From Basidiobolus meristosporus CBS 931.73 (Eukaryota; Fungi; Basidiobolomycota), in the NCBI GenBank assembly GCA_002104905.1, contig MCFE01000248.1, forward strand, positions 1-64,000: a stretch of DNA of 64,000 nucleotides. The letters run 5' to 3'. Of this stretch, positions 1 through 64,000 are shown in pieces. The notes under the pieces were generated by a model. The model was not told the origin of the DNA. It searched no databases and saw nothing but the letters and a program-made list of their open reading frames with translations. The position numbers and the translations under genes are program-made. Each line of letters begins with the position of its first letter. Positions within the stretch are counted from its first letter, which is position 1.

Positions 1-59
1 TATTGCACTCAGTATCAATCAAGTGCAAACATTTCCAATATATCTGATAGCAAATATTA

Positions 60-300
60 CATACAACCAATAAGCAAGTGCTACTTTGAAGGTATGTTTG
101 ACTATGCCTTTGCCTTGGCATTAGATGGATTTGCATTAAACAGGTACTCTACCAGCAAACCCTGCTTGCCACTGATTTGAATTAACCTGAATCTGCTGCC
201 TGCCCTATTGTATCAGAGCAGAAATCTGATGGTGTCACACTGGTATCTGGCCCTAAATCACATACATGTGTAGATGGTACCTCAACTTTATTTATAATAC
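60..300 (+). pseudogene. CACTA/EnSpm transposase fragment
   Basis: Translates approximately as ALDGFALNRYSTSKPCLPLI*INLNLLP, the Transposase_21-type DGF...P...NLP motif. Clearly homologous to the minus-strand relic at ~8100-8250. Confidence 0.65.
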
Positions 301-470
301 CTACTAGGGCAGGTTATCATTGAATCTTACATTCATGTAGGTGCAATGTCTCAAATACAAGACTGTCTTAAATTTAGATGAATATTGACACAAAAATGAT
401 ATAATAGCAGTACATTGTGGAGTGTCAAACTGTTTGCCCCTTGAACAAAACCACTTTGATTCTACACCAT

Positions 471-1107
471 TGTAGTGAGGTCATAGTGACACCCACTGAC
501 AGAGGTGCTCATTCCCATATTTTCTACTTCCCTATTTGTTTACTACACTTATTTTAGTTTTATCCCATTTGTCTTACTTGATTGGTACTATCCCATAAGC
601 CAGCAGGTTATCACACCTGCTTACCTTATTGCATAAGTTACCCCTCACTTTATGTAAGATTACTAGCTGTAAGTGCTTCTATAATAGGCAAGTACCTGCA
701 CAAGTACCTGTGACACATGGTCAACCCATGGCACCATTCCTATCATTTCTATACCATATATGGTATCTTTATGTTATACACATTTCAGAGTACTGATTCC
801 TGATTGGTTGGATGTGCTGTGCCTCTTAGAACCTTCTGGCACCTACTTGGAACATTCTTACCTCATTCTGATGTCATTAAGATTTCTATTGATCTGCAAA
901 ACCTTCTGTAACACCATGATTAGTAATCACTTAGCCAATGAGAAAAGTACACAAGGGAGGCAACCCCTCAACAATAAATCATCATCCCATTTATCAATAT
1001 ACCAACTTGCTGATTAGTGTGATTATTGCTTCCTGAACTTCCAACCCCAGACCACAGGTCACTCCAGGAAACCACACTGACAGCCAACTGACCTTGGAGG
1101 CACTACT
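471..1107 (+). repeat. Diverged solo LTR related to the Gag-Pro-only element LTR
   Basis: 690-990 aligns by eye with 40350-40660 (ggcaagtacc...gtgacacatg, accatatatggtat, actgattcctgattggtt, attagtaatcactt, caataaatcatc). Starts TGTAGTG with a possible CACTACT end. No TSD found, so the ends are uncertain. Confidence 0.55.
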
Positions 1108-1659
1108 TGTGAGGAATACTCAGAGTAGGTATTGTTTATTATATTTGATTCTTTCCCAAGTTTGTTCTTGTACAGGCAAAGATACTTTTGTGTCTTTGTA
1201 ACTCTTGGCCACAGCTGCATTCTTATTAAGTCCCTGCTGGTGGAGTTTACAGTTCTTATGACTTTGGAAGCTTTAGTACATTGTCATTTCAAAGGATGCT
1301 AAACCCAGCACATACTATTGCTAAGGTGCCAACTAAATTGGGGATTGTAGCTCAATAGTTTTCTTTGACAAACTTGTGGCTTTTTTCCCCTTCACTTTAG
1401 TGTGTAGACAAAACCCAAGTATTCCTAGCAAGCTTTAGCTAGAGGTTATGGCACCCAGTGAACACCCCACACACAAAACACCTGAGAAGTGTTGGACCTA
1501 TCTCTCCCTTGGACTTATACCCTACCACACCATAAGAGAAGTGAAAACAGAGCATGTGGCTATTATAGCAAGCCCCTCAGCTATGAAGCATGCAGCAATC
1601 AGGCCATACTTGTCACCTAGCACAAGCTGAGCTAGGAGAGCTTGTAATGCCTTAAGGGG

Positions 1660-4600
1660 CACCAGAGTCCATCAGGGAGAAGGAATATGTCTGCTAAATA
1701 CCAATAGGATTTTTGCAGATACTCACTATTTAATTTGATATTCACCTAAGCAAGAACCAGAGTGCACCAATAATGGGGACCAGCAACTAGCAGGGAGAAG
1801 GAATATATTGGCAGAATTCCAAGAGGTTTTTGTAGATATTCAAGAGTTATCCATGGCAAGAGTGGTAGCAACCAAGCATATGCTTGTAAGTTGTGTCTGT
1901 CACCAGCAATACAAGGTAAATGGCCACTTTGCAAGTATCACACTAAAAAGCCATAAAGTTTAGGTGATAGCAGTGTGTCAACTGCAGCAGGTGCATGCAT
2001 ATGTAGAGGTTAGTAAGAAGGAGGTCATAGTTTTTATCAATTCAGGCTATATGTGAAATACTCAAAGTTGTACCAAGTAGGCTAATAAAGATGGGTGATT
2101 ATTCAGTAAAATATTTGAATGGCACAAGGGGAGCTAGAAAAAGGAAATACTATTTGGAAAATTGGTATGAAAGCATTATACAAGACTAGCTGTTGGCCAC
2201 TGCACTGCTGTCATAATGCCTTTGGAGGCTCACAATGAGGCCATCAAGACACTTTTACAATCCCAACATAAGATTGTGTAGAGGGTTGTTGATGCCAAGC
2301 TGCCAGCATTATGACAGCCTGCTTGTTGGATCAGCTGATAGGATAGATGCAATGGCCCCACAAAATAAGGAAGTAGCACAGAAACAGGAGGAGTGAAGAA
2401 TACATTTAGTACAATCAGTATCCCATGTAGTGAATTCAGTATTATTACTGCAAAGAAGGAATTTGAGTAACTCAATGGCACAGCCAAGAATTGAGTCATT
2501 TCCTAAAGTAACAACAGAGGAACACTATACAGTCTTTGAAGCACAAATACAGTGTCCAAGGATATAGCCTACAAAAAAATCTATCATAGCATGGGAAGGA
2601 GAGATTGTGGTGATTGTGCCAAAGCCTAAAAATCAAAAGATATTCAAAATGGGTGAAGCTGTTAAGTGCAATGATGAAGAGTGGGCTACTACTTAGGAGG
2701 CCATAAGATGTCTAGCACACAATTACCTTAAGGCCAGTATACCATGGGACCATCTGGAACTTAAGGTCAAGCAGAATGTGCTTTACATGTTCCATTGGCA
2801 TTATCCTGGACTCATATAAGCAAGTGGACTCTGGCTAGCATTAGCACACTGAAAAAGTATCTCAAAAATAGCGGTAACTATCAAAGGCAGAAGATCAAGG
2901 GTGCCATGGCCAAAAACCAGCAGCCTTGTCAAGAGCCTTTATAAGTAAGGCAAAAGCTCTAAACAAGTGTCAAAAGAACATATGGTAGCAGGCCAGATGT
3001 CAACAAGGGACAAGCAAGTCAGCGCAGGTACACCAGCATAATATTTATCAAGAAAGTGTGTAGCTCCATTCAAGAAGCTCTTGGTCAAAATAGCAATGAA
3101 TGACCTGACAGTGATGAGAACTAGCAGCTTCCTTGGGAGCTTGTCAGAATCAGGGCAAAGGAATTTCAGCTTGCTGGAAGAGGGCTGGTAAGGAACAAGA
3201 AGGCAGAAACATATTCTCCATTGCAGCATTTGACAAAGAGAAAACATAGCTCAACAAAAGAAGTACTCAGACAAAGCAGTAGTAGTTAAAGACCTGACAG
3301 TGATGAAGGAAAAGGTAAAGGGAAAAAGTTAACCCAAGCCAGAAACAGGCAAGTGCAAGAAAAAAGCAGCAGTTCCAGCCAATAGATGCCATAAGCCTAG
3401 TTGAAGTTCATCATAGCCAAGAAAAATTACCAAAAAGACAAAAGCTGTTTTTCCAGAGTTGCAAGTGCTACCAGTTGTGCTACAATCCAGTGAGATAAAT
3501 GAGCTTGCAGAGAAGAGCAGTTTGTCTACTGCAGCCTCCACATCCTCCATTGTAGACAGAGTGGAGTTTAAACTGACAGACAAAGCAACAAATCTAAGTA
3601 CTCAAAAGACTATTGCAATGAATATAGCGGAGTTTGGGACAACAACAGACACAGCAAATGGTTGCGGCACTTTTTCAAGAGCAGAGCTCATGGGTACACA
3701 CTTGAATGTTGCAGAGACTGGCAGTTGAAGTGCTACACCTTACAGTGCCAGCTGAAGACCAGGACATGTGGGAGCCAGTGATTGAACAATGGCCTAAAGC
3801 TGTGGGGCTACTGCCAAAGTCATGGGACAAGGTTATTTTGGCAAAAATCTTTATTGAATGGTATATTGTAATTGAGGTACTTGTTGACTGTGAGGTTAAG
3901 CTCAATTTTAGTGTTGGGTATAGGGTCTAGTATAGGTCAGTACAGCTTAAATTGACTTAAAACTGAAGATTCAAAGGAAAAAGCCAATTTTCAAGCATGA
4001 AAGTAAGAGAATTAGTTAGGTCAAGAAGTGAGGATGGTGAAAAAATAAGTTTGTATGCATATACATAAGATATTTAGTGCAGTCAGGAAGTGCAGAGAGG
4101 GAAAAAGAGATAACAGCCAATCCATGTACACAAGCTTAGGAGGTAATTAAGTGTCTTGGATCAAAAAGGGAGAGGATTAGCAGAGAATCAATCAAAAGCT
4201 ACTTATATAATGCTGTGATGAAGTACTTTGGCCAAGTTTTTTATGAAATATAGGGTGCAATTTTCTCTGGATGGTCTTTGAATGGTGCCCTAATGGCACC
4301 AATACCTTTTAGTCACAGGATTTAAGTTTTGTGATGGCCGTTTGATGGGATCATTGCAATTACTTTTCAAAGGGCATATCTCAATCTCATCCAGAATATT
4401 ACCTTGAAGTCTACCATGGATGTGATGAGTTAACACATGGATCATGACCAGGAATAGACAAAATGTACTGAAGACTGATATATGCATGGGGACACCTATG
4501 CCTTTGGCATTAAGAGACTTGACAGCCCCATTTTGTGAGCAATCAGTTATATAAAGCAAGATTGGGCAAGACACAATTTTTATTGCAACTACTCTGCCAA

Positions 4601-5250
4601 AGTATGCCAAATTTCTCCTGGATACAAGCCAATTTATTCACCATCAATATGGAAGTCATACAAGCAGGAAATGGAGCACACCTATAAGAGGGACTAGAGT
4701 CCAGTAGGGAGAAGCAGTATATTGCTCAAGCACCAAAAAGTATTTTGCAGATACTTAAGAGATATTCCAGGCAAACATTAAGGCAACCAGACATATGTCT
4801 GCAAGATATAAAAGTTATTAGCAATACAAGGTAAATTGCACCTCTGCAATGTGATACTGAAAAGCGGTAAAGTTGAGGTGTTAGATGTGTGTCAGTTGCA
4901 TTAGGCATGTGTAAATGCAGTGGTTAACAAGTGGGAAGCCATAGCTTGATTTGATTTAAACTACATGCAGAATATCTGCAGCTGTAGTGGTAAGCTAACA
5001 ACAAGGGGTGATTCTGCAGTGAAATATATGGGTGCTTCACGGGGAGATAGAAAAGAAATATCATATAGTAAACTGGTATGGTAGTGCTTGACAGAAGTCT
5101 GATGTAGGCTGCTGTACTGCTATTATAATGCCAAGAGTTGTTTATGAGAAGGCCATCAAAGCACCGCCAAGTTTCTTGCTGTATCAAGTAAGGGATGTAT
5201 TGGCTGGTTAGGCCTGATGAAGTCAATGTAGAACACTTTAAGACTGTCAA
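1660..5250. repeat. Degenerate unidentified interspersed repeat or decayed TE accessory region
   Basis: 1740-2050 is similar to 6050-6365 and 4700-4930. 3430-4350 is similar to 9870-10700. 2070-2230 is similar to 4985-5250 and 10730-10930. Reading frames are broken and no domain was recognised. Confidence 0.5.
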
Positions 5251-6049
5251 AATGACATGAAGTTGACAAAAGACCCTCTAAAAAAAGTCTAGTTTTTACC
5301 TTTACTTGGCAGTAAAACCAGCAAAACTCCATCACAATCCCATTATGGAAGTGTGTAGAGTGTTTACCTTACTTACTTCTCTTGCTTACTAAGTAAATAC
5401 CAATCATGGTACTCCACAAGGTTCTAGAGATTAATGGAGGTCTTAATGACATCAGAATGAGCTATGAGTGTTATAAACAGGCACCAAAAAGCTTTGAGAG
5501 GCATGGTACAGTCAGTTAATTAAAGATCAGTATTAAGAAGCCTGTGTAATATCAGCATATCCTATATAGGTTGTGAATTTCAGGGATGGTGACACAGTAT
5601 AGGCCATACTTTCATGGGCACTGGTGGAGTATTTGCCAAATATGAATGCACTGACATCCAGTAATCATACTCAAGTCAGTAATAACATATGCAATTAAAT
5701 AAGCAGGCGTGATTGTCAACTTCCTTACAGGATAGTACTGCTCAAGTAGTCAAGTATGACAAAAGTGAAATCTGGAAACAGTCAAATAGGGAAGTAGAAA
5801 TATGGGAGTGATCACATCTCTGAATAATTGGCATTATAACCTCATTACAGTCAACATATAAAGGGATTGGAATTTGCCCAAGAGTAGTGATATATTGGGC
5901 AAGTACCAGAGATTACATAGTGCTATTCAGAAGGTGTTAATTAAGTAAAGAAAAGTTTGGTTTGGTGCAACAAGCCACTATTTTTTATTAGGACTACTTT
6001 ACCAAAGTATGCTAGGTTGCACTTGGCCACAAGCCTGACTCTACACTAT

Positions 6050-6365
6050 TTAATTTGAAATTCACATAAACAAAAACCAGAGTGCACCAGTAATGGGGAC
6101 TAGCAACTAGCAGGGAGAAGGAATATATTGGCAAAATCCCAAGAGGTTTTTGCAGATATTCAAGAGTTATTCATGACAAAAGTGGTGGCAACCAAGCATC
6201 TGTTTGTAAATTGCATATCTTACCAGCAATACAAGGTATATGGCAACTTAGCAGGTATTACACTAAAAAGCTGTATAGTTGAGGTGATCAAAGTATGTCA
6301 CCTGCAGCTGGTGTATGTGTACTTAGTGGTTAATAAGCAGGAGGCCATAGTTCTCTTTGGCTCAG
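6050..6365. repeat. Copy of the unidentified repeat at 1740-2050
   Basis: Shares aaccagagtgcacca...gcaactagcagggagaaggaatatattggca...gatattcaagagttat with 1740-2050. Confidence 0.65.
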
Positions 6366-6639
6366 TAAACTTAGCACTGAATTAGCAACTTGTCTTTAAC
6401 ATCAAGGAAAATGCACTCAATGGCACTTTGTTTTTTCCTCCAATACTCCAAAGCTTCCTCTCCTACATTTTTTGTAGGCTTTGCAATGTGATACCTGCAA
6501 AGTTGTGATATACCTAGTATTGCTGCTTACATATTCATCTTGCAAGGATATAATTAGTGCCACAGCTTTTGCAATTGATTACCCACACATTGAAGCTGCT
6601 TAGCTTCTTAATGCCATAGGCATGGGTGTCTCCAGGTGC

Positions 6640-8990
6640 ACATCTGTCTTCAGTATTTTCCAACCCTGCCCAGCTGTCCTCCATGCATCAACTCATCACA
6701 TGCATGAAGGACTTGAAGGTAATATTATTGATGAGATTGGGATATGGTAGTACCTGCTACTTGACTTGTCTTCCTATCTCCTCCCACATCTGCTCCATAG
6801 GAAACTCCCAAAAGGTGAAGTAAGGTCCAGTGCTCTCAACACACTAAGCAAGAGGGAGTAACAAATAGAGACAGTAGCAGCAGAGATCTACTTGTCCAGC
6901 TTTATGTTTGCAATATAGCTGTGTTACAAGTCTTGGTATAAGAGTTGTAGAGGAATAGGGAGTTTAGCTAGTATTGTATTCACTAAAACTTGAACCAATC
7001 TTTATTGAGGTTCCAGCAGCTCCTTATATACATTTTGCCAGATCAGTTGCTGACTAATTGTATTCCCTAATATAGGTTGTGGCTGATGACTCATTTGATT
7101 GCATCATCATCACCCAATAAGATCCTACTTAATATATCTATTTCTGTTGGATAAGGATCTGCTGATTCATTTGCTGACTAATGCTACTGATTTGATAGAT
7201 AATACTGATATACTGATAACCTAAACATATACTAATTGATTTGACTAAAAACTGATCTAACTCAACCATTCAAGCGGCATATCATAACAGCTGCTCATAT
7301 TCCATCACAAACTCTTTGCACAAACCTGTTGATGCATCACGTTGAAGTTGGTGATCCAGCTTTGGATATGTATTCTTACAATGTCCACATAAAACTCCCA
7401 ATGCTTCCCATGTACTCTTGGTAGTAATGGCTTCCAAAAGCCACTTGAATAAACACATATCCAGTTCATCCAGTCCTTGCACTTGTATTGTTGCATATGC
7501 ATATGAATGCTGATTGGAGCCTGTGAGAAGCACTCAGGGTAGCAGATACTCTGTAATATTTTGCCATTTCTTTCAAATTTCTTGGGTATCCCAAAGGGCT
7601 CATCTAGCTTGGAATGCCCCATCTAAAACTTGGTCATCAGTAGAGGGATATTGTTGAAAAGCAAGTGCATTACCTCTAGAGGAAAGCTTTTGCTCCAACA
7701 TATACCAACCATTTTAAGTATATCTGGTTTTCAATTAATTCCATATTCCAGCCAATGGCTTATAGTTTGCTCACTTTGCAGCAATTGCATGCTGACCTCT
7801 GTATGTTCTCTCTGTGGGAAGATGATGTCCTTAGTGTTGGTGTTTGGGTAATTATTGCATGTGTGAATTATGGAGTAAATCCCCTGGATCTCAAACATTT
7901 GACAGCAATACCATCCAAAGTGTCCAGAAATGCCAGCTATCTTGCTAATGACAAGGTATCTCCAATGCAGATAGTAATGCATGCTTTTACATGATGGCCA
8001 TTTACTGTTATCCTGCTGGAAAGCATACAAAATTTATCCAGCAATGGATACAAGTAGCTCTCCAAATTGGACAGTAATTAAGCAGATAACAGTGAGACTA
8101 CCATCAGATTTCCACTCCTATACCATAAGATATGCAGCAGATTCAGGTTAATGAGAATCAGTGGGTAGCAGGATTTGCTGGTAGAGTACATGTTTAACAA
8201 GAATCCATCAACTGCTCAGGCAAAGACATGGTCATACATACCTTCATAGTAGCCCTTGCTTCTTAGCTGTTTTAATGTTTGCCATTGAACATATCTGATA
8301 AGTTTGTTCTTGATTGATACTGAGTGCAGTACTTAGAAGCTTCACAATATTTGTTGGACTGCATGAGCTTCCTTAGACAGGATATTATTGGAATATATCT
8401 GGAGTCTGCGCAATGTTTTCCCCCAATGGTGTGGATTCCTGACAAGTTGACACCTTGCAACAATTGCAGTATCTGATGTGAACACCATGCAACTGTTTAT
8501 GCATAGTGGTATCAGGATGGTCTCTGGGTCATATGTTGCCAGCTGCATGATGATTTTCCATTTATACTCTGTACAAGTTAAGTTGCATCCTGGAAAGATT
8601 TTGGTTGCATGCAGGTACTATTATTAGGGGAGATAGGCTCACAATCCATCAGTAAAGCATCTTCTTCCAAGCCATCACTCTGCAATCATATTCCAAACAC
8701 TGAGGTGAGCCTAAAAGCATCACAAACTCACATGACTCAGTGTGCCCAAGGTGCCAAGTACAGCCAGATGCCATTGTAGAAGTATCAAGAGGCCGGAAAG
8801 ATATTGTTGGTACAGTAATGACCAATGAATGGTCAAATATGACTTGGGTGGCAAAAACTGGCTGTGATCCTTGTAATACTTCCTATGCCATCTGCATGCT
8901 TTATGGCTTAGAGGCTTGCCACAATAGCCACATGGTTTTTTTTCTCTTCTCTTACGTTGTTGAGTCAAAGTAGTCTTGTCCATGGGGCAA
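6640..8990 (-). pseudogene. CACTA/EnSpm (Transposase_21-type) transposase relic
   Basis: Ordered motifs on the minus strand: N-terminal CGYC, AVDGFLLNMYSTSKSCYPLILINLNL, ISKIAGISGHFGWYCC, VMHLLFNNI, YKCKDWMNWICVYS...HWEFYV, EYEQLY...GPYFTFWEFPME. Many stops and frameshifts; interrupted by a solo LTR. Confidence 0.8.
6922..7289 (-). repeat. Gypsy solo LTR with 4-bp TSD GCTG
   Basis: TGTTACAAG...ATCATAACA, the reverse complement of the LTR at 23359-23727. GCTG lies at 6918-6921 and 7290-7293. Confidence 0.9.
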
Positions 8991-9869
8991 ACAGTTTGAC
9001 CTTCAATAATGTAGTGATATTATATCACTTTTTGGTCAATACTCATGTGAACTTAAGACAGTCCTGTATTTGAGACATTGCACCTACATGAATGTAAGAT
9101 TCAATGATGACCCACCACAGTAAGCATGTTTCATAAAGTTGTGGTACTACATACACATGTATATGTAGCACCATTTCCCCTTTGGTTTGACTAGCCTCCA
9201 TCTATATGCCACCAAAAAATAAAGCAAAGTTGTCTGGTTCCAAACCAAACCCAAATGCTAACAGCAGCAGAAGAACAGTAGGTTAACAGCTTGCTTTGAC
9301 ATTCAGTGCAACAAGTAGAACTACATCTAAAGAAGATCATGTTGATAGTGTACCTGCTGAAGGTGATAATGCAGAATCCTCAGGCTTTCTGCCCAGTAAG
9401 CAAATGAGAGTCTCTGTGGAGCTAAAAGCTGACTGTAATGCTCAGACAGTAAGTACAATAACACCAACCAGAAATAATGTTAATTTTAAGCTGTTGTTAA
9501 AAGTCAAAGGCCAGCATATCATGGAACCAACAAGAATTCAAGGCCTAGCAGAATGTGCTTGACTTGTTCCATGAACACTATCCTGGATCCAACAAGTGGC
9601 AAAGAAACATTTTGGCTCTGGGCATGTGCCTGCAATGGACAAGCAGGTAAAAGCAGATGCACCTGTGCAGCTTTCCTCACGGCAAGAACAACATACAGTG
9701 CAAAAGGTACTCAGTTATAGTAGGAGTCAAATGCCAGGCAGTAATAAAGGATATGGTAAGGAGAAAAAGTGTACCCACGCCAGAGACAGGGAAGTATTAG
9801 AAAAAGCTACAGTTCTTGCCAGTTATCACTGTTGGCCCAGAACAGGCTGAGTCCCATTGTAGCCAAGAG

Positions 9870-10930
9870 TAATTACCAGCAAGACCAAAGCTGTTTTCTC
9901 CAGAGTTGGCAGTGTAGCCAGTTTAGCTACACTCCTGTGAGATAGATGCATTTGCATAGAAATGCAATTTGTCTACCACTGCTTGATTGTCCTTCATTGT
10001 AGACAGAATAAGGATTCCACTGACAGAAAACACAGCAGCATCAAAAGCTCAAAAGACTCTTATAATGCCTGCAGTAGAATTTTGGAGCATTAATAGGCAC
10101 ACCAAGAGGTTGCAGTACTTTTTCAAGAGTAGTGCTCAAGAAAATGCACTTTAATATTACATGGACTTATTGCAAAGATGGGCAGATGGGGTGCTGGACC
10201 TGGCATGTAACAGCTGAAGATCAGGATGCATGGGAACCAGTAAATGAGCAGAGGCATAAAGCCATACAGCTCCCATCAAAGTCATAGAAATGTTACTTGT
10301 TGAGTAAAGGGCTGGGCTTAATGTTTGTGTTGCAAAAAGGTACTTTTATAGGTCAATTTAGTTTGTTATTGAGGTACAACTGAAGTTTCAATGAAAATAA
10401 ATTGATTATTTTAAGAAAAGTGGGAGAACTGGTTGAATCTGGATGTCCACAATATGGAAAAGAGGCAACAGTCAATCAATGTGTACAAATGTAGGAGAAT
10501 GAGTGTCTGAGATTAGTAAGTAAGAGAATTGGCAGAGGATTGATCAAAAGTCACTGATCTATTATTACAACAAAAAATTTTGATTAAGTTATTGTGAAAT
10601 CTAGGGTGCAATTTACCTCAATGCGCTTTGCACAGTGTTCTGATGGTATCAGTACCTCTTAGTTGCAGGACTTCAACTTTGTGATGGCCATTTGACAGGA
10701 TTATCACAGTTATTACTCATAGCAATAGAAGTAGTGGGTAAGCATAAAAATTAGGGTGATTCAGCAGTGTGGTATCTGAATAGAGCAAGGGGAGATAGAA
10801 ACAGGAAGTAACAACTGGCAAACTGATACAGTAGCATTATACAGAACTAGCTGTGAGCTGCAGCACTGCAATTATATTGCCAGCTGATATCTGCCTTCAG
10901 GCTGCTAAAACAACCCCAGGCTTCTCTCCA
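9870..10930. repeat. Diverged copy of the unidentified repeat at 3430-4350 and 4985-5250
   Basis: Shared blocks such as aaagctgttt.tccagagttg, cattgtagacaga, gctgaaga.cagga, agggtgcaattt and ttgtgatggcc.tttga. Confidence 0.5.
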
Positions 10931-10937
10931 TTTATGG

Positions 10938-11303
10938 TGTTATAAGTGTTGATATAAGAGTTGTAGGGTATTAGGGAGTTTAGCTAGTATTATAATCACT
11001 AAAACTTGCTGATCTTTAATGAAGTTCCAGCAGCCCCTTATATACATTTTGCCAGATCAATTGCTGACTAATTGTATGTCTTAATGTGCGCTGTGGCTGA
11101 TGACTCATTTGATTGCATCATCATCACCCAATAAGATCCTACTTTATATATCTATTTCTGTCTGATAAGGATCTGCTGATTCATTTGCTGACTAATGCTA
11201 CTGATTTGATATATAATACTGATATACTGATAACCTAAACATATACTAATTGATTTGACTAAAAACAGAACTAACTCAAACATTCAAGCGGCAGATCATA
11301 AAA
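10938..11303 (-). repeat. Gypsy solo LTR, same family as 6922-7289
   Basis: Near-colinear with 6922-7289. Flanks ATGG/ATGA are a 4-bp TSD with one mismatch. Confidence 0.85.
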
Positions 11304-11924
11304 ATGACATTTTTGTGCAAGGACCAGATAGGTTGACCCAATAAGTGTAAGCTGCAATTGCACCATGCCAATGCCATGTAAATACCAACTAAGTGCTGTT
11401 AAACCTCTATCAGGCTCTCTGCAGGTATATAGAAAATTTGCTTAATTCTAGCTTGTGACATTGAACCAGTAGAGTTCATTTGTTGCACCCTGTCCTTAGA
11501 AGAATGCTTGTGATGTGCCTGTCACAGGGCTATCAAGAGATTTCAATCCTTTGATCAAACAGCAGTGGTGCTACTAGGACACAATGTAAAGATTGCTGAA
11601 AAAAATACGCCTCATATTTCACAAAGCATGGTCAGAACATTGCATTACAATAATAAATAAATGACTTTTATTTGTTCTCTGCCCACTGTATACTCTTTGA
11701 TCCTAGATGCTCAATGATATTGTAAGCTTGTATATAATGATTAGCTATTACTCTTTCTGCACACCCTTTACTTCCTGACTTGAACAATGCTCTCATTTCA
11801 TGCATAGAAGTTGGTTCACTTCAATTGAATCCACAGTTGTCGCTTAGTTGTCAGCAGTACCAACCTATAGAAGTCACTATAACCTACACTAGCATTAAAC
11901 TTGACCTCATGTTGAAGAAGTAAC

Positions 11925-14900
11925 CATTGAAATATTGGACTATTTGGTATCATTCTGCAGCTAAAATTTACTTAACAATTCTGGAATAGTCTTAATCACT
12001 GTGAGACTAACTTACAGCTCTAACTTTGCCACTTTCTTCAAATTTATAATTTTATGATTATTCCCCTATAGTAAGGATCAAATTAGCACTAATACTAACT
12101 ATTATGTACTAACCCTGAAACTGTTACAGAATGCTCCTGAATATTGAGAAACCCTCCTTACTGAGTGTTACAGCTGTATTACTTCTACAAAGGTATAAAT
12201 ACTGAGATTCTTTATTAATAAACAACAGTTGAACTATTATCACTATTTCTTGATAAGTTCCTTATATCCAAATCACTTCTTAAATTGCAACAGATTATGA
12301 GCCCCAATTGCTTTAATCTATTCTTAAGATGACTTCTACCAGCAAACAGACCTACACATACATCTTCCCTGTAAAGAAGAGATTTAATAGAAAGTACTAC
12401 AGACTTTGGAGAAGATGCAGATCCACCTTGAGGAAAGGATGCTTTGGAATATAGTAACAGGAAACAAAGTTGAGCCCAAAGAAACAGCAGAAGAAGTGGA
12501 GAAATTACAAGAGAAGGAGAGAAAGGCCTTTAATGCCATATGTATCAGTGTGCAAGATTCCTTCATTGGACAAATCCATGCCTGAAATACTGCCAAAGCA
12601 TATGGGAATCCTCAGAGAAGATCTTTAGAGTAAAGTCAGTATCAAGCAAACTTTATTTGAAACAAAAGTTCTTCAACATGAGGAAGAAGCCAGATGATGA
12701 CATGCTACAACTCACTACCAAAATGGAGATACTTGCAGAAGAACTTTACAGTACTAATGATGGTGTAGATGATGAAGAAAAGATACTCTGTCTGCTTTGC
12801 AGCCTACCAGACAAGTATGAGCCACTCATACATTCTTTTAAAAGCAGAGAAGACAATTTGACTTTAGACTATGTTAAAGGAAGACTTCCTCATGAAGAGC
12901 TCAGATGTAATGATCAAGTGGAGAGAGTTGAAGATAATGATTTATTCAGTTCAGAAAGACACTCAGAAAAGAAGGGAAAGCAACAAAACCAAAAAAACCT
13001 GGATGCTGCATCTATTGTAAAAAGCCAGGACACTGGGCAAGAGAATGCCAGAAGAAACAAGCAGACAAAGAACAGAAACCAGAGCAGGTAAACCATGTAA
13101 CTACAGATGAACAGTTATTTGTAACTGTACAAGAGGGTGCAAGTAACCAAAGTAATGAATGGTATATTAACTCTGGAGCTTAACATCATAATTGTGGTAT
13201 GAAGTAGTGGTTAGCAACTTTTCCCGTAAAAAAGATTTATCTGGGAGATAACTTTGCTCTGGAAGCTACCGCAAGTGCGTCTATACAACTAAATATGAGC
13301 AATAGCCAAGGGCAACAACAGTAAGATTCACTGACGTACTCAATGTAACTGGAATAGCTAAGAACCTACTCTCAGTCAGTAAAGCAACTGCTCAGGGACT
13401 GATATTTTTTTTTACTAAGATGAGCTGCTCAATGAGTGAGAATGGACAAAACTTAGTCTTAGTAATCAGAGATCACAGTATACACAAGTTACAATGCTAG
13501 ATCATTGTACCTGAGTATGTCAACATTGCTAAGACTGATAAGACCAACTGGGAGACATAGCATAGGAGGCTAGGACACATTGGGGGACAGAAAATGAGCC
13601 AATTGGTGAAAAATCAGCTTGTTTTAGGGCTAGAATATTCAATTCCAATCTAATTGAATGTTTGTAAGGCATGTTCATATGACAAACAAACTAGGTAACA
13701 TTTCAAGAGCTCAGAAGGCTTCAATACCACCAAAATATTGGCTATTGTACACTCACACATATGTGGCCCCATGAGAACACTATCCTTGTTGCAATCTAAG
13801 AAGTGACTTGGATATAAGGAACTTATTAAGAAATAGTGATAGTAGTTGAGCTGTTGTTTATTAATAAAGAAGCTCAGTATTTATACCTTTGTAGAAGTAA
13901 TACAGCTGTAACACTCAGTAAGGAGGGTTTTGCAATATTCAGGAGCATTCTGTAACAGTTTCAGGGTTAGTACATAATAGTTAGTATTAGTGCTAATTTG
14001 ATCCTTACTATAGGGGAATAATCATAAAATTATAAATTTGAAGAAAGTGGCAAAGTTAGAGCTGTAAGTTAGTCTCACAGTGATTAAGACTAGTCCAGAA
14101 TTGTTAAGTAAATTTTTAGCTGCAGAATGATACCAGATAGTCCAATATCTCAACACTCCCACTCAACTAAATAATTTCTTAATCCTAATTCCTCTCTAAG
14201 ATTCTCAAATTGTGGCCTAGCAGTGGTTCTGTCAATATATCTGCCACCATTTTGTTAGTTGGGCAGTACACTAACTCTACTAAGTTATTTTTAACAGCTT
14301 ACCTCACAAAGTGATGCTCTATATCAATATGCTTAGTTCTGATATGATTAGTAGGATTTCTACCTAATGAAGGACAACTTTGATAATCCTTGTAAATGCA
14401 TATTGATTAATCTAAATTAAAACCTAAGTTGTTGAATAATTTTTGTAGCCATAAAGCCTCCTTAGTTGCTTGATATGCAGCCATATATTTGGCTTCAGTT
14501 GTAGATAGGGCCACAGTTGGTTGTTTCTTGCAATTCCAAGTAATAGCTGCACCAGCATAAAGAAATACATAGCCTGTGGTAGAGCATCTGTCATAGAGAT
14601 CCCTGCCCCAATCTGAGTCACTATAGCCATCAAACTCTTGCCTATTAGCTGCTCCAGTGTATTCCAGTGCCATATTGATGGTACCTTGGCGATATCTGAA
14701 AATCCGCTTAACTGCTGCAATTTGATCTGATCCATAATTCTGCATGAATTGACTGACTATTCCAACTGCCACTGCAATATCTGGATGTGTAGACACCATC
14801 AGGTAGGTAAGGCTACCAACCATTGATCAATAGGGAAAGTTTTGGTCCATATTTGAGCAGTTTTCATTTATAACTGGCTGAGATTTGCTTGATTTCAGGT

Positions 14901-17900
14901 TATTGTCTATAGGGGGTAGCTGCAGGTTTGAAATTTTCCATTTTGAAGCGTCTAAGAATGTCCCTGATGTAGTTAGACTGATTCTGCACTATTTGCAGTG
15001 CAGGTATGTCAAATTTGACCTCAATTCCAAGAAAATAGCTCAATTTTCCAAGATCTTTCATCTCAAACTTGCTGAAGAGATCTGATTTTGTCAGTTTAAG
15101 TGCCTATTGGTCACTTGTAGCTATAATTAGATTGTCTACATAAAAAACTAGTATGATCACACCCTTTTTGAGCTGTTTCACATATATACTGTGATCTGCA
15201 GTGCTACTAGAGAACCCAATTTCCTCTAGATATGTGTCAATCTTGTGATACCATGCTCTAGGTGCCTGCTTAAGCCCATACAACAATTTTCTAAGTTTGC
15301 ACACCTCATGGGGTACTTTTGGATTGGTAATGCCTTCTGGTTGCTCCATATGTATATTTTCTTGCAAATCCTCATTTGGAAAGGCTGTTTTGACATCCAT
15401 TTGGTGTAGATCTAGACTGTGTACAGCTGCCAGGGCTAGAACTGTCCTAATGGAGTCAAACTTGGCAACTGGAGGCAATGTTTCCTTAAAGTCTAGTCCC
15501 TGCATCTGGGAATAGCCTTGGGCCACCAATCTAGCCTTGTACTATCAATGGCACCATTTGAGGTTATCTTGATCTTGTAGACCCATCAACATCCTATTGG
15601 CTTTCTCCCATATGATAAATCTACCAGTTCCCATGTTTTTGCCTTGATCAGTGATTGGTACTCCTCCTGCATGGCTTGTTGCCACATAGTAGCATCTGGA
15701 CTTTGCATGGCCTGTTCCAGACTCTGAGGTTTGGCACATAAGGCAGGATAAGCTTCTTCATGATCATTGGATGTCTTCCGCCAGGATCCAGGGGCATTTC
15801 TTATTCTGGTGGATCAGCTAGCTGGGATATTCTGTTCTGATCTAGAACTGGTGGAAGTATCTTCCATATCTGTCTGGATTTGGTACGTATCTTCTTCATT
15901 AGTGTTGATTGAATCATCAGGCAGCTGGCCAATGGTTTCTGTGGCTTTCTGATCTGAGTTCTCCTCAAATACAATGTCCCTGCTCTTGATCAGCTTCTGT
16001 ATTTTGCAATCATACACTCTATACCCCTTAGTATCTTCACATTACCCAAGCAAGATTCCTTTCCTACTCTTTGGTTCCAACTTTGAATGTTTTTTGTCAG
16101 GGCTTTGATAGAAAACATGACTGCCAAAGATCTTGAGGTGCTGGAGATCTAGTTTTTTGCCTGTATATGCTTCAAAAGGTGTAGAATCACATAGTGCTGT
16201 TGTTGGGCATCTGTTCTTGATGTATACAGCAGAAGCAACAGATTCAGCCCAAAATTTGTAGTCCATTCCCTTATCATGTAGCATAGATCTTCCCATCTCC
16301 ACTATTGTTCTGTTTGCATGTTCTGCTACTCCAATTTGCTGTGGAGTATGAGGAACTGTGGTCTGTTGAAGTATACCAGTAGACAAGTAGTGTCCTGCAA
16401 ACTCCTTTGAGCAGTATACTCCTCCATTGTCACTTTGTAGTACCTTTAATTTACACCCAGTTTGTGTTTTGGCTGTGTTCTTGAAGTGCTTAAGTGTCTC
16501 TAAAGCTTCATCCTTTGTTTTGGGGGAGTACACCCATGTATATCTTGTTTTGTCATCAATAAACATCATGAAGAATCTCTTGGCTCCAAAGGACAGTGTT
16601 CTCATGGGGCCACATATGTCTCAGTGTACAATAGGCAATATTTTGGTGGTATTGATACCTCCTGAGCTGTTGAAACATTGCCTAACTTGTTTGCCATATG
16701 AACATCCCCTACAAACATTCAATTTTATTGGAATTGAGTATTTTAGGCGCAAAACAAGCTGATTTTTCATCATTTGGATCATTTTCTGTTCTGCAATGTG
16801 TCCTAGCTTCCTATGACACATCCACCAGTTGGTTTCATAAGTTTCAGCAATGTTGACACACTCCGGTACAATGATCTTGCATTGTAACTTGTATATATTG
16901 TGATCTCTGATTACCAAGACTAATTTTTGTCCATTCTTACTCAATATTGAGCAGCTCCTCTTAGTAAAGACAAATTTCAGTCCCTGCGCAGTTGCTTTAC
17001 TGACTGAGAGTAAGTTCTTAGCTATTCCAGGTACATAGAGTACGTCAGTGAGTCTTGCTGTAGCTGCCCCTGAGCTATTGCTCATATTTAGTTGTATAGA
17101 CCCACTTGCAGTGGCTTCCAGAGCAGAGATATCTCCCAGATAAACCTCTCTTACAGGAATAGTTTTTAAATTGCTGAGCCAATTCTTTATACCACAAATA
17201 TGCTGTGATGCTCCAGCGTCAATATACCATTCATTACTTTGGTTACTTGCACTCTCTTGTACGGTTACAAATATCTGCTTATCAGTAGTTAGATGGTTTG
17301 CCTGCTCTAGTTTCTGTTTTTTGTCTGCTTGTTTTCTTCTTGCATTCACTTGCCCAATGTCCTGGCTTTTTACAATAGTTGCAGCAACCAGGTTTTCTTT
17401 GGTTTTGTTGTTTTCCTTTCTTATCTGAGTGCCTTTCTGAACTGAATAAAGCATCTTCTTTGATTTTCTCTGTTTGATCATTATGTCTGAGTTCTTCATG
17501 AGGAAATCTTCCTTTGGCATAGTCTAAAGTCAAGTTGTCTTCTCTGCTTTCAAAGGAAACTATGAGTGGCTCATACTTGTCTGTTAGGCTGCAAAGCAGA
17601 CAGAGTATTTTTTCTGCATCTTTGCACCAGCATTAACACTGTAAAGTTCTTCTGCAAGTATCTCCATTTTGGTAATGAGTTGCAGCATGTCATCATCTGG
17701 TTTCTTCCTCATGTTGAAGAACTTTTGTTTCAAATAAAGCTTGCTCAATACTGACTTTGCCCTAAAGTTCTTCTCTAAGAATTCCCATGCTGCTTTGGCA
17801 GTATTTGAGGCATGGATCTGGCCAATGAAGGAATCTTGCACATTGATACATATGGCATTAAAGGCCTTTCTCTCCTTCTCTTGAAACTTCTCCACCTCTT

Positions 17901-20900
17901 TTGCTGTTCCTTTGGGCTCAGCTTCTTTTCCTGTTACCAAACTTAAAAGCATCCTTTCCTCCAGGTGGATCTGCATCTTAATTCTCCAAAGTCTGTAGTT
18001 CCTTCCATCAAACCTCTCCTTTACAAGGAAGATGTTTGTGCTGTTCTGTTTGCTGATAGAAGTCATCTTTAGAATAGATTAAAACAGTGGGGCTCATAAC
18101 CTGTTGCAATTTAAGAAGCAATTTGGATATAAGGAACTTATCAAGAAATAGTGATAATAGTTGAACTGTTGTTTATTAATAAAGAAGCTCAGTATTTATA
18201 CCTTTGTAGAAGTAATACAGCTGTAACACTCAGTAAGGTGGGTTTCTCAATATTCAGGAGCATTCTGTAACAGTTTCAGGGTTAGTACATAATAGTTAGT
18301 ATTAGTGCTAATTTGATCCTGACTGTAGGGGAATAATCATAAGATCATAGATTAGAGGAAAGTGGCAAAGTTAGAGCTGAAATTAGTCCCATAGTGACCA
18401 GGACTAGTCCCAAATTGCTAAGTAAACTTTTAGCTGCAGAATGATACCAAATAGTTTAATACTTCAATAGTTCTTTGGAGCCAAGAGATACTTTATGATG
18501 TTCATTGATGACAAAACAAGATATACATGGGTATACTTCCTCAAAACAAAGGAAGAAGCTTTAGAGACACTTAAGCACTTCAAGAACACAGCCAAAACAC
18601 AAACTGGGTGTAAATTAAAGGTACTACAAAGTGACAATGGAGGAAAATACTGTTGAAAGGAGTTTGCAAAATACTAATTGTCTACTGGTATACTTAGCAT
18701 ACCACTGTTCCTCATACTCCGGAGCAAAATGGATTAGCAGAACGTGCATATAGAACAATAGTAGAGATGGGGAGATCTATGCTATATGATAAGGGAATGG
18801 ACCATAGGTTTTGGGCTGAATCTGTTGCTACAGCAGTATACATCAGGTACAGATACCCAACACACACTATGTGATGCTTCACCCTTCAAAGCATATACAG
18901 GCAAAAAACTAGATCTCCGGCACCTCAAGATCTTTGGCAGCAATGTTTTTTATCACATTCCTGACAAAAAACACTCAAAGTTGGAACCAAAGAGTGGGAA
19001 AGGAATCTTTCTTGGGTGATGTGAAGATACTAAGTGGTATAGAGTGTATGATTGCAAAATTCAGAAGCTGATCAAGAGCAGGGACGTTGTATTTGAGGAG
19101 AATTCAGATCAGAAAGCCACAGAAATCATTGGCCAGCTGCCTGATGATTCAATCAACACTAATGAAGAAGATAAGTACCAAATCCAGCCAGATATGGAAG
19201 ATACTTCTACCAGATCCAGATCCAAACAGATTATCCCAGTTAGGGGATCCACCAGAATAAGAAGTGCCCCTGGATCCTGGTGGCAAGCCTCCAATGATCA
19301 CAAAGAAGCTTATCTTGCCTTATGTGCCAAACCACAGAATCTGGAACAGGCAATGCAAAGTCCAGATGCTACTATGTGGCAACAAGCCATGCAGGAGGAG
19401 TACCAATCACTGATCAAGGCTAAAACGTGGGAACTGGTAGATTTACAGAATGGGGGAAAACCAATAGGATATAGATGGGTCTACAAGATCAAGATAACCT
19501 CAAATGGTGCCATTGATAGTACAAGGCTAGATTGGTGGATAAAGGCTATACCCAAATCCTGGGACTAGACTTTAAAGAAACATTTGCTCCTGTTGCCAAC
19601 TTTAACTGCATTTGGACAGTTCTAGCCCTGACAGCTGTTCACAGTCTAGATCTACACCAAATGAACCTCAAAACAGCCGTTCTAAATGGGGATTTGCAAG
19701 AAACTATAGATATGGAGCAACCAGAATTGTTTACCAATCCAAAAGACCCCCATAAGGTGTGCAAACTTAGAAAATTGTTGTATGGGCTTAAGCAGGCACC
19801 TAGAGCATGGTATAACAAGATGGACACATATCTAGAGGAAACTGGGTTCTCTTGTAGCACTGTAGATCACAGTAAATATGTGAAACTGCGCAAAAAGGGT
19901 GTGATCATCCTAGTTCTTTATGCAGACAACATAATTATAGCTACAAGTAACCAAGAGGCACTTAAACAGACAAAATCAGATGCTTCAGCATGATTGAGAT
20001 GGCAGATCTTGGAAAATTGAGCTATTTTCTTGGAATTGAGGTCAAATTTGATATACATATGCAGAAAATTGCGCTGAATCAGTCTAAGTACATCAGGGAC
20101 ATTCTTAGATGCTTCAAATTGGCAAATTACAAACCCACAGCTACCCCTATGGAGAATAATCTGAAATTAAGCAAATCTCAGCCAGTTACAGATGAAAACG
20201 GTGCAAATATGGACCAAAACTTTCCCTTTCAATCAGTGGTCAATAGCCCATCAGATCAAATTGCAGCAGTTAAGCGGATTTTCAGATATTGCCAAGGTAC
20301 CATCAATATGGCACTGGAATACCCTGGAGCAGCTAATAGGCAAGAGTTTGATGGCTATAGTGACTCAGATTGGGGCAGGGATCCAATTGAAAGTTGCTCT
20401 ACCGCAGGCTATGTATTTCTTTTTGCTGATGCAGGTATTACTTGGAATTGCAAGAAACAACTAACTGTGGCCCAATCTACAACTGAAGCCAAATATATGG
20501 CTGCATTTCAAGCAACTAAGGAGGCTGTATGGCCACAAAAATTATTCAAAGACTCAGGTTTTATTGCAGATTAAATAACATGTATTCACAAGGATAATCA
20601 AAGTTGTATTTCATTAGCTAGAAATCCTACAAATCATTTCAGAACTAAGCACATTGATATACAGCATCAATTTGTGAGGGAAGCTGTTGAAAATTACTTA
20701 GTAGAGTTAGTGAACTGCCCAGCTAACAAAATGGTGGCACATATATTGACAAAACCACTAGCTAGGCCACAATTTGAGAATCTCAGGGAGGAATTAAGAT
20801 TAAGAAATTATTTAGTTGAGGGGGAGTGTTGAAATATTGGACTATTTTGTATCATTCTGCAGCCAAAAATTACTTAGCAATTCTGGACTGGTCTGGGTCA

Positions 20901-21193
20901 CTGTGGGACTAATTTACAGCTCTAGTTTGCTACTTTCTTCACATCTATGAATTTATGATTATTCCCCTATAGTTAGGATCAAATTAGCACTAATACTAAC
21001 TTTTGAGTACTAACACTGAAACTGTCACAGAATGCTCCTAAATATTGAGAAGCCCTCCTTATTTAATGTTACAGCTGTGCTACTTCTACAAAGGTATAAA
21101 TACTGAGCTTCTTTATTAATAAACAACAGTTGAACTATTATCACTATATCTTGTTAAGTTCCTTATATCCAAATCACTTCTTAAATTGCAACA
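11925..21193 (+). mobile_element. Ty1/Copia family A, outer full-length decayed element
   Basis: LTRs at 11925-12292 and 20827-21193. PBS-like gattatgagccc follows the 5' LTR; PPT agttgaggggga(g) precedes the 3' LTR; TSD GTAAC at 11920-24 and 21194-98. Gag, integrase (FIDDK), RT and RNase H fragments appear in Copia order. The integrase is split by the inner element. Confidence 0.92.
13787..18469 (-). mobile_element. Ty1/Copia family A, inner full-length decayed element (antiparallel)
   Basis: LTRs at 13787-14155 and 18102-18469. PBS ggttatgagcccc; Gag with CNYCKKPGHWASEC; integrase 16042-16605; RT 15104-15529; RNase H 14407-14823. The 5-bp TSD ATCCT/GTTCT reconstructs the host frame MRTLSFGAKR. 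Confidence 0.92.
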
Positions 21194-21917
21194 GTAACTC
21201 AACTAAGGACCACTACTCAGTATGAACTGCTGTCATAGCCCTTTTCAATAACTGTAGCTGGCATCCTACAGCTTTATTCAGTTTTTTGTTCTCTAGTTCC
21301 CATAGGGCCAGGTCTTCAGCCAGTACTGCAAAGTCCAGCTCCTTATCTTCTAGACTTTGCAACAAATCCTGGCAATATTCAGGTGCACCTTGCCTTATAA
21401 AGAACCTCAAACCTGGAGTTCATCAGATTTCTGCTGGTTTCTGCAGATATTTTGAGGGTATTTTGCTGGTATTCAGCCAATGCTTTGCGTTCTATCTATC
21501 TGTTACAATACTTGATTTAAGTGGTTGGCAGCCAATTATAATGCCTGGACAAATGCTGGTTGACCTTGTCTGTCTTGGAGGATATGTATGCTTATCTACC
21601 TAATGGCTAGTACCTGATATATTCACAGTTGCCAGCTTTAAGAAGCTTGGAATTCAGCTGACTATATGATGCTACTCTGGTGGCCTGTTGTCTATTTTTC
21701 TTAGTGCCACAGCCTATCCCTCCCATGCTGTGATGGTTACTATTGGGCCCATAGAGTTGGGTACTACTGTTGTACTTGCAAGACTGCATGGTGATCCTCC
21801 ACTGGTACACTGGAAAAAGGTTCAATTCTGGTCTTTCAGTTAGAGTAACTTTGGCTACCTCTTTGTAGCCAGGACATAATTTTTGCTACCTGAGGCATTG
21901 ATTGCCCTTCACAAGTT

Positions 21918-22790
21918 AGACTTGTTCTTTTCAATATTGCTATTGAGTGTCTGTTTACTTTTGGTGCTGGATCAATAGACTCTATCACAATGCCAGTGGT
22001 AGGATCATTCTATTCAAAATTTTACTCAACCTGGCTTGTATTGCTCAGAATAGTGCTTTTCTTGCTTTATTCACACTTCAGAATGCTCCAGACACATTTC
22101 TCCCAGTGGATGTTTTGCCTGATCACACTGTGCAAAGGTTAATGTGTTGACTATGCTACCTATTCTGCAGTTTTCTTCTCTGTGTGACACTCTCTGAATT
22201 TGGCTGTAAACATGCTAAATCTCTTAGGATATCTAACTTATTGCTCTCCTCACTCTGAGATGATTAAATGTCTCTTTATATAGCTTCTGCTTCCTGCTGA
22301 GTACCCATTGATTGGCTTTCCTTAAGTTGTGATGCATCCTAATCACTGACAATCCTCTCCTAAATAAGCTAAGTCAGCTCTACATTTTGCACCTCTGCTG
22401 AATTGTTGATGACTTGATAGCCCAAATGATTTGTTGTGCCTACTTCCTGCAAATTGCCCACTAAATCAGATGCTGCAACCTGCAACATCAGACAGTGCTT
22501 GAAACTTCACCCAAAATGCCTAATATTTGCCAGAATAACAGTGTCTCTGCCCTCAAAAAGGTTGGCTAATCCTACTTGGAAGGTGTCCAAAACACTCTTG
22601 ATAGGGAACCCATTGCTGTATGCTGTAAGATATCCGATATAATTCAAGCTCCTGAACCTGGTATTCCAGGCTTGTTCTGGCATTCAAACCTTCCAAAAGG
22701 TGGTGCTTCATTGCAGGCTCTAATAATTTTGTTAGCATGGATGGTGGGATGAAACCCAGTAGGGCAATACTTCTTGTAATAGCAGAGAAG
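21918..22790 (-). pseudogene. Decayed PHIS transposon left end and transposase relic
   Basis: Starts AGACTTGTTC and is colinear with 39040-39960. Retains YSGKY and LDTF motifs, with stops and a deletion. Confidence 0.8.
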
Positions 22791-22879
22791 CTCTTGTTAC
22801 AAGTCTTGATATAACAGTATTAGTGGAATAAGGGGTTGAGCTACCATGGTATTTGTTAAAACTTGTACTGATACCTATT

Positions 22880-23358
22880 GAGGCTGGTATGTGTACTTCT
22901 AATGCCTTCCATGCATTCTTTCCTGTTTTTGCTCTTCAACCTTGAATTTGCAATTTGTCTCTAATGTTAAGGCAAATGCAGTCAAAGGTGCTTGTTCTTT
23001 CTTCTGGTAACTCAAGGCTTCCTCACTGAAGTTTTCAGGAGGAAAATCTTCTCTCATTTCATTATCCATAAACCCTTATTCTTGTAGCAGAATATTCATC
23101 TTCACCTTCCATGCTTGGTGGCCTAATGGAGTTAAACTTGGCAGCTGGAGCAAATGTTTCCTTAAAGTCTAGTCTCTGGTTCTGGGAATAGCCTTTAGCC
23201 ACTAATCTAGCCTTGCACTTATCAACAGCACCATTTGAGGTTATCTTGATCTTGTAGACCCATCTACATCCTATTAGGTTTCTCTCATCTGGTAAATCTA
23301 CCAGTTCCCACATTTTTGCCTTGAACAGTTACTGGTACTCCTCCTGCATGGTTTGATG
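22880..23358 (-). mobile_element. Copia fragments (family B gag piece and family A RT N-terminal piece)
   Basis: ORF 23062-23313 WELVDLP...IGCRWVYKIK...KARLVAKGYSQ. 22880-23040 matches family B gag. Confidence 0.75.
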
Positions 23359-26300
23359 TGTTATGATCTGCTGCTTGAATGTTTAAGTTAGATCAGCTTT
23401 TGGTGAAATCAATTAGTTATATGTTTAGCTTATCAGTATATCTGTGTTATCTATCAAATCAGTAGCATGAGTCAGCAAATGAATCTGCAGATCCTTATCA
23501 GACAGAAATAGATATACTAGGTAGGATCTTATTTGGCAATGATGATGCAATCAAATGAGTCATCAGCCACAGCCTACATTAGGAAATACAATTATTTAGC
23601 AGTTGAACTGGCAAAATGCTTATAAGGAGCTGCTGGAATCTCAATAAAGATCAGTTCAAGTTTTAGTGAATACAATACTAGCTAAACTCCCTATTCCTCT
23701 ACAATTCTTATACCAAGACTTGTAACATTGGTGGCAACAATAACCAGAAACATCCATCCTGAAGAAAGAAGAAGCCTCCCTCAAGATGTCCAAAAATTAA
23801 GTATGAAAGAATGCTATGCAACAAATCCTGGCGTAGTAGCAACAAGGAATGACTACCATGGCCCAAAGCCAGCAAAACCCTGTCAAGAGCAACTTTAGTG
23901 TGAAGGTCAACTGGAGCCAGGGTAAAGTCAATAAAACCTGGGAACTTGGCTCTTCCAGATTGAAGAAGCTTTCAAGGCTAAAGGAATTGTTCTAGAAAGC
24001 AAGTTACATTATGCAGCCTCTTACCTGGCAGATGCAGCTTTACAGTGGTACCACAACAAGATCAGGTCAGCAACCATGATGGGATGCTTTACAATCTCTA
24101 CCTGGGATGAGTTTGTGTTGCAAATTCAGGATGCCTTGGAGCCCCTACACCAACAGACACTACTAAGAAGAAAGTTGAAGACACTTAGACAGAAATGAAT
24201 GATCCCAGAGTACATCTGTGAATATAGATGTCTACTGGGGCAAATTGAAAGAATGGACCCTCTGGATCCAATTGAATACCTTATTGATGGGTTGAAAGAA
24301 AGAACTTGTAAGGAAGTGAATTATCAAAGACCTCAGACTACTGAAGAAGCCATCAAGATTGCCATTGACTATGACTCAGCTATGTTTGGAGTTGCAAAGC
24401 CCACAATGACTAATCAGAGAGGCTACAATAACTATGAAAGAAGACAATCAGAAGCGGTGCCAATGTGAATAAACACTATTCAGAAGAATCCTACCTCAGA
24501 AGAATATAAGAAGAGAGGACTTTGCTTCAATTGCCACCAGCAGGGACATATTGCAAAGTACTGCCCTCTGAGAGGAAATGGACACCAGCCGTCACAAACC
24601 TTTAGCCATATTGAGGCCATGGAGCATAGTAACATGTAGGATTGACTTGAAAAAGACTCAGAACTCACCTTCCATATGGCAGAAGAATACCTATCCCTGA
24701 TGACATCAAACTCAGGAAAGCTAATATCCTTGAATGGAGTAATCAATGGAGTACCTGCCAAGATTATGATTGACTCAGGAGCATAGCATGAGTACATGTA
24801 AGAGCAATTTTCTTTGAAAGCTGAAATCAACTTAGAACCCACCAAATCAACTTCAGTCTCAACAGCTGATGGGAACTCTCACATAATCAGCTGTGTTACT
24901 CAGCCAGTAAGGTTGAAGATTAATGACTATGAACAAGATCTACAGGCCTATATATCTGGGAACTGCAAATTTGACCTTGTACTTGGGAAAACCTGGCAAT
25001 TTTGTTGTAATCCATCAATCAACTGGAGAACCCATGCTACCCAGATCCAGAAGGACAACAAGACCTATGAGCTATTACCTGCTAGACTGGATTTTAACTT
25101 AATAAATCCAGTGTGTGTGAAACAAGTGAACTTATCAAGACACAGTTCTGTAGAGCACTAAGAAAAGGCACCCAGATGTTCCTCATGGCAGTATTACAGG
25201 AGGATTCATGTACTCCAGTACCCTAGAAGGTCCAGACTCTTTTGAAGGAGTATTGAGATGTATTTCCAGAAGAGCTTGTAAGCCTACTACCAGTCAGAGA
25301 TGTGGATCATGCCATCAAAACAGGAGAGTGCCCTCTAGTAAGTAAGACACCCTACAGAATGAGTCCATTGGAGTTGGAGGAGATGAAGAGACAAATAGAT
25401 CAGTTACTGGAGCAAGGATATATCAGACGCAGCAAGTCACCTTGGGGAGCACCAGTTCTTTTTGTGAAGTAGAAGGATGGACCACTTAGGATGTGTATTG
25501 ACTGCAGAGCCCTCAACTCAGTAACTGTAAAGAATAAGTAACCCCATACCTTGGATTGATGAGCTCTTGGACCAACTCAATGGAGCCACAATTTTTAGCA
25601 AGATTGACCTCATGTCAGCATACAACCAAATTAGGTTGAAGCCAGAAGACATCCATAGGACAGCATTCAGAACCAGATATGAACATTACAAGTACTTAGT
25701 CATGAGTTTTGGCCTCACCAATGCCCCTGCAACATTCATGACCCTGATGCTGACTGTCTTCCAGGAGTACTTAGACAAGTTTGTAATAATCTACCTAGAT
25801 GATATATTGATATACAGCAAGACAGAAGAGGATCACTTGGTGCACATTGATAAGGTCTTGAAGAAGCTAAGAGAGAACAAGCTTTATGGCAAGCTACCCA
25901 AGTGTGAATTCTTCAAGGAACACATTGAATATCTGGGACACATAGTGACTAGCACAGGAGTAAACTTAGACCCTAAGAAGGTTAAAGTTATCAAAAATCT
26001 GAAGCAGCCCCATAGTATATCAGAGCTCAGATCATTCCTTGAAATGGTTTCCTATTGTTGGAGATTTGTCAAGTTCTTTGCAAGTATTGCAGCCCCTTTA
26101 ACTGATATCCTCAAGAAAGACAATACCTACAAGTGGGACATATCTTGTGAAACTGCCTTCCAGATGCTCAAGAATGAACTTGCTAAGCTGCCAAGCTTAA
26201 GAGTACCTGACTTCAGAAAAGAGTTTACTCTGTGCACAGATGCTTCAGACTATGCAATTGGTAGAGTGTTGAGTCAAGAACACAACGGAAAGGACTACAC

Positions 26301-28059
26301 CATTGCCTTTGAATCCAAGAAACTGAACTCAGCAGAACAAAACTATCCAGTGCATGAGAAGGAAATGCTTGCTATAATACACTGTTTGAAGACATGGAGA
26401 TGCTATATTGAAGGAGTCAAACGCACTGTAAAGACTGATCATGCCTCCCTCAAGTATGTATTTACTCAGAAGGTACTCTCTAGAAGAATGCCAAGATGGA
26501 GTGAATACATTCAGCAATTTGACTTAGATATTATCTACTGCCCTGGAAAAAACAACACAGTTGCTGACACCTTATCAAGATTAGATCAAGTTGCACTACT
26601 CACCTTGGTGCATGAATCAGATTGGCCTAGCCTATTACCAAAGTACTTGGAGGACCAAGCCATTCATAATGAGGTGGATGAAGATATGAAGAAGATAATC
26701 TGGGATGAAGCCAGCAAATTTGTAGTACAGGATGAAACACTCTACCAAATTGTTGATGGAAGCCCTATTGCCTATTGCCTATATCCCTTATGTTTCTTGC
26801 CTGGATTTAATACATAAGCTACACAATGAACATAGATATCTTGGAATTGAAGGAACCTATAGCCTTGTGAAAGCCTCAGCATGGTGGCCCAGAATGAAAC
26901 ATGACATTGAGAAGCTAGTGAAAGCATGCCCAAAATGCCAAATCAACAAAGGCCAACCACAGAGAATTGCTGAACTCCTTCCCTTGGAGCCTGTAAGACC
27001 ATTTGAAAGATGGGGAATTGACTTTATTGGAAGACTGCCAACTACCAGGAAATGTAACTGTTGGATCTTAGTAGCAATTGACCATGTCACTAAATGGCCA
27101 GTGGCTAAAGCTGTACCTATAGCCAGTGAACAAGAAGTTGCAAGTTTCATATACAATGAGATTCTTATGAAGTTTGGATGCCCTGTAGAGATTCTATCTG
27201 ATAGAGGTGCAAACTGTATGGCAAAGACATTGGAAGCTTACCTGGAAATGCAGCAGATCAAGCACTTGAAAACCTCAGCATATCACTGAACAGTTTAATG
27301 GATTATTTTGAAAATGCTGACCAAGTTTGCAGATGGAATTGTCAGTAGGTGGGATGAGTATATAGACCAAGCACTCTTTGCATGCTGAGTCAGAGTACAC
27401 AACACCACCCAGCATTTGCCATTTTACTTAGTGTATGGATGGGTACCAAGGATTCCAGGAAATCTCACACAACCAAGCTTACAGACACCTTAGAAGGTGA
27501 ACTCAGTCTGCCCAGTAGACACCAGCAACTGGAACAAAGATGTCAAGAGGCACAGACCAAAGTATCTCAAAGTGCAGAGATGATGAAGCAGAGATTTGAT
27601 AAGCCTATAGCACCAGAAGCATTGACAGTTGGGAACTTGGTATTGCTAAGAAACAACACTCAGAAGAAGTTTGAGCCACAATGAACAGGACCATACCAGA
27701 TCATCAGAGAATGTACATTTGCAACTTACCAATTAGTGGACAAGCAAGGCAATATCCTGGAAGACTTAGTGCACAGGGACAGACTGAAGCTTGCAAGAGT
27801 TGCGGATAGTACTGAACCATCAAGATATTAGTATCACAAGAAAAGAGATTCAGGAGAACCCTCTCACTTTAGCAGGTGAGAATGTTATGATCTGCTGCTT
27901 GAATGTTTAAGTTAGATAAGCTTTTATTCAAATCAATCAGTTATATGTTTAGGCTATCAGTATATTAGTATTATCTATCAAATCAGTGGCATTAGTCAGC
28001 AAATGAATCAGCAGATCCTTATCTGACAGAAATAGATATATTAGGTAGGATCTTATTGG
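23359..28059 (+). mobile_element. Ty3/Gypsy element, decayed, 3' LTR truncated
   Basis: 5' LTR at 23359-23727 followed by TGGTGGCA PBS-like sequence. Gag with CCHC, protease (IDSGA), RT (YLDD), RNase H (TDASDYAIG) and integrase (ERWGIDFIG) in Gypsy order. The 3' LTR starts at 27883 and breaks at ~28059. Confidence 0.9.
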
Positions 28060-31000
28060 AGCAGGGAATGAAGTGAGTCTTTATTGTGAGTCTATCTGCC
28101 ACTACTAACACTGGAATGAATTGGTTGGATTCTGTAAGGCTGGCTATGAAGCCCATTGAAATTAACTTCCAATACTGGTCAGGAATTGGTCAGGGTTGAA
28201 GAAGCCCATATGGCTGGTGATTGGCAGATTTAACATGATTACATGAATCACAGCATTGGAGGTATTCCTTGACAAGGGATATTGTCTTGGGCCACCAGAA
28301 GTCTCTCTTGATTGCATTCATGGTTCTGGCAGTACCAAAATGTCCTGCAGCCATTGAATCATGGCAAGAATTGATGATATCTAACTGGGAATCAAGGTCT
28401 GGGACAAACAGCTGGTGCTGGTAATGGATGATGTCATAGGATAGATGTATGTGCTGGAGGTTTGGAAACTTGGTTGGTGGGTCAGTGGGAGACTTGAGGT
28501 TTTTCTTGATTGTTGCTGCAGTGGAGTTGGTGGCTTGGCTGGTCTTGACTTCCTCTAGGAGTAAATGAGCTATAGTACTGGAGGACATGGCTGCAAGGAG
28601 CTCAAGATGTCTTTTGTTGAGTACAGGGTTTGTCATTTGCCAACAGGCATCATCCCATTCTTCAAGGGAATACTCCACCATTCTGGACAGGGCATCAAGT
28701 TTTCCTTGTTTCACACCTGGTCAATAGGTGATGACAAAGTCAAAGCTAGACAGGAAGAGGGACTATCTGGCTTGTCTCCTGTTTAGTACTCATCAGATGG
28801 TAAAGTACTTAAGGTTCTTGTGGTCACAGAAGATCTTTATTGCTTGGGCTGCACCATCAAGGTAGTGTCTCCAATGTTCAAAGGCAACTGTGATTGCAAG
28901 TAATTCCTTGTCATGAATATCATAGTTTACTTCAGCTGGAGTAAACTTTGGAGAGTAGAATGCAATAGGGTGTAGCTCATTCATGTCATCATACTGCAAA
29001 AGGATTCCACCAAGGGCAAATTCAGAGGCATTTGTTTCTATGATGCAAGGTCTCTCAAGGTCAGGGTGGGCAAGCAGTGAGGCATTCAAGAAGGATTTCA
29101 TGATATACTCAAAGGACTCAGACTGTTCCTTATTCCAGGCAAAGGGCAGATTTTTCTGGGTGAGCTTTGTCAAGGGAGTGACTCTCTTAGAGTAGTTGGC
29201 AATGAAGCTACAATAGAAACTGGCCAGTTCAAGGAAAGATTGCACTTCTCTTACAGAACAGGGAGCTTTCCAGGATTGGATTGCTTCTACTTTCATGATG
29301 TCCATTTTTGTTCCATTTGAGCTTAAAAGATAACCTAGGAACTCAACTTCTTTCTGGTCAAACTCACATCTTTCCAGTTTGGCATAGAGGTCAGCAGTGT
29401 CAAGCTTGATCATGACTTTCTTCACATGGGAATTATGCTCTTCTTGAGTCTTGGAGTAGATCAGGATATCATCAAGGTAGATAACCACAAATTGGTCAAA
29501 GTACTCACAGAATATGTTATTCATCAGGTGTTGAAAGACAGCTGGGGCATTGTTGAGGCCAAATGGCATAAACTTATACTCAGAGTGACCATATCTTGTT
29601 CTGAAGGCAGCTTTCCATTCATTGCAAACTTAATCCTGACAAGGTTATAAGTTCCTCTGAGGTCAGTTTTAGTATATACTTTGACAGCAGAGAGTTGATC
29701 CAACAGGGTGCTTATCAGGGGCCAAGGGTCCCAGTTCTTGATTGTGATCTTATTCAGTACACTATAGTCTACACACATTCTTAGCGTACCATCCTTTTTT
29801 TTGACAAAGTGAATTGGGGCACCAGCTGAGGACTTGGAGTGCTGTATAAGTCCTTTCTGGATGTTTTCTTTTATATAACAATGGAGTTCTCTCAGCTTAG
29901 CCTGCAGAAGGTTGTAGATAGGACCAAAAGGTGGGGTTTTTCCATCTTCAAGGTCAATGGGACAATCATAGGGTCTATGTGCTGGGAGTAGTTCTGCTTT
30001 CTTCTTATCAAAGACATGGGCAAACTCTTGGTACTTAGCATGTACTCCATTGGTGGGGGTACCGGTAGTGATGATGGGCTCCTGGGTCTGGGGTAGCTTT
30101 GGAAGAGCTATTTCTTCACCTGAGAAATCTGGTGCTTTCATGGAGCTGACCTGATGGACTCTGGGAAATGTCAGAATTTTGGTCTTCCAGTTGATAGCTG
30201 GGTTATGTTGATTAAGCCATGAGCTTCCATGGACTATGGGGTAGTGGGTAGAGTTGATGATGTTGAAGGCTATTGTCTTGTGGTGACCAATACTGGACAG
30301 CTGGAGTAGACATGTCTTATAGGTAATTGCACAAAAGGAGAGGGATCTTCCATCAATAACTTCTACTTGGACAGGATAGGATTTTAGGATAGTGGGGATT
30401 TTGTGCTTCTGGACAAAGGACTGGTCAATGAAACCAGAGGAAGCACTGGAATCTATGAGGGCAAGGCTGATAAGTATGTTGGAGCTTCTGTTTCTTCTGA
30501 AAAAGGCAATTATCACATTGGATTACTTGATGTATAGCTTCACCCAAAGTATTTCAGTCAGGGAGTGTGAGAAGTAGGTCACTGACTTCATCATTGAGTC
30601 CATCTTGAAACTGCCAAATTAGGGCAGCATCACCCCATAGGATCAAGTTACTGGCTAGTAGATGGAATTCAGAAGCTTACACAGATGCAGGTCTGCTTCC
30701 TTGCTTCAAGCTCTTAATCTTGTTGGCAGCAGTTTTAGCTTGGTCAATATTGCCAAATGTAAGCTCCATTTCTGTGGGGAAGGCGTGGTAGTCACTGAGT
30801 AGTGGGGAGTTGGCTTCTACCAAAGGGGAGAACCATTCTGGGCAGTTCCAATAAACAGGTTTGAGATATATCCAACTTTTGCCTTATCAGTTGGGAACTG
30901 ATTGGATTGTAGCAACAAGTGGTGCTTGACTATGTTGATGAAACCTCAGAACTCATTATGGGAGCCACTGAACTTGGTAGTGGATGTGATCTTGGGATCA

Positions 31001-32069
31001 TGGTAGGAGGGGTTATGAATAAGCTGTTGAGTATTTAGGCTCTGAAGCTGAGCAACTGTGTTTCTGAGATCTGCATTGTCTTGTTGCAGCTGGGCAAAGG
31101 CAGCCATGACACTAGGAAAGTTGTACTCTGGACTGGACATGTTGGGGTAGCAGGAGGTGAGAGGTTTGTGGATCTTGTTCAGGAATACAGGATACTACTA
31201 GCTAATATGTGGGTTATAAAGCAACTAGTTTGTCAAGAATACAATTGTTGAGCCACAATCCCAAACTTTGAATAGGTTAGCATCACTTCTGAGGGTCCTG
31301 GCCTTAACATCCTTTGATAGAGTATTGTACTAATGCTTCCAATACTGTAACAACTGTAAGCCACACCAACATTGTAATAAAGTGAATGCATCTTTGTCCA
31401 ATAATTTTACAAAGATAAAGTAACTTTGCCTTTAGAGGACAAGACTAGGGAAAGATTCAGGGTGATACTTATGGTAGGTATTCCTTTAAAGTTCTTCTCA
31501 AGTGCTTTGGGTAGAAGACAGAGATCCACAGATAAGTCAAGAGCAGTCTGATGCAACTGTAATGAATAGACACAAGGCAGGAGAGTAGAGCTAGGCAAGG
31601 CAGGACCAGGAAAGGACTTGGGTGTGTATCAACTAGGTAAGGCTGTTTATTCAAGACCTGTGTTTATCAGACCAAAGAATACACAGGTGGGATAGGACTC
31701 TATGTATCTTTTGGCAATATGGATGCCAAGAGATATTGGCTAATACTGATGGGGCTCTTGGGTAAGGCTCAGTAAGTGTGCCAAGATGGAAATATACCAA
31801 AGAACAGACTAGAATATCATATGAGGATATGCCAGGTATCAGCTGATCAGGTGCCTAGGTCATGTGGCATGTAGTTACCATAAGTGGGATTCAGCTACAT
31901 CAATTCCAAAATAGAGCTTCCATAGAATGTTCCACTGTGTGATGCTGACTGGGAGCCTTCCAGAAGCTGCTAGAATATGGTAGAACTCTCTAGAAGGAAC
32001 TGTGCATTTCTTGACCTACTTGATTTGGCTTCAACACTGGTTTACCAGGGATGTCTTGTGATTATGACA
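28060..32069 (-). mobile_element. Ty3/Gypsy element of Tf2/chromovirus-like type, 3'-truncated
   Basis: LTR at 31373-32069 (TGTCATAA...TTATTACA). Gag start 31140, protease (LIDSSAS), RT (MPFGLNNAP, YLDD), RNase H (ETNASEFALG) and integrase zinc finger (HDSMAAGHFG). Ends before the catalytic core is complete. Confidence 0.85.
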
Positions 32070-32149
32070 CTCTAAGGCTTCCTCTCCTACACCTTAAGGA
32101 GGGCATTCTTCCCCTATAGCAATATTAAATGTCTTCCTTCTTGTTGCTA

Positions 32150-32520
32150 GATCTTGATCCTGCCATTCCTGACTTATTAATTAGATCCATCCAACTTCCC
32201 AGCAGATGAAGAAGCTCCAGTAATAGTAGTACTATACATTCTACAGAGTAGCAGCCTGAGGCTCATAACCTGTGGTGAAAGCTTTAGAAATATCAATACT
32301 AATTGGGAGAAGAAGTACATTATGTGGTTCCCACTTGATGATTTATTGAATGTGAAAGTGGTACTTATTTTTTTACAAGGTCTTAGAAATTCAAGCATAT
32401 ATGTTATGCTAAGGGATGGCTCAAGAGCACATGTGCAAAGCTTGGGGCTATTAGGACAACATATTAAAATCTCATGTTCTTGGCACCTGATACGTTGTTA
32501 AATTACTCCAAGTAAGTCCT
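32150..32520 (-). mobile_element. Copia family B-like LTR fragment, PBS and gag start
   Basis: ggttatgagcct PBS on the minus strand at ~32262-32273, gag start ...KLDGSN, and LTR-like sequence resembling the family B LTR 3' half. Confidence 0.6.
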
Positions 32521-32609
32521 GACACAGAATTTGGTTGGAATTCTCTGACACTTATAGTTACTGACCTAAGTGACTATGCTGTGTGAGCATTTAGGTGTAA
32601 CTACATATT

Positions 32610-34750
32610 TGACTTGTTCCATTGTACCGTGCCAGGGCATGCAGCACAATCTGCAGTTGTAAAGAACAATTGGCTGCAATATTCAAGCTACCAGAAGGCA
32701 GGATAGTTCTTGGACAATTTTGCACTAGGTGGGACAATCTTGCACACTATGGCACAATCTGACACAATGAGGTTGCCACGGATGTTTGCGCCAACTTGTA
32801 ATGTTTGCATCATGTGCACAATTGGATACCACTATTATGGCAGGTAAAATCCGGTATTTGGATATGTTTCTTTAATGTGAATGGAAATAAATGTGTATCA
32901 CACTATAAACTACACTGATACTTACCATGTTGGTTACCATCATTCCAATTGGATGGTATCTCAATGGTTAATTGGTCCAAAAGTATCCTGAAGCTGGCAG
33001 CCCCCAATTGGCATATTGACTACTAAAAAAGCTACCTGATTTGCCATCAAATATCCCATTTTGCCCATTGAGCAAGTAAATTCCTGATTGTAGTGATTGG
33101 ACAAGGTGTCATAGCTAGCACGCAAGCAATTGGGTAGGTGCAAAACAGATTTAATAGCTGCACTGGTATTATAGATGATGTATATATATGCAGGGTTTTT
33201 ATTTATAGGGGTTCTGTCTCAAATATGAGACAACCTTGATATTACTTATATCAAAAATTTGATGATCACTGATTTGTGATGGCTTGATTCAGATTGCAAA
33301 AAAAAAGGGTTGTTGGGATCATTACAAATAATAGCAATCCAAAGCAATCGCATCATCTTCTCCTGGGTTTTTTTCTCACAGGGATTACTACTGAAGCATT
33401 TGGTAGTGACTCACTTTGCACACCTATACTACTTCCTGGCTGACTATAATCTTGGCTACTTGTGTATTTGTAGTCAGTATTTTGCCTCCTAGTTGATGAG
33501 TGCAATGCTGCAGCTTGGCCATGCTGAATTGCTCCGACTGAACAGACTGAACCGGCCTGGAGTGCCATGCGCTGACGCGTTCTTTTATTGGCAAGGGCTC
33601 TGGTGGTTAAGGCACTTCATGTTTGTCATCATCAGTCAGTTCACCAGAAGTAACTTGCTGATGGTCAGGCAAAATGGCACACACAGGCGCGCCTTGACAT
33701 GTTGAGATGGCCCTTGGCTGAGTTTGATGTGATGCTGCATGTTGATGCAACTTGGTCCGCTCCAATGGACTTGTGTCTAAATGGGCAGTTTGGCGAGTTC
33801 TGGTAGTTTTGCTCTGAAGCGCGCGCATTGACCCAACATGCGTTGACTTGACGTGGGGTGCTCTGGTAAAGGGTGTTGGCATAGTCTGGACTGACAAGTG
33901 CCGGCGTGCTGTGGTTGCAAGAGATGGTAAGGAATCTAGCAAGGCGTGCTGGCGCAATCTGGACAATGTTGCTTGCGGTCTGTATTCTTCCTCCTGAAGC
34001 TCACCATCTAATTCTTCAAGGTATTCACTTACCCTCTGTCTGATACTTTGAAGCTGTTGCCTGGATGAGTCCTGTGTATATTGCTCTGGGAAGCCACTTA
34101 GCTCTACTGATATATCACGTAGTAAATTAGTCATTTGAGGCAAAAACTCATTCAAAATCTCTTTGGTTCCCAAAGTTGAGGCACAAACAGACATGTCCGG
34201 CCTGTACTGTGCAAATTGCACACCAAATTGTTCCTGCGTGGCTTCTTCATCAAATTCCCTCACTCTCAGCTCATTCTTGATTTCAATACTTGTCTTGTTA
34301 TATATCTTCTTACATACATTGGCTGGCATCTTGATGTAGAACTCATGCCACAGCTTTCTACTCAAATTCTTCCATCTTTGTCAACTCTCTAAGGTATCTT
34401 GTTCTGCTAGATTAATCAGTAATGCCCAAATATCTGCATGAAGGCTCATCATAGACACTTGGGCCATACTAAAGTCATTTGGCAAGAACTCAAATGGATC
34501 CAACATTGACTTTTCCGGTCCTGACCGCGCTTGTGAGCTGGGGGATGGGTTTTGTCTGGGTTGTATTAAAGATGAGTAGAGGCTTGGTATGGGGACCATA
34601 GCAACAGATTTGGATACTTATACAGCAGTATATTGGCATCAACCTGGTCTTATATGAAATATATATGGAAACTAATGTGATTGTTGAATTCTCCATATTT
34701 TATGCTTGATGCATCTTGGATTGCATTGACACAGATCAGATCATATCAAT
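32610..34750 (-). mobile_element. PHIS transposon right-arm copy (terminus plus ORF2 pseudogene)
   Basis: Reverse complement of ~44675-46814. Terminus (T)GACTTGTTCC at 32610. ORF pieces 34490-34696, 33607-34365 and 33353-33568 match ORF2. Confidence 0.88.
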
Positions 34751-34771
34751 CAAAGATAGGCCAAAGTGTTA

Positions 34772-35657
34772 ATGGTGAGCCTTCATACAGATACTTGGGA
34801 ACTACTCATTAATCTAGCAGAACTAGATACCTCAGAGAGTCAACAAAGATGGAAGAATTTGAGTAGAAAGCAGTGACATGAGTTCTACATCAAGATGCCA
34901 GCAGATGTATGTAAGAAGGTATATAACAAGACAAGTATTGAAATCAAGAATGAGCTGAGAGTGAGGGAATTTGATGAGGAAGCCATACAGGAACAGTTTT
35001 GCATGCATTTGCACAGTATGGGCCAGATGCATCCTTTCATGGCTCAACTTTGGGAACCAAATAGATTTTGAATGAGTTTTTGCCTCAAATGACTAATGTA
35101 TTACATGATATATTACTAGAGCCAAGTGGCTTCCAAGAGCAATATACACAGGACTCATCCAGGCAACAGTTCCAAAGTATCAGAGAGAGGGTTAGTGAAT
35201 ACCTTGAAGAATCAGATGGTGAGCTTCAGGAGGAAGAATACAGACCGCAAGCAGAGGAAGAATACAGACTACAAGCAACAACTTCTAGATTGCACCAACA
35301 CTCCTTACTGGATTCCTTACCATCCCTTGCAACTTCAGTGTGCCAGCACACATCAGTCCAAACTACACCAACACCTTTACAAGAGTGCCCTGCATTGAGT
35401 CAACATGTGTGCTTCAGAGCAAAACCACCATAACTTGCCCAGCTGCTCATTTAGACACAAGTCCATTAGAGCAGGCCAAGTTGCATCTACAAGCAGCATC
35501 AAATTGAACTCAGCCAAGGGCCATGCCAGCGCATCAAGTTGCACCTGTGCATGTCATTACACCTGACCATCAGCAAGTTTCTTCTGGTAAACTGACTGAA
35601 GATGGCCCTCATGAAGAGCCTCCAGCACTAGAGCCTTTGGCAAGTAAAAGAACATGT
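34772..35657 (+). pseudogene. Third ORF2 fragment of the PHIS element, cut by a Gag-Pro LTR
   Basis: Colinear with 44970-45850. Carries an in-frame 24-bp duplication (EEEYRPQA/EEEYRLQA). Abuts the LTR at 35658. Confidence 0.85.
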
Positions 35658-37977
35658 TGTGGTGGTGTAGAGGTACTCCTGGGTGAAGCAACACAACTCA
35701 AGGTGTGGGAGGTGTCTAATGGGTGCTATAACCTCTATGTCTAAACTGCTGGTGTCTATGTCAATATGTCACTATGATAAAGCTCCTGCTTTTCTAGCTT
35801 CCCAGATGCTCCAAGTATCTTCAAAGGACTCTGTGTGTCTTGTGCACTTCCCTAAAAAGCTCCTTGATGGTAAGTCTGAGGTGTAAATGTTAAAGGTAGG
35901 TGCAGTGATCAACTGCTAATCAATAAGGGGAAAGTGTTACTGATAGAAGGGATGATTTATTGATGAGGGATTGCCTTCCCTTAAGTACTTTTTCTGATTG
36001 CCAAGTGATTACCAATGACAAGGTTCTAGAAGATTCCAGGCATCAGTGGATTCTTGATGACATCATTATGAGCTAAAAATATGCCAAGAATGTCCTGGAA
36101 GGTTCTAAAAGGCATAGCACATCCAACCAGTTAGGGATCAGTAGTCTGAAACCTGTGCAACATAGAGATACCATATATGGTATATATATGGTAAGGATGG
36201 TAACACAGACTTAGGTCATGTGTCACTGGTGCTGATGCCAGTACTTGCCAAATGTTGATACATAGATAGATCACAAAGCTGAATAACATCAGGGATAACT
36301 AATGTTAGTAGCTAATCAGGGTAAACCTCATATGAGGATAATACTAATAATATGGGCAAAAGAGAATTGGGATAATACTGATAAAATAAGATATGGATTA
36401 GGACATTATAATAGCTATATGAATAAAATTGTCTGTGGGAGGTATGTGGACCCTCCCACATCCACACCCCACTTGATCTAAGAAGTTCTCTGAAACTTTT
36501 TAGCTAACCACTGAAAGTATGGAGAACAAAGTGCTCTCTTAGTAATCCTCAATGAAGCCACCTGTCTTTTCTTGGGATAGAAATCTACATGATGTCATTG
36601 ATTGGATATTGCTTGGGTCCACACCACAGAAGGTAGCTGTTAGTCCTGGGCTCTCTGAGTATATAGTATACCATGCTGAACCATCTGGGTAGTTCACTGC
36701 AGTTGCTCTTGCTTTCACCTCCCATGGTCTTCTAAGAAGTAATTCCAAGTTAGCCTTTGCACAAATGAAGACTAGGGTCTCATGGAGTATTCTTTTAATG
36801 ATGAGAGGGAAGCTGTGGATAATTCCTAAAAGCTTTGATTTCCCTGAGTTGGCATCCTTCATGCTCTAATTGATATTGGTGTCTATGAATAATAGGTCCT
36901 TGTACGGTAGTTGGTTCCAAGCCTCCAAAGGCATCACACATATCTCAGATCCTCTGTCTATATGACATAGGATTTCTTGATTATGCACAGTCCCAGTATT
37001 TGTTGCAGTTGCCACTGAGTAGTAGTGTTTTTGGCTTTGACCCTGCTTACTGATATCTTGGTTTCCTTGAACTGTCTTTACCTGGTTGCCTTGGGTTGCT
37101 TCAATTGGATGCTTTCTTACTCTGATGTGCTGATCCAGAGTCTTTCCTACTGAGGGTGATACACTGAGTAGCTCTCCAACCTTATTTGGTATGTTGCTAC
37201 CTAGTGTATGACTGGTCAAAGCCTCTCTGGTACCATTTTGCTTGACTCTAAGCTGCATGTGGTAGTAGTTGGCCTTGGCAGACTCATGCAAGATTAATGG
37301 GGGTGATGCTTTCTGATCAATCACAACTACTTGCTCACACCTTTGTACTTTTGTTGATGGGCCTGGATAAGCCATCTTTTCAGGAAGATGTCTCTTTGAA
37401 GCATAACTTGAGGCTATATGATCTTGGGCCTCTCTGGGGTACTCATAGTCAAAGTTCAGATCTTCAGCTGGATCCAAGTAGTTAGGATCTTCTTCTTCAT
37501 GGAGGTACACCTTTCTTGTATGAGAGGTGACTTGCTTGTAGTGAACTCTTACTCCTCCTTGTCCAAATGCTGTGGATAATTTGTCACCATGCTTACTGAC
37601 TATATATCCCTGAGGACTGTACAGGACATCACCTGTGGATAGTAATGACTGAAGCACTTGGCAATTTCACTTGAAATGGTTGGCAGAGTCACACCATATA
37701 CATGTATATTTAATCTCTTTCTCTACTGACTTCTGTCCATATGCTTGGCTGGCCAGTAGCACAGAAAGTTTCTCTAGTTGCTGTGTCAGCTCCTGAATTT
37801 GAGTATTCTGCTTTCTGGATTACGTAAGTCTTGGCTATCTTTGTTTTGTGCTGGGCTCAAAAGAAGCTTTCCTATTGGTGAGGTTTCTTCAGGGGCAAGT
37901 AGAATCTGCGTAGCTAACTGAAATGCAAGCAGTGAACTCATAGCTCCCACAGTAGGATCACTTTCAATCCTTGTAAC
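35658..37977 (-). mobile_element. Older, 5'-truncated copy of the Gag-protease-only LTR element
   Basis: 3' LTR at 35658-36460 with adjacent PPT. ORF pieces 36866-37657 and 36539-36862 match the 618-aa ORF and end at the same position (GGFIEDY*). Confidence 0.9.
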
Positions 37978-38888
37978 TAACTAAGTTATTCCCTATTGCT
38001 TCATCTATGAGATGATGTCTAATATCTATGTGTTTAGTTCTGGCATGAAAAGTTAGATATCTACCTAATTGTATACATCCTTGATTATCTCAAAATAAAG
38101 TTATAGGTGTTTTTTGACATAAGCCTTAATCTATAAAAAGCTTTCTTAACCACATTGCTTCTTTTGTAGCTTCACAGGCTGCCATATACTCTGCCTCTGT
38201 GATGGAAAGTCCCCTGGTTGGTTGCTTTCTTGAATTCCATCAAACTGCTCCTTTACAGTAAAGAAATAGACTTGTTCCATCATTCCAGCTGATCATAGTG
38301 CCTAATAGTGCCATAGCATGCCAGATGGTGCTTGATCATGCCACAGAGTGACAGTTGGTGCCATACAATGCCAATTTGGGATCAAAATTGACATGCATAT
38401 GACCCTAAAATATCAAATTTATAACAAAATATACAGCACTTTCTGGCACTATGATCAATGGCACAATGGAAAAAGCTAAATATGTATCCTGTGGTGGGTC
38501 TTCTGTCTTTTAAATATTGTCCCCAATCAGCATCAGAGTATCCCACAAGACCCTGCCCTGAATTCTTATAAGTGTATCATAAGCAGATATTGGCAGTTGC
38601 TTTAGGTATCTAAAAATCTGCTTAACTGCTGCAATATGATCAGATCCATAGTTCTGATTTTGCTGGCTGACAACTCCCACAGAATATAAAATATCTGGAC
38701 ATGTTCCATGCATAAAATACATCCGACTGACAACCATAGATTGATAAGGAAAGGGCTTTTAGATGGCACCAAGCTCTCCTGATTTGGTTGAGTTGTGACC
38801 AAGTAAAGGTTTGTCTCCATTGGTGTAGCTGCTGGTTTACAGTCTTCCATTTGGTACTTCTTTAATATGTATTGAATATACTTGCATT
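37978..38888 (-). mobile_element. Copia family B RT/RNase H 3' fragment
   Basis: KYIQYILKKYQMEDCKPAATPMETN...HID. Begins exactly at AATGC next to an LTR start. Confidence 0.85.
38268..38478. mobile_element. Short MITE with PHIS-family termini
   Basis: AGACTTGTTCCAT...ATGGAAAAAGCTA with internal TAGTGCC/GGCACTA motifs and AAT on both flanks. Removing it restores the Copia frame TTGYIFLYCKG. Confidence 0.75.
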
Positions 38889-39222
38889 TGTTGTAAAAGT
38901 AAGTAATTCCACCTAAATATTCACCAAACTTAGTCACTTAGATCATAACCCTCAAATCCTAGAGAATACTGACCAAATTTCCTGTTGGCATCCTGGAGAA
39001 TACTGACCAAATTCCTGGTTGGAATTTACTTAGAATAATAAACTTGTTCTGTTGAATAGTGCCATATAGTGCCAGCCTGTTTATGGTGCCGGATCAATCT
39101 GGCACTCTACAGCACTATCTGGCACTATAATTTCTACCATGATGCCAGTGGTATGATACAGTTACTGGTAATTCTACTCAATCTTATTTATGTTGCTCAG
39201 AATAATGCTTTACTTGCTTTAT

Positions 39223-40107
39223 TTACTCTTCATAATGCTCCAGACACATTTCTCTCAGTGGATGTCTTCTTGTATGAGCATACTGTGCATTAATAAGTAT
39301 CTTAACTATTTTACCTATTCTGCTGTCTTCAACAGTATATGACTTTCCTCTGTATTTACCTGCCAATATGCTGAATCTCTTCAGATATCCAAATGTGTGC
39401 TCTACCCTCACTCTGAAATGATTAAATATCTCATTGTAGAGCTTCTGCTTCCTGCTAAGCACACCATTTCTTAGCTTCCTATAAGCTGTAATACATCCTA
39501 ATCTCTGACAATCCTCTCCTATATAGGCTAAGTCTGCCATACATTTCTCCCCTCTACTGAATTCAGGATGATTCTCTACCCAGAGTGCTTTGTCATGCCT
39601 ACTTCCAGCAAATGGCCCACTAAACCAGATGATGTTACCTTCACTGTCAGACAGTGCTTGAAACTTCACACAGTGTGCCTTGTACTTGTCAGAATAAAAG
39701 TGCCTCTGCCCTCTAGAAGGTCTGTTAATCCTGACTGGGAAGGTATCCAAAATACTCCTTATCTGGAACATGTTGCTGAACACTCTGGGATATGGAACTA
39801 TATTGGAGCTTCTGAACCTAGTATTCCAAGCTTGCTCTAAGTCACTCATACCCTCTGCAAGGTGGTTCTCCATTGCTGTCAGATGGGAATGAATGCTTCT
39901 TGGACTTTTGTTGCCATGGATGGTGGGATGAAACCTTGTAGGGCAATAGTTCTTGTAATGGCAGAGAAGCTTAACAAGGGATCCCCTTGAGTAGATTGGG
40001 GTTGATGGTCCACAGTACTTGGAATAGATCTCCTCTAGTGTGTCAAAAGGAAATCCAGTGGTAGTGATGGGATTGATGAGAAAAGACCATTCAGATGAGT
40101 AAGTCAT
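39223..40107 (-). CDS. DDE transposase (DDE_Tnp_4 / IS5-like PHIS type), 294 aa, open frame
   Basis: Motifs ILDTFPVRINRP, YSDKYKAHCVKFQ, SGPFAGSRHD, MADLAYIG and RVRVEHTFGYLKRF supply the D-D-E triad. YSDK differs from YSGK in the sister relic, so activity is uncertain. Confidence 0.85.
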   Translation of the reverse strand: MTYSSEWSFLINPITTTGFPFDTLEEIYSKYCGPSTPIYSRGSLVKLLCHYKNYCPTRFHPTIHGNKSPRSIHSHLTAMENHLAEGMSDLEQAWNTRFRSSNIVPYPRVFSNMFQIRSILDTFPVRINRPSRGQRHFYSDKYKAHCVKFQALSDSEGNIIWFSGPFAGSRHDKALWVENHPEFSRGEKCMADLAYIGEDCQRLGCITAYRKLRNGVLSRKQKLYNEIFNHFRVRVEHTFGYLKRFSILAGKYRGKSYTVEDSRIGKIVKILINAQYAHTRRHPLREMCLEHYEE

Positions 40108-40139
40108 ATTAAAATTGGTGGATGATTGTATGGAGGCGG

Positions 40140-40943
40140 TGTGGTAGGGTAAACATACCTCCCACAGACAAGTTTATTCATATAGTCATTATGATATACT
40201 TATCCATATTTTATCTTATCAGCATTATCCCATTCTTCTTTTGCCCATATTATCAGTATTATCCCCATATGATGTTTACCCTGATTAGTTATTAGCATTA
40301 GTTATCCCAGATGTTATTCAGCTTTGTGATCAGTAGATGTATCTATATAAGGCAAGTACCCGCGTCAGTACCCGTGACACATGACCTAGGTCTGTGTTAC
40401 CATCCCTACCAATTCAATACCATATATGGTATTTCTATGTTGCACAGGTTTCAGACTACTGATTCCTGATTGGTTGAGAGTGCTGTGCCTTTTAGAACCT
40501 TCCAGGACATTCTTGGCATATTTTTAGCTCATAGTGATGTCATCAAGAATTCCACTGATACCTAGCATCTTCTAGAACCTTGTCATTAGTAATCACTTGG
40601 CAATCAGGAAAAGTATTTAAGGGAAAGCAATCCCTCATCAATAAATCATCCCTTCTATCAGTAACACTTCTTCCTTATTGATTAGCAGTTGATCACTGCA
40701 CCTGCCTTCAACAGTACATCTCAGACCTGCCATCAAGGAGCTTTTCAGGGTAGTGCACAAGACACACAGAGGCCTTTGGAGACACTTGGAGCACCTAGGA
40801 AGCTAGAGAAGCAGGAGCTTTTACCATAGTAACATATTGACAAAGACACCAGCAGTTTAGACACAGAGGTTATTGCACCCATCAGACACCTCACACACCT
40901 TGAGTTGTGTAGCTTCTCCCAGGAGTACCTCTACACCACCACA
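40140..40943 (+). repeat. 5' LTR
   Basis: TGTGGTAGG...ACCACCACA with TATATAA at 40344-40350. Confidence 0.95.
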
Positions 40944-40947
40944 TATT

Positions 40948-40964
40948 TGGCACCCAACGTGGGG
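40948..40964 (+). promoter_or_regulatory. Primer-binding site, tRNA-Lys type
   Basis: TGGCACCCAACGTGGGG against the known tRNA-Lys1,2 PBS TGGCGCCCAACGTGGGG: one mismatch, at a CpG. Confidence 0.8.
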
Positions 40965-41017
40965 GGTTTGACTGAACTGCCCCTAGAAGACTTAAGAAAG
41001 AACAAATTATCAAGACC

Positions 41018-42874
41018 ATGGATCTACCTTTACCAGGAATGCAAGGAACTCCTTTCTTTGATGGAACCAAAGTTAAAGCTTTCATCAAGAGGTGGGAGCT
41101 TTTCTGCAGAGCCCACAAAATACCTGAGGCCATTATGGCTGAAGAGATGCCCCCCTACAGCACTGATGAGATCATGCTCTCATTATATGAAAGACATGAT
41201 CTGCTGACAAATTGGACCCTCTTGAAGAGCTACTTGATTGATGAATATGGAGAGAGACAAGTTGACTACACACTTCAAGACTTGGAGAACTTTGCTTATA
41301 GCAAGTTTAAGCTGCTACCATTGAAAGAATACTTGAGTGGCCTTGAGCAAATTGGAGAGTCACTGAAAGCCCAAGGCATTATCACTGATCTGACTTTATC
41401 TGCCTATCTGCTCAGAGCACTACCAGAAGGCCTGGTGAGAAGGATTGAAAACAATCCTACTGTGAAAGCTATGAGTTCACTGCCTGCATTTCAGTTAGCT
41501 AAGCAGATTCTACTTGCCCCTGAAGAAACCTCACCAATCAGAAAGCTTCTTTCAAGCCCAGAACAAAACCAAGATAGCCAAGACATACTTAATCCCAGCA
41601 ATCAAAGCACTCAAATTCAGGAGCTGACACAGCAACTAGAGAAACTCACTTTGCTACTTGCCAGCAAAGCATATGGTCAGAAGCCAGTAGAGAAAGAAGT
41701 CAAATATACATGCATGTGGTGTGACTCTGCCAACCATTCCAAGAGAAATTGCCAAGAGCTTCAGTCATTACTATCCACAGGTGATGTTCTATATAGTCCT
41801 CAGGGATACATAGTCAGTAAGCATGGTGACAAATTATCCACAGCATTTGGACAAGGAGGAATGAGAGTTCACTACAAGCAAGTCACCTCTCAAACAAGAA
41901 AGGTTCACCTCCATGAAGAAGAAGATCCTGACTACTTTGATCCAGCTGAAGTTCTGAACTTTGACTATGAGGACCCCAGAGAGGCCCAAGATCATATAGC
42001 TTCAATTTATGCTTCAAAGAGACACCATCCTGAAAAAATGGCTAATCCAGGCCCAGCAACAAAAGTACCAAGATGTGAGCCAGAAGTTGTGATTGAGAAG
42101 AAAGCATCACCCCCATTAATTTTACAAGAGTCTGCCAAGGCCAACAACTACCACATGCAGCCTAGAGTCAAGCAAAATGGTACCCCAGAGGCTCTGACAA
42201 GTCATATACTAGGAAGCAACATATCAATCAAGGTTGGAGAGCTACTCAATGTATCACCATCTGTAAGAAAGACTCTGGATGAGCATATCAGAATAAGAAA
42301 GCATCCAATTGAAGCAACTCAAGGCAACCAGGTCAGGACAGTTCAAGGAAGCAAAGATATTAGTAAGCTGCATCAAAGCCAGAAACACTACTACTCAGTG
42401 GCAACTGCAACAACTACAGGAACTGTGCATAATCAAGAAATCCTATGTCATATAGACAGTGGATCTGAGATATGTGTGATGCCTTTGGAGGCTTGGAAAC
42501 AACTACCATGCAAAGACCTATTGCCCATAGACACCAATATCAATTGGAGCATGAAGGATGCCAACTCAGGGCAATCAAAGCTTTTAGGAATTATTCACAG
42601 CTTCCCTCTCATCATTGAAGGAATACCCCATGAGATCCCAGTATTCATTTGTGCAAAGGCTAACTTTGAATTACTTCTTGGAAGACCATGGGAAGTAAAA
42701 GCAAGAGCAACTGCAGTGAACTACCCAGATGGTTCAGCATGGTATACTATATACTCAGAGAGCCCAGGACTAACAGCAACCTTCTGTGGTGTGGACTCAA
42801 ACAATATCCGATCAATGACATCATGTAGATTTCTATCTCAAGAAAGGACAGGTGGCTTCATTGAGGAAGACTGA
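41018..42874 (+). CDS. Gag-aspartic protease polyprotein, 618 aa, intact
   Basis: N-terminal PFFDG..V..FI..WE capsid-like motif, zinc knuckle CMWCDSANHSKRNC, protease HIDSGSEICVM...LLLGRPW. The stop is followed ~65 bp later by the PPT. Confidence 0.9.
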   Translation: MDLPLPGMQGTPFFDGTKVKAFIKRWELFCRAHKIPEAIMAEEMPPYSTDEIMLSLYERHDLLTNWTLLKSYLIDEYGERQVDYTLQDLENFAYSKFKLLPLKEYLSGLEQIGESLKAQGIITDLTLSAYLLRALPEGLVRRIENNPTVKAMSSLPAFQLAKQILLAPEETSPIRKLLSSPEQNQDSQDILNPSNQSTQIQELTQQLEKLTLLLASKAYGQKPVEKEVKYTCMWCDSANHSKRNCQELQSLLSTGDVLYSPQGYIVSKHGDKLSTAFGQGGMRVHYKQVTSQTRKVHLHEEEDPDYFDPAEVLNFDYEDPREAQDHIASIYASKRHHPEKMANPGPATKVPRCEPEVVIEKKASPPLILQESAKANNYHMQPRVKQNGTPEALTSHILGSNISIKVGELLNVSPSVRKTLDEHIRIRKHPIEATQGNQVRTVQGSKDISKLHQSQKHYYSVATATTTGTVHNQEILCHIDSGSEICVMPLEAWKQLPCKDLLPIDTNINWSMKDANSGQSKLLGIIHSFPLIIEGIPHEIPVFICAKANFELLLGRPWEVKARATAVNYPDGSAWYTIYSESPGLTATFCGVDSNNIRSMTSCRFLSQERTGGFIEED

Positions 42875-42952
42875 GAGAGCACTTTGTTCTCCAAACTTAC
42901 AGTGGTTAGCTAAAAAGTTCCCTGAAACTTTTTAGCTCAAGTGGGGGGTGGA

Positions 42953-43756
42953 TGTGGTAGGGTAAACATACCTCCCACAGACAAGTTTATTCATATAGTC
43001 ATTATGATATACTTATCCATATTTTATCTTATCAGTATTATCCCATTCTTCTTTTGCCCATATTATCAGTATTATCCCCATATGATGTTTACCCTGATTA
43101 GTTATTAGCATTAGTTATCCCAGATGTTATTCAGCTTTGTGATCAGTAGATGTATCTATATAAGGCAAGTACCCGCGTCAGTACCCGTGACACATGACCT
43201 AGGTCTGTGTTACCATCCCTACCAATTCAATACCATATATGGTATTTCTATGTTGCACAGGTTTCAGACTACTGATTCCTGATTGGTTGAGAGTGCTGTG
43301 CCTTTTAGAACCTTCCAGGACATTCTTGGCATATTTTTAGCTCATAGTGATGTCATCAAGAATTCCACTGATACCTAGCATCTTCTAGAACCTTGTCATT
43401 AGTAATCACTTGGCAATCAGGAAAAGTATTTAAGGGAAAGCAATCCCTCATCAATAAATCATCCCTTCTATCAGTAACACTTCTTCCTTATTGATTAGCA
43501 GTTGATCACTGCACCTGCCTTCAACAGTACATCTCAGACCTGCCATCAAGGAGCTTTTCAGGGTAGTGCACAAGACACACAGAGGCCTTTGGAGACACTT
43601 GGAGCACCTAGGAAGCTAGAGAAGCAGGAGCTTTTACCATAGTAACATATTGACAAAGACACCAGCAGTTTAGACACAGAGGTTATTGCACCCATCAGAC
43701 ACCTCACACACCTTGAGTTGTGTAGCTTCTCTCAGGAGTACCTCTACACCACCACA
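42953..43756 (+). repeat. 3' LTR
   Basis: Near-identical to the 5' LTR; preceded by PPT aagtggggggtgga. Confidence 0.95.
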
Positions 43757-43877
43757 GCGGTTTGAATCAATTCAGCGCATTCTGAGTTATTTATCAGATT
43801 TTTAATGTATTATGGTTAAATATCCATCAATTGCCATGTGTCCCATCACTATGTCACAAAAATCATTGGCAAACAAT

Positions 43878-44611
43878 AGACTTGTTCTGTTGGATAGTGC
43901 CACATTGAGCCATGAGTGCCAAATGATGCCATAGTGTGCCAAAGAGGCCAAGTGAGCCTATACTTGGCCACAGAGTGTGAAACATATATCTGCATCTTCA
44001 TGCAAAGTAGCCCCTGTGTTTCACCTATGATGCTGGAGAAAATCCATTTTTTGATTCTTTTTTTGTGCATCAATATTGTGCAGGATGTGTAAGAGCACCA
44101 AAGGATTGAAGATATACATCTGGTACTCTATACCCATGGCACTCTGAATCTAGCTCCAGTGGCTTGTACCATGTCACAAAAATGCATGGCACTATCTTGG
44201 TCCACTGGTACTATCTGGCACTATATTTAAATATTAGCCCTAGAGTAAGATGAATACAAAGCACTTATAGTGTTAGAGAGTACCAGTGGACCAAGATAGT
44301 GCCATGCATTTTTGTGACATAATACAAGGCACTGGAGCTAGATTCAGAGTGCAATGGGTATTAAGTACCAGATGTATATCTTCAATCCTTTTGTGCACTT
44401 ACACATCCTTTACAACATTGACCTAAAAGAAAAGGTCAAAAAATGGATTCTCTCCACCACAATGAGTGAAACACAGGGGCTGCTCTGCATGGAGATGCAG
44501 AGCTGTGCTGCACACTTTGTGGCCAAGTGTAGGCTCACTTGGCCTCCCTGGCACACTATGGCATCATTTGGCACTCATGGCTCAATGTGGACTATCCAAC
44601 GGAACAAGTAT
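43878..44611. mobile_element. Foldback MITE with ~330-bp inverted arms and PHIS-family termini
   Basis: 43878-~44210 is the reverse complement of ~44280-44611, with a ~70-bp spacer. Termini AGACTTGTTCTGTTGG / CCAACGGAACAAGTAT; TSD AAT at 43875-77 and 44612-14. Confidence 0.88.
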
Positions 44612-44727
44612 AATGCCTTGGTACTTTTATTGATGCTTTAATCATAGGTCTATAATCAAATAGGAAATCTGCAATTGATGTGATCTGATCTGTGTCAAAG
44701 CAATCCAAGATGCATCATGCATAAAAT

Positions 44728-46071
44728 ATGGAAAATTCAACAATCACATTAGTTTTCATATATATTTCATATAAGACCAGGTTGATTCCAATATACTGCT
44801 GTATAAGTATCCAAATCTGTTGCTATGGACCCATACCAAGCCTCAACTCATCTTTAGTACAACCCAGACAAAACCCATCCCCCAGCTCACAAGCGCGGTC
44901 CAAACCGGAAAAGTCAATGTTGGATCCATTTGAGTTCTTGCCAAATGATTTTAGTATGGCCCAAGTGTCTATGATGAGCCTTCATACAGATATTTGGGCA
45001 CTACTGATTAATCTAATAGTACTAGATACCTCAGAGAGTTGACAAAGATGGAAGAATTTGAGTAGAAAGCTGTGGCATGAGTTCTACCTCAAGATGCCAG
45101 CCAATGCATGTAGGAAGATATATAACAAGACAAGTATTGATATCAAGAATGAGCTGAGAGTGAGGGGATTTGACAAAGAAGCTGTGCGGGAACAATTTTG
45201 CACGCAATTTGCACAGTACATGCCAGACGTGTCCGTTTGTGCCTCAACTTTGGGAACCAAAGAGATTTTGAATGAGTTTTTGCCTCAAATGACTAATGTA
45301 CTACGTGATATATTAGTAGAGCTAAGTGGCTTCCAAGAGCAATATACACAGGACTCATCCAGGCAACAGCTCCAAAGTATCAGACAGAGGGTAAGTGAAT
45401 ACCTTGAGGTATCAGATAGTGAGCTTCAGGAGGAAGAATACAGACCGCAAGCAACATTGTCCAGATTGTGTCAGCATGCCTCACTGGATTCCCTACCATC
45501 TCTTGCAACCACAGCGTGCTGGCCCACATCAGTCCAGACCATGCCAACACCCTTTACCAGAACACCCCGCATCAAGTTAATGTGCATTGAGTCAACGCAC
45601 ACACTTCAGAGCAAAACTACAAGAACTTGCCAAACTGCTCATTTAGACACAAGTCCATTGGAGCGGACCAAGTTGCATCAACATGCAGCATCACATTGAA
45701 CTCAGCCAAGGGCCATCTGAACGTGTCAAGGTGTGCCTGCACGTGCCATTTTGCCTGACCATCAGCAAGTTACTTCTGGTGAACTGACTGATGATGACCA
45801 ACATGAAGTGCCTCAACCACCGGAGCCCTTAGCAAGTAAAGGAACGCATCAGCACGTGGCACTGCAGGCTGGTTTAGTTGGTTCAGTCAGAGCAATTCAG
45901 CACGGCCAAGCTGCAGCATTGCACTCATCAACTAGGAGGCAAAATACTGACTACAAATACACAAGTAGCCAAGATGATAGTCAGCCAGAAAGTAGTATAG
46001 GTGTGCAAAGTGAGTCACTACCAAATGCTTCAGTAGTAGTCCCTGTGAGAAAAAAACCCAGGAGAAGATGA
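44728..46071 (+). pseudogene. PHIS accessory ORF2 (~384-447 aa reconstructed): F-box-like motif, helical core, S/T/Q-rich tail, basic RKKPRRR end
   Basis: Three track ORFs (44728, 45058, 45733) share one frame and are separated only by TGA at 45040 and 45697. Sister copies have CAA at these sites, implying ancestral CGA. Confidence 0.7.
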
Positions 46072-47032
46072 TACAATCGCTTTGAATTGCTCACATTTGT
46101 AATGATCCCAACAACCCATTTTTTTTGCAATCCAAATCAAGCCATTGCAAATCAGTGATCATCAAATTTTTGATGTAAGTAATATCAAGGTTGTCTCACA
46201 TTTGAGACAGAACCCCTATAAATAAACACCCTGCATATATATACTTCATCTGTAATACCAGTGCAGCTATTAGATCTGTTTTGCACCTCCCCAATTGCTT
46301 GCATGCTAGCTATGACACCTTGTCCAATCACTACAATCAGGGATTTACTTGCTCAATGGGCAAAATGGGATATTTGATGGCAAATCAGGTAGCTTTTTTA
46401 GTAGTCAATAAGCCAATTGGGCGCTGCCAGCTTCAGGATACTTTTGGACCAATTAACCACTGAGATACTGTCCAATTAGAGTGAGGGTAACCAAAATGGT
46501 AAGTATCAGTGTAGTTTGTAGTGTGATATGTTTTTATTTCCATTTACATTAAAGAAACATATCCAAATACCAGATTTTACCTGCCATAATAGCGGTATCT
46601 GATTGCGCACGTGATGCAAACATTACAAGTTGGCGCAAATATCCGTGCCAACCTCATCATGTCAGATTGTGCCATAGTGTGCAAGATTGTCCCACATGGT
46701 GCAAAATTGTCCAAGAACAATCCTGCTTTCTGGTAGTTATAATATTGCGCCCAATTGTTCTTTACAACCGCGGATTGCGCCGCATGCCCTGGTACGGTAC
46801 AATGGAACAAGTCTATTTACCCAGAACATAAAATTAGATAAGTTGTCCAAACAGCCCCAAACTTTGAACACATGTTACTGGGAGCCTCCTTAGCCTATTC
46901 TATGAGTCTGTGATGCCAAGACCATGTCAAAGTATAAATGCTACTTTTACATTTGATAAATCATTAAGTGAAAACCACACAATCTACTTGTGCCCTCAAA
47001 TCACATCTAACATCTCCAAGACTCTTACAACA

Positions 47033-48800
47033 GGTTATGAGCCCCAAGCTGTCACTCTCTACAATGTTTACTACTGCTATTACTGGAATTTTTCCCTATG
47101 CTGAAAAGTTAGATAGATCTAACAACTAAGTGTGGAAGGTGAAGATGAAGATGTTGGTACTAGAAAGAGTCCCTTGGGATATTGTCATGGGAGAAGTATG
47201 CCCTCCCAAAAAGGTGGGAGAGAAAGCCTTAAAGTACCAGAAGAAAGCACAAAGCACATTTAACTGCATTTGCCTTAATTTTTAAAACAAATTGCTAATT
47301 CCATGCTCAAGTGCAAAGACAACAAAGAATGCCTGGAAGGCATTAGAAGACACCTACCAGTCATGTTCAGCTGCTTAGAAAATGCACCTGTGACAAAAAT
47401 TCTTTGCCACAAAGATGCAGCCAGGAGAAGAAATGAAAACTAACTAACAGTATTACCCTGCTGGTAGATGAGATGGAATCTGTGGGCGTACCAACTCCTG
47501 ATGAGGATGTCATAGCTTCCATACTGAATAGCCTGACAGACACGTTTCAGGGCCTTGTATCATCCCTAGAGTCCAGAACCAAAGATTTGATCTTAAATTA
47601 CATATATGGAAGGCTCCTGGTTGAAGAATTAAGAAAATCAAGTGCCAATAAGAAGGAAGAAGTAAATGCTTTAATAAGCTATGATAACCAACAAAGGAAG
47701 AATCTAATCAACTAAATTACCCTGCTGGTAGATGAGATAGAATCTGTGGGTGTACCAGCTCCTGATGAGGATGTGATAGTTACCATCCTCCATAGCCCAG
47801 CAGACAGGTTTCAGGGCCTTGTATCAGCCCCAGAGTCCAGAACTGAAGATTTGACCTTAAATTACATATATGGAAGGTCCCTGGATGAAGAATTAAGAAA
47901 ATCAAGTGCCAATAAGAAGGAATAAGTAAATGCTTTAATAAGCAATGATAACCAGCAATGGAGGTATCTAAGACCCTACAAAGGCAATAGCTAGATGTTT
48001 TGCAAATACTGCAAAAGGAAAGCATACACATCTTACTGGTGTCTCAAAAAGTAATATAATTGGCAAAAGCAGGCTGAATATGGAAATGCTGCAACAACTG
48101 CACATTGACTATACATATCTGCGCTAAATATGACTACAAACAAGGATTCACAGATGTGGTACATGGACTCTGGAGCATTGCATCACTCTACACACTAAAA
48201 GGAACTTCTTACCCAGTATCAAGAAATTCTAATTAAGAAGGTTTTCATGGGTGGCAATAGAACACTTGATGCTGTGGGAGAAGGAACTATCCAATTAAAC
48301 CTTAGAAGCAGTGAAGGAAGCCATATATTAACCTTTAAAGAAGTACTCTATGTACCTGAAATAGCCAAGAACCTACTATCTGTGATTAAGGCCACAGCAG
48401 AGGGACTCAGCTTCAGCTTTGACAATTCTGGATGCAGGATCACTCATCATAATAGTGCCCATATTGCTTGGGATATCAGAGATCAAAATTTTACAAGTTT
48501 ACCTATATTCCATCATATCTGGAAGTCAATATAAGTAACTTAAACTAAGAAATACTAATGCTGTGGCACAGGAGATTTGGACACATCAATTTTGATTGTT
48601 TGCGCAAATGAACAAAGATCAGCTAATTTTGGGCAATGTGAAGCCTGTGTATATGAGAAACAAGCCAGAAAACTGTTTAAGGGCTCTGGGGAAATCAAAA
48701 CTAAGAAAAATACAGATCTATTGCACTCAGATCTGTGTGGACCTATGCAAAATTTATCCTTAGGAGGCATGAAGTATTTAATCACCTTTATTGATGATTA
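47033..48800 (+). mobile_element. Copia family B gag-pol fragment
   Basis: Gag with an internal duplication (~47440-47780), protease WYMDSGA, GAG-pre-integrase and DLCGPM...FIDDY. Cut by an LTR at 48801. Confidence 0.8.
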
Positions 48801-51325
48801 TGTTGTAAATTTGTAATTCCACCTAAGTACTCACCTAACTTAGCCACTTACATCATTACCTTCAAATCCCAGGGAATACTGACCAAATTCCTTGTAGGGA
48901 TTTACTTGGAATATTTTCACCAAAATACCAGGTACCCAGAACATAAAAATTCTCAAGGCTGTCCAAATAGCCCCAAACTTTGCACGCATGTTCTTGGGAC
49001 TTTTCTTGACCTATTCTACGTGTTTGTAATGCCAAGAACATGTAAAAGTATAAATACTACCTTTACATTTGATAAATCATCAAGTGAAAACCACATAATC
49101 TACTTGTTCTCCCAATCACTTCCAATATCTCCACAACTCTTATAACAGGCTATGAGCCCTAAGCTGCCACCCTCTGCAATTTATACTACTGCTATTACTG
49201 GAATATTTCCCTCTGCTAAAAAGATGGATGGATCTAACTACAAAGTGTGGTAGGTGAAGATGAAGATGCTGCTACAAGAAAGAGGCCTTTGGGATATTGT
49301 CATGGGAGAAGAATGCCCTCCTAAAAATGTGGGAGAGGAAGCCTTGAAGTACCAGAAGAAAGAACAGAGTGCCTTTGACTGCATTTTCCTTAATGTTAAG
49401 GACAAATTGCTGATTCAATGCTCAAGAGCAAAAGCAGCAAAGAATGCCTGGAAGACATTACAATATACCTACCATTCATGTTCAGCTGCTTTAAAAATGT
49501 ATCTGAGACAAAAATTCTTTACTACAGTGATGCAGCCAGGACAAGAAATCAAGAATCTAATCAACTAAATTACCCTGTTGGTAGATGAGATAGAATCTGT
49601 GGGTTTACCAACTCCTGATGAGGATGTGATAGTTACCATCCTCCATAGCCCAGCAGACAGGTTTCATGGCCTTGTATCAGCCCCAGATTCCAGAACTGAA
49701 GATTTGACCTTAAATTACATATATTGAAGGCTCCTGGTTGAAGAATTAAGAAAACCAAGTGCCAATAAGAAGTGTGGTAATGGAAAGTATTCCATTTATA
49801 CAATATCTCTAAACCAATATTGCACTCATCTCTTTATCTTGCTTTTTGCTATCATAACACACAAGTGAAAGATCAAGAATTTCCAACTTTGATGAACAAA
49901 TGCTCCAGACCCTGACAAGCAATCCACCCAAGAATATTATGTCATACAGAACACATAGTAGCCAACACATGTTTCAAATTACAGCTCATTTGAAGCAGTA
50001 CTTAAGGAGTTATGACCAAAAGAGTCCAACTATTATATATACTATGCCTTATTGCTAGGATTTCTATGGTGACTTTGATTGCGTGTAACTTTTGAACCAG
50101 CCAACCAAATCACGTGAAATTTTCACAGGTGCTGCGCCTATGTCCGATCTGCGTCACTGCAAAACTTTAGCTTTGTATCACGTGTATTGCTTGCGCAATC
50201 GCCCAAAAACTTTGATCCTTCAAGATTTTCATATATATGACTTCCCCAGCTGAAAAATAAAGAGAGAGCCTCTCTTTCCAGAATCTCCACACTACAATTA
50301 CAAGTTTAAAGGTTATAAGACTTCCCCTGCATCACTTGCACTGTTGAGTATTCTGACTTTGATTGGTACTACATCAGTAGAGAGACTGCAAAGCCCACAA
50401 GAATCCAATCTAAGTTCTACAAGAAACTACCACTTTTCTGTTGGAAAAGTCCCCTCTAAGAAGCCCCTTTACTCTAAAGACACCCCTTTAGACACCCCTT
50501 TAGGTCTAAAGACCCCTTTAGAGACTTCTACAACACACCCCTTTAGGTTAAACGGGAGTTCAGAATTTCCATATTAGGCAATATTTTCTCAGAAAGGAAA
50601 GTGACTTCCAAATAAGGAAAAGTTACTATAAAAGTAAATAAGCCCATTAGTCAACAGAAGGTCAGAACACTGCTGTAGAAGTGATAAACACTGCCTACAG
50701 TATATTTTGAGCCTCAGATTGAGGAAATTAGTGAAAGTTATATCTTCTATCAGTATATCTAACTCCCAATAAACTATTTCAGTATTAGCATACTGGAAGT
50801 TGTTGTATATAGTTGATTAGCCTCTACACTGTAGAACAAGCCCTAAACTAATCGTAATACAACACAACAGAAGGAAGAAGTAAATGCTTTAATAAGCTAT
50901 GATAACCAATAAAGGAGGTACCAAAGACCCTATAAAGGCAACAGCAACCTGTTTTGCAACTACTGCAAAAGGAAAGGACACACAACAGACTGGTGCTTCA
51001 AAAAGAAAGATAGTCAGCAGAAAAAGCCTGAAGATGGAAATGCTCCAACAACTGAAGACAGACTATTCATACCAGCACTAAATATGACCACAAGCAAAAA
51101 AAATACCAGGTACCCAGAACATGAAAATTCACAATGTTGTCCAGACAGCCCCAAACTTTGCACAAATGTTGTTGAGACCTTCCTTAACCTATTCTACATG
51201 TTTGGTATGCCAAGAACATGTAAAAGTATAAGTACTTTGCTTACATTCAATAAAACATCAAGTAAAAACCACATAATCTCCTTGTCCTCCCAATCACTTT
51301 CAATATCTCCAAGACTCTTACAACA
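48801..51325 (+). mobile_element. Copia family B LTR (48801-49147), gag fragment and LTR fragment
   Basis: TGTTGTAAAT...TATAACA, PBS ggctatgagccc, gag interrupted by a 1.1-kb insertion, then an internal deletion into LTR sequence ending GACTCTTACAACA at 51325. Confidence 0.75.
49773..50869. repeat. 1.1-kb solo-LTR-like insertion of an otherwise unrepresented family
   Basis: TG...CA ends and TSD GAAG at 49769-72 and 50870-73. Removing it restores gag gccaataagaaggaagaagtaaatgc. Contains ACACCCCTTTAG-type repeats at ~50478-50548. Confidence 0.75.
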
Positions 51326-51764
51326 ATTTACACATCAAATGGAAGCAAAAGCTGTATTTTTGAATGGGGAAATTGATGAGGACATGTATATAGACCCAAC
51401 AGATGGGTTTGTTGACCAAGATAATCCCCATTTGGTCTGCAAGCTTAAAAAGTCTCCATATACTCTTAAACAATCACCAAGATCCTCAAATTGCAAGATA
51501 AATTCTTATTTGCAGTCCTTGAGTTTGCAAAAGAGTAATGCTGACTAAAGCATATACTATAAGCCAGATAGAGTAAATCCAGCTCTATTAGCTCAATGTG
51601 CGGATGATCTTATTATAGCCACCAATAAGCTAGTAACATTGGAAGAGACTAAATCCAGCCTATCTAAGGAGTTCAAGATGTCCAATCTAGGAGAACTCAG
51701 TTACTACTAAGGGATTAAGTTCTCCATTGACAGAGGTACCAAGACAATTACCCTAAGCCAATCC
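51326..51764 (+). mobile_element. Copia family B RT fragment
   Basis: HQMEAKAVFLNGEIDEDMY...VCKLKKS. Ends at ...ccctaagccAATCC. Confidence 0.8.
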
Positions 51765-54700
51765 TATAGTAAGAGTCTTGGAGATATTGGAAGTGATTTG
51801 GGAGAACAAATAGATTATGTGGTTTTCACTTAATGTTTTATTGAATGTAAAAGATATATTTATACTTTTACATGTTCTTGGCATACCAAACATGTAGAAT
51901 AGGCTAAGGAAGATCTCAAGAACATGTATGCACAGTTTGGGGCTGTTTGGACAACTTTGAGAATTTTCATGTTCTGGGTACCTGGTATTTTGGTGAAAAT
52001 ATTCTAAGTAAATCCCAACAAGGAATTTGGTCAGTATTCTCTAGGATTTGAAGGTAATGATCTAAGTGACTAAGCTAGGTGAGTGTTTAGTTGGAATTAC
52101 AAATTTTACAACACTCCCACTCAGCTAAATGTTTTTACTGACTACTCCTAATTTGAGCTAAGATATTCAAATATGTCTTTAGCTAATGGTTTTGTAAATA
52201 TGGCTGCAATCATTTCATCAGTAGGACAGTAAACTAAGCTAACTAAGTTATTCTCTATAGCTTCACATATGAAATGATGTCTAATATCTATGTGCTTGGC
52301 TCTAGCATGAAAAGTTAGATATCTACCTAATTATATACATCCTTGATTATCTCAAAATAAAGTTATAGGTGTTTTTTGGCATATACCTTAATCTGTATAA
52401 AGCTTTTGTAACCACATTGCTTCTTTTGTAGCTTCACAGGCTGCCATATACTCTGCCTCTGTGATTGAAAGTGCCACGGTTGGTTACTTTCTTGAACTCC
52501 ATGATATTGCTCCTTTTCCATAAAGCAAGGTGTATCCTATGGTAGATCTTCTGTCTTCCAAGTTTTGTCCCCAAACAGCATCAGAGTATTCCACAAGATC
52601 CTTCTCTGAATTCTTATAAGTGTATCTTAAGCAGATATTGGCAGTCCCTTTTAGGTATCTAAAAATCTGCTTAACTGCTGTAATATGATCAGATCCATAG
52701 TTCTGATTTTGCTGGCTGACAACTCCCACTGAATATGAGATATCTGGACATGCTCCAAGCATAATATACATCCAACTGCTGATCATAGATTGATAAGGAA
52801 AGTCAGGGCTTTCAGATGGCACCAAGCTCCCTTGATTTTGTTGAGTTGTGACAAAGAAAAGGTTTGTCTCCATTGGGGTGGCTGCCAGTTTACAGTTTTC
52901 CATTTGGTACTTCTTTAGTATATCTTGAATATAGTTGGATTGGCTCAAGGTAATAGTCTTAGTACTTCTGTCTATGGAAATCTTAATCTCTAAGTAGTAA
53001 CTGAGTTCTCCTAGTTTGGACATCTTGAACTCCTTAGATAGGCTGGATTTAGTCTCTTCCAATGTTTCTAGGTTATTGGCGGTTATAATAAGATCATTCA
53101 CATATAGAGTTAATAGGACTGGATTTGCTCTATCTGGCTTATATTATACACTATAGTCAGCATTACTCCTTCTGAAACTCAAAGATTCCAAATAAGAATC
53201 CATCTTGCAATTCCAGGCTCTTGGTGATTGTTTGAGACCATATAGTGACTTCTAAAACTTGCAAACCAAATGAGGGTTATCTTGATCAGCAAACCCATCA
53301 GGCTGGTCCATATACATGTCCTCATCAAGTTCTCCATTCAAAAATGCAGTTTTTACATCCATTTGATGAATAAAAAACTTATATTTGGCTGCAATAGCCA
53401 ATATTAATATGATGGAATTAAACTCAGCTACTGGTGCAAAGGTCTCAGTATAGTCAAGTCCTTTTGTTTGAGAATATCCTTTGGCCACAAGTCTTGCTTT
53501 GTATCTTTCAATTGTATCATCTGCTTGGTATTTTGTCTTGAAAACCCATCTACATCCAATTGACTTTTGGTTGATTGGTAACTTGACTAAGTCCCAACTT
53601 TGATTTTCCATCAGGGCCTGATATTCCTCAGTCATTGCAGATCTCCAAAACCTTGTCTGAGGGCTATTTAGGGCCTCTTTTATAGTCTGGGGCTCATCAA
53701 TATGGGCTGAATAGGCATAGGCTAAGTTTGTACCCTCATTTATATAGTAATTTGGGCTATTTCTTGCCTGATTTGATCTCCAGGCATTTTATATTGGAAT
53801 GATCACTTCTGTGATATTCCTAGCCACTGCTGCAGGCTGAACCATGGTTGTAGAGTCCTGTGGAGTGAAAAAGAACTGATTGTCTTGCTCTTATTCAATC
53901 CTGACAGTTGGCGGACTTGAGATCAGATTTCTGTCATCATCTGATGCCATTTTTTGTGAAATTTTCAAATTTTCATCACACAACACATTCCTAGACTTGA
54001 TCAGCTTTGTTGCTTTGGTATTTTAGAGTCTGTATGCTTCACTCTGATTTCAGTAACCCATAAATTTGCACTTTACACTTTTTGGTTCCAATTTTGACTG
54101 ATTTCCAGGTGGTTTCTTGACATATGCTCCACACCCATATATTTTTAGATGTCCTGCACTTGGTCAGTACCCATACTATGCTTCAAATGGAGTAGAACCA
54201 CAAGGTATTCTGTAATAACTCTTATTTCTAAGGTACACAGGAGTGGCAACTGATTCCACCCAAAAATCATAAGATAATTTTTGATCATGGATCATTGATC
54301 TTGCCATATCAATCATTGATCTGTTTGCATGTTCTGCTACTCCATTTTGCTGTAGGGAGTATGGTACAGTAGTCTTTTGCTTTATCCCATGAATTTTGCA
54401 GGTGTGGATGAAGAGTTTTGAGGTATATTCTCCACCCTTGTCAGAGTGTATTTTCTTGATTTTTTCACCAGTTTCTCTCTCCACCATGGCTTTGAGCTCC
54501 CTGAGCTTAGACAGAGCTTCTTCCTTTTTCTCCATGAAGTAGACCCACCTTTACCTTGTATAATCATCAATAAAAGTGATTAAATATCTCATCCCACCAA
54601 AGGGAAAATTTTGCATAGGTCCACACAGATCTGAGTTAGTTAGATCTAGTTTTTTCTTAGTTTTGATCAACCCAGAGCTCTTGAATGGCTTTCTGGCCTG

Positions 54701-57700
54701 TTTCTCATACATGCAGGCTTCACAGTGCTCCAAATTAGCTGAGGGATCAATTTTTACTCCGCAAATTAGCTGATCTTTGATTGTTTTGTGCAAATAATCA
54801 TAATTGATGTGCCCAAAACTCCTGTGCCAGAGCATTGGTGTTTCCTCATTTAAGCTACTTATATTGGCTTCCAGATATGATGAAATATAAGTCAGCTTGT
54901 ATAGACTCTGATTTCTGATACCCAAAGCAATATGGGCTCTTTTTGATCAGTGATCCTGCATCCAGAGTTGTCAAAGCTGAAGCTGAGTCCCTCTGCTGTG
55001 GCCTTACTCACAGATAGTAGGTTCTTGGCTATTTCAGGTACATAGAGTACTTCTTTAAAGGTTAATATATGGCTTCCTTCACTGCTTCTAAGGTTTAATT
55101 GGATAGTTCCTTCTCCCACAGCATCAAGTGTTCTATTGCCACCCATGAAAACCTTCTTAATTGGAATTTCTTGATATTGGGTAAGAAGTTCCTTTTAGTG
55201 TGTAGAGTGATGCAATGCTCCAGAGTCCATGTACCACATCTGAGAATCCTTGTTTGTGGTCATATTTAGTGCAGATATGAATAGTCTATCTTCAGTTGTT
55301 GCAGCATATCCATATTCAGACTTCTTTTGCTGATTATCTTTCTTTTCAAGACACCGGTCTGATGTGTGTCCTTTCCTTTTGCAGTAGTTACAAAACAGGT
55401 TGCTGTTGCCTTTGTAGGGTCTTGGGCTCCTCCTTTGTTGCCTATCATTACTTATTAAAGCATTTTCTTTATCCTTCTTGTTGGTGCTTGATCTTCTTAG
55501 TTCATCATCCAGGAGCCTTCCTAATACATAATTTAAGGTCAAATCTTCAGTTCTGGACTCTAGAGCTGATACTGTTGTAAAAATTTGTATTTCCACCTAA
55601 ATACTCACCTAACTTAGTCACTTAGATCATTACCTTCATATCCTAGAGAATACTGACCAAATTCCTTGTTGGGATTTACTTAGAATATTTACCCAGAACA
55701 TGAAAATTAGATAAGTTGTCAAAACAGCCCCAAACAGCCCCAAACTTTGCACACATGCTCTTGGAACCTTCCTTAAGCTATACTATGTGTTTGTAATGCC
55801 AAGACCAGGTAAAAGCATAAATACTACTTTTACATTCAATAAATCATTAAGTGAAAACCACATAATCTACTTGTTCTCTCAATCACTTTCAATATTTCCA
55901 AGACTCTTACAACAGGTTATGAGCCCCAAGCTGTCACTCTCCGCAATGTCTACCACTGCTATTACTGGAATCTTTCCCTCTGCTGAAAAGTTGGATGGAT
56001 CTAAATACCAAGTGTGGAAGGTGAAGATGAAGATGCTGCTGCAAGAAAGAGTCTGTTAGGATATTTTCATGGGAGAAGAAGCTTTAGAGTACTAGAAGAA
56101 AGAACAAAGTGCCTTTAACTGCATTTGCCTTGATGTTAAGGACAAATTGCTGATTCAGTGCTCAAGAGTAAAAACAGCAAAGAATGCCTGGAAGGCATTA
56201 GAAGACACTTACCAGTCATGTTCAGCTGCTACAACAATCTATCCAAGACAAAAATTCTTTACTACAAAGATGCTGTCAGGAGAAGAAATAAAAAATCTAA
56301 TTAACAGAATTACCCTGCTGGTAGATGCGATGGAATCTGTTGGCGTACCAACTACTGATGAGGATGTGAAAGTTGCCATCCTGAATAGCCTGACAGACAA
56401 GTTTCAGGGCCATGTATCAGCCCTGGAGTCCAGAACTGAAGATTTGACCTTAAACTATGTATATGGAAGGCTCCTGGATGAAGAATTAAGAAAATCAAGT
56501 GCCAATAAGAAGGAAGAAGAAAATGCTTTAATAAGCAATGATAACCAACAAAGGAGGTACCCAAGACCCTATAAAGGCAACAGCAACCTGTTTTGCAACT
56601 ACAGCAAAAGGAAAGGACACACATCAGACTGGTGTCTTGAAAAGAAATATAATCAGCAAAAGAAGCCTGAATATGGAAATGCTGCAACAACTTAAGATAG
56701 ACTATTCATATTTGCACTAAATATGACCACAAAAAAGGATTCTCAGATGTGGAATATTGGCTCTGGAACATCTCAACACTCTACACACCAAAAAGAACTT
56801 TTTACCCAATATCAAGAAATTCCAATTAAGAAGGTTTTCATGGGTGACAATATAACACTTGATGCAGTGGAAGAAGGAACTATCCAAGTAAACCTAAGAA
56901 GCAGTGAAGGAAGCCATACACTGACCTTTAAAGAAGTACTCTATGTACCAGAAATAGCCAAGAACCTACTATCTGTAAGCAAGGCCACTGCAGAAGGACT
57001 CAGTTTCAGCTTTGACAATTCTGGATGCAAGATCACTGATCAAAATGGTGCCCATATTGCTTTGGGTATCAGAGATCAGAATTTATACAAGTTGACTTAT
57101 ATTCCATCATATTTGGAAGCCAATATAAGTAGCTTAAATGAAGAAATACCAATGCTCTGGCACAGGAGATTTGGGTACATCAATTTTGATTATTTGCGCA
57201 AAATGATCAAAGATCAGCTAATTTTGGGAGTAAAAATTGATCCCCCAGCTAATTTGGAGCACTGTGAAGCCTGCATATATGGGAAACAAGCCAGACAACC
57301 ATTCAAGAGCTCTAGGTTAATCAAAACTAAGAAAAAATTAGATCTAACTTGCTCAGATCTGTGTGGACCTATGCAAAATTTGTCCTTAGGCGGGATGAAG
57401 TATTTAATCACTTTTATTGATGATTATACAAGATACACATGGGTCTACTTCATGGAGAGAGAAGAAAAAGCTCTGTCTAAGTTCAGGGAGCTCAAAGCCA
57501 TGATGGAGAGAGAAACTGGTGAAAAAATCAAGAAAATATGCTCTGACAATGGTGGAGAATATACCTCAAAACTCTTCATCCACACCTGCAAAATTCATGG
57601 GATAAAGCACAAGACTACTATACCATACTCCCCACAGCAAAATGGAGTAGCAGAATGTGCTAACAGATCAATAATAATATGGCAAGATCTATGATCCATG

Positions 57701-60700
57701 ATAAAAAATTATCCTATGATTTTTGGGTAGAATCAGTTGCCACTGCTGTATTTCTTAAAAATAGGAGTTATAACAGAATACTTTGTGATTCTACTCCATT
57801 TGAAGCATGGTATGGATGCAGACCAAGTGCAGAACATCTAAGAATACTTGGGTGTACAGCATATGCCAAGAAACTGCCTGGAAATCAGTCACAACTTGAG
57901 ACAAAAAGTGTAAAATGCATATTTTTGGGCTACTGCAATGAGAGTAAAGCATACAGACTCTACAATACCAAAGAAAAGACGCTAATAAAGTCCAGGGATG
58001 TGTTGTCTGATGAAAATTCAAAATTTTCACAAAAAATGACATCAGATGATGACAAAAATTTGATCCCAAGTCCACCAATTGTCAGGATTGAATCAGAACA
58101 AAACAATGAAATTTTTTCACTCCAGAGGACTCTACAACCATGATTCAGCCAGAATCAGTGCCCAGGAATATCCCAGAAGTGATCATTCCAGTATCAAATG
58201 CCCGGAGATCCAATCGGACAAGAAATAGCCCAAATTACTATATCAATGAGGGTACAAACTTAGCCTATGCCTATTCAGTCCATATTGATGAGCCCCAGAC
58301 TGTAAAAGAGGCCCTAAATAGCCCTCAGACAAGGTTTTGGAGATCTGCAATGACTGAGGAATATCAGGCCCTGATGGAAAATCTAACTTGGGACTTAGTC
58401 AAGTTACCAATCAACCAAAAGTCAATTGGTTGCAGATGGGCCTTCAAGACAAAATACAAGGCTGATGGTACAACTGAAAGATACAAAGCAAGACTTGTAG
58501 CCAAAGGGTACTCTCAAACAAAAGGACTAGATGATACTGAGACCTTTGCACCGGTAGCCAAGTTTAATTCCTTCAGATTAATATTGGCAATTGCAGCCAA
58601 ATATAAGTTTTTTATTCATCAAATGGATGTAAAACTGCATTTTTGAATGGAGAACTTGATGAGGTTGTGTAAATGGACCAGCCTGATGGGTTTGTTGACC
58701 AAGATAACCCTCATTTGGTCTGCAAGCTCAAAAAGTCACTATATGGTCTCAAACAATTATTAAGAGCCTGGAAATGCAAGATAGATTCTTATTTGGAATC
58801 TTTGAGTTTCAAAAGGAGTAATGCTGACTATAGTGTATAATATAAGCCAGATAGAGTGAATCCAGCTCTATTAGCTCTATATGTGGATGATCTTATTATA
58901 GCCACCAATAATCTAGAAACATTGGAAGTGACAAAATTTAGCCTATCTAATGAGTTCAAGATGTCCAATCTAGGAGAACTGAGTTACTACTTAGGGATTA
59001 AGTTCTCCATAGACAGAAGTACCCAGACTATCACCCTAAGCCAATCCAAGTATATTCAAGATATACTAAAGAAGTACAAAATGGAAGACTGTAAACCGGC
59101 AGCTACCCCAATGGAGACAAACCTTGACTTGGTCACAACTCAACCAAATCAAGAGAGCTTGGTGTCATCTCAAAGCCCTGACTTTCCTTATCAATCTATA
59201 GTTGGCAGTCTGATATGTATCATGCTTGGAACACATCCAGATATCTCATATTCAGTGAGAGTTGTCAGCCAACATTATCAGAACTATGGATCTGATCATA
59301 TTGCAGCAGTTAAGCGGATTTTTAGATACCTAAAAGGAACTGCTGATATCTGCTTTAGATACACTTATAAGAACTCAGAACAGGATCTTGTGGGATACTC
59401 TGATGCTGATTGGGGACGGAATTTAGAAGACAGAAGATCCACCACAGGATACACCTTTCTTTACTGTAAAGGAGCAATTTTGTGGAATTCAAGAAAGCAA
59501 CCAACCGTAGCACTTTCCACTACAGAGGCAGAGTATATGGCAGCCTGTGAAGCTACAAAAGAAGCAATGTGGTTAAGAAAACTTTTTACAGATTTAGGCC
59601 TATGTCAAAAAACGCCTATTACTTTATTTCAAGATAATCAAGGATGTATACAATTAAGTAGAAATCCAACTTTTCATGCTAGAACCAAGCACATAGATAT
59701 TAGACATCTTTTCATATGTGAAGCTATATAGAATAGCTTAGTTAGCTTAGTTTACTGTCCTACAGATGCAATGATTGCAGACATATTTACCAAACCATTA
59801 GCTAGAGACAAGTTTGAATATCTTAGGTCAAAATTAGGACTAGTCAGTATGAACATTTAGCTGAATGGGAGTGTTGTAAAAGTTTGTATTTCCACCTAAA
59901 TATTCACCTAACTTATTCACTTAGATCATTATCTCCATATCCTAGAGAATACTGACCAAATTCCTTGTTGGGATTTACTTAGAATATTTACCCAGAACAT
60001 GAAAATTAGATAAGTTGTCCAAACAGCCCCAAACTTTGCACACATGTTCTTGGAACCTTCCTTAAGCTATACTATGTGTTTGTAATGCCAAAACCAGGTA
60101 AAAGCATAAATACTACTTTTACATTCAATAAATCATTAAGTGAAAACCACATATTCTACTTGTTCACCCAATCACTTCCAATATCTCCAAGACTCTTACA
60201 ACAGATACAAGACCCAGAAACCTGTCTGTCAGGCTATTCAGGATGGTCACTATCACATCCTCATCAGTAGTTGGTATGCTCACATATTCCATCTCATCTA
60301 CCAGCAGGGTAATTCTGTTGATTAGTTTTTTTATTTGTTCTCCTGGCAGCATCTTTGTAGTAAAGAGTTTTTGTCTTGGATAGATTTTCTTAGCAGCTGA
60401 ACATGACTGGTAGGTGTCTTCTAATGCCTTCCAGGCATTCTTTGCCAGTTTTGCTCTTGAGCATTGAATTAGCAATTTGTCCTTGACATTAAGGCAAATG
60501 CAGTTAAAGGCACTTTGTTCTTTCTTCTGGTACTCTAAAGCTTCCTCTCCCACATTTCTAGGAGGGCATTCTTCTCACATGACAATATCCCAAAGGCCTC
60601 TTTCTTGTAGCAGCATCTTCATCTTCACCTTCCTCACTTGGTAGTTAGATCCATCCAACTTTTCAGCAGAGGGAAAAATTCCAGTAATAGCAGTAGTAGA

Positions 60701-61083
60701 CATTACAGAGAGTGAGAGCTTGGGGCTCATCACCTGCTGTATGAGTCTTGGTGATATTGGAAGTGACTGGGAGAACAATTAGATCATGTGGTGTGCACTT
60801 AATGATTTATTGAATGTAAGAGTAGTATTTATACTTTTACCTGGTCTTGGCATTACAAACACATAGAATAGCTTAAGAAAGGTCCCAAGAACATGTGTGC
60901 AAAGTTTGGGGCTGTTTGGACAACTTAGAGTATTTTCATGTTCTGGGTACCTTGTATTTTGGTGAAATTATTCTAAGTAAGTCCTGACAAGAAATTTGGT
61001 CTGTATTCTCTAGGATTTGAAGGCAATGATCTAAGTGACTATGCTAGGTGAATATTTAGGTGGTATTACAAATTTTTACAACA
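51765..61083 (-). mobile_element. Ty1/Copia family B, outer element
   Basis: 3' LTR at 51765-52113 with PPT, then RNase H, RT, integrase and gag, with the 5' LTR at 60735-61083 and its PBS. Gag is split by the inner element. The present flanks do not form a TSD. Confidence 0.85.
55573..60203 (+). mobile_element. Ty1/Copia family B, inner full-length element (antiparallel)
   Basis: LTRs at 55573-55914 and 59872-60203 (about 96% identical by eye), PBS ggttatgagccc, PPT and TSD GATAC. ORF pieces for Gag, PR, IN, RT and RNase H with few lesions. Confidence 0.93.
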
Positions 61084-61504
61084 CCAACCTTGGTAGTTAG
61101 ATCCATCCAGCTTCTCAGCAAAAGAAAGGTTCCAATGAGTGACAGCCTGGGGCTTATAGCTGGTTGTAAGAGTTCTGAGGATATTAGAAGTGATTGGAAT
61201 ATCAAGTAGATCATGTGGTCTCCATAAGTGATATATTTAGTGTCAAAGCAAAGTTTATACATTTACATAGTCTTGGCAAAATAAATATGCAAAATACATT
61301 CAGGATAGTCCCAAAGTTATGTATTGAAGGTTTGGGGCTGTTTGGGTTACCTTAAGATATTTCATGCTCAGGGTACCTGATGTTTGGTGAGAAAATCCCA
61401 AGTAAATCCCAAGGAATTTGGGCAGGATTCTCTAAGATCTGTAGACTATGAACCTAGTGATACAACAAGGTAAATATTTAGATATAATTACAAGATTCAC
61501 AACA
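61084..61504 (-). mobile_element. Diverged Copia family B-like LTR and gag start
   Basis: LTR-like ~61161-61504, a degenerate PBS and gag start KLDGSNYQ. Confidence 0.6.
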
Positions 61505-62903
61505 AAAATCACATATTCTACCTATCCACTCAGTCACATTCATTATCTCCAAAACTCTTACAACATGTACAACTATCAGTATTGTAGGTCCAAGCCATTT
61601 GGTGGACAAAAAGACTGATTTCTAGGAGGAGGCTAGACTAGTTGATTCTGATGCCAAATTTGGTAATGGGCTACTCACTACCTCTGCCAAGATTTAAAAC
61701 TAAAATCTTGAAGGCAAAACACTGGCTGAATGCTGGCAGATTATCAGATGAATTCCATGTGATATTTTTCATAGGGAAAGGCAGAGAATCAATTAAAGAA
61801 ACCTAGGGAGTTTTTGAGTGGAAAACTCTGATCTAGTCTTTTGGATGCTTGGGGTACAGTTTTATTCAGATGGTTACTGTATGGTATGCTGACAGCATGA
61901 ATACCTATCAGTCATGGGATCTCAATTTTGTGATGGCCTTTTAATGGGACTGTCACAATTATTTCTCATGGGGGATGTAAGATGGTGGAATTTTGATAAG
62001 CCACATGTTTGCACGCAACAAGTCATCAGGTGAGAGCCACATAATTTACTGGGCATCCCCATCACTTCCAACATCTCCAGAACCCTCACAACAGCAAAAG
62101 TTGGTGAACATCTCCCCAACCCCGACCATTTACGAATTGGGCATCGCAAGTTTGAGGTGACTAGTTTTGCACAGTGTCTGGACGGTTTCTTTCAGAAAGG
62201 TACTGGGAAAGTCACCCACTGAACTTGGGACTTTTCTGGAAGATGCTGACCAACTCTTTACATCTGCAAAGCACAAGTGTGTGTTGCAGGAACTGTTTAG
62301 GAGCAGAACACAGCGATCGCCACTGCACCTATAGAATTGGAACCAGCCCTTCCGGGGCCTTACACCAAACATTCCTACATCCAACATGAGAGTGCGCTAC
62401 AAATTCCTTGGATGTCTTTAATTCCTGGGCCAAATCTAGTGATGATAGATACCTTCGAATGGGCTCCAGATAGCTTTCTGGGGAGCCCAGGGTGCAGCCT
62501 GTGGGCGGCCCACGGAGTGCAAAGAAAATGAGCTCACATTTGTTACAGCGTCCTCGGAGACTGTGTGAAAGGCTTGAGGGTGGTGATGGACTTTATGTGG
62601 ATGAACACACTCCCAAAAGAACAAAAAAAAGTCGGGAACCGTCATGGTGAATATTGGTGGAATCATCCAGAAAGCAAGTATGAGGGTGTTCATAGGGAAG
62701 CTGAAGACGAGAGTGCATGAGTATACTGGATCCTCTGGAGAGGGTAGTAGGGACATCTCCGAGAACTACTCCAGCAATGGGGGTTGGGGTTACAAGTGGG
62801 AAGGTGTGGTGTGAAATCCACTAGGAGAGGTGTAGTGAAGGTAGGGTTCGTTAAGTGTGAGGGAATGCAACCTAGTGGTGATGGACTGGGCGAGTTGACT
62901 TAT

Positions 62904-64000
62904 TTACACAGGGCTCTTCTGGAGGTGTTGGTAGAGTGCCGGGTTGCTGTGCCTGAGATGGCCCAGGAGGGAGCTCTTCGCCTCCGGCTTTTTCGCCTGG
63001 TGGAGACGATTTAACAAGGCCTGTAGGACCTTGATATTGGGCTGAATCCCGCACTGGTCCATTTCGTGGGTGATCACAGCGACCGCGTCGTTGTGTCTCC
63101 CTATGGAGCACAATAGGAAAATGTAGGTGTTGTAGAGGTCGACGGTCACTCGACCCCTTAGCTGCCGCTTCAAAGAATCCCAATACCGACTCAAGGCGAG
63201 TTGGTCGCTCTGATCTCGCGTGGAATCGTAGTATGAATGTAACATCACCGAGGCCGAAGGTGTGATATCCTCAGCAGGATCACTACTCGCCAGGATCAGC
63301 TCCCATAGCCTGGTGACTTCATCATGTTGACCTTGGCAGGCGTGACATTTCATGAGGGTGGTATACACATGATTGTTGGGGACCAATCCTGCGGACCGCA
63401 TCTCCTCGTACATCTTGATCACCGTCTCGTTATCACCTTGCTTGAGATAGGCGTTCATAAGAATGTTGTAGGTCTGGCTCGTCGGCGGTACCTCCACCTT
63501 CATCTGTTCCAGAAGCTCCCGAGCCTTGTGGAAATTAAGATCTCTACCGTAGCCATCGATGAGAGTATTGAAGAGGGTGACGTTGGGCGGGATGCCCCTC
63601 CGTCTCATCTCTTCGAACAAGCTGGTCGCCTTGTCCATGTCACCATTTCTGCTGTAGGCGAGAATCAGCATCCCGTAGGTGTAGATATCGGGCTGAAGAC
63701 CATCGAGCAGAAGCTCCGAATACTTGGCCATCACATAATCAAACCGGTTCATCCGAGTAAACGCTAGAATCAGAGCATTGAACGTGGTGATGTCTAGGGG
63801 CACCTTTAGGGCCTTCATCTCGTCGTAGATCTTCAAGATCTGCTTGATGTCCTTCGAGGTTTTCGCCAATATGTTGAACAGATAGTTGTAGGTGGCGGTG
63901 TTGGGCTGAAGCTTGCACCGGAGCATCTGTCGATAGATTTCCAACGCCATCACTGGGGACGGGTTGCGTAGGCAGGCGCTGAGAACGCCATTAACACTGC
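62904..64000 (-). CDS. P-class pentatricopeptide repeat (PPR) protein, 5' end outside the window; probably organellar RNA-binding
   Basis: At least 5 tandem ~35-aa repeats (PDIYTYGMLILAYSRNGDMDKATSLFEEMRRRGI, PNVTLFNTLIDGY, PTSQTYNILMNAY...). The frame stays open from 63953 to the window edge, and CpG content is normal. Confidence 0.9.
   Translation of the reverse strand, partial: SVNGVLSACLRNPSPVMALEIYRQMLRCKLQPNTATYNYLFNILAKTSKDIKQILKIYDEMKALKVPLDITTFNALILAFTRMNRFDYVMAKYSELLLDGLQPDIYTYGMLILAYSRNGDMDKATSLFEEMRRRGIPPNVTLFNTLIDGYGRDLNFHKARELLEQMKVEVPPTSQTYNILMNAYLKQGDNETVIKMYEEMRSAGLVPNNHVYTTLMKCHACQGQHDEVTRLWELILASSDPAEDITPSASVMLHSYYDSTRDQSDQLALSRYWDSLKRQLRGRVTVDLYNTYIFLLCSIGRHNDAVAVITHEMDQCGIQPNIKVLQALLNRLHQAKKPEAKSSLLGHLRHSNPALYQHLQKSPV

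Follow-up and report, generated by a model that had tools for sequence, protein, structure and literature searches.

A dead, full-length copy of a PHIS DNA transposon occupies positions 39040-46814 of the window, the 64,000-nucleotide stretch of Basidiobolus meristosporus CBS 931.73 DNA analysed here (contig MCFE01000248.1). It probably belongs to the Pangu (Repbase Harbinger2) group and carries, as its second gene (ORF2), an accessory protein of its own. The Pangu assignment rests on the target-site duplication, ends, length and two-ORF layout of the element, and its placement in the clade is putative. A two-gene PHIS element of Pangu type had been proposed in the preliminary description of this DNA, and the DDE_Tnp_4 transposase, the ends and the 3-bp flanks support that proposal. 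The architecture had also been thought unrecognised; it is not new, as Pangu elements with a motif-less second ORF have already been described (Han et al. 2015, PMC4482050).

Ends, target site and nesting of the element

The element, its insertions and the related sequences in the window comprise the following features.

39037-39039, no strand: left target-site duplication, AAT (ATT in the empty sites)
39040-39054, + strand: left terminal inverted repeat (TIR), AAACTTGTTCTGTTG, agreeing with the right end at 12 of 15 positions
39055-39130, no strand: left subterminal repeats, 5-6 ATAGTGCC-like motifs oriented both ways, at a density of about 3 per 100 bp (whole window: 0.54)
39223-40107, - strand: transposase ORF, 294 aa, intact, DDE_Tnp_4
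40140-43756, + strand: nested LTR retroelement, foreign to the transposon, with 804-bp LTRs 99.75% identical and one gag-protease ORF of 618 aa
43878-44611, no strand: nested foldback MITE, 734 bp, with termini as in the main transposon and a perfect AAT/AAT duplication (43875-43877, 44612-44614)
44674-46813, no strand: c1, the ORF2 copy of the main element and the reference for the identity of c2
44917-46071, + strand: ORF2, ~384 codons, interrupted by in-frame TGA at 45040, 45697 and 45718
46072-46799, no strand: right non-coding arm, 13 CpG kept; its subterminal motifs (ATTGCGCC / TTTGCGCC / ATTGTGCC) occur at about 3 per 100 bp
46800-46814, - strand: right TIR, reverse complement of AGACTTGTTCCATTG
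46815-46817, no strand: right target-site duplication, ATT
32611-34750, - strand: c2, a second element truncated on its transposase side, of which the right half (ORF2, right arm and TIR) is left, 92% identical to c1
34759-35653, + strand: c3, an older ORF2 fragment (82% identity), head-to-head with c2
21919-22792, + strand: remains of a related element (76% identical at the DNA level), a decayed left end and part of the transposase
55679-55694, + strand: paralogous empty site, uninterrupted CTTAGAAT-ATT-TACCC, with ATT at 55687-55689
59978-59993, no strand: second paralogous empty site, uninterrupted CTTAGAAT-ATT-TACCC, with ATT at 59986-59988

A single DNA transposon with termini of the AGACTTGTTC type spans this interval. 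Its left end, AAACTTGTTC (39040-39049), has one mismatch to AGACTTGTTC and its right end (46805-46814) is the reverse complement of AGACTTGTTC, so the matching termini claimed earlier hold. The TIR starts with AGACTTGTTC and reaches about 15 bp, and the same start is found at seven termini in the window. Subterminal motifs are enriched about 6-fold at both ends of the transposon. The flanks are part of a repeat with further copies in the window, and the exact empty site that had been reported is present there twice. The triplets flanking the main element are unequal (AAT on the left, ATT on the right) and do not form an exact direct repeat; because both empty sites carry ATT, they fit an ATT duplication of 3 bp in which one base was later substituted. 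The 3-bp AWT duplication noted earlier is upheld in this form, and the ANT pattern of Pangu/Harbinger2 was found at both two-ended insertions (n = 2), as AAT/AAT at the MITE and as AAT/ATT at the main element. A small MITE at 38267-38482, considered as a further empty-site test, was set aside; its paralogous sites read GG at the insertion point, neither TA nor ANT.

The same termini can be read as those of the PHISTA lineage, PHIS elements with 2-bp TA duplications (Kojima 2025), with GACTTGTTC as the end of the element. Of the 7 termini in the window, 6 have TA immediately before GACTTGTTC, among them the two ends of the main element and the two of the MITE; the end at 21919 shows GTT, not ANT; and PHISTA partner proteins likewise lack Myb/SANT (PMC12730594). 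However, the TA reading leaves the filled site 3 bases longer than both empty sites, whereas one substitution suffices under the ATT reading. Counting back from GACTTGTTC, the fourth base is A at 6 of the 7 termini and the base that follows it is A or T at all of them, the pattern that A-W-T followed by a TIR starting with A would give. PHISTA has, moreover, been described from Pucciniales only (PMC12730594). A TA duplication is disfavoured, and we consider membership of PHISTA unlikely. For the TWA (TAA/TTA) duplication of canonical PIF/Harbinger elements, no register matches both ends of either two-ended insertion.

The un-nested transposon measures 3,417 bp, with the LTR element and the 734-bp foldback MITE taken out. 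The LTR retroelement is flanked by a 4-bp GCGG duplication (40136-40139, 43757-43760), and a second copy of it cuts c3 at its end, 35653. The transposase and ORF2 point away from each other. Their separation without the inserts had been put at about 260 bp; it is 262 bp if ORF2 begins with the longest c1 ORF, whose ATG is at 44728, and 451 bp if it begins at 44917, the first ATG that c1 and c2 share in frame. Upstream, a 1-bp indel at 44829 separates the two copies. In the history that we propose, the transposon inserted into another repeat at an ATT and was later hit by the LTR retroelement, between its two genes, and by the foldback MITE of its own family; ORF2, in which CpG is still present, was knocked out by CGA-to-TGA changes.

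Coding state of the two genes

The transposase aligns with the DDE_Tnp_4/IS5-type catalytic core that marks PHIS membership, matching DDE_Tnp_4 at 82.6 bits (cut-off 24.8), DDE_Tnp_1 at 39.1 bits and the NCBIfam IS5 model at 51 bits. Its D-D-E triad is intact, with D121, D192 and E236 invariant in comparison with two relatives. Its coding sequence contains zero CpG, and all of its Arg codons (25/25) are AGA or AGG. This absence of CpG explains why the frame has remained open.

ORF2 is a genuine decayed coding region: 3 internal stops interrupt its frame, while the five remaining frames contain 13-33. It occupies one frame, so that no spliced model is needed. As had been reported, pieces of ORF2 occur in three copies, and codon 42 is CAA in c3 and TGA in c1 and c2, which implies an ancestral CGA. 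At least two of the three TGA stops are products of CGA decay. Residues 1-41 are acidic, residues 43-100 basic (pI 9.9), residues 101-165 acidic and helical, and residues 166-384 rich in S/T/P/Q, with RKKPRRR at the C-terminus. The preliminary description had looked to dN/dS as evidence on ORF2. The comparison was run on the three copies and gave in-frame values of 0.52-0.59 against 0.53-0.83 in out-of-frame controls; we rejected it as evidence, since the ratio reflects a transition- and CpG-biased mutation spectrum and the control frames give the same values.

The nature of ORF2

ORF2 was searched as separate stop-free pieces, with stops not read through, and the stop at codon 42 splits its N-terminal ~55 residues between pieces. 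Pfam and NCBIfam identified no domain in these pieces. Models for F-box, Myb/SANT, MADF and YqaJ matched none of them (Pfam, E<=10), which bears out the earlier view that ORF2 carries no detectable Myb/SANT or YqaJ domain. The pieces returned nothing from a word-indexed search of 5.8 billion proteins, 0 matches from exhaustive phmmer against 1.84 billion representative proteins, and no usable match in the ESM Atlas. Against PDB sequences, single pieces gave chance-level matches only (a fucosidase and an integrin), and a bridging profile built from the unmodified pieces of c1, c2 and c3 gave 0 matches. AlphaFold2 modelled the 256-aa c2 core of ORF2 at low confidence (mean pLDDT 52.5), as helical up to about residue 205 of ORF2 and disordered after it; Foldseek on this low-confidence model returned no match below E = 0.9.

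The preliminary description had interpreted ORF2 as an F-box-type adaptor that recruits host Skp1/SCF, a transposon-borne anti-silencing or host-manipulation factor. The stretch SLHxDIWxLLINL...RQRWKNL does loosely resemble the F-box pattern, and LPNDF lies further upstream. The F-box profile covers about 45 residues in the order LP...I...L...S/C..W. By our estimate the L-to-W spacing in ORF2 is ~4 residues too short for this consensus, and presumably neither register of the motif puts the F-box P, S/C and W in the right place. We take RWKNL and the basic residues with it to resemble the third helix of a MADF/trihelix (Myb/MADF-type) domain at least as well, and the aromatic spacing together with the RWKNL-basic helix is, we assume, compatible with a Myb/SANT/trihelix/MADF domain.

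The profile searches likewise do not favour an F-box. The c3 piece (34760-34873, 38 aa) reads through the motif naturally, CAA replacing the stop of c1 and c2, and yet no F-box or F-box-like Pfam family matched it, or the pieces at 44917-45039 and 34384-34506, at E<=10, a result to be read with the proviso that HMMER filters may conceal very weak matches. The ~340 ORF2 residues that remain downstream of the motif contain no recognisable substrate-binding domain (LRR, WD40, Kelch, FBA or others), and neither the single pieces nor the bridging profile matched a PDB sequence. An orphan ORF2 is also already the norm among Pangu elements (PMC4482050). On the other side, plant-virus silencing suppressors are known to contain degenerate F-box-like motifs that profile searches miss (PMC6593998, PMC6784205); as Pfam-invisible motifs of this kind exist, an absent Pfam match is not decisive against an F-box. 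ORF2 shares with F-box proteins and the viral suppressors a Leu-rich, helical stretch at the N-terminus with a basic RW motif after it, but differs in lacking a profile match, the right spacing and a substrate-binding domain, and its binding to Skp1 would be hypothetical. From its sequence, ORF2 does not appear to be an F-box adaptor; that reading is not supported, and we regard it as highly improbable. It is just as improbable that the acidic, Leu-rich N-terminus (LPNDF...DIWALLINL...RWKNL) forms a minimal, profile-invisible, Skp1-binding F-box-like motif of the kind found in some plant-virus suppressors. Were this so, the Pangu elements here would carry an SCF adaptor degrading a host silencing or methylation factor.

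ORF2 could also be dispensable for transposition: a passenger, captured or arisen de novo, that does nothing or serves some purpose unconnected with the transposase. The databases searched yielded no homologue or domain of ORF2, and its three copies show no purifying-selection signal beyond the out-of-frame controls, as would suit a passenger. However, c1, c2 and c3 are all dead, so their neutral divergence is silent on selection in active copies. A frame of ~384 codons with only CpG-type knock-outs, kept also in the older copy c3, argues against a passenger, as does the two-ORF layout, the rule in Pangu as in other PHIS groups; the Harbinger systems that have been tested depend on both proteins (PMC4482050, PMC9392472). 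We think a passenger ORF quite unlikely.

The function that we prefer for ORF2 is drawn by analogy throughout. The partner protein of Harbinger elements binds the TIRs, imports the transposase into the nucleus and is far more divergent than the transposase, and tested systems need both proteins (PMC9392472). ORF2 would be the family's own fast-evolving accessory protein, playing the part of this Myb-like partner; binding of the subterminal motifs and nuclear import of the transposase are its most likely tasks, proposed as an analogy because the searches of ORF2 turned up no DNA-binding domain. At the N-terminus of ORF2, an aromatic and basic helical part would bind the short motifs that recur in the two subterminal regions, the acidic helical middle would contact the transposase, and the C-terminal RKKPRRR would carry the complex into the nucleus.

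Comparison with known PHIS groups

Canonical PIF/Harbinger elements (Sinzelle et al. 2008, summarised in PMC9392472) likewise have two separate genes, DDE_Tnp_4 and repeated subterminal motifs, and their partner protein, like ORF2, has a helical aromatic/basic N-terminus and a basic tail resembling a nuclear-localisation signal; the present element differs from them in that its duplication is not TWA and its ORF2 has no Myb/SANT/MADF profile match. ISL2EU elements duplicate 2 bp (AT) at the target site, encode a transposase with a THAP/HTH domain and have a YqaJ exonuclease as partner. These features are not those of our element: Pfam searches of the transposon proteins found no THAP or HTH_Tnp_4 domain, and YqaJ was not matched. 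PHISTA (Kojima 2025, PMC12730594) is comparable in being a fungal lineage of PHIS with accessory proteins devoid of Myb/SANT, and TA stands before most termini here. It differs in the duplication, for which the empty sites here favour 3 bp, in the TET/JBP gene, which our element lacks, and in having been described from rust fungi only.

Large PIF/Harbinger expansions have been reported in Basidiobolus genomes (PMC5751038), and fungal members of Pangu are already known from Melampsora, Puccinia, Tremella, Tuber and Talaromyces (PMC4482050). The defining features of Pangu are ANT duplications, TIRs that usually begin with AG or GG, two ORFs and a motif-less second ORF (Han et al. 2015, PMC4482050); the Pangu transposases form a clade beside bacterial IS5. 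Its ORF1 measures 216-537 aa and its ORF2 170-592 aa, and autonomous elements average ~3,487 bp (PMC4482050). Pangu ORF2 lacks a domain in 32 of 34 families, the other 2 having Myb_DNA-bind_4 (Table S3, PMC4482050), so that an orphan second ORF is the normal state in the group. The significance of the copy described here goes little beyond annotation. It shares with Pangu (Han et al. 2015, Mob DNA 6:12; Harbinger2) the A-N-T duplication, here A-W-T, a short TIR starting with AG (~15 bp here, in a range of 11-40 bp), a size of ~3.4 kb, a DDE_Tnp_4 transposase without other domains, a second, motif-less ORF a few hundred residues long, and MITEs. It differs in that the family is absent from the table of Han et al. 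2015, Basidiobolus lying outside their 15 species, and the copy probably adds one more Pangu/Harbinger2 family, in a fungal lineage that their study did not sample.

Element boundaries, target site and nested inserts

The window is eukaryotic sequence made up nearly throughout of nested repeats, Copia- and Gypsy-type fragments among them, with a GC content of ~40% and a CpG observed/expected ratio of 0.10; an Rfam search of it gave no match. The features that bear on the boundaries of the Pangu-type element, and the one likely host locus, are as follows.

39040-46814: main element, a decayed two-gene DNA transposon
55679-55694: uninterrupted empty site, CTTAGAAT-ATT-TACCC, in a paralogous repeat copy
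59978-59993: uninterrupted empty site, CTTAGAAT-ATT-TACCC, in a second paralogous repeat copy
40140-43756 (40136-43760 with its duplication): nested LTR retroelement, 804-bp LTRs 99.75% identical, GCGG duplication
43878-44611: foldback MITE (a short non-autonomous element), 734 bp, termini as in the main element, perfect AAT/AAT duplication
62904-63950, minus strand: PPR-repeat ORF (PPR protein), the single apparent host gene amid the repeats, in the window's sole GC-rich stretch (GC 0.51)

Aligning the region to the window with BLAST and reading the sequence directly confirmed the matching termini and the empty site elsewhere in the window that had been described earlier. The flanks (39000-39037 and 46814-46898) are portions of a repeat with further copies in the window, and the element interrupts sequence seen whole at both empty sites. 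Its left end is AAACTTGTTC and its right end the reverse complement of AGACTTGTTC, both termini being of the AGACTTGTTCC type. The proposed 3-bp AWT duplication holds in so far as both empty sites carry ATT, but the flanking triplets are not identical (AAT on the left, ATT on the right), a difference explained most simply if the 3-bp ATT was duplicated and its left copy later changed at one base. A TA duplication with GACTTGTTC ends is compatible with the flanks too, but because this register requires three additional bases relative to both empty sites, we rank it below the ATT duplication. Seven termini of the element type turned up in a pattern search of the window, where ~2 matches were expected; A stands four positions before GACTTGTTC at 6/7, and the following base is A or T in 7/7. 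A 216-bp MITE at 38267-38482 has a GACTTGTTCC terminus as in the main element and a degenerate right end; its paralogous 'empty' sites (52529-52530 and 59454-59455) read GG at the insertion point, matching neither TA nor ANT, and were set aside as duplication evidence.

Once the two inserts are removed, each with one copy of its duplication, the element measures 3,417 bp. The nested LTR retroelement, whose single ORF encodes a 618-aa gag-protease, lies 32 bp upstream of the transposase start codon, and its 4-bp duplication is CG-centred. A second, 5'-truncated copy of this retroelement (35658-37972, 90% identical) interrupts a nearby copy (c3) of the second gene, ORF2, at 35653.

An intact transposase and a decayed second gene

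39223-40107, minus strand: intact transposase ORF, 294 aa (885 bp), DDE_Tnp_4 match
44917-46071, plus strand: ORF2 of the main element (c1), one frame of ~384 codons with three internal TGA stops
32611-34750, minus strand: ORF2 copy c2, 92%
34759-35653, plus strand: ORF2 copy c3, 82%

The transposase scores 82.6 bits with DDE_Tnp_4, 39 bits with DDE_Tnp_1 and 51 bits with an IS5 model from NCBIfam, and D121, D192 and E236 are invariant in comparison with the two relatives retrieved. One relative, on a 1,250-bp contig of another public data set (Logan SRR949943, L001:188-1072), is 61% identical and has a single CpG within its ORF; it probably belongs to a sister family carried by this organism or a related one. 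Since it is also 294 aa long, this length suggests a complete protein.

ORF2 does occur in three copies, as noted previously. Copies c2 and c3 lie head-to-head, 9 bp apart (34750-34759), at an inverted junction of a younger and an older copy that nested insertion or rearrangement may have produced. The ORF2 frame holds three internal stops, against 13-33 in each of the five remaining frames. Codon 42 is TGA in c1 and c2 and CAA in c3, both of them CpG-decay products of CGA, and codon 261 is TGA in c1 and c3 and CAA in c2; between c1 and c2, 74 of 167 differences are CpG-context transitions. The scarcity of in-frame stops and the TGA/CAA codons show that ORF2 is a real gene, knocked out by the CpG-directed mutation prevailing in this genome. 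The transposase is intact where ORF2 is broken because its 885 bp contain no CpG (AGA/AGG at 25/25 Arg codons), whereas at least two of the three ORF2 stops are CGA-to-TGA changes. ORF2 retains 16 CpGs (observed/expected 0.27) and the non-coding right arm 13 (0.45).

The dN/dS check proposed in the preliminary description says nothing on function: the copies give 0.52-0.59 in frame and 0.53-0.83 in two wrong frames (Nei-Gojobori), so a naive value below 1 in a CpG-decaying genome is no evidence of selection. Since the wrong frames behave alike and ORF2 has diverged as much as the right arm (8.2% and 8.1%), the copies have changed neutrally, like dead copies. A 60-codon ORF in the right arm, open in both c1 (46281-46463) and c2 (32961-33143), is probably due to chance, because the divergence of the arm overall is the same as that of ORF2.

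Identity of the ORF2 product

ORF2 was searched as separate, unmodified pieces between stops; its regions are listed by residue.

1-41: acidic and hydrophobic
43-100: strongly basic, pI 9.9
101-165: acidic, helical
166-384: S/T/P/Q-rich, with a C-terminal RKKPRRR

In Pfam (E<=10) and NCBIfam the pieces gave no credible domain, whether F-box, Myb/SANT, MADF, YqaJ or another, in line with the earlier view that ORF2 shows neither a Myb/SANT nor a YqaJ domain. The suggestion that ORF2 encodes an F-box-type protein fared differently: a 38-aa piece of c3 (34760-34873), stop-free across the motif in question, gave no Pfam domain at E<=10. Homologues were found neither by a word search of 5.8 billion proteins nor by exhaustive phmmer against 1.84 billion representatives; the ESM Atlas yielded nothing, nor did PDB sequences, searched with single pieces and with a bridging profile (A2) of unmodified pieces from the three copies. 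AlphaFold2 modelled the c2 core (256 aa) at a mean pLDDT of 52.5; the model is helical up to about residue 161 of the piece and disordered beyond, and Foldseek found no match to it. In the F-box register the tryptophan would presumably fall about four residues early, with the conserved P and S/C absent, and W27-x17-W45-K-N-L-S-R-K would resemble helices 2-3 of MADF/trihelix domains no worse than it does an F-box. The F-box reading has no support, and a degenerate motif of that kind is very unlikely.

Short repeated motifs occur at both ends of the element (ATAGTGCC on the left; ATTGCGCC, TTTGCGCC and ATTGTGCC on the right), in two forms set apart by CpG decay. Their density is ~3 per 100 bp, compared with a window-wide value of 0.54 per 100 bp, and they would look like candidate binding sites of an element-encoded DNA-binding protein.

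Relation to published PIF/Harbinger groups

Large PIF/Harbinger expansions have been reported in Basidiobolus (Muszewska et al. 2017, PMC5751038). In the Harbinger systems that have been tested, the partner protein binds the TIRs and takes the transposase into the nucleus, and such partners diverge much faster than the transposases (summarised in PMC9392472). Accessory proteins without Myb/SANT are also described for the PHISTA lineage of rust fungi, whose duplications are TA, in the study that equates Pangu with Repbase Harbinger2 (Kojima 2025, PMC12730594). The defining traits of Pangu are an ANT duplication, confirmed on paralogous empty sites, TIRs of 11-40 bp that usually begin with AG or GG, a mean length of 3,487 bp for autonomous elements, and two ORFs, of which the second yielded no known motif (Han et al. 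2015, PMC4482050). The main element agrees with Pangu on all criteria tested, which covered the duplication, the TIRs and the two ORFs, and probably belongs to this group. Among the 34 families in Table S3 of that study, which include fungal families with AWT duplications, the ORF2 domain is blank in 32 and Myb_DNA-bind_4 in two, the ORF2 length also being missing for six families (PMC4482050). The two-gene architecture, initially regarded as unrecognised, therefore corresponds to a published pattern: an orphan ORF2 is the norm for Pangu (PMC4482050).

Follow-up and report, generated by a model that had tools for sequence, protein, structure and literature searches.

Several groups of plant LTR retrotransposons with reduced coding capacity are the closest described systems to the element reported here. 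The Gag-protease-only derivatives of ATHILA in Brassicaceae are of Ty3/gypsy origin, have kept Gag and protease (PR), and have lost reverse transcriptase, RNase H and integrase (RT-RH-IN) as a block; this short form is abundant and, as a type, recently active (bioRxiv 10.64898/2026.03.20.713144). In sugar beet, families were reported that retain the GAG and PROT domains alone, many of them without a traceable autonomous partner (PMC13570524). The TR-GAG elements of plants were defined as elements of less than 4 kb with LTRs, a primer binding site (PBS) and a polypurine tract (PPT), present in at least two copies and carrying one Gag-like ORF, with no similarity to aspartic protease, integrase, RT or RNase H (Chaparro et al., 2015, PMC4350172). 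Barley BARE2 is another non-autonomous LTR element, which needs its autonomous partner BARE1 and is packaged in trans (PMC3735527). Since Gag-protease-only lineages have already been published for ATHILA and sugar beet, the novelty implied by an earlier note on the present DNA, made from the sequence alone, was overstated. In the literature searched, no description of a dependent LTR element with a capsid-protease gene was found for fungi, an absence that is no proof that none exists.

Here, an element of this kind is described from a 64-kb window (the whole stretch of DNA analysed, 64,000 nucleotides) of the fungus Basidiobolus meristosporus. The explanation that we consider reasonably probable is that it represents a non-autonomous, Ty3/gypsy-derived LTR lineage whose sole gene encodes a fusion of Gag, comprising capsid and CCHC nucleocapsid, with a retropepsin.

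Structure and integration of the element

A complete LTR retrotransposon of 3617 bp occupies positions 40140-43756 of the window on the forward strand, inserted within a DNA transposon. It is flanked by the target site duplication (TSD) GCGG at 40136-40139 and 43757-43760. The 5' LTR (40140-40943, 804 bp, TGTGG...CCACA) contains a TATA box (TATATAA at 40344) and a poly(A) signal (AATAAA at 40640), and LTR-to-LTR comparison with the 804-bp 3' LTR (42953-43756) gave 99.75% identity, with two differences (40223 C/T and 40919 C/T). The PBS, TGGCACCCAACGTGGGG, starts 4 nt past the 5' LTR (40948-40964); we take it to be of the tRNA-Lys1,2 type. Within the 64-kb window it occurs only once, also when as many as 3 mismatches are allowed, and no tRNA genes were found in the window. 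Compared with the foamy-virus PBS as quoted in PMC3386198, it matches at 16 of 17 bases. As read from the sequence, a 78-nt spacer (42875-42952) follows the ORF and ends in the PPT, AGTGGGGGGTGGA (42940-42952), which adjoins the 3' LTR.

The structure given in the earlier note, namely 804-bp LTRs with two differences, GCGG, PBS, PPT and a 618-aa ORF, was found again in its entirety. The structural features of an LTR retrotransposon are present: direct LTRs with TG...CA ends and a TSD, with a PBS next to the 5' LTR and a PPT next to the 3' LTR. Judged by its sequence, the element carries every cis signal that reverse transcription and integration would require. The young copy results from a very recent integration with a 4-bp TSD; no empty-site paralogue spanning this insertion site was found.

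The single ORF and its relatives

The only gene is an intact ORF of 618 aa (41018-42874, forward strand, from the ORF list), which covers Gag, nucleocapsid and PR. All Pfam matches to it (DUF4100, Asp_protease) were sub-threshold, so structure prediction was required to assign its domains. The AlphaFold2 model of a two-lobed capsid (aa 1-172, 41018-41533), with pLDDT mostly above 90, was aligned by VIA-align with the Ty3 capsid 6r24 (Z 9.2, rmsd 3.3, 145 aligned) and with dArc1 6tap (Z 9.1), with further matches to PNMA2, PEG10 and copia capsids. A CCHC zinc knuckle, CX2CX4HX4C (C232, C235, H240, C245), was read from the sequence at 41711-41752, and C232, C235 and C245 are near-invariant across homologue alignments. 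The retropepsin domain (aa 455-600, 42380-42817) with its D480-S-G motif was located by Foldseek, in which the model matched the Ddi1 RVP domain and HIV-1 protease with E values of 8e-8 to 5e-4 and TM(target) of 0.7-0.78; D480, G482, G555 and P557 are near-invariant in the homologue alignment. The predicted product thus combines a capsid like those of Ty3 and Arc with a CCHC knuckle and a retropepsin of the D-S-G type. No similarity to RT, RNase H or integrase was detected inside the element, which also has no space for them. From the pol order PR-RT-RH-IN, PR alone is present.

An intact ORF and a capsid fold like those of Arc, PNMA2 and PEG10 would also be expected of a host-domesticated, immobile gag-protease gene of the PEG10/Arc kind. 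This is extremely improbable, because intact LTRs, PBS, PPT and TSD surround the ORF, the whole is embedded in a DNA transposon, and there is a decayed paralogue at a distance of 3 kb.

Over aa 5-599, the ORF shares only 24-30% identity with the N-terminal part of Ty3/gypsy polyproteins, and the nearest proteins come from Smittium and Furculomyces (Zoopagomycota). Closest in sequence, at only 23-29% identity, are P0002, P0004 and P0005, Gag-Pol polyproteins from Smittium culicis and Furculomyces boomerangus, which are collinear with it through the capsid, the CCHC knuckle, a DUF4100-like stretch and the protease. In these polyproteins pol follows Gag-PR, whereas the present element is without RT-RH-IN. 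RT-RNase H follows in P0002 and P0005, and an RT stretch in P0004. Integrase was found among the relatives in P0009 and P0014 only, where the order PR-RT-RH-IN is complete. P0005, P0009 and P0014 align across Gag-PR and then run on into RT-RH(-IN); on the basis of these alignments, the element is assigned to a Ty3/gypsy origin. A word search with the 618-aa ORF returned nothing at E <= 0.001, in a collection that seems to be without the transposon proteins of this genome, and in metagenomes neither a protein scan nor a pattern scan for the LTR end plus PBS gave matches.

An older copy and the history of the pol-less form

A 5'-truncated older copy was found on the reverse strand at 35658-37972, corresponding to element positions 1301-3617 with 90.4% identity and single-base indels only. 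It comprises an ORF remnant (36539-37972) with two stops and one frameshift, the spacer and PPT reaching to 36461, and an LTR (35658-36460). The earlier note had rightly described an older copy with the same ORF end and spacer; its end lies at 37972 instead of 37977. The two copies have in common the position of the stop codon, the 78-nt spacer, the PPT and the LTR start. The older one lies about 3 kb from the young one, in the opposite orientation and beside another flank (ACAT). Measured between the two copies, the LTR distance amounts to 0.113; between the two LTRs of the young copy it is 0.0025, a difference of about 45-fold. Several copies with one deletion, as expected of amplification, are represented in the window by two, the older without its 5' half.

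Since the identical pol-less junction recurs in a copy that has diverged by about 10%, it is the short form itself that is being copied. The pol-less form is older than about 11% divergence and then moved again very recently. The claim that this architecture has replicated as such is supported by the two copies, which lie at different sites in opposite orientations with one junction, and by the near-identical LTRs and perfect TSD of the young one. A one-off internal deletion spread by segmental duplication, or an LTR near-identity produced by assembly collapse, might be considered where nested, rearranged repeats are as dense as in this window, but it is very improbable: the copies differ in flanks and orientation, and the young one has its own perfect TSD. 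The collapse named by the earlier note as a possible refutation was not borne out, because LTRs that differ at 2 sites were not merged in assembly.

The test of dN/dS that had been proposed as a check gave, for the two copies, a ratio below 1. Between the young copy and the old one, which is dead, the NG86 ratio over 472 codons was 0.45 (bootstrap 0.31-0.67). Based on a mutation spectrum drawn from the LTR and spacer, the corrected ratio was about 0.65, with non-synonymous changes at 0.71 and synonymous changes at 1.08 of expectation (binomial p=0.017). The reduced non-synonymous divergence between these two copies fits a Gag-PR gene in use; the signal is moderate and could stem from an autonomous parent or from recombination with one. 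An old, separately placed copy with an identical junction, taken together with this signal of purifying selection, argues for a persisting lineage and against a fresh accident.

Two other accounts of the same data have to be weighed. In the first, the pol-less lineage spreads as such and Gag-PR is dispensable: the element would be moved wholly in trans, like LARD or TRIM elements, and its ORF would be intact only through youth. The moderate size of the corrected selection signal and the fast decay of the old copy, with its three lesions in 1.43 kb, speak for this account. It is nevertheless unlikely, if worth keeping in mind, because 618 codons are still open after about 11% lineage divergence, non-synonymous changes lag behind the synonymous as well as the non-coding rate, and the residues for catalysis and zinc binding are preserved. 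Unlike that of LARD and TRIM elements, the internal region has coding capacity, with its intact 618-aa ORF.

In the second, slightly less likely again, an unseen autonomous parent with the same LTRs would give off the pol-less copies again and again, each arising anew either from a spliced Gag-PR RNA that keeps the PBS and PPT or from a template-switch deletion at a hotspot, with the same junction each time. Identical junctions and selection on Gag-PR would both be accounted for, and splicing has precedents: single-ORF LTR elements splice out pol to give Gag-only RNA, as was reported for BARE1 and for copia, which loses 2.9 kb of pol (PMC3735527). DNA copies of the spliced BARE RNA, however, are reported to be missing from the genome (PMC3735527), and 64 kb were found to hold no autonomous copy having the LTR, PBS or Gag of the element.

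Helper candidates and comparison with known systems

No helper with the LTR, PBS or Gag of the element was found in the 64-kb window; the earlier statement to this effect was confirmed by RT/RH/IN, LTR and PBS searches. Two Ty3/gypsy pol remnants, at 25450-27816 on the forward strand and at 28232-29922 on the reverse strand, were considered as evident helpers and rejected, since similarity to the element was detected neither in Gag-PR nor in the LTR or PBS. The window is rich in nested, rearranged repeats. It also contains a PPR ORF with 25-34% identity to plant-like matches only, and a Harbinger-type transposase ORF whose best match has 61% identity.

A distant LTR had been placed at ~471-1107. 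An LTR is indeed present there, and its extent is larger: it is a solo LTR of 1059 bp at 471-1529 on the forward strand, belonging to a sister family, with the TSD CCAT at 467-470 and 1530-1533 and an empty-site paralogue near 8958. Its core (616-983) has 75% identity to the young LTR, its termini, TGTAGTGAGG...CCCTACCACA, are homologous to the young LTR ends, and the TSD length is equal. Based on these homologous termini and the equal TSD length, the sister family is probably the candidate helper.

In the favoured explanation, the LTR promoter would drive a genomic RNA that is translated as Gag-PR, which would then assemble into particles and cleave itself. An autonomous Ty3/gypsy helper would provide the RT-RH-IN that is packaged with the element RNA, and the Gag-Pol of this helper might co-assemble with the element Gag or have packaging signals and integrase end signals in common with the element. 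Purifying selection on Gag-PR suggests that copying favours elements that produce a capsid and protease of their own. It can also be imagined that the two partners form a split two-component Ty3/gypsy system, in which Gag-PR-only elements give capsid and protease and pol-bearing copies give RT-RH-IN, a mutual dependence like that of a multipartite virus and no one-way parasitism. Single-ORF elements make Gag and Pol at 1:1, and extra Gag-PR could be favoured to set a capsid excess. We regard this arrangement as quite improbable.

With one ORF and all cis signals within 3.6 kb, this compact and apparently active element could suit the study of what is gained from an own capsid and protease, and it could mark recent transposition in this fungus.

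Among the known systems, the TR-GAG elements resemble the present one in their size below 4 kb, LTRs, PBS and PPT, single ORF, lack of RT/RH/IN, at least two copies and young insertions (PMC4350172). The description of the element as a fungal TR-GAG analogue that keeps its protease is apt for size, LTR/PBS/PPT, copies and Gag ORF, and does not hold under the strict definition: absence of similarity to aspartic protease was a criterion in selecting the TR-GAG elements, which are described from plants only (PMC4350172), whereas a complete retropepsin is present here. BARE2 is a mirror image, since it has lost Gag and kept pol (PMC3735527), whereas the present element has kept Gag-PR and lost pol. 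With Gag and PR kept, RT-RH-IN absent and cis signals intact, the element falls into the class formed by the ATHILA derivatives and the sugar beet families. The ATHILA derivatives are plant elements with known autonomous partners; they are much larger, at about 8.8 kb, and contain additional non-coding sequence or an additional ORF (bioRxiv 10.64898/2026.03.20.713144), whereas the present element is fungal, has 3.6 kb, and had no partner in the window. The domains of the sugar beet families, also from a plant, are often decayed (PMC13570524), whereas the frame of the present element is fully open and shows reduced non-synonymous change.

Structure and setting of the young copy

The young copy, a 3617-bp Gag-protease (Gag-PR) element at 40140-43756, is delimited by two 804-bp LTRs (40140-40943 and 42953-43756), between which a direct-repeat scan and self-BLAST both found only two mismatches, 40223 C/T and 40919 C/T. 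The LTRs start with TGTGG, end with CCACA and contain TATATAA at 40344 and AATAAA at 40640, and GCGG borders the element on both sides; the LTR pair and target site duplication (TSD) reported in an earlier note made from the sequence alone are confirmed. Assembly collapse, which would make the LTR identity an artifact, fits poorly. A single ORF of 618 codons (41018-42874) lies between the LTRs, preceded by 74 nt including the primer binding site (PBS) and followed by 78 nt ending in the polypurine tract (PPT) AGTGGGGGGTGGA, a purine run adjoining the 3' LTR. The interior has no space beyond this leader, ORF and spacer, and the frame, together with the motifs read in it, bears out the intact Gag-CCHC-protease ORF described earlier.

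The PBS TGGCACCCAACGTGGGG (40948-40964) is located 4 bases past the 5' LTR, and no further site for it was found in the window with up to three mismatches allowed. This foamy-virus-like PBS is presumably of the tRNA-Lys1,2 type, and no tRNA genes were found in the window. A single base separates it from the foamy-virus PBS cited in the literature (PMC3386198), and the tRNA-Lys PBS and PPT of the earlier note are retained. The PBS is also letter-for-letter that reported for a coelacanth endogenous foamy-like virus (PMC3386198), presumably because both have converged on one tRNA-Lys 3' end.

The young copy is contained in a PIF/Harbinger-type DNA transposon (39038-46813), 30 bp upstream of its transposase ORF (DDE_Tnp_4, 39223-40107, minus strand), and the transposon in turn is inserted in a second repeat, for which paralogues with the site empty occur at 55651-55781 and 59950-60070. 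Next to the old Gag-PR copy, at 32611-35653, is a partial copy of the transposon's right part in an inverted-plus-direct arrangement; therefore, both Gag-PR copies are located in one DNA-transposon family. Within the transposon, a 740-nt stretch (43874-44615) is a long internal palindrome, with an 85% match to its reverse complement. The CpG observed/expected ratio is 0.10 window-wide; in the intact 1857-nt ORF, which holds one CpG, it is 0.01, and the PPR gene at the window end (62904-63953; 52% GC) has a ratio of 0.83. Such extreme CpG depletion in the repeats is consistent with prolonged decay through cytosine methylation that is restricted to transposons.

The Gag-protease protein and its relatives

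Pfam assigned DUF4100 and Asp_protease to the 618-aa ORF, both below threshold, and CX2CX4HX4C (residues 232-245) and D-S-G (residues 480-482) were read in the sequence. A word search with the ORF (E <= 0.001) and two metagenome scans for the element yielded no matches; exhaustive HMMER over 1.84 billion representatives detected 659 relatives at E <= 0.001, the closest with only 24-30% identity. The top named relatives come from the Zoopagomycota fungi Smittium culicis, S. simulii and Furculomyces boomerangus. In P0005, a Smittium/Furculomyces polyprotein, the alignment spans ORF residues 5-599 and is followed by RT and RNase H, and the relatives P0009 and P0014 carry RT, RNase H and integrase beyond the Gag-PR part. 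Because these proteins run on in this way, the ORF is the Gag-PR front portion of a single-ORF Ty3/gypsy polyprotein. Four of the closest relatives, from Smittium (P0001, P0003, P0006 and P0007), stop at or just past the protease, without an RT domain, and may represent either incomplete gene models or Harpellales kin that lack pol.

AlphaFold2, run on the relatives' alignments, confidently modelled residues 1-170, 230-290 and 455-600. The C-terminal domain model resembles Ddi1 retroviral-protease-like domains and HIV-1 protease (E 8e-8 to 5e-4, target TM 0.7-0.78). The model of residues 1-172 matches the Ty3 capsid (Z 9.2, rmsd 3.3 A, 145/155 residues) and dArc1 (Z 9.1), as well as PNMA2, PEG10 and copia capsids; middling Z values come easily to helical folds, but all top rows are retroelement capsids, with both lobes covered.

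Age and constraint of the pol-less form

Element positions 1301-3617 recur on the minus strand at 37972-35658 with 90.4% identity and single-base indels only. Of the boundaries proposed earlier for this older copy, the 3'-LTR end at 35658 holds and 37977 does not, the alignment ending at 37972; its 5' side is cut off at a Copia-like fragment. The alignment is unbroken across the ORF end, the common 78-nt spacer, the PPT and the entire LTR, with the stop codon at the same position (TGA in one copy, TAA in the other). The old copy carries two in-frame stops and one frameshift, and the sequence past its LTR end begins ACAT, versus GCGG at the young copy. The unbroken alignment, shared stop position and different flanks show that the copies are separate insertions of one inherited pol-less architecture, which supports the earlier view that this architecture replicated as such; segmental duplication fits poorly. 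The LTR distance is 0.113 between the old and young copies and 0.0025 within the young copy's LTR pair, which makes the pol-less form about 45-fold older than the young insertion; it transposed again very recently.

The dN/dS check proposed in the earlier note was run on this one pair. NG86 over 472 shared codons gave dN 0.073, dS 0.162 and dN/dS 0.45 (bootstrap 0.31-0.67), and a second test, with the mutation spectrum drawn from the LTR and spacer, gave non-synonymous changes at 0.71 and synonymous changes at 1.08 of expectation (ratio ~0.65, one-sided binomial p 0.017). Since the dead old copy must have drifted neutrally after insertion and the ratio is nevertheless low, real constraint on Gag-PR in the active lineage is implied, a moderate signal from one pair of copies. 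Propagation of a pol-less lineage with a dispensable ORF is a weaker variant, and an autonomous parent is in principle a possible source of the constraint; host domestication fits poorly. The chief rival reading is that an unseen autonomous parent would repeatedly generate such copies, for example from reverse-transcribed spliced Gag-PR RNA: pol sequence is spliced out in BARE1 and copia, but DNA copies of the spliced form are reported not to be found in the genome (PMC3735527). Formation of its own particles with borrowed RT and integrase would be the most likely mechanism of the element.

Candidate helper lineages and known systems

The distant LTR noted earlier at ~471-1107 is indeed related, but its extent differs: it is a 1059-bp solo LTR at 471-1529 with TSD CCAT (467-1533 including TSDs; empty-site paralogue near 8958), the TSD being 4 bp as at the young copy. 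Its core, from TATA box to poly(A) signal, shares 75% identity with the young LTR, and its ends TGTAGTGAGG...CCCTACCACA have homologues in TGTGGTAGGG...CACCACCACA; it therefore marks a sister family. The internal region of that family is absent from the window, in which this solo LTR is the best pointer to, and a possible marker of, the lineage of a helper, a hypothetical autonomous Ty3/gypsy element supplying RT, RNase H and integrase in trans. On the minus strand, 5389-5849 is a further, weaker stretch resembling an LTR.

Two other Ty3/gypsy sequences were considered as helper kin: an element at 23359-28057 whose LTRs are short, measuring at least 175 nt and 91% identical, and whose RT-RH-IN region spans 25450-27816, and an adjoining inverted PR-RT-RH remnant at 28232-29922. 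Neither has Gag-PR, LTR or PBS similarity to the Gag-PR element, in line with the earlier statement that no helper with this LTR or PBS is visible in the window.

No published description of a Gag-PR-only lineage in fungi was found in the literature search; a fungal survey recorded numerous successful LTR families without pol domains (PMC3248453). TR-GAGs are defined as elements < 4 kb that carry LTR, PBS and PPT, occur in at least two copies and show similarity to Gag but explicitly none to aspartic protease (PMC4350172). The Gag-PR element agrees in all respects but the last and, because a protease is present, falls outside the strict TR-GAG definition. The proposed fungal analogue of plant TR-GAGs therefore stands as to the retained protease (fold and D-S-G) and not as to strict TR-GAG status, and Gag-PR-only lineages have already been published in plants: 28 GAG/PROT-only families in sugar beet (PMC13570524), and Gag-protease-only ATHILA derivatives in Brassicaceae, which make up 934/2,322 elements and are the commonest ATHILA type in most Brassicaceae surveyed (bioRxiv 10.64898/2026.03.20.713144). 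The Gag-plus-protease-only kind is thus already known from plants and occurs here in a fungus.
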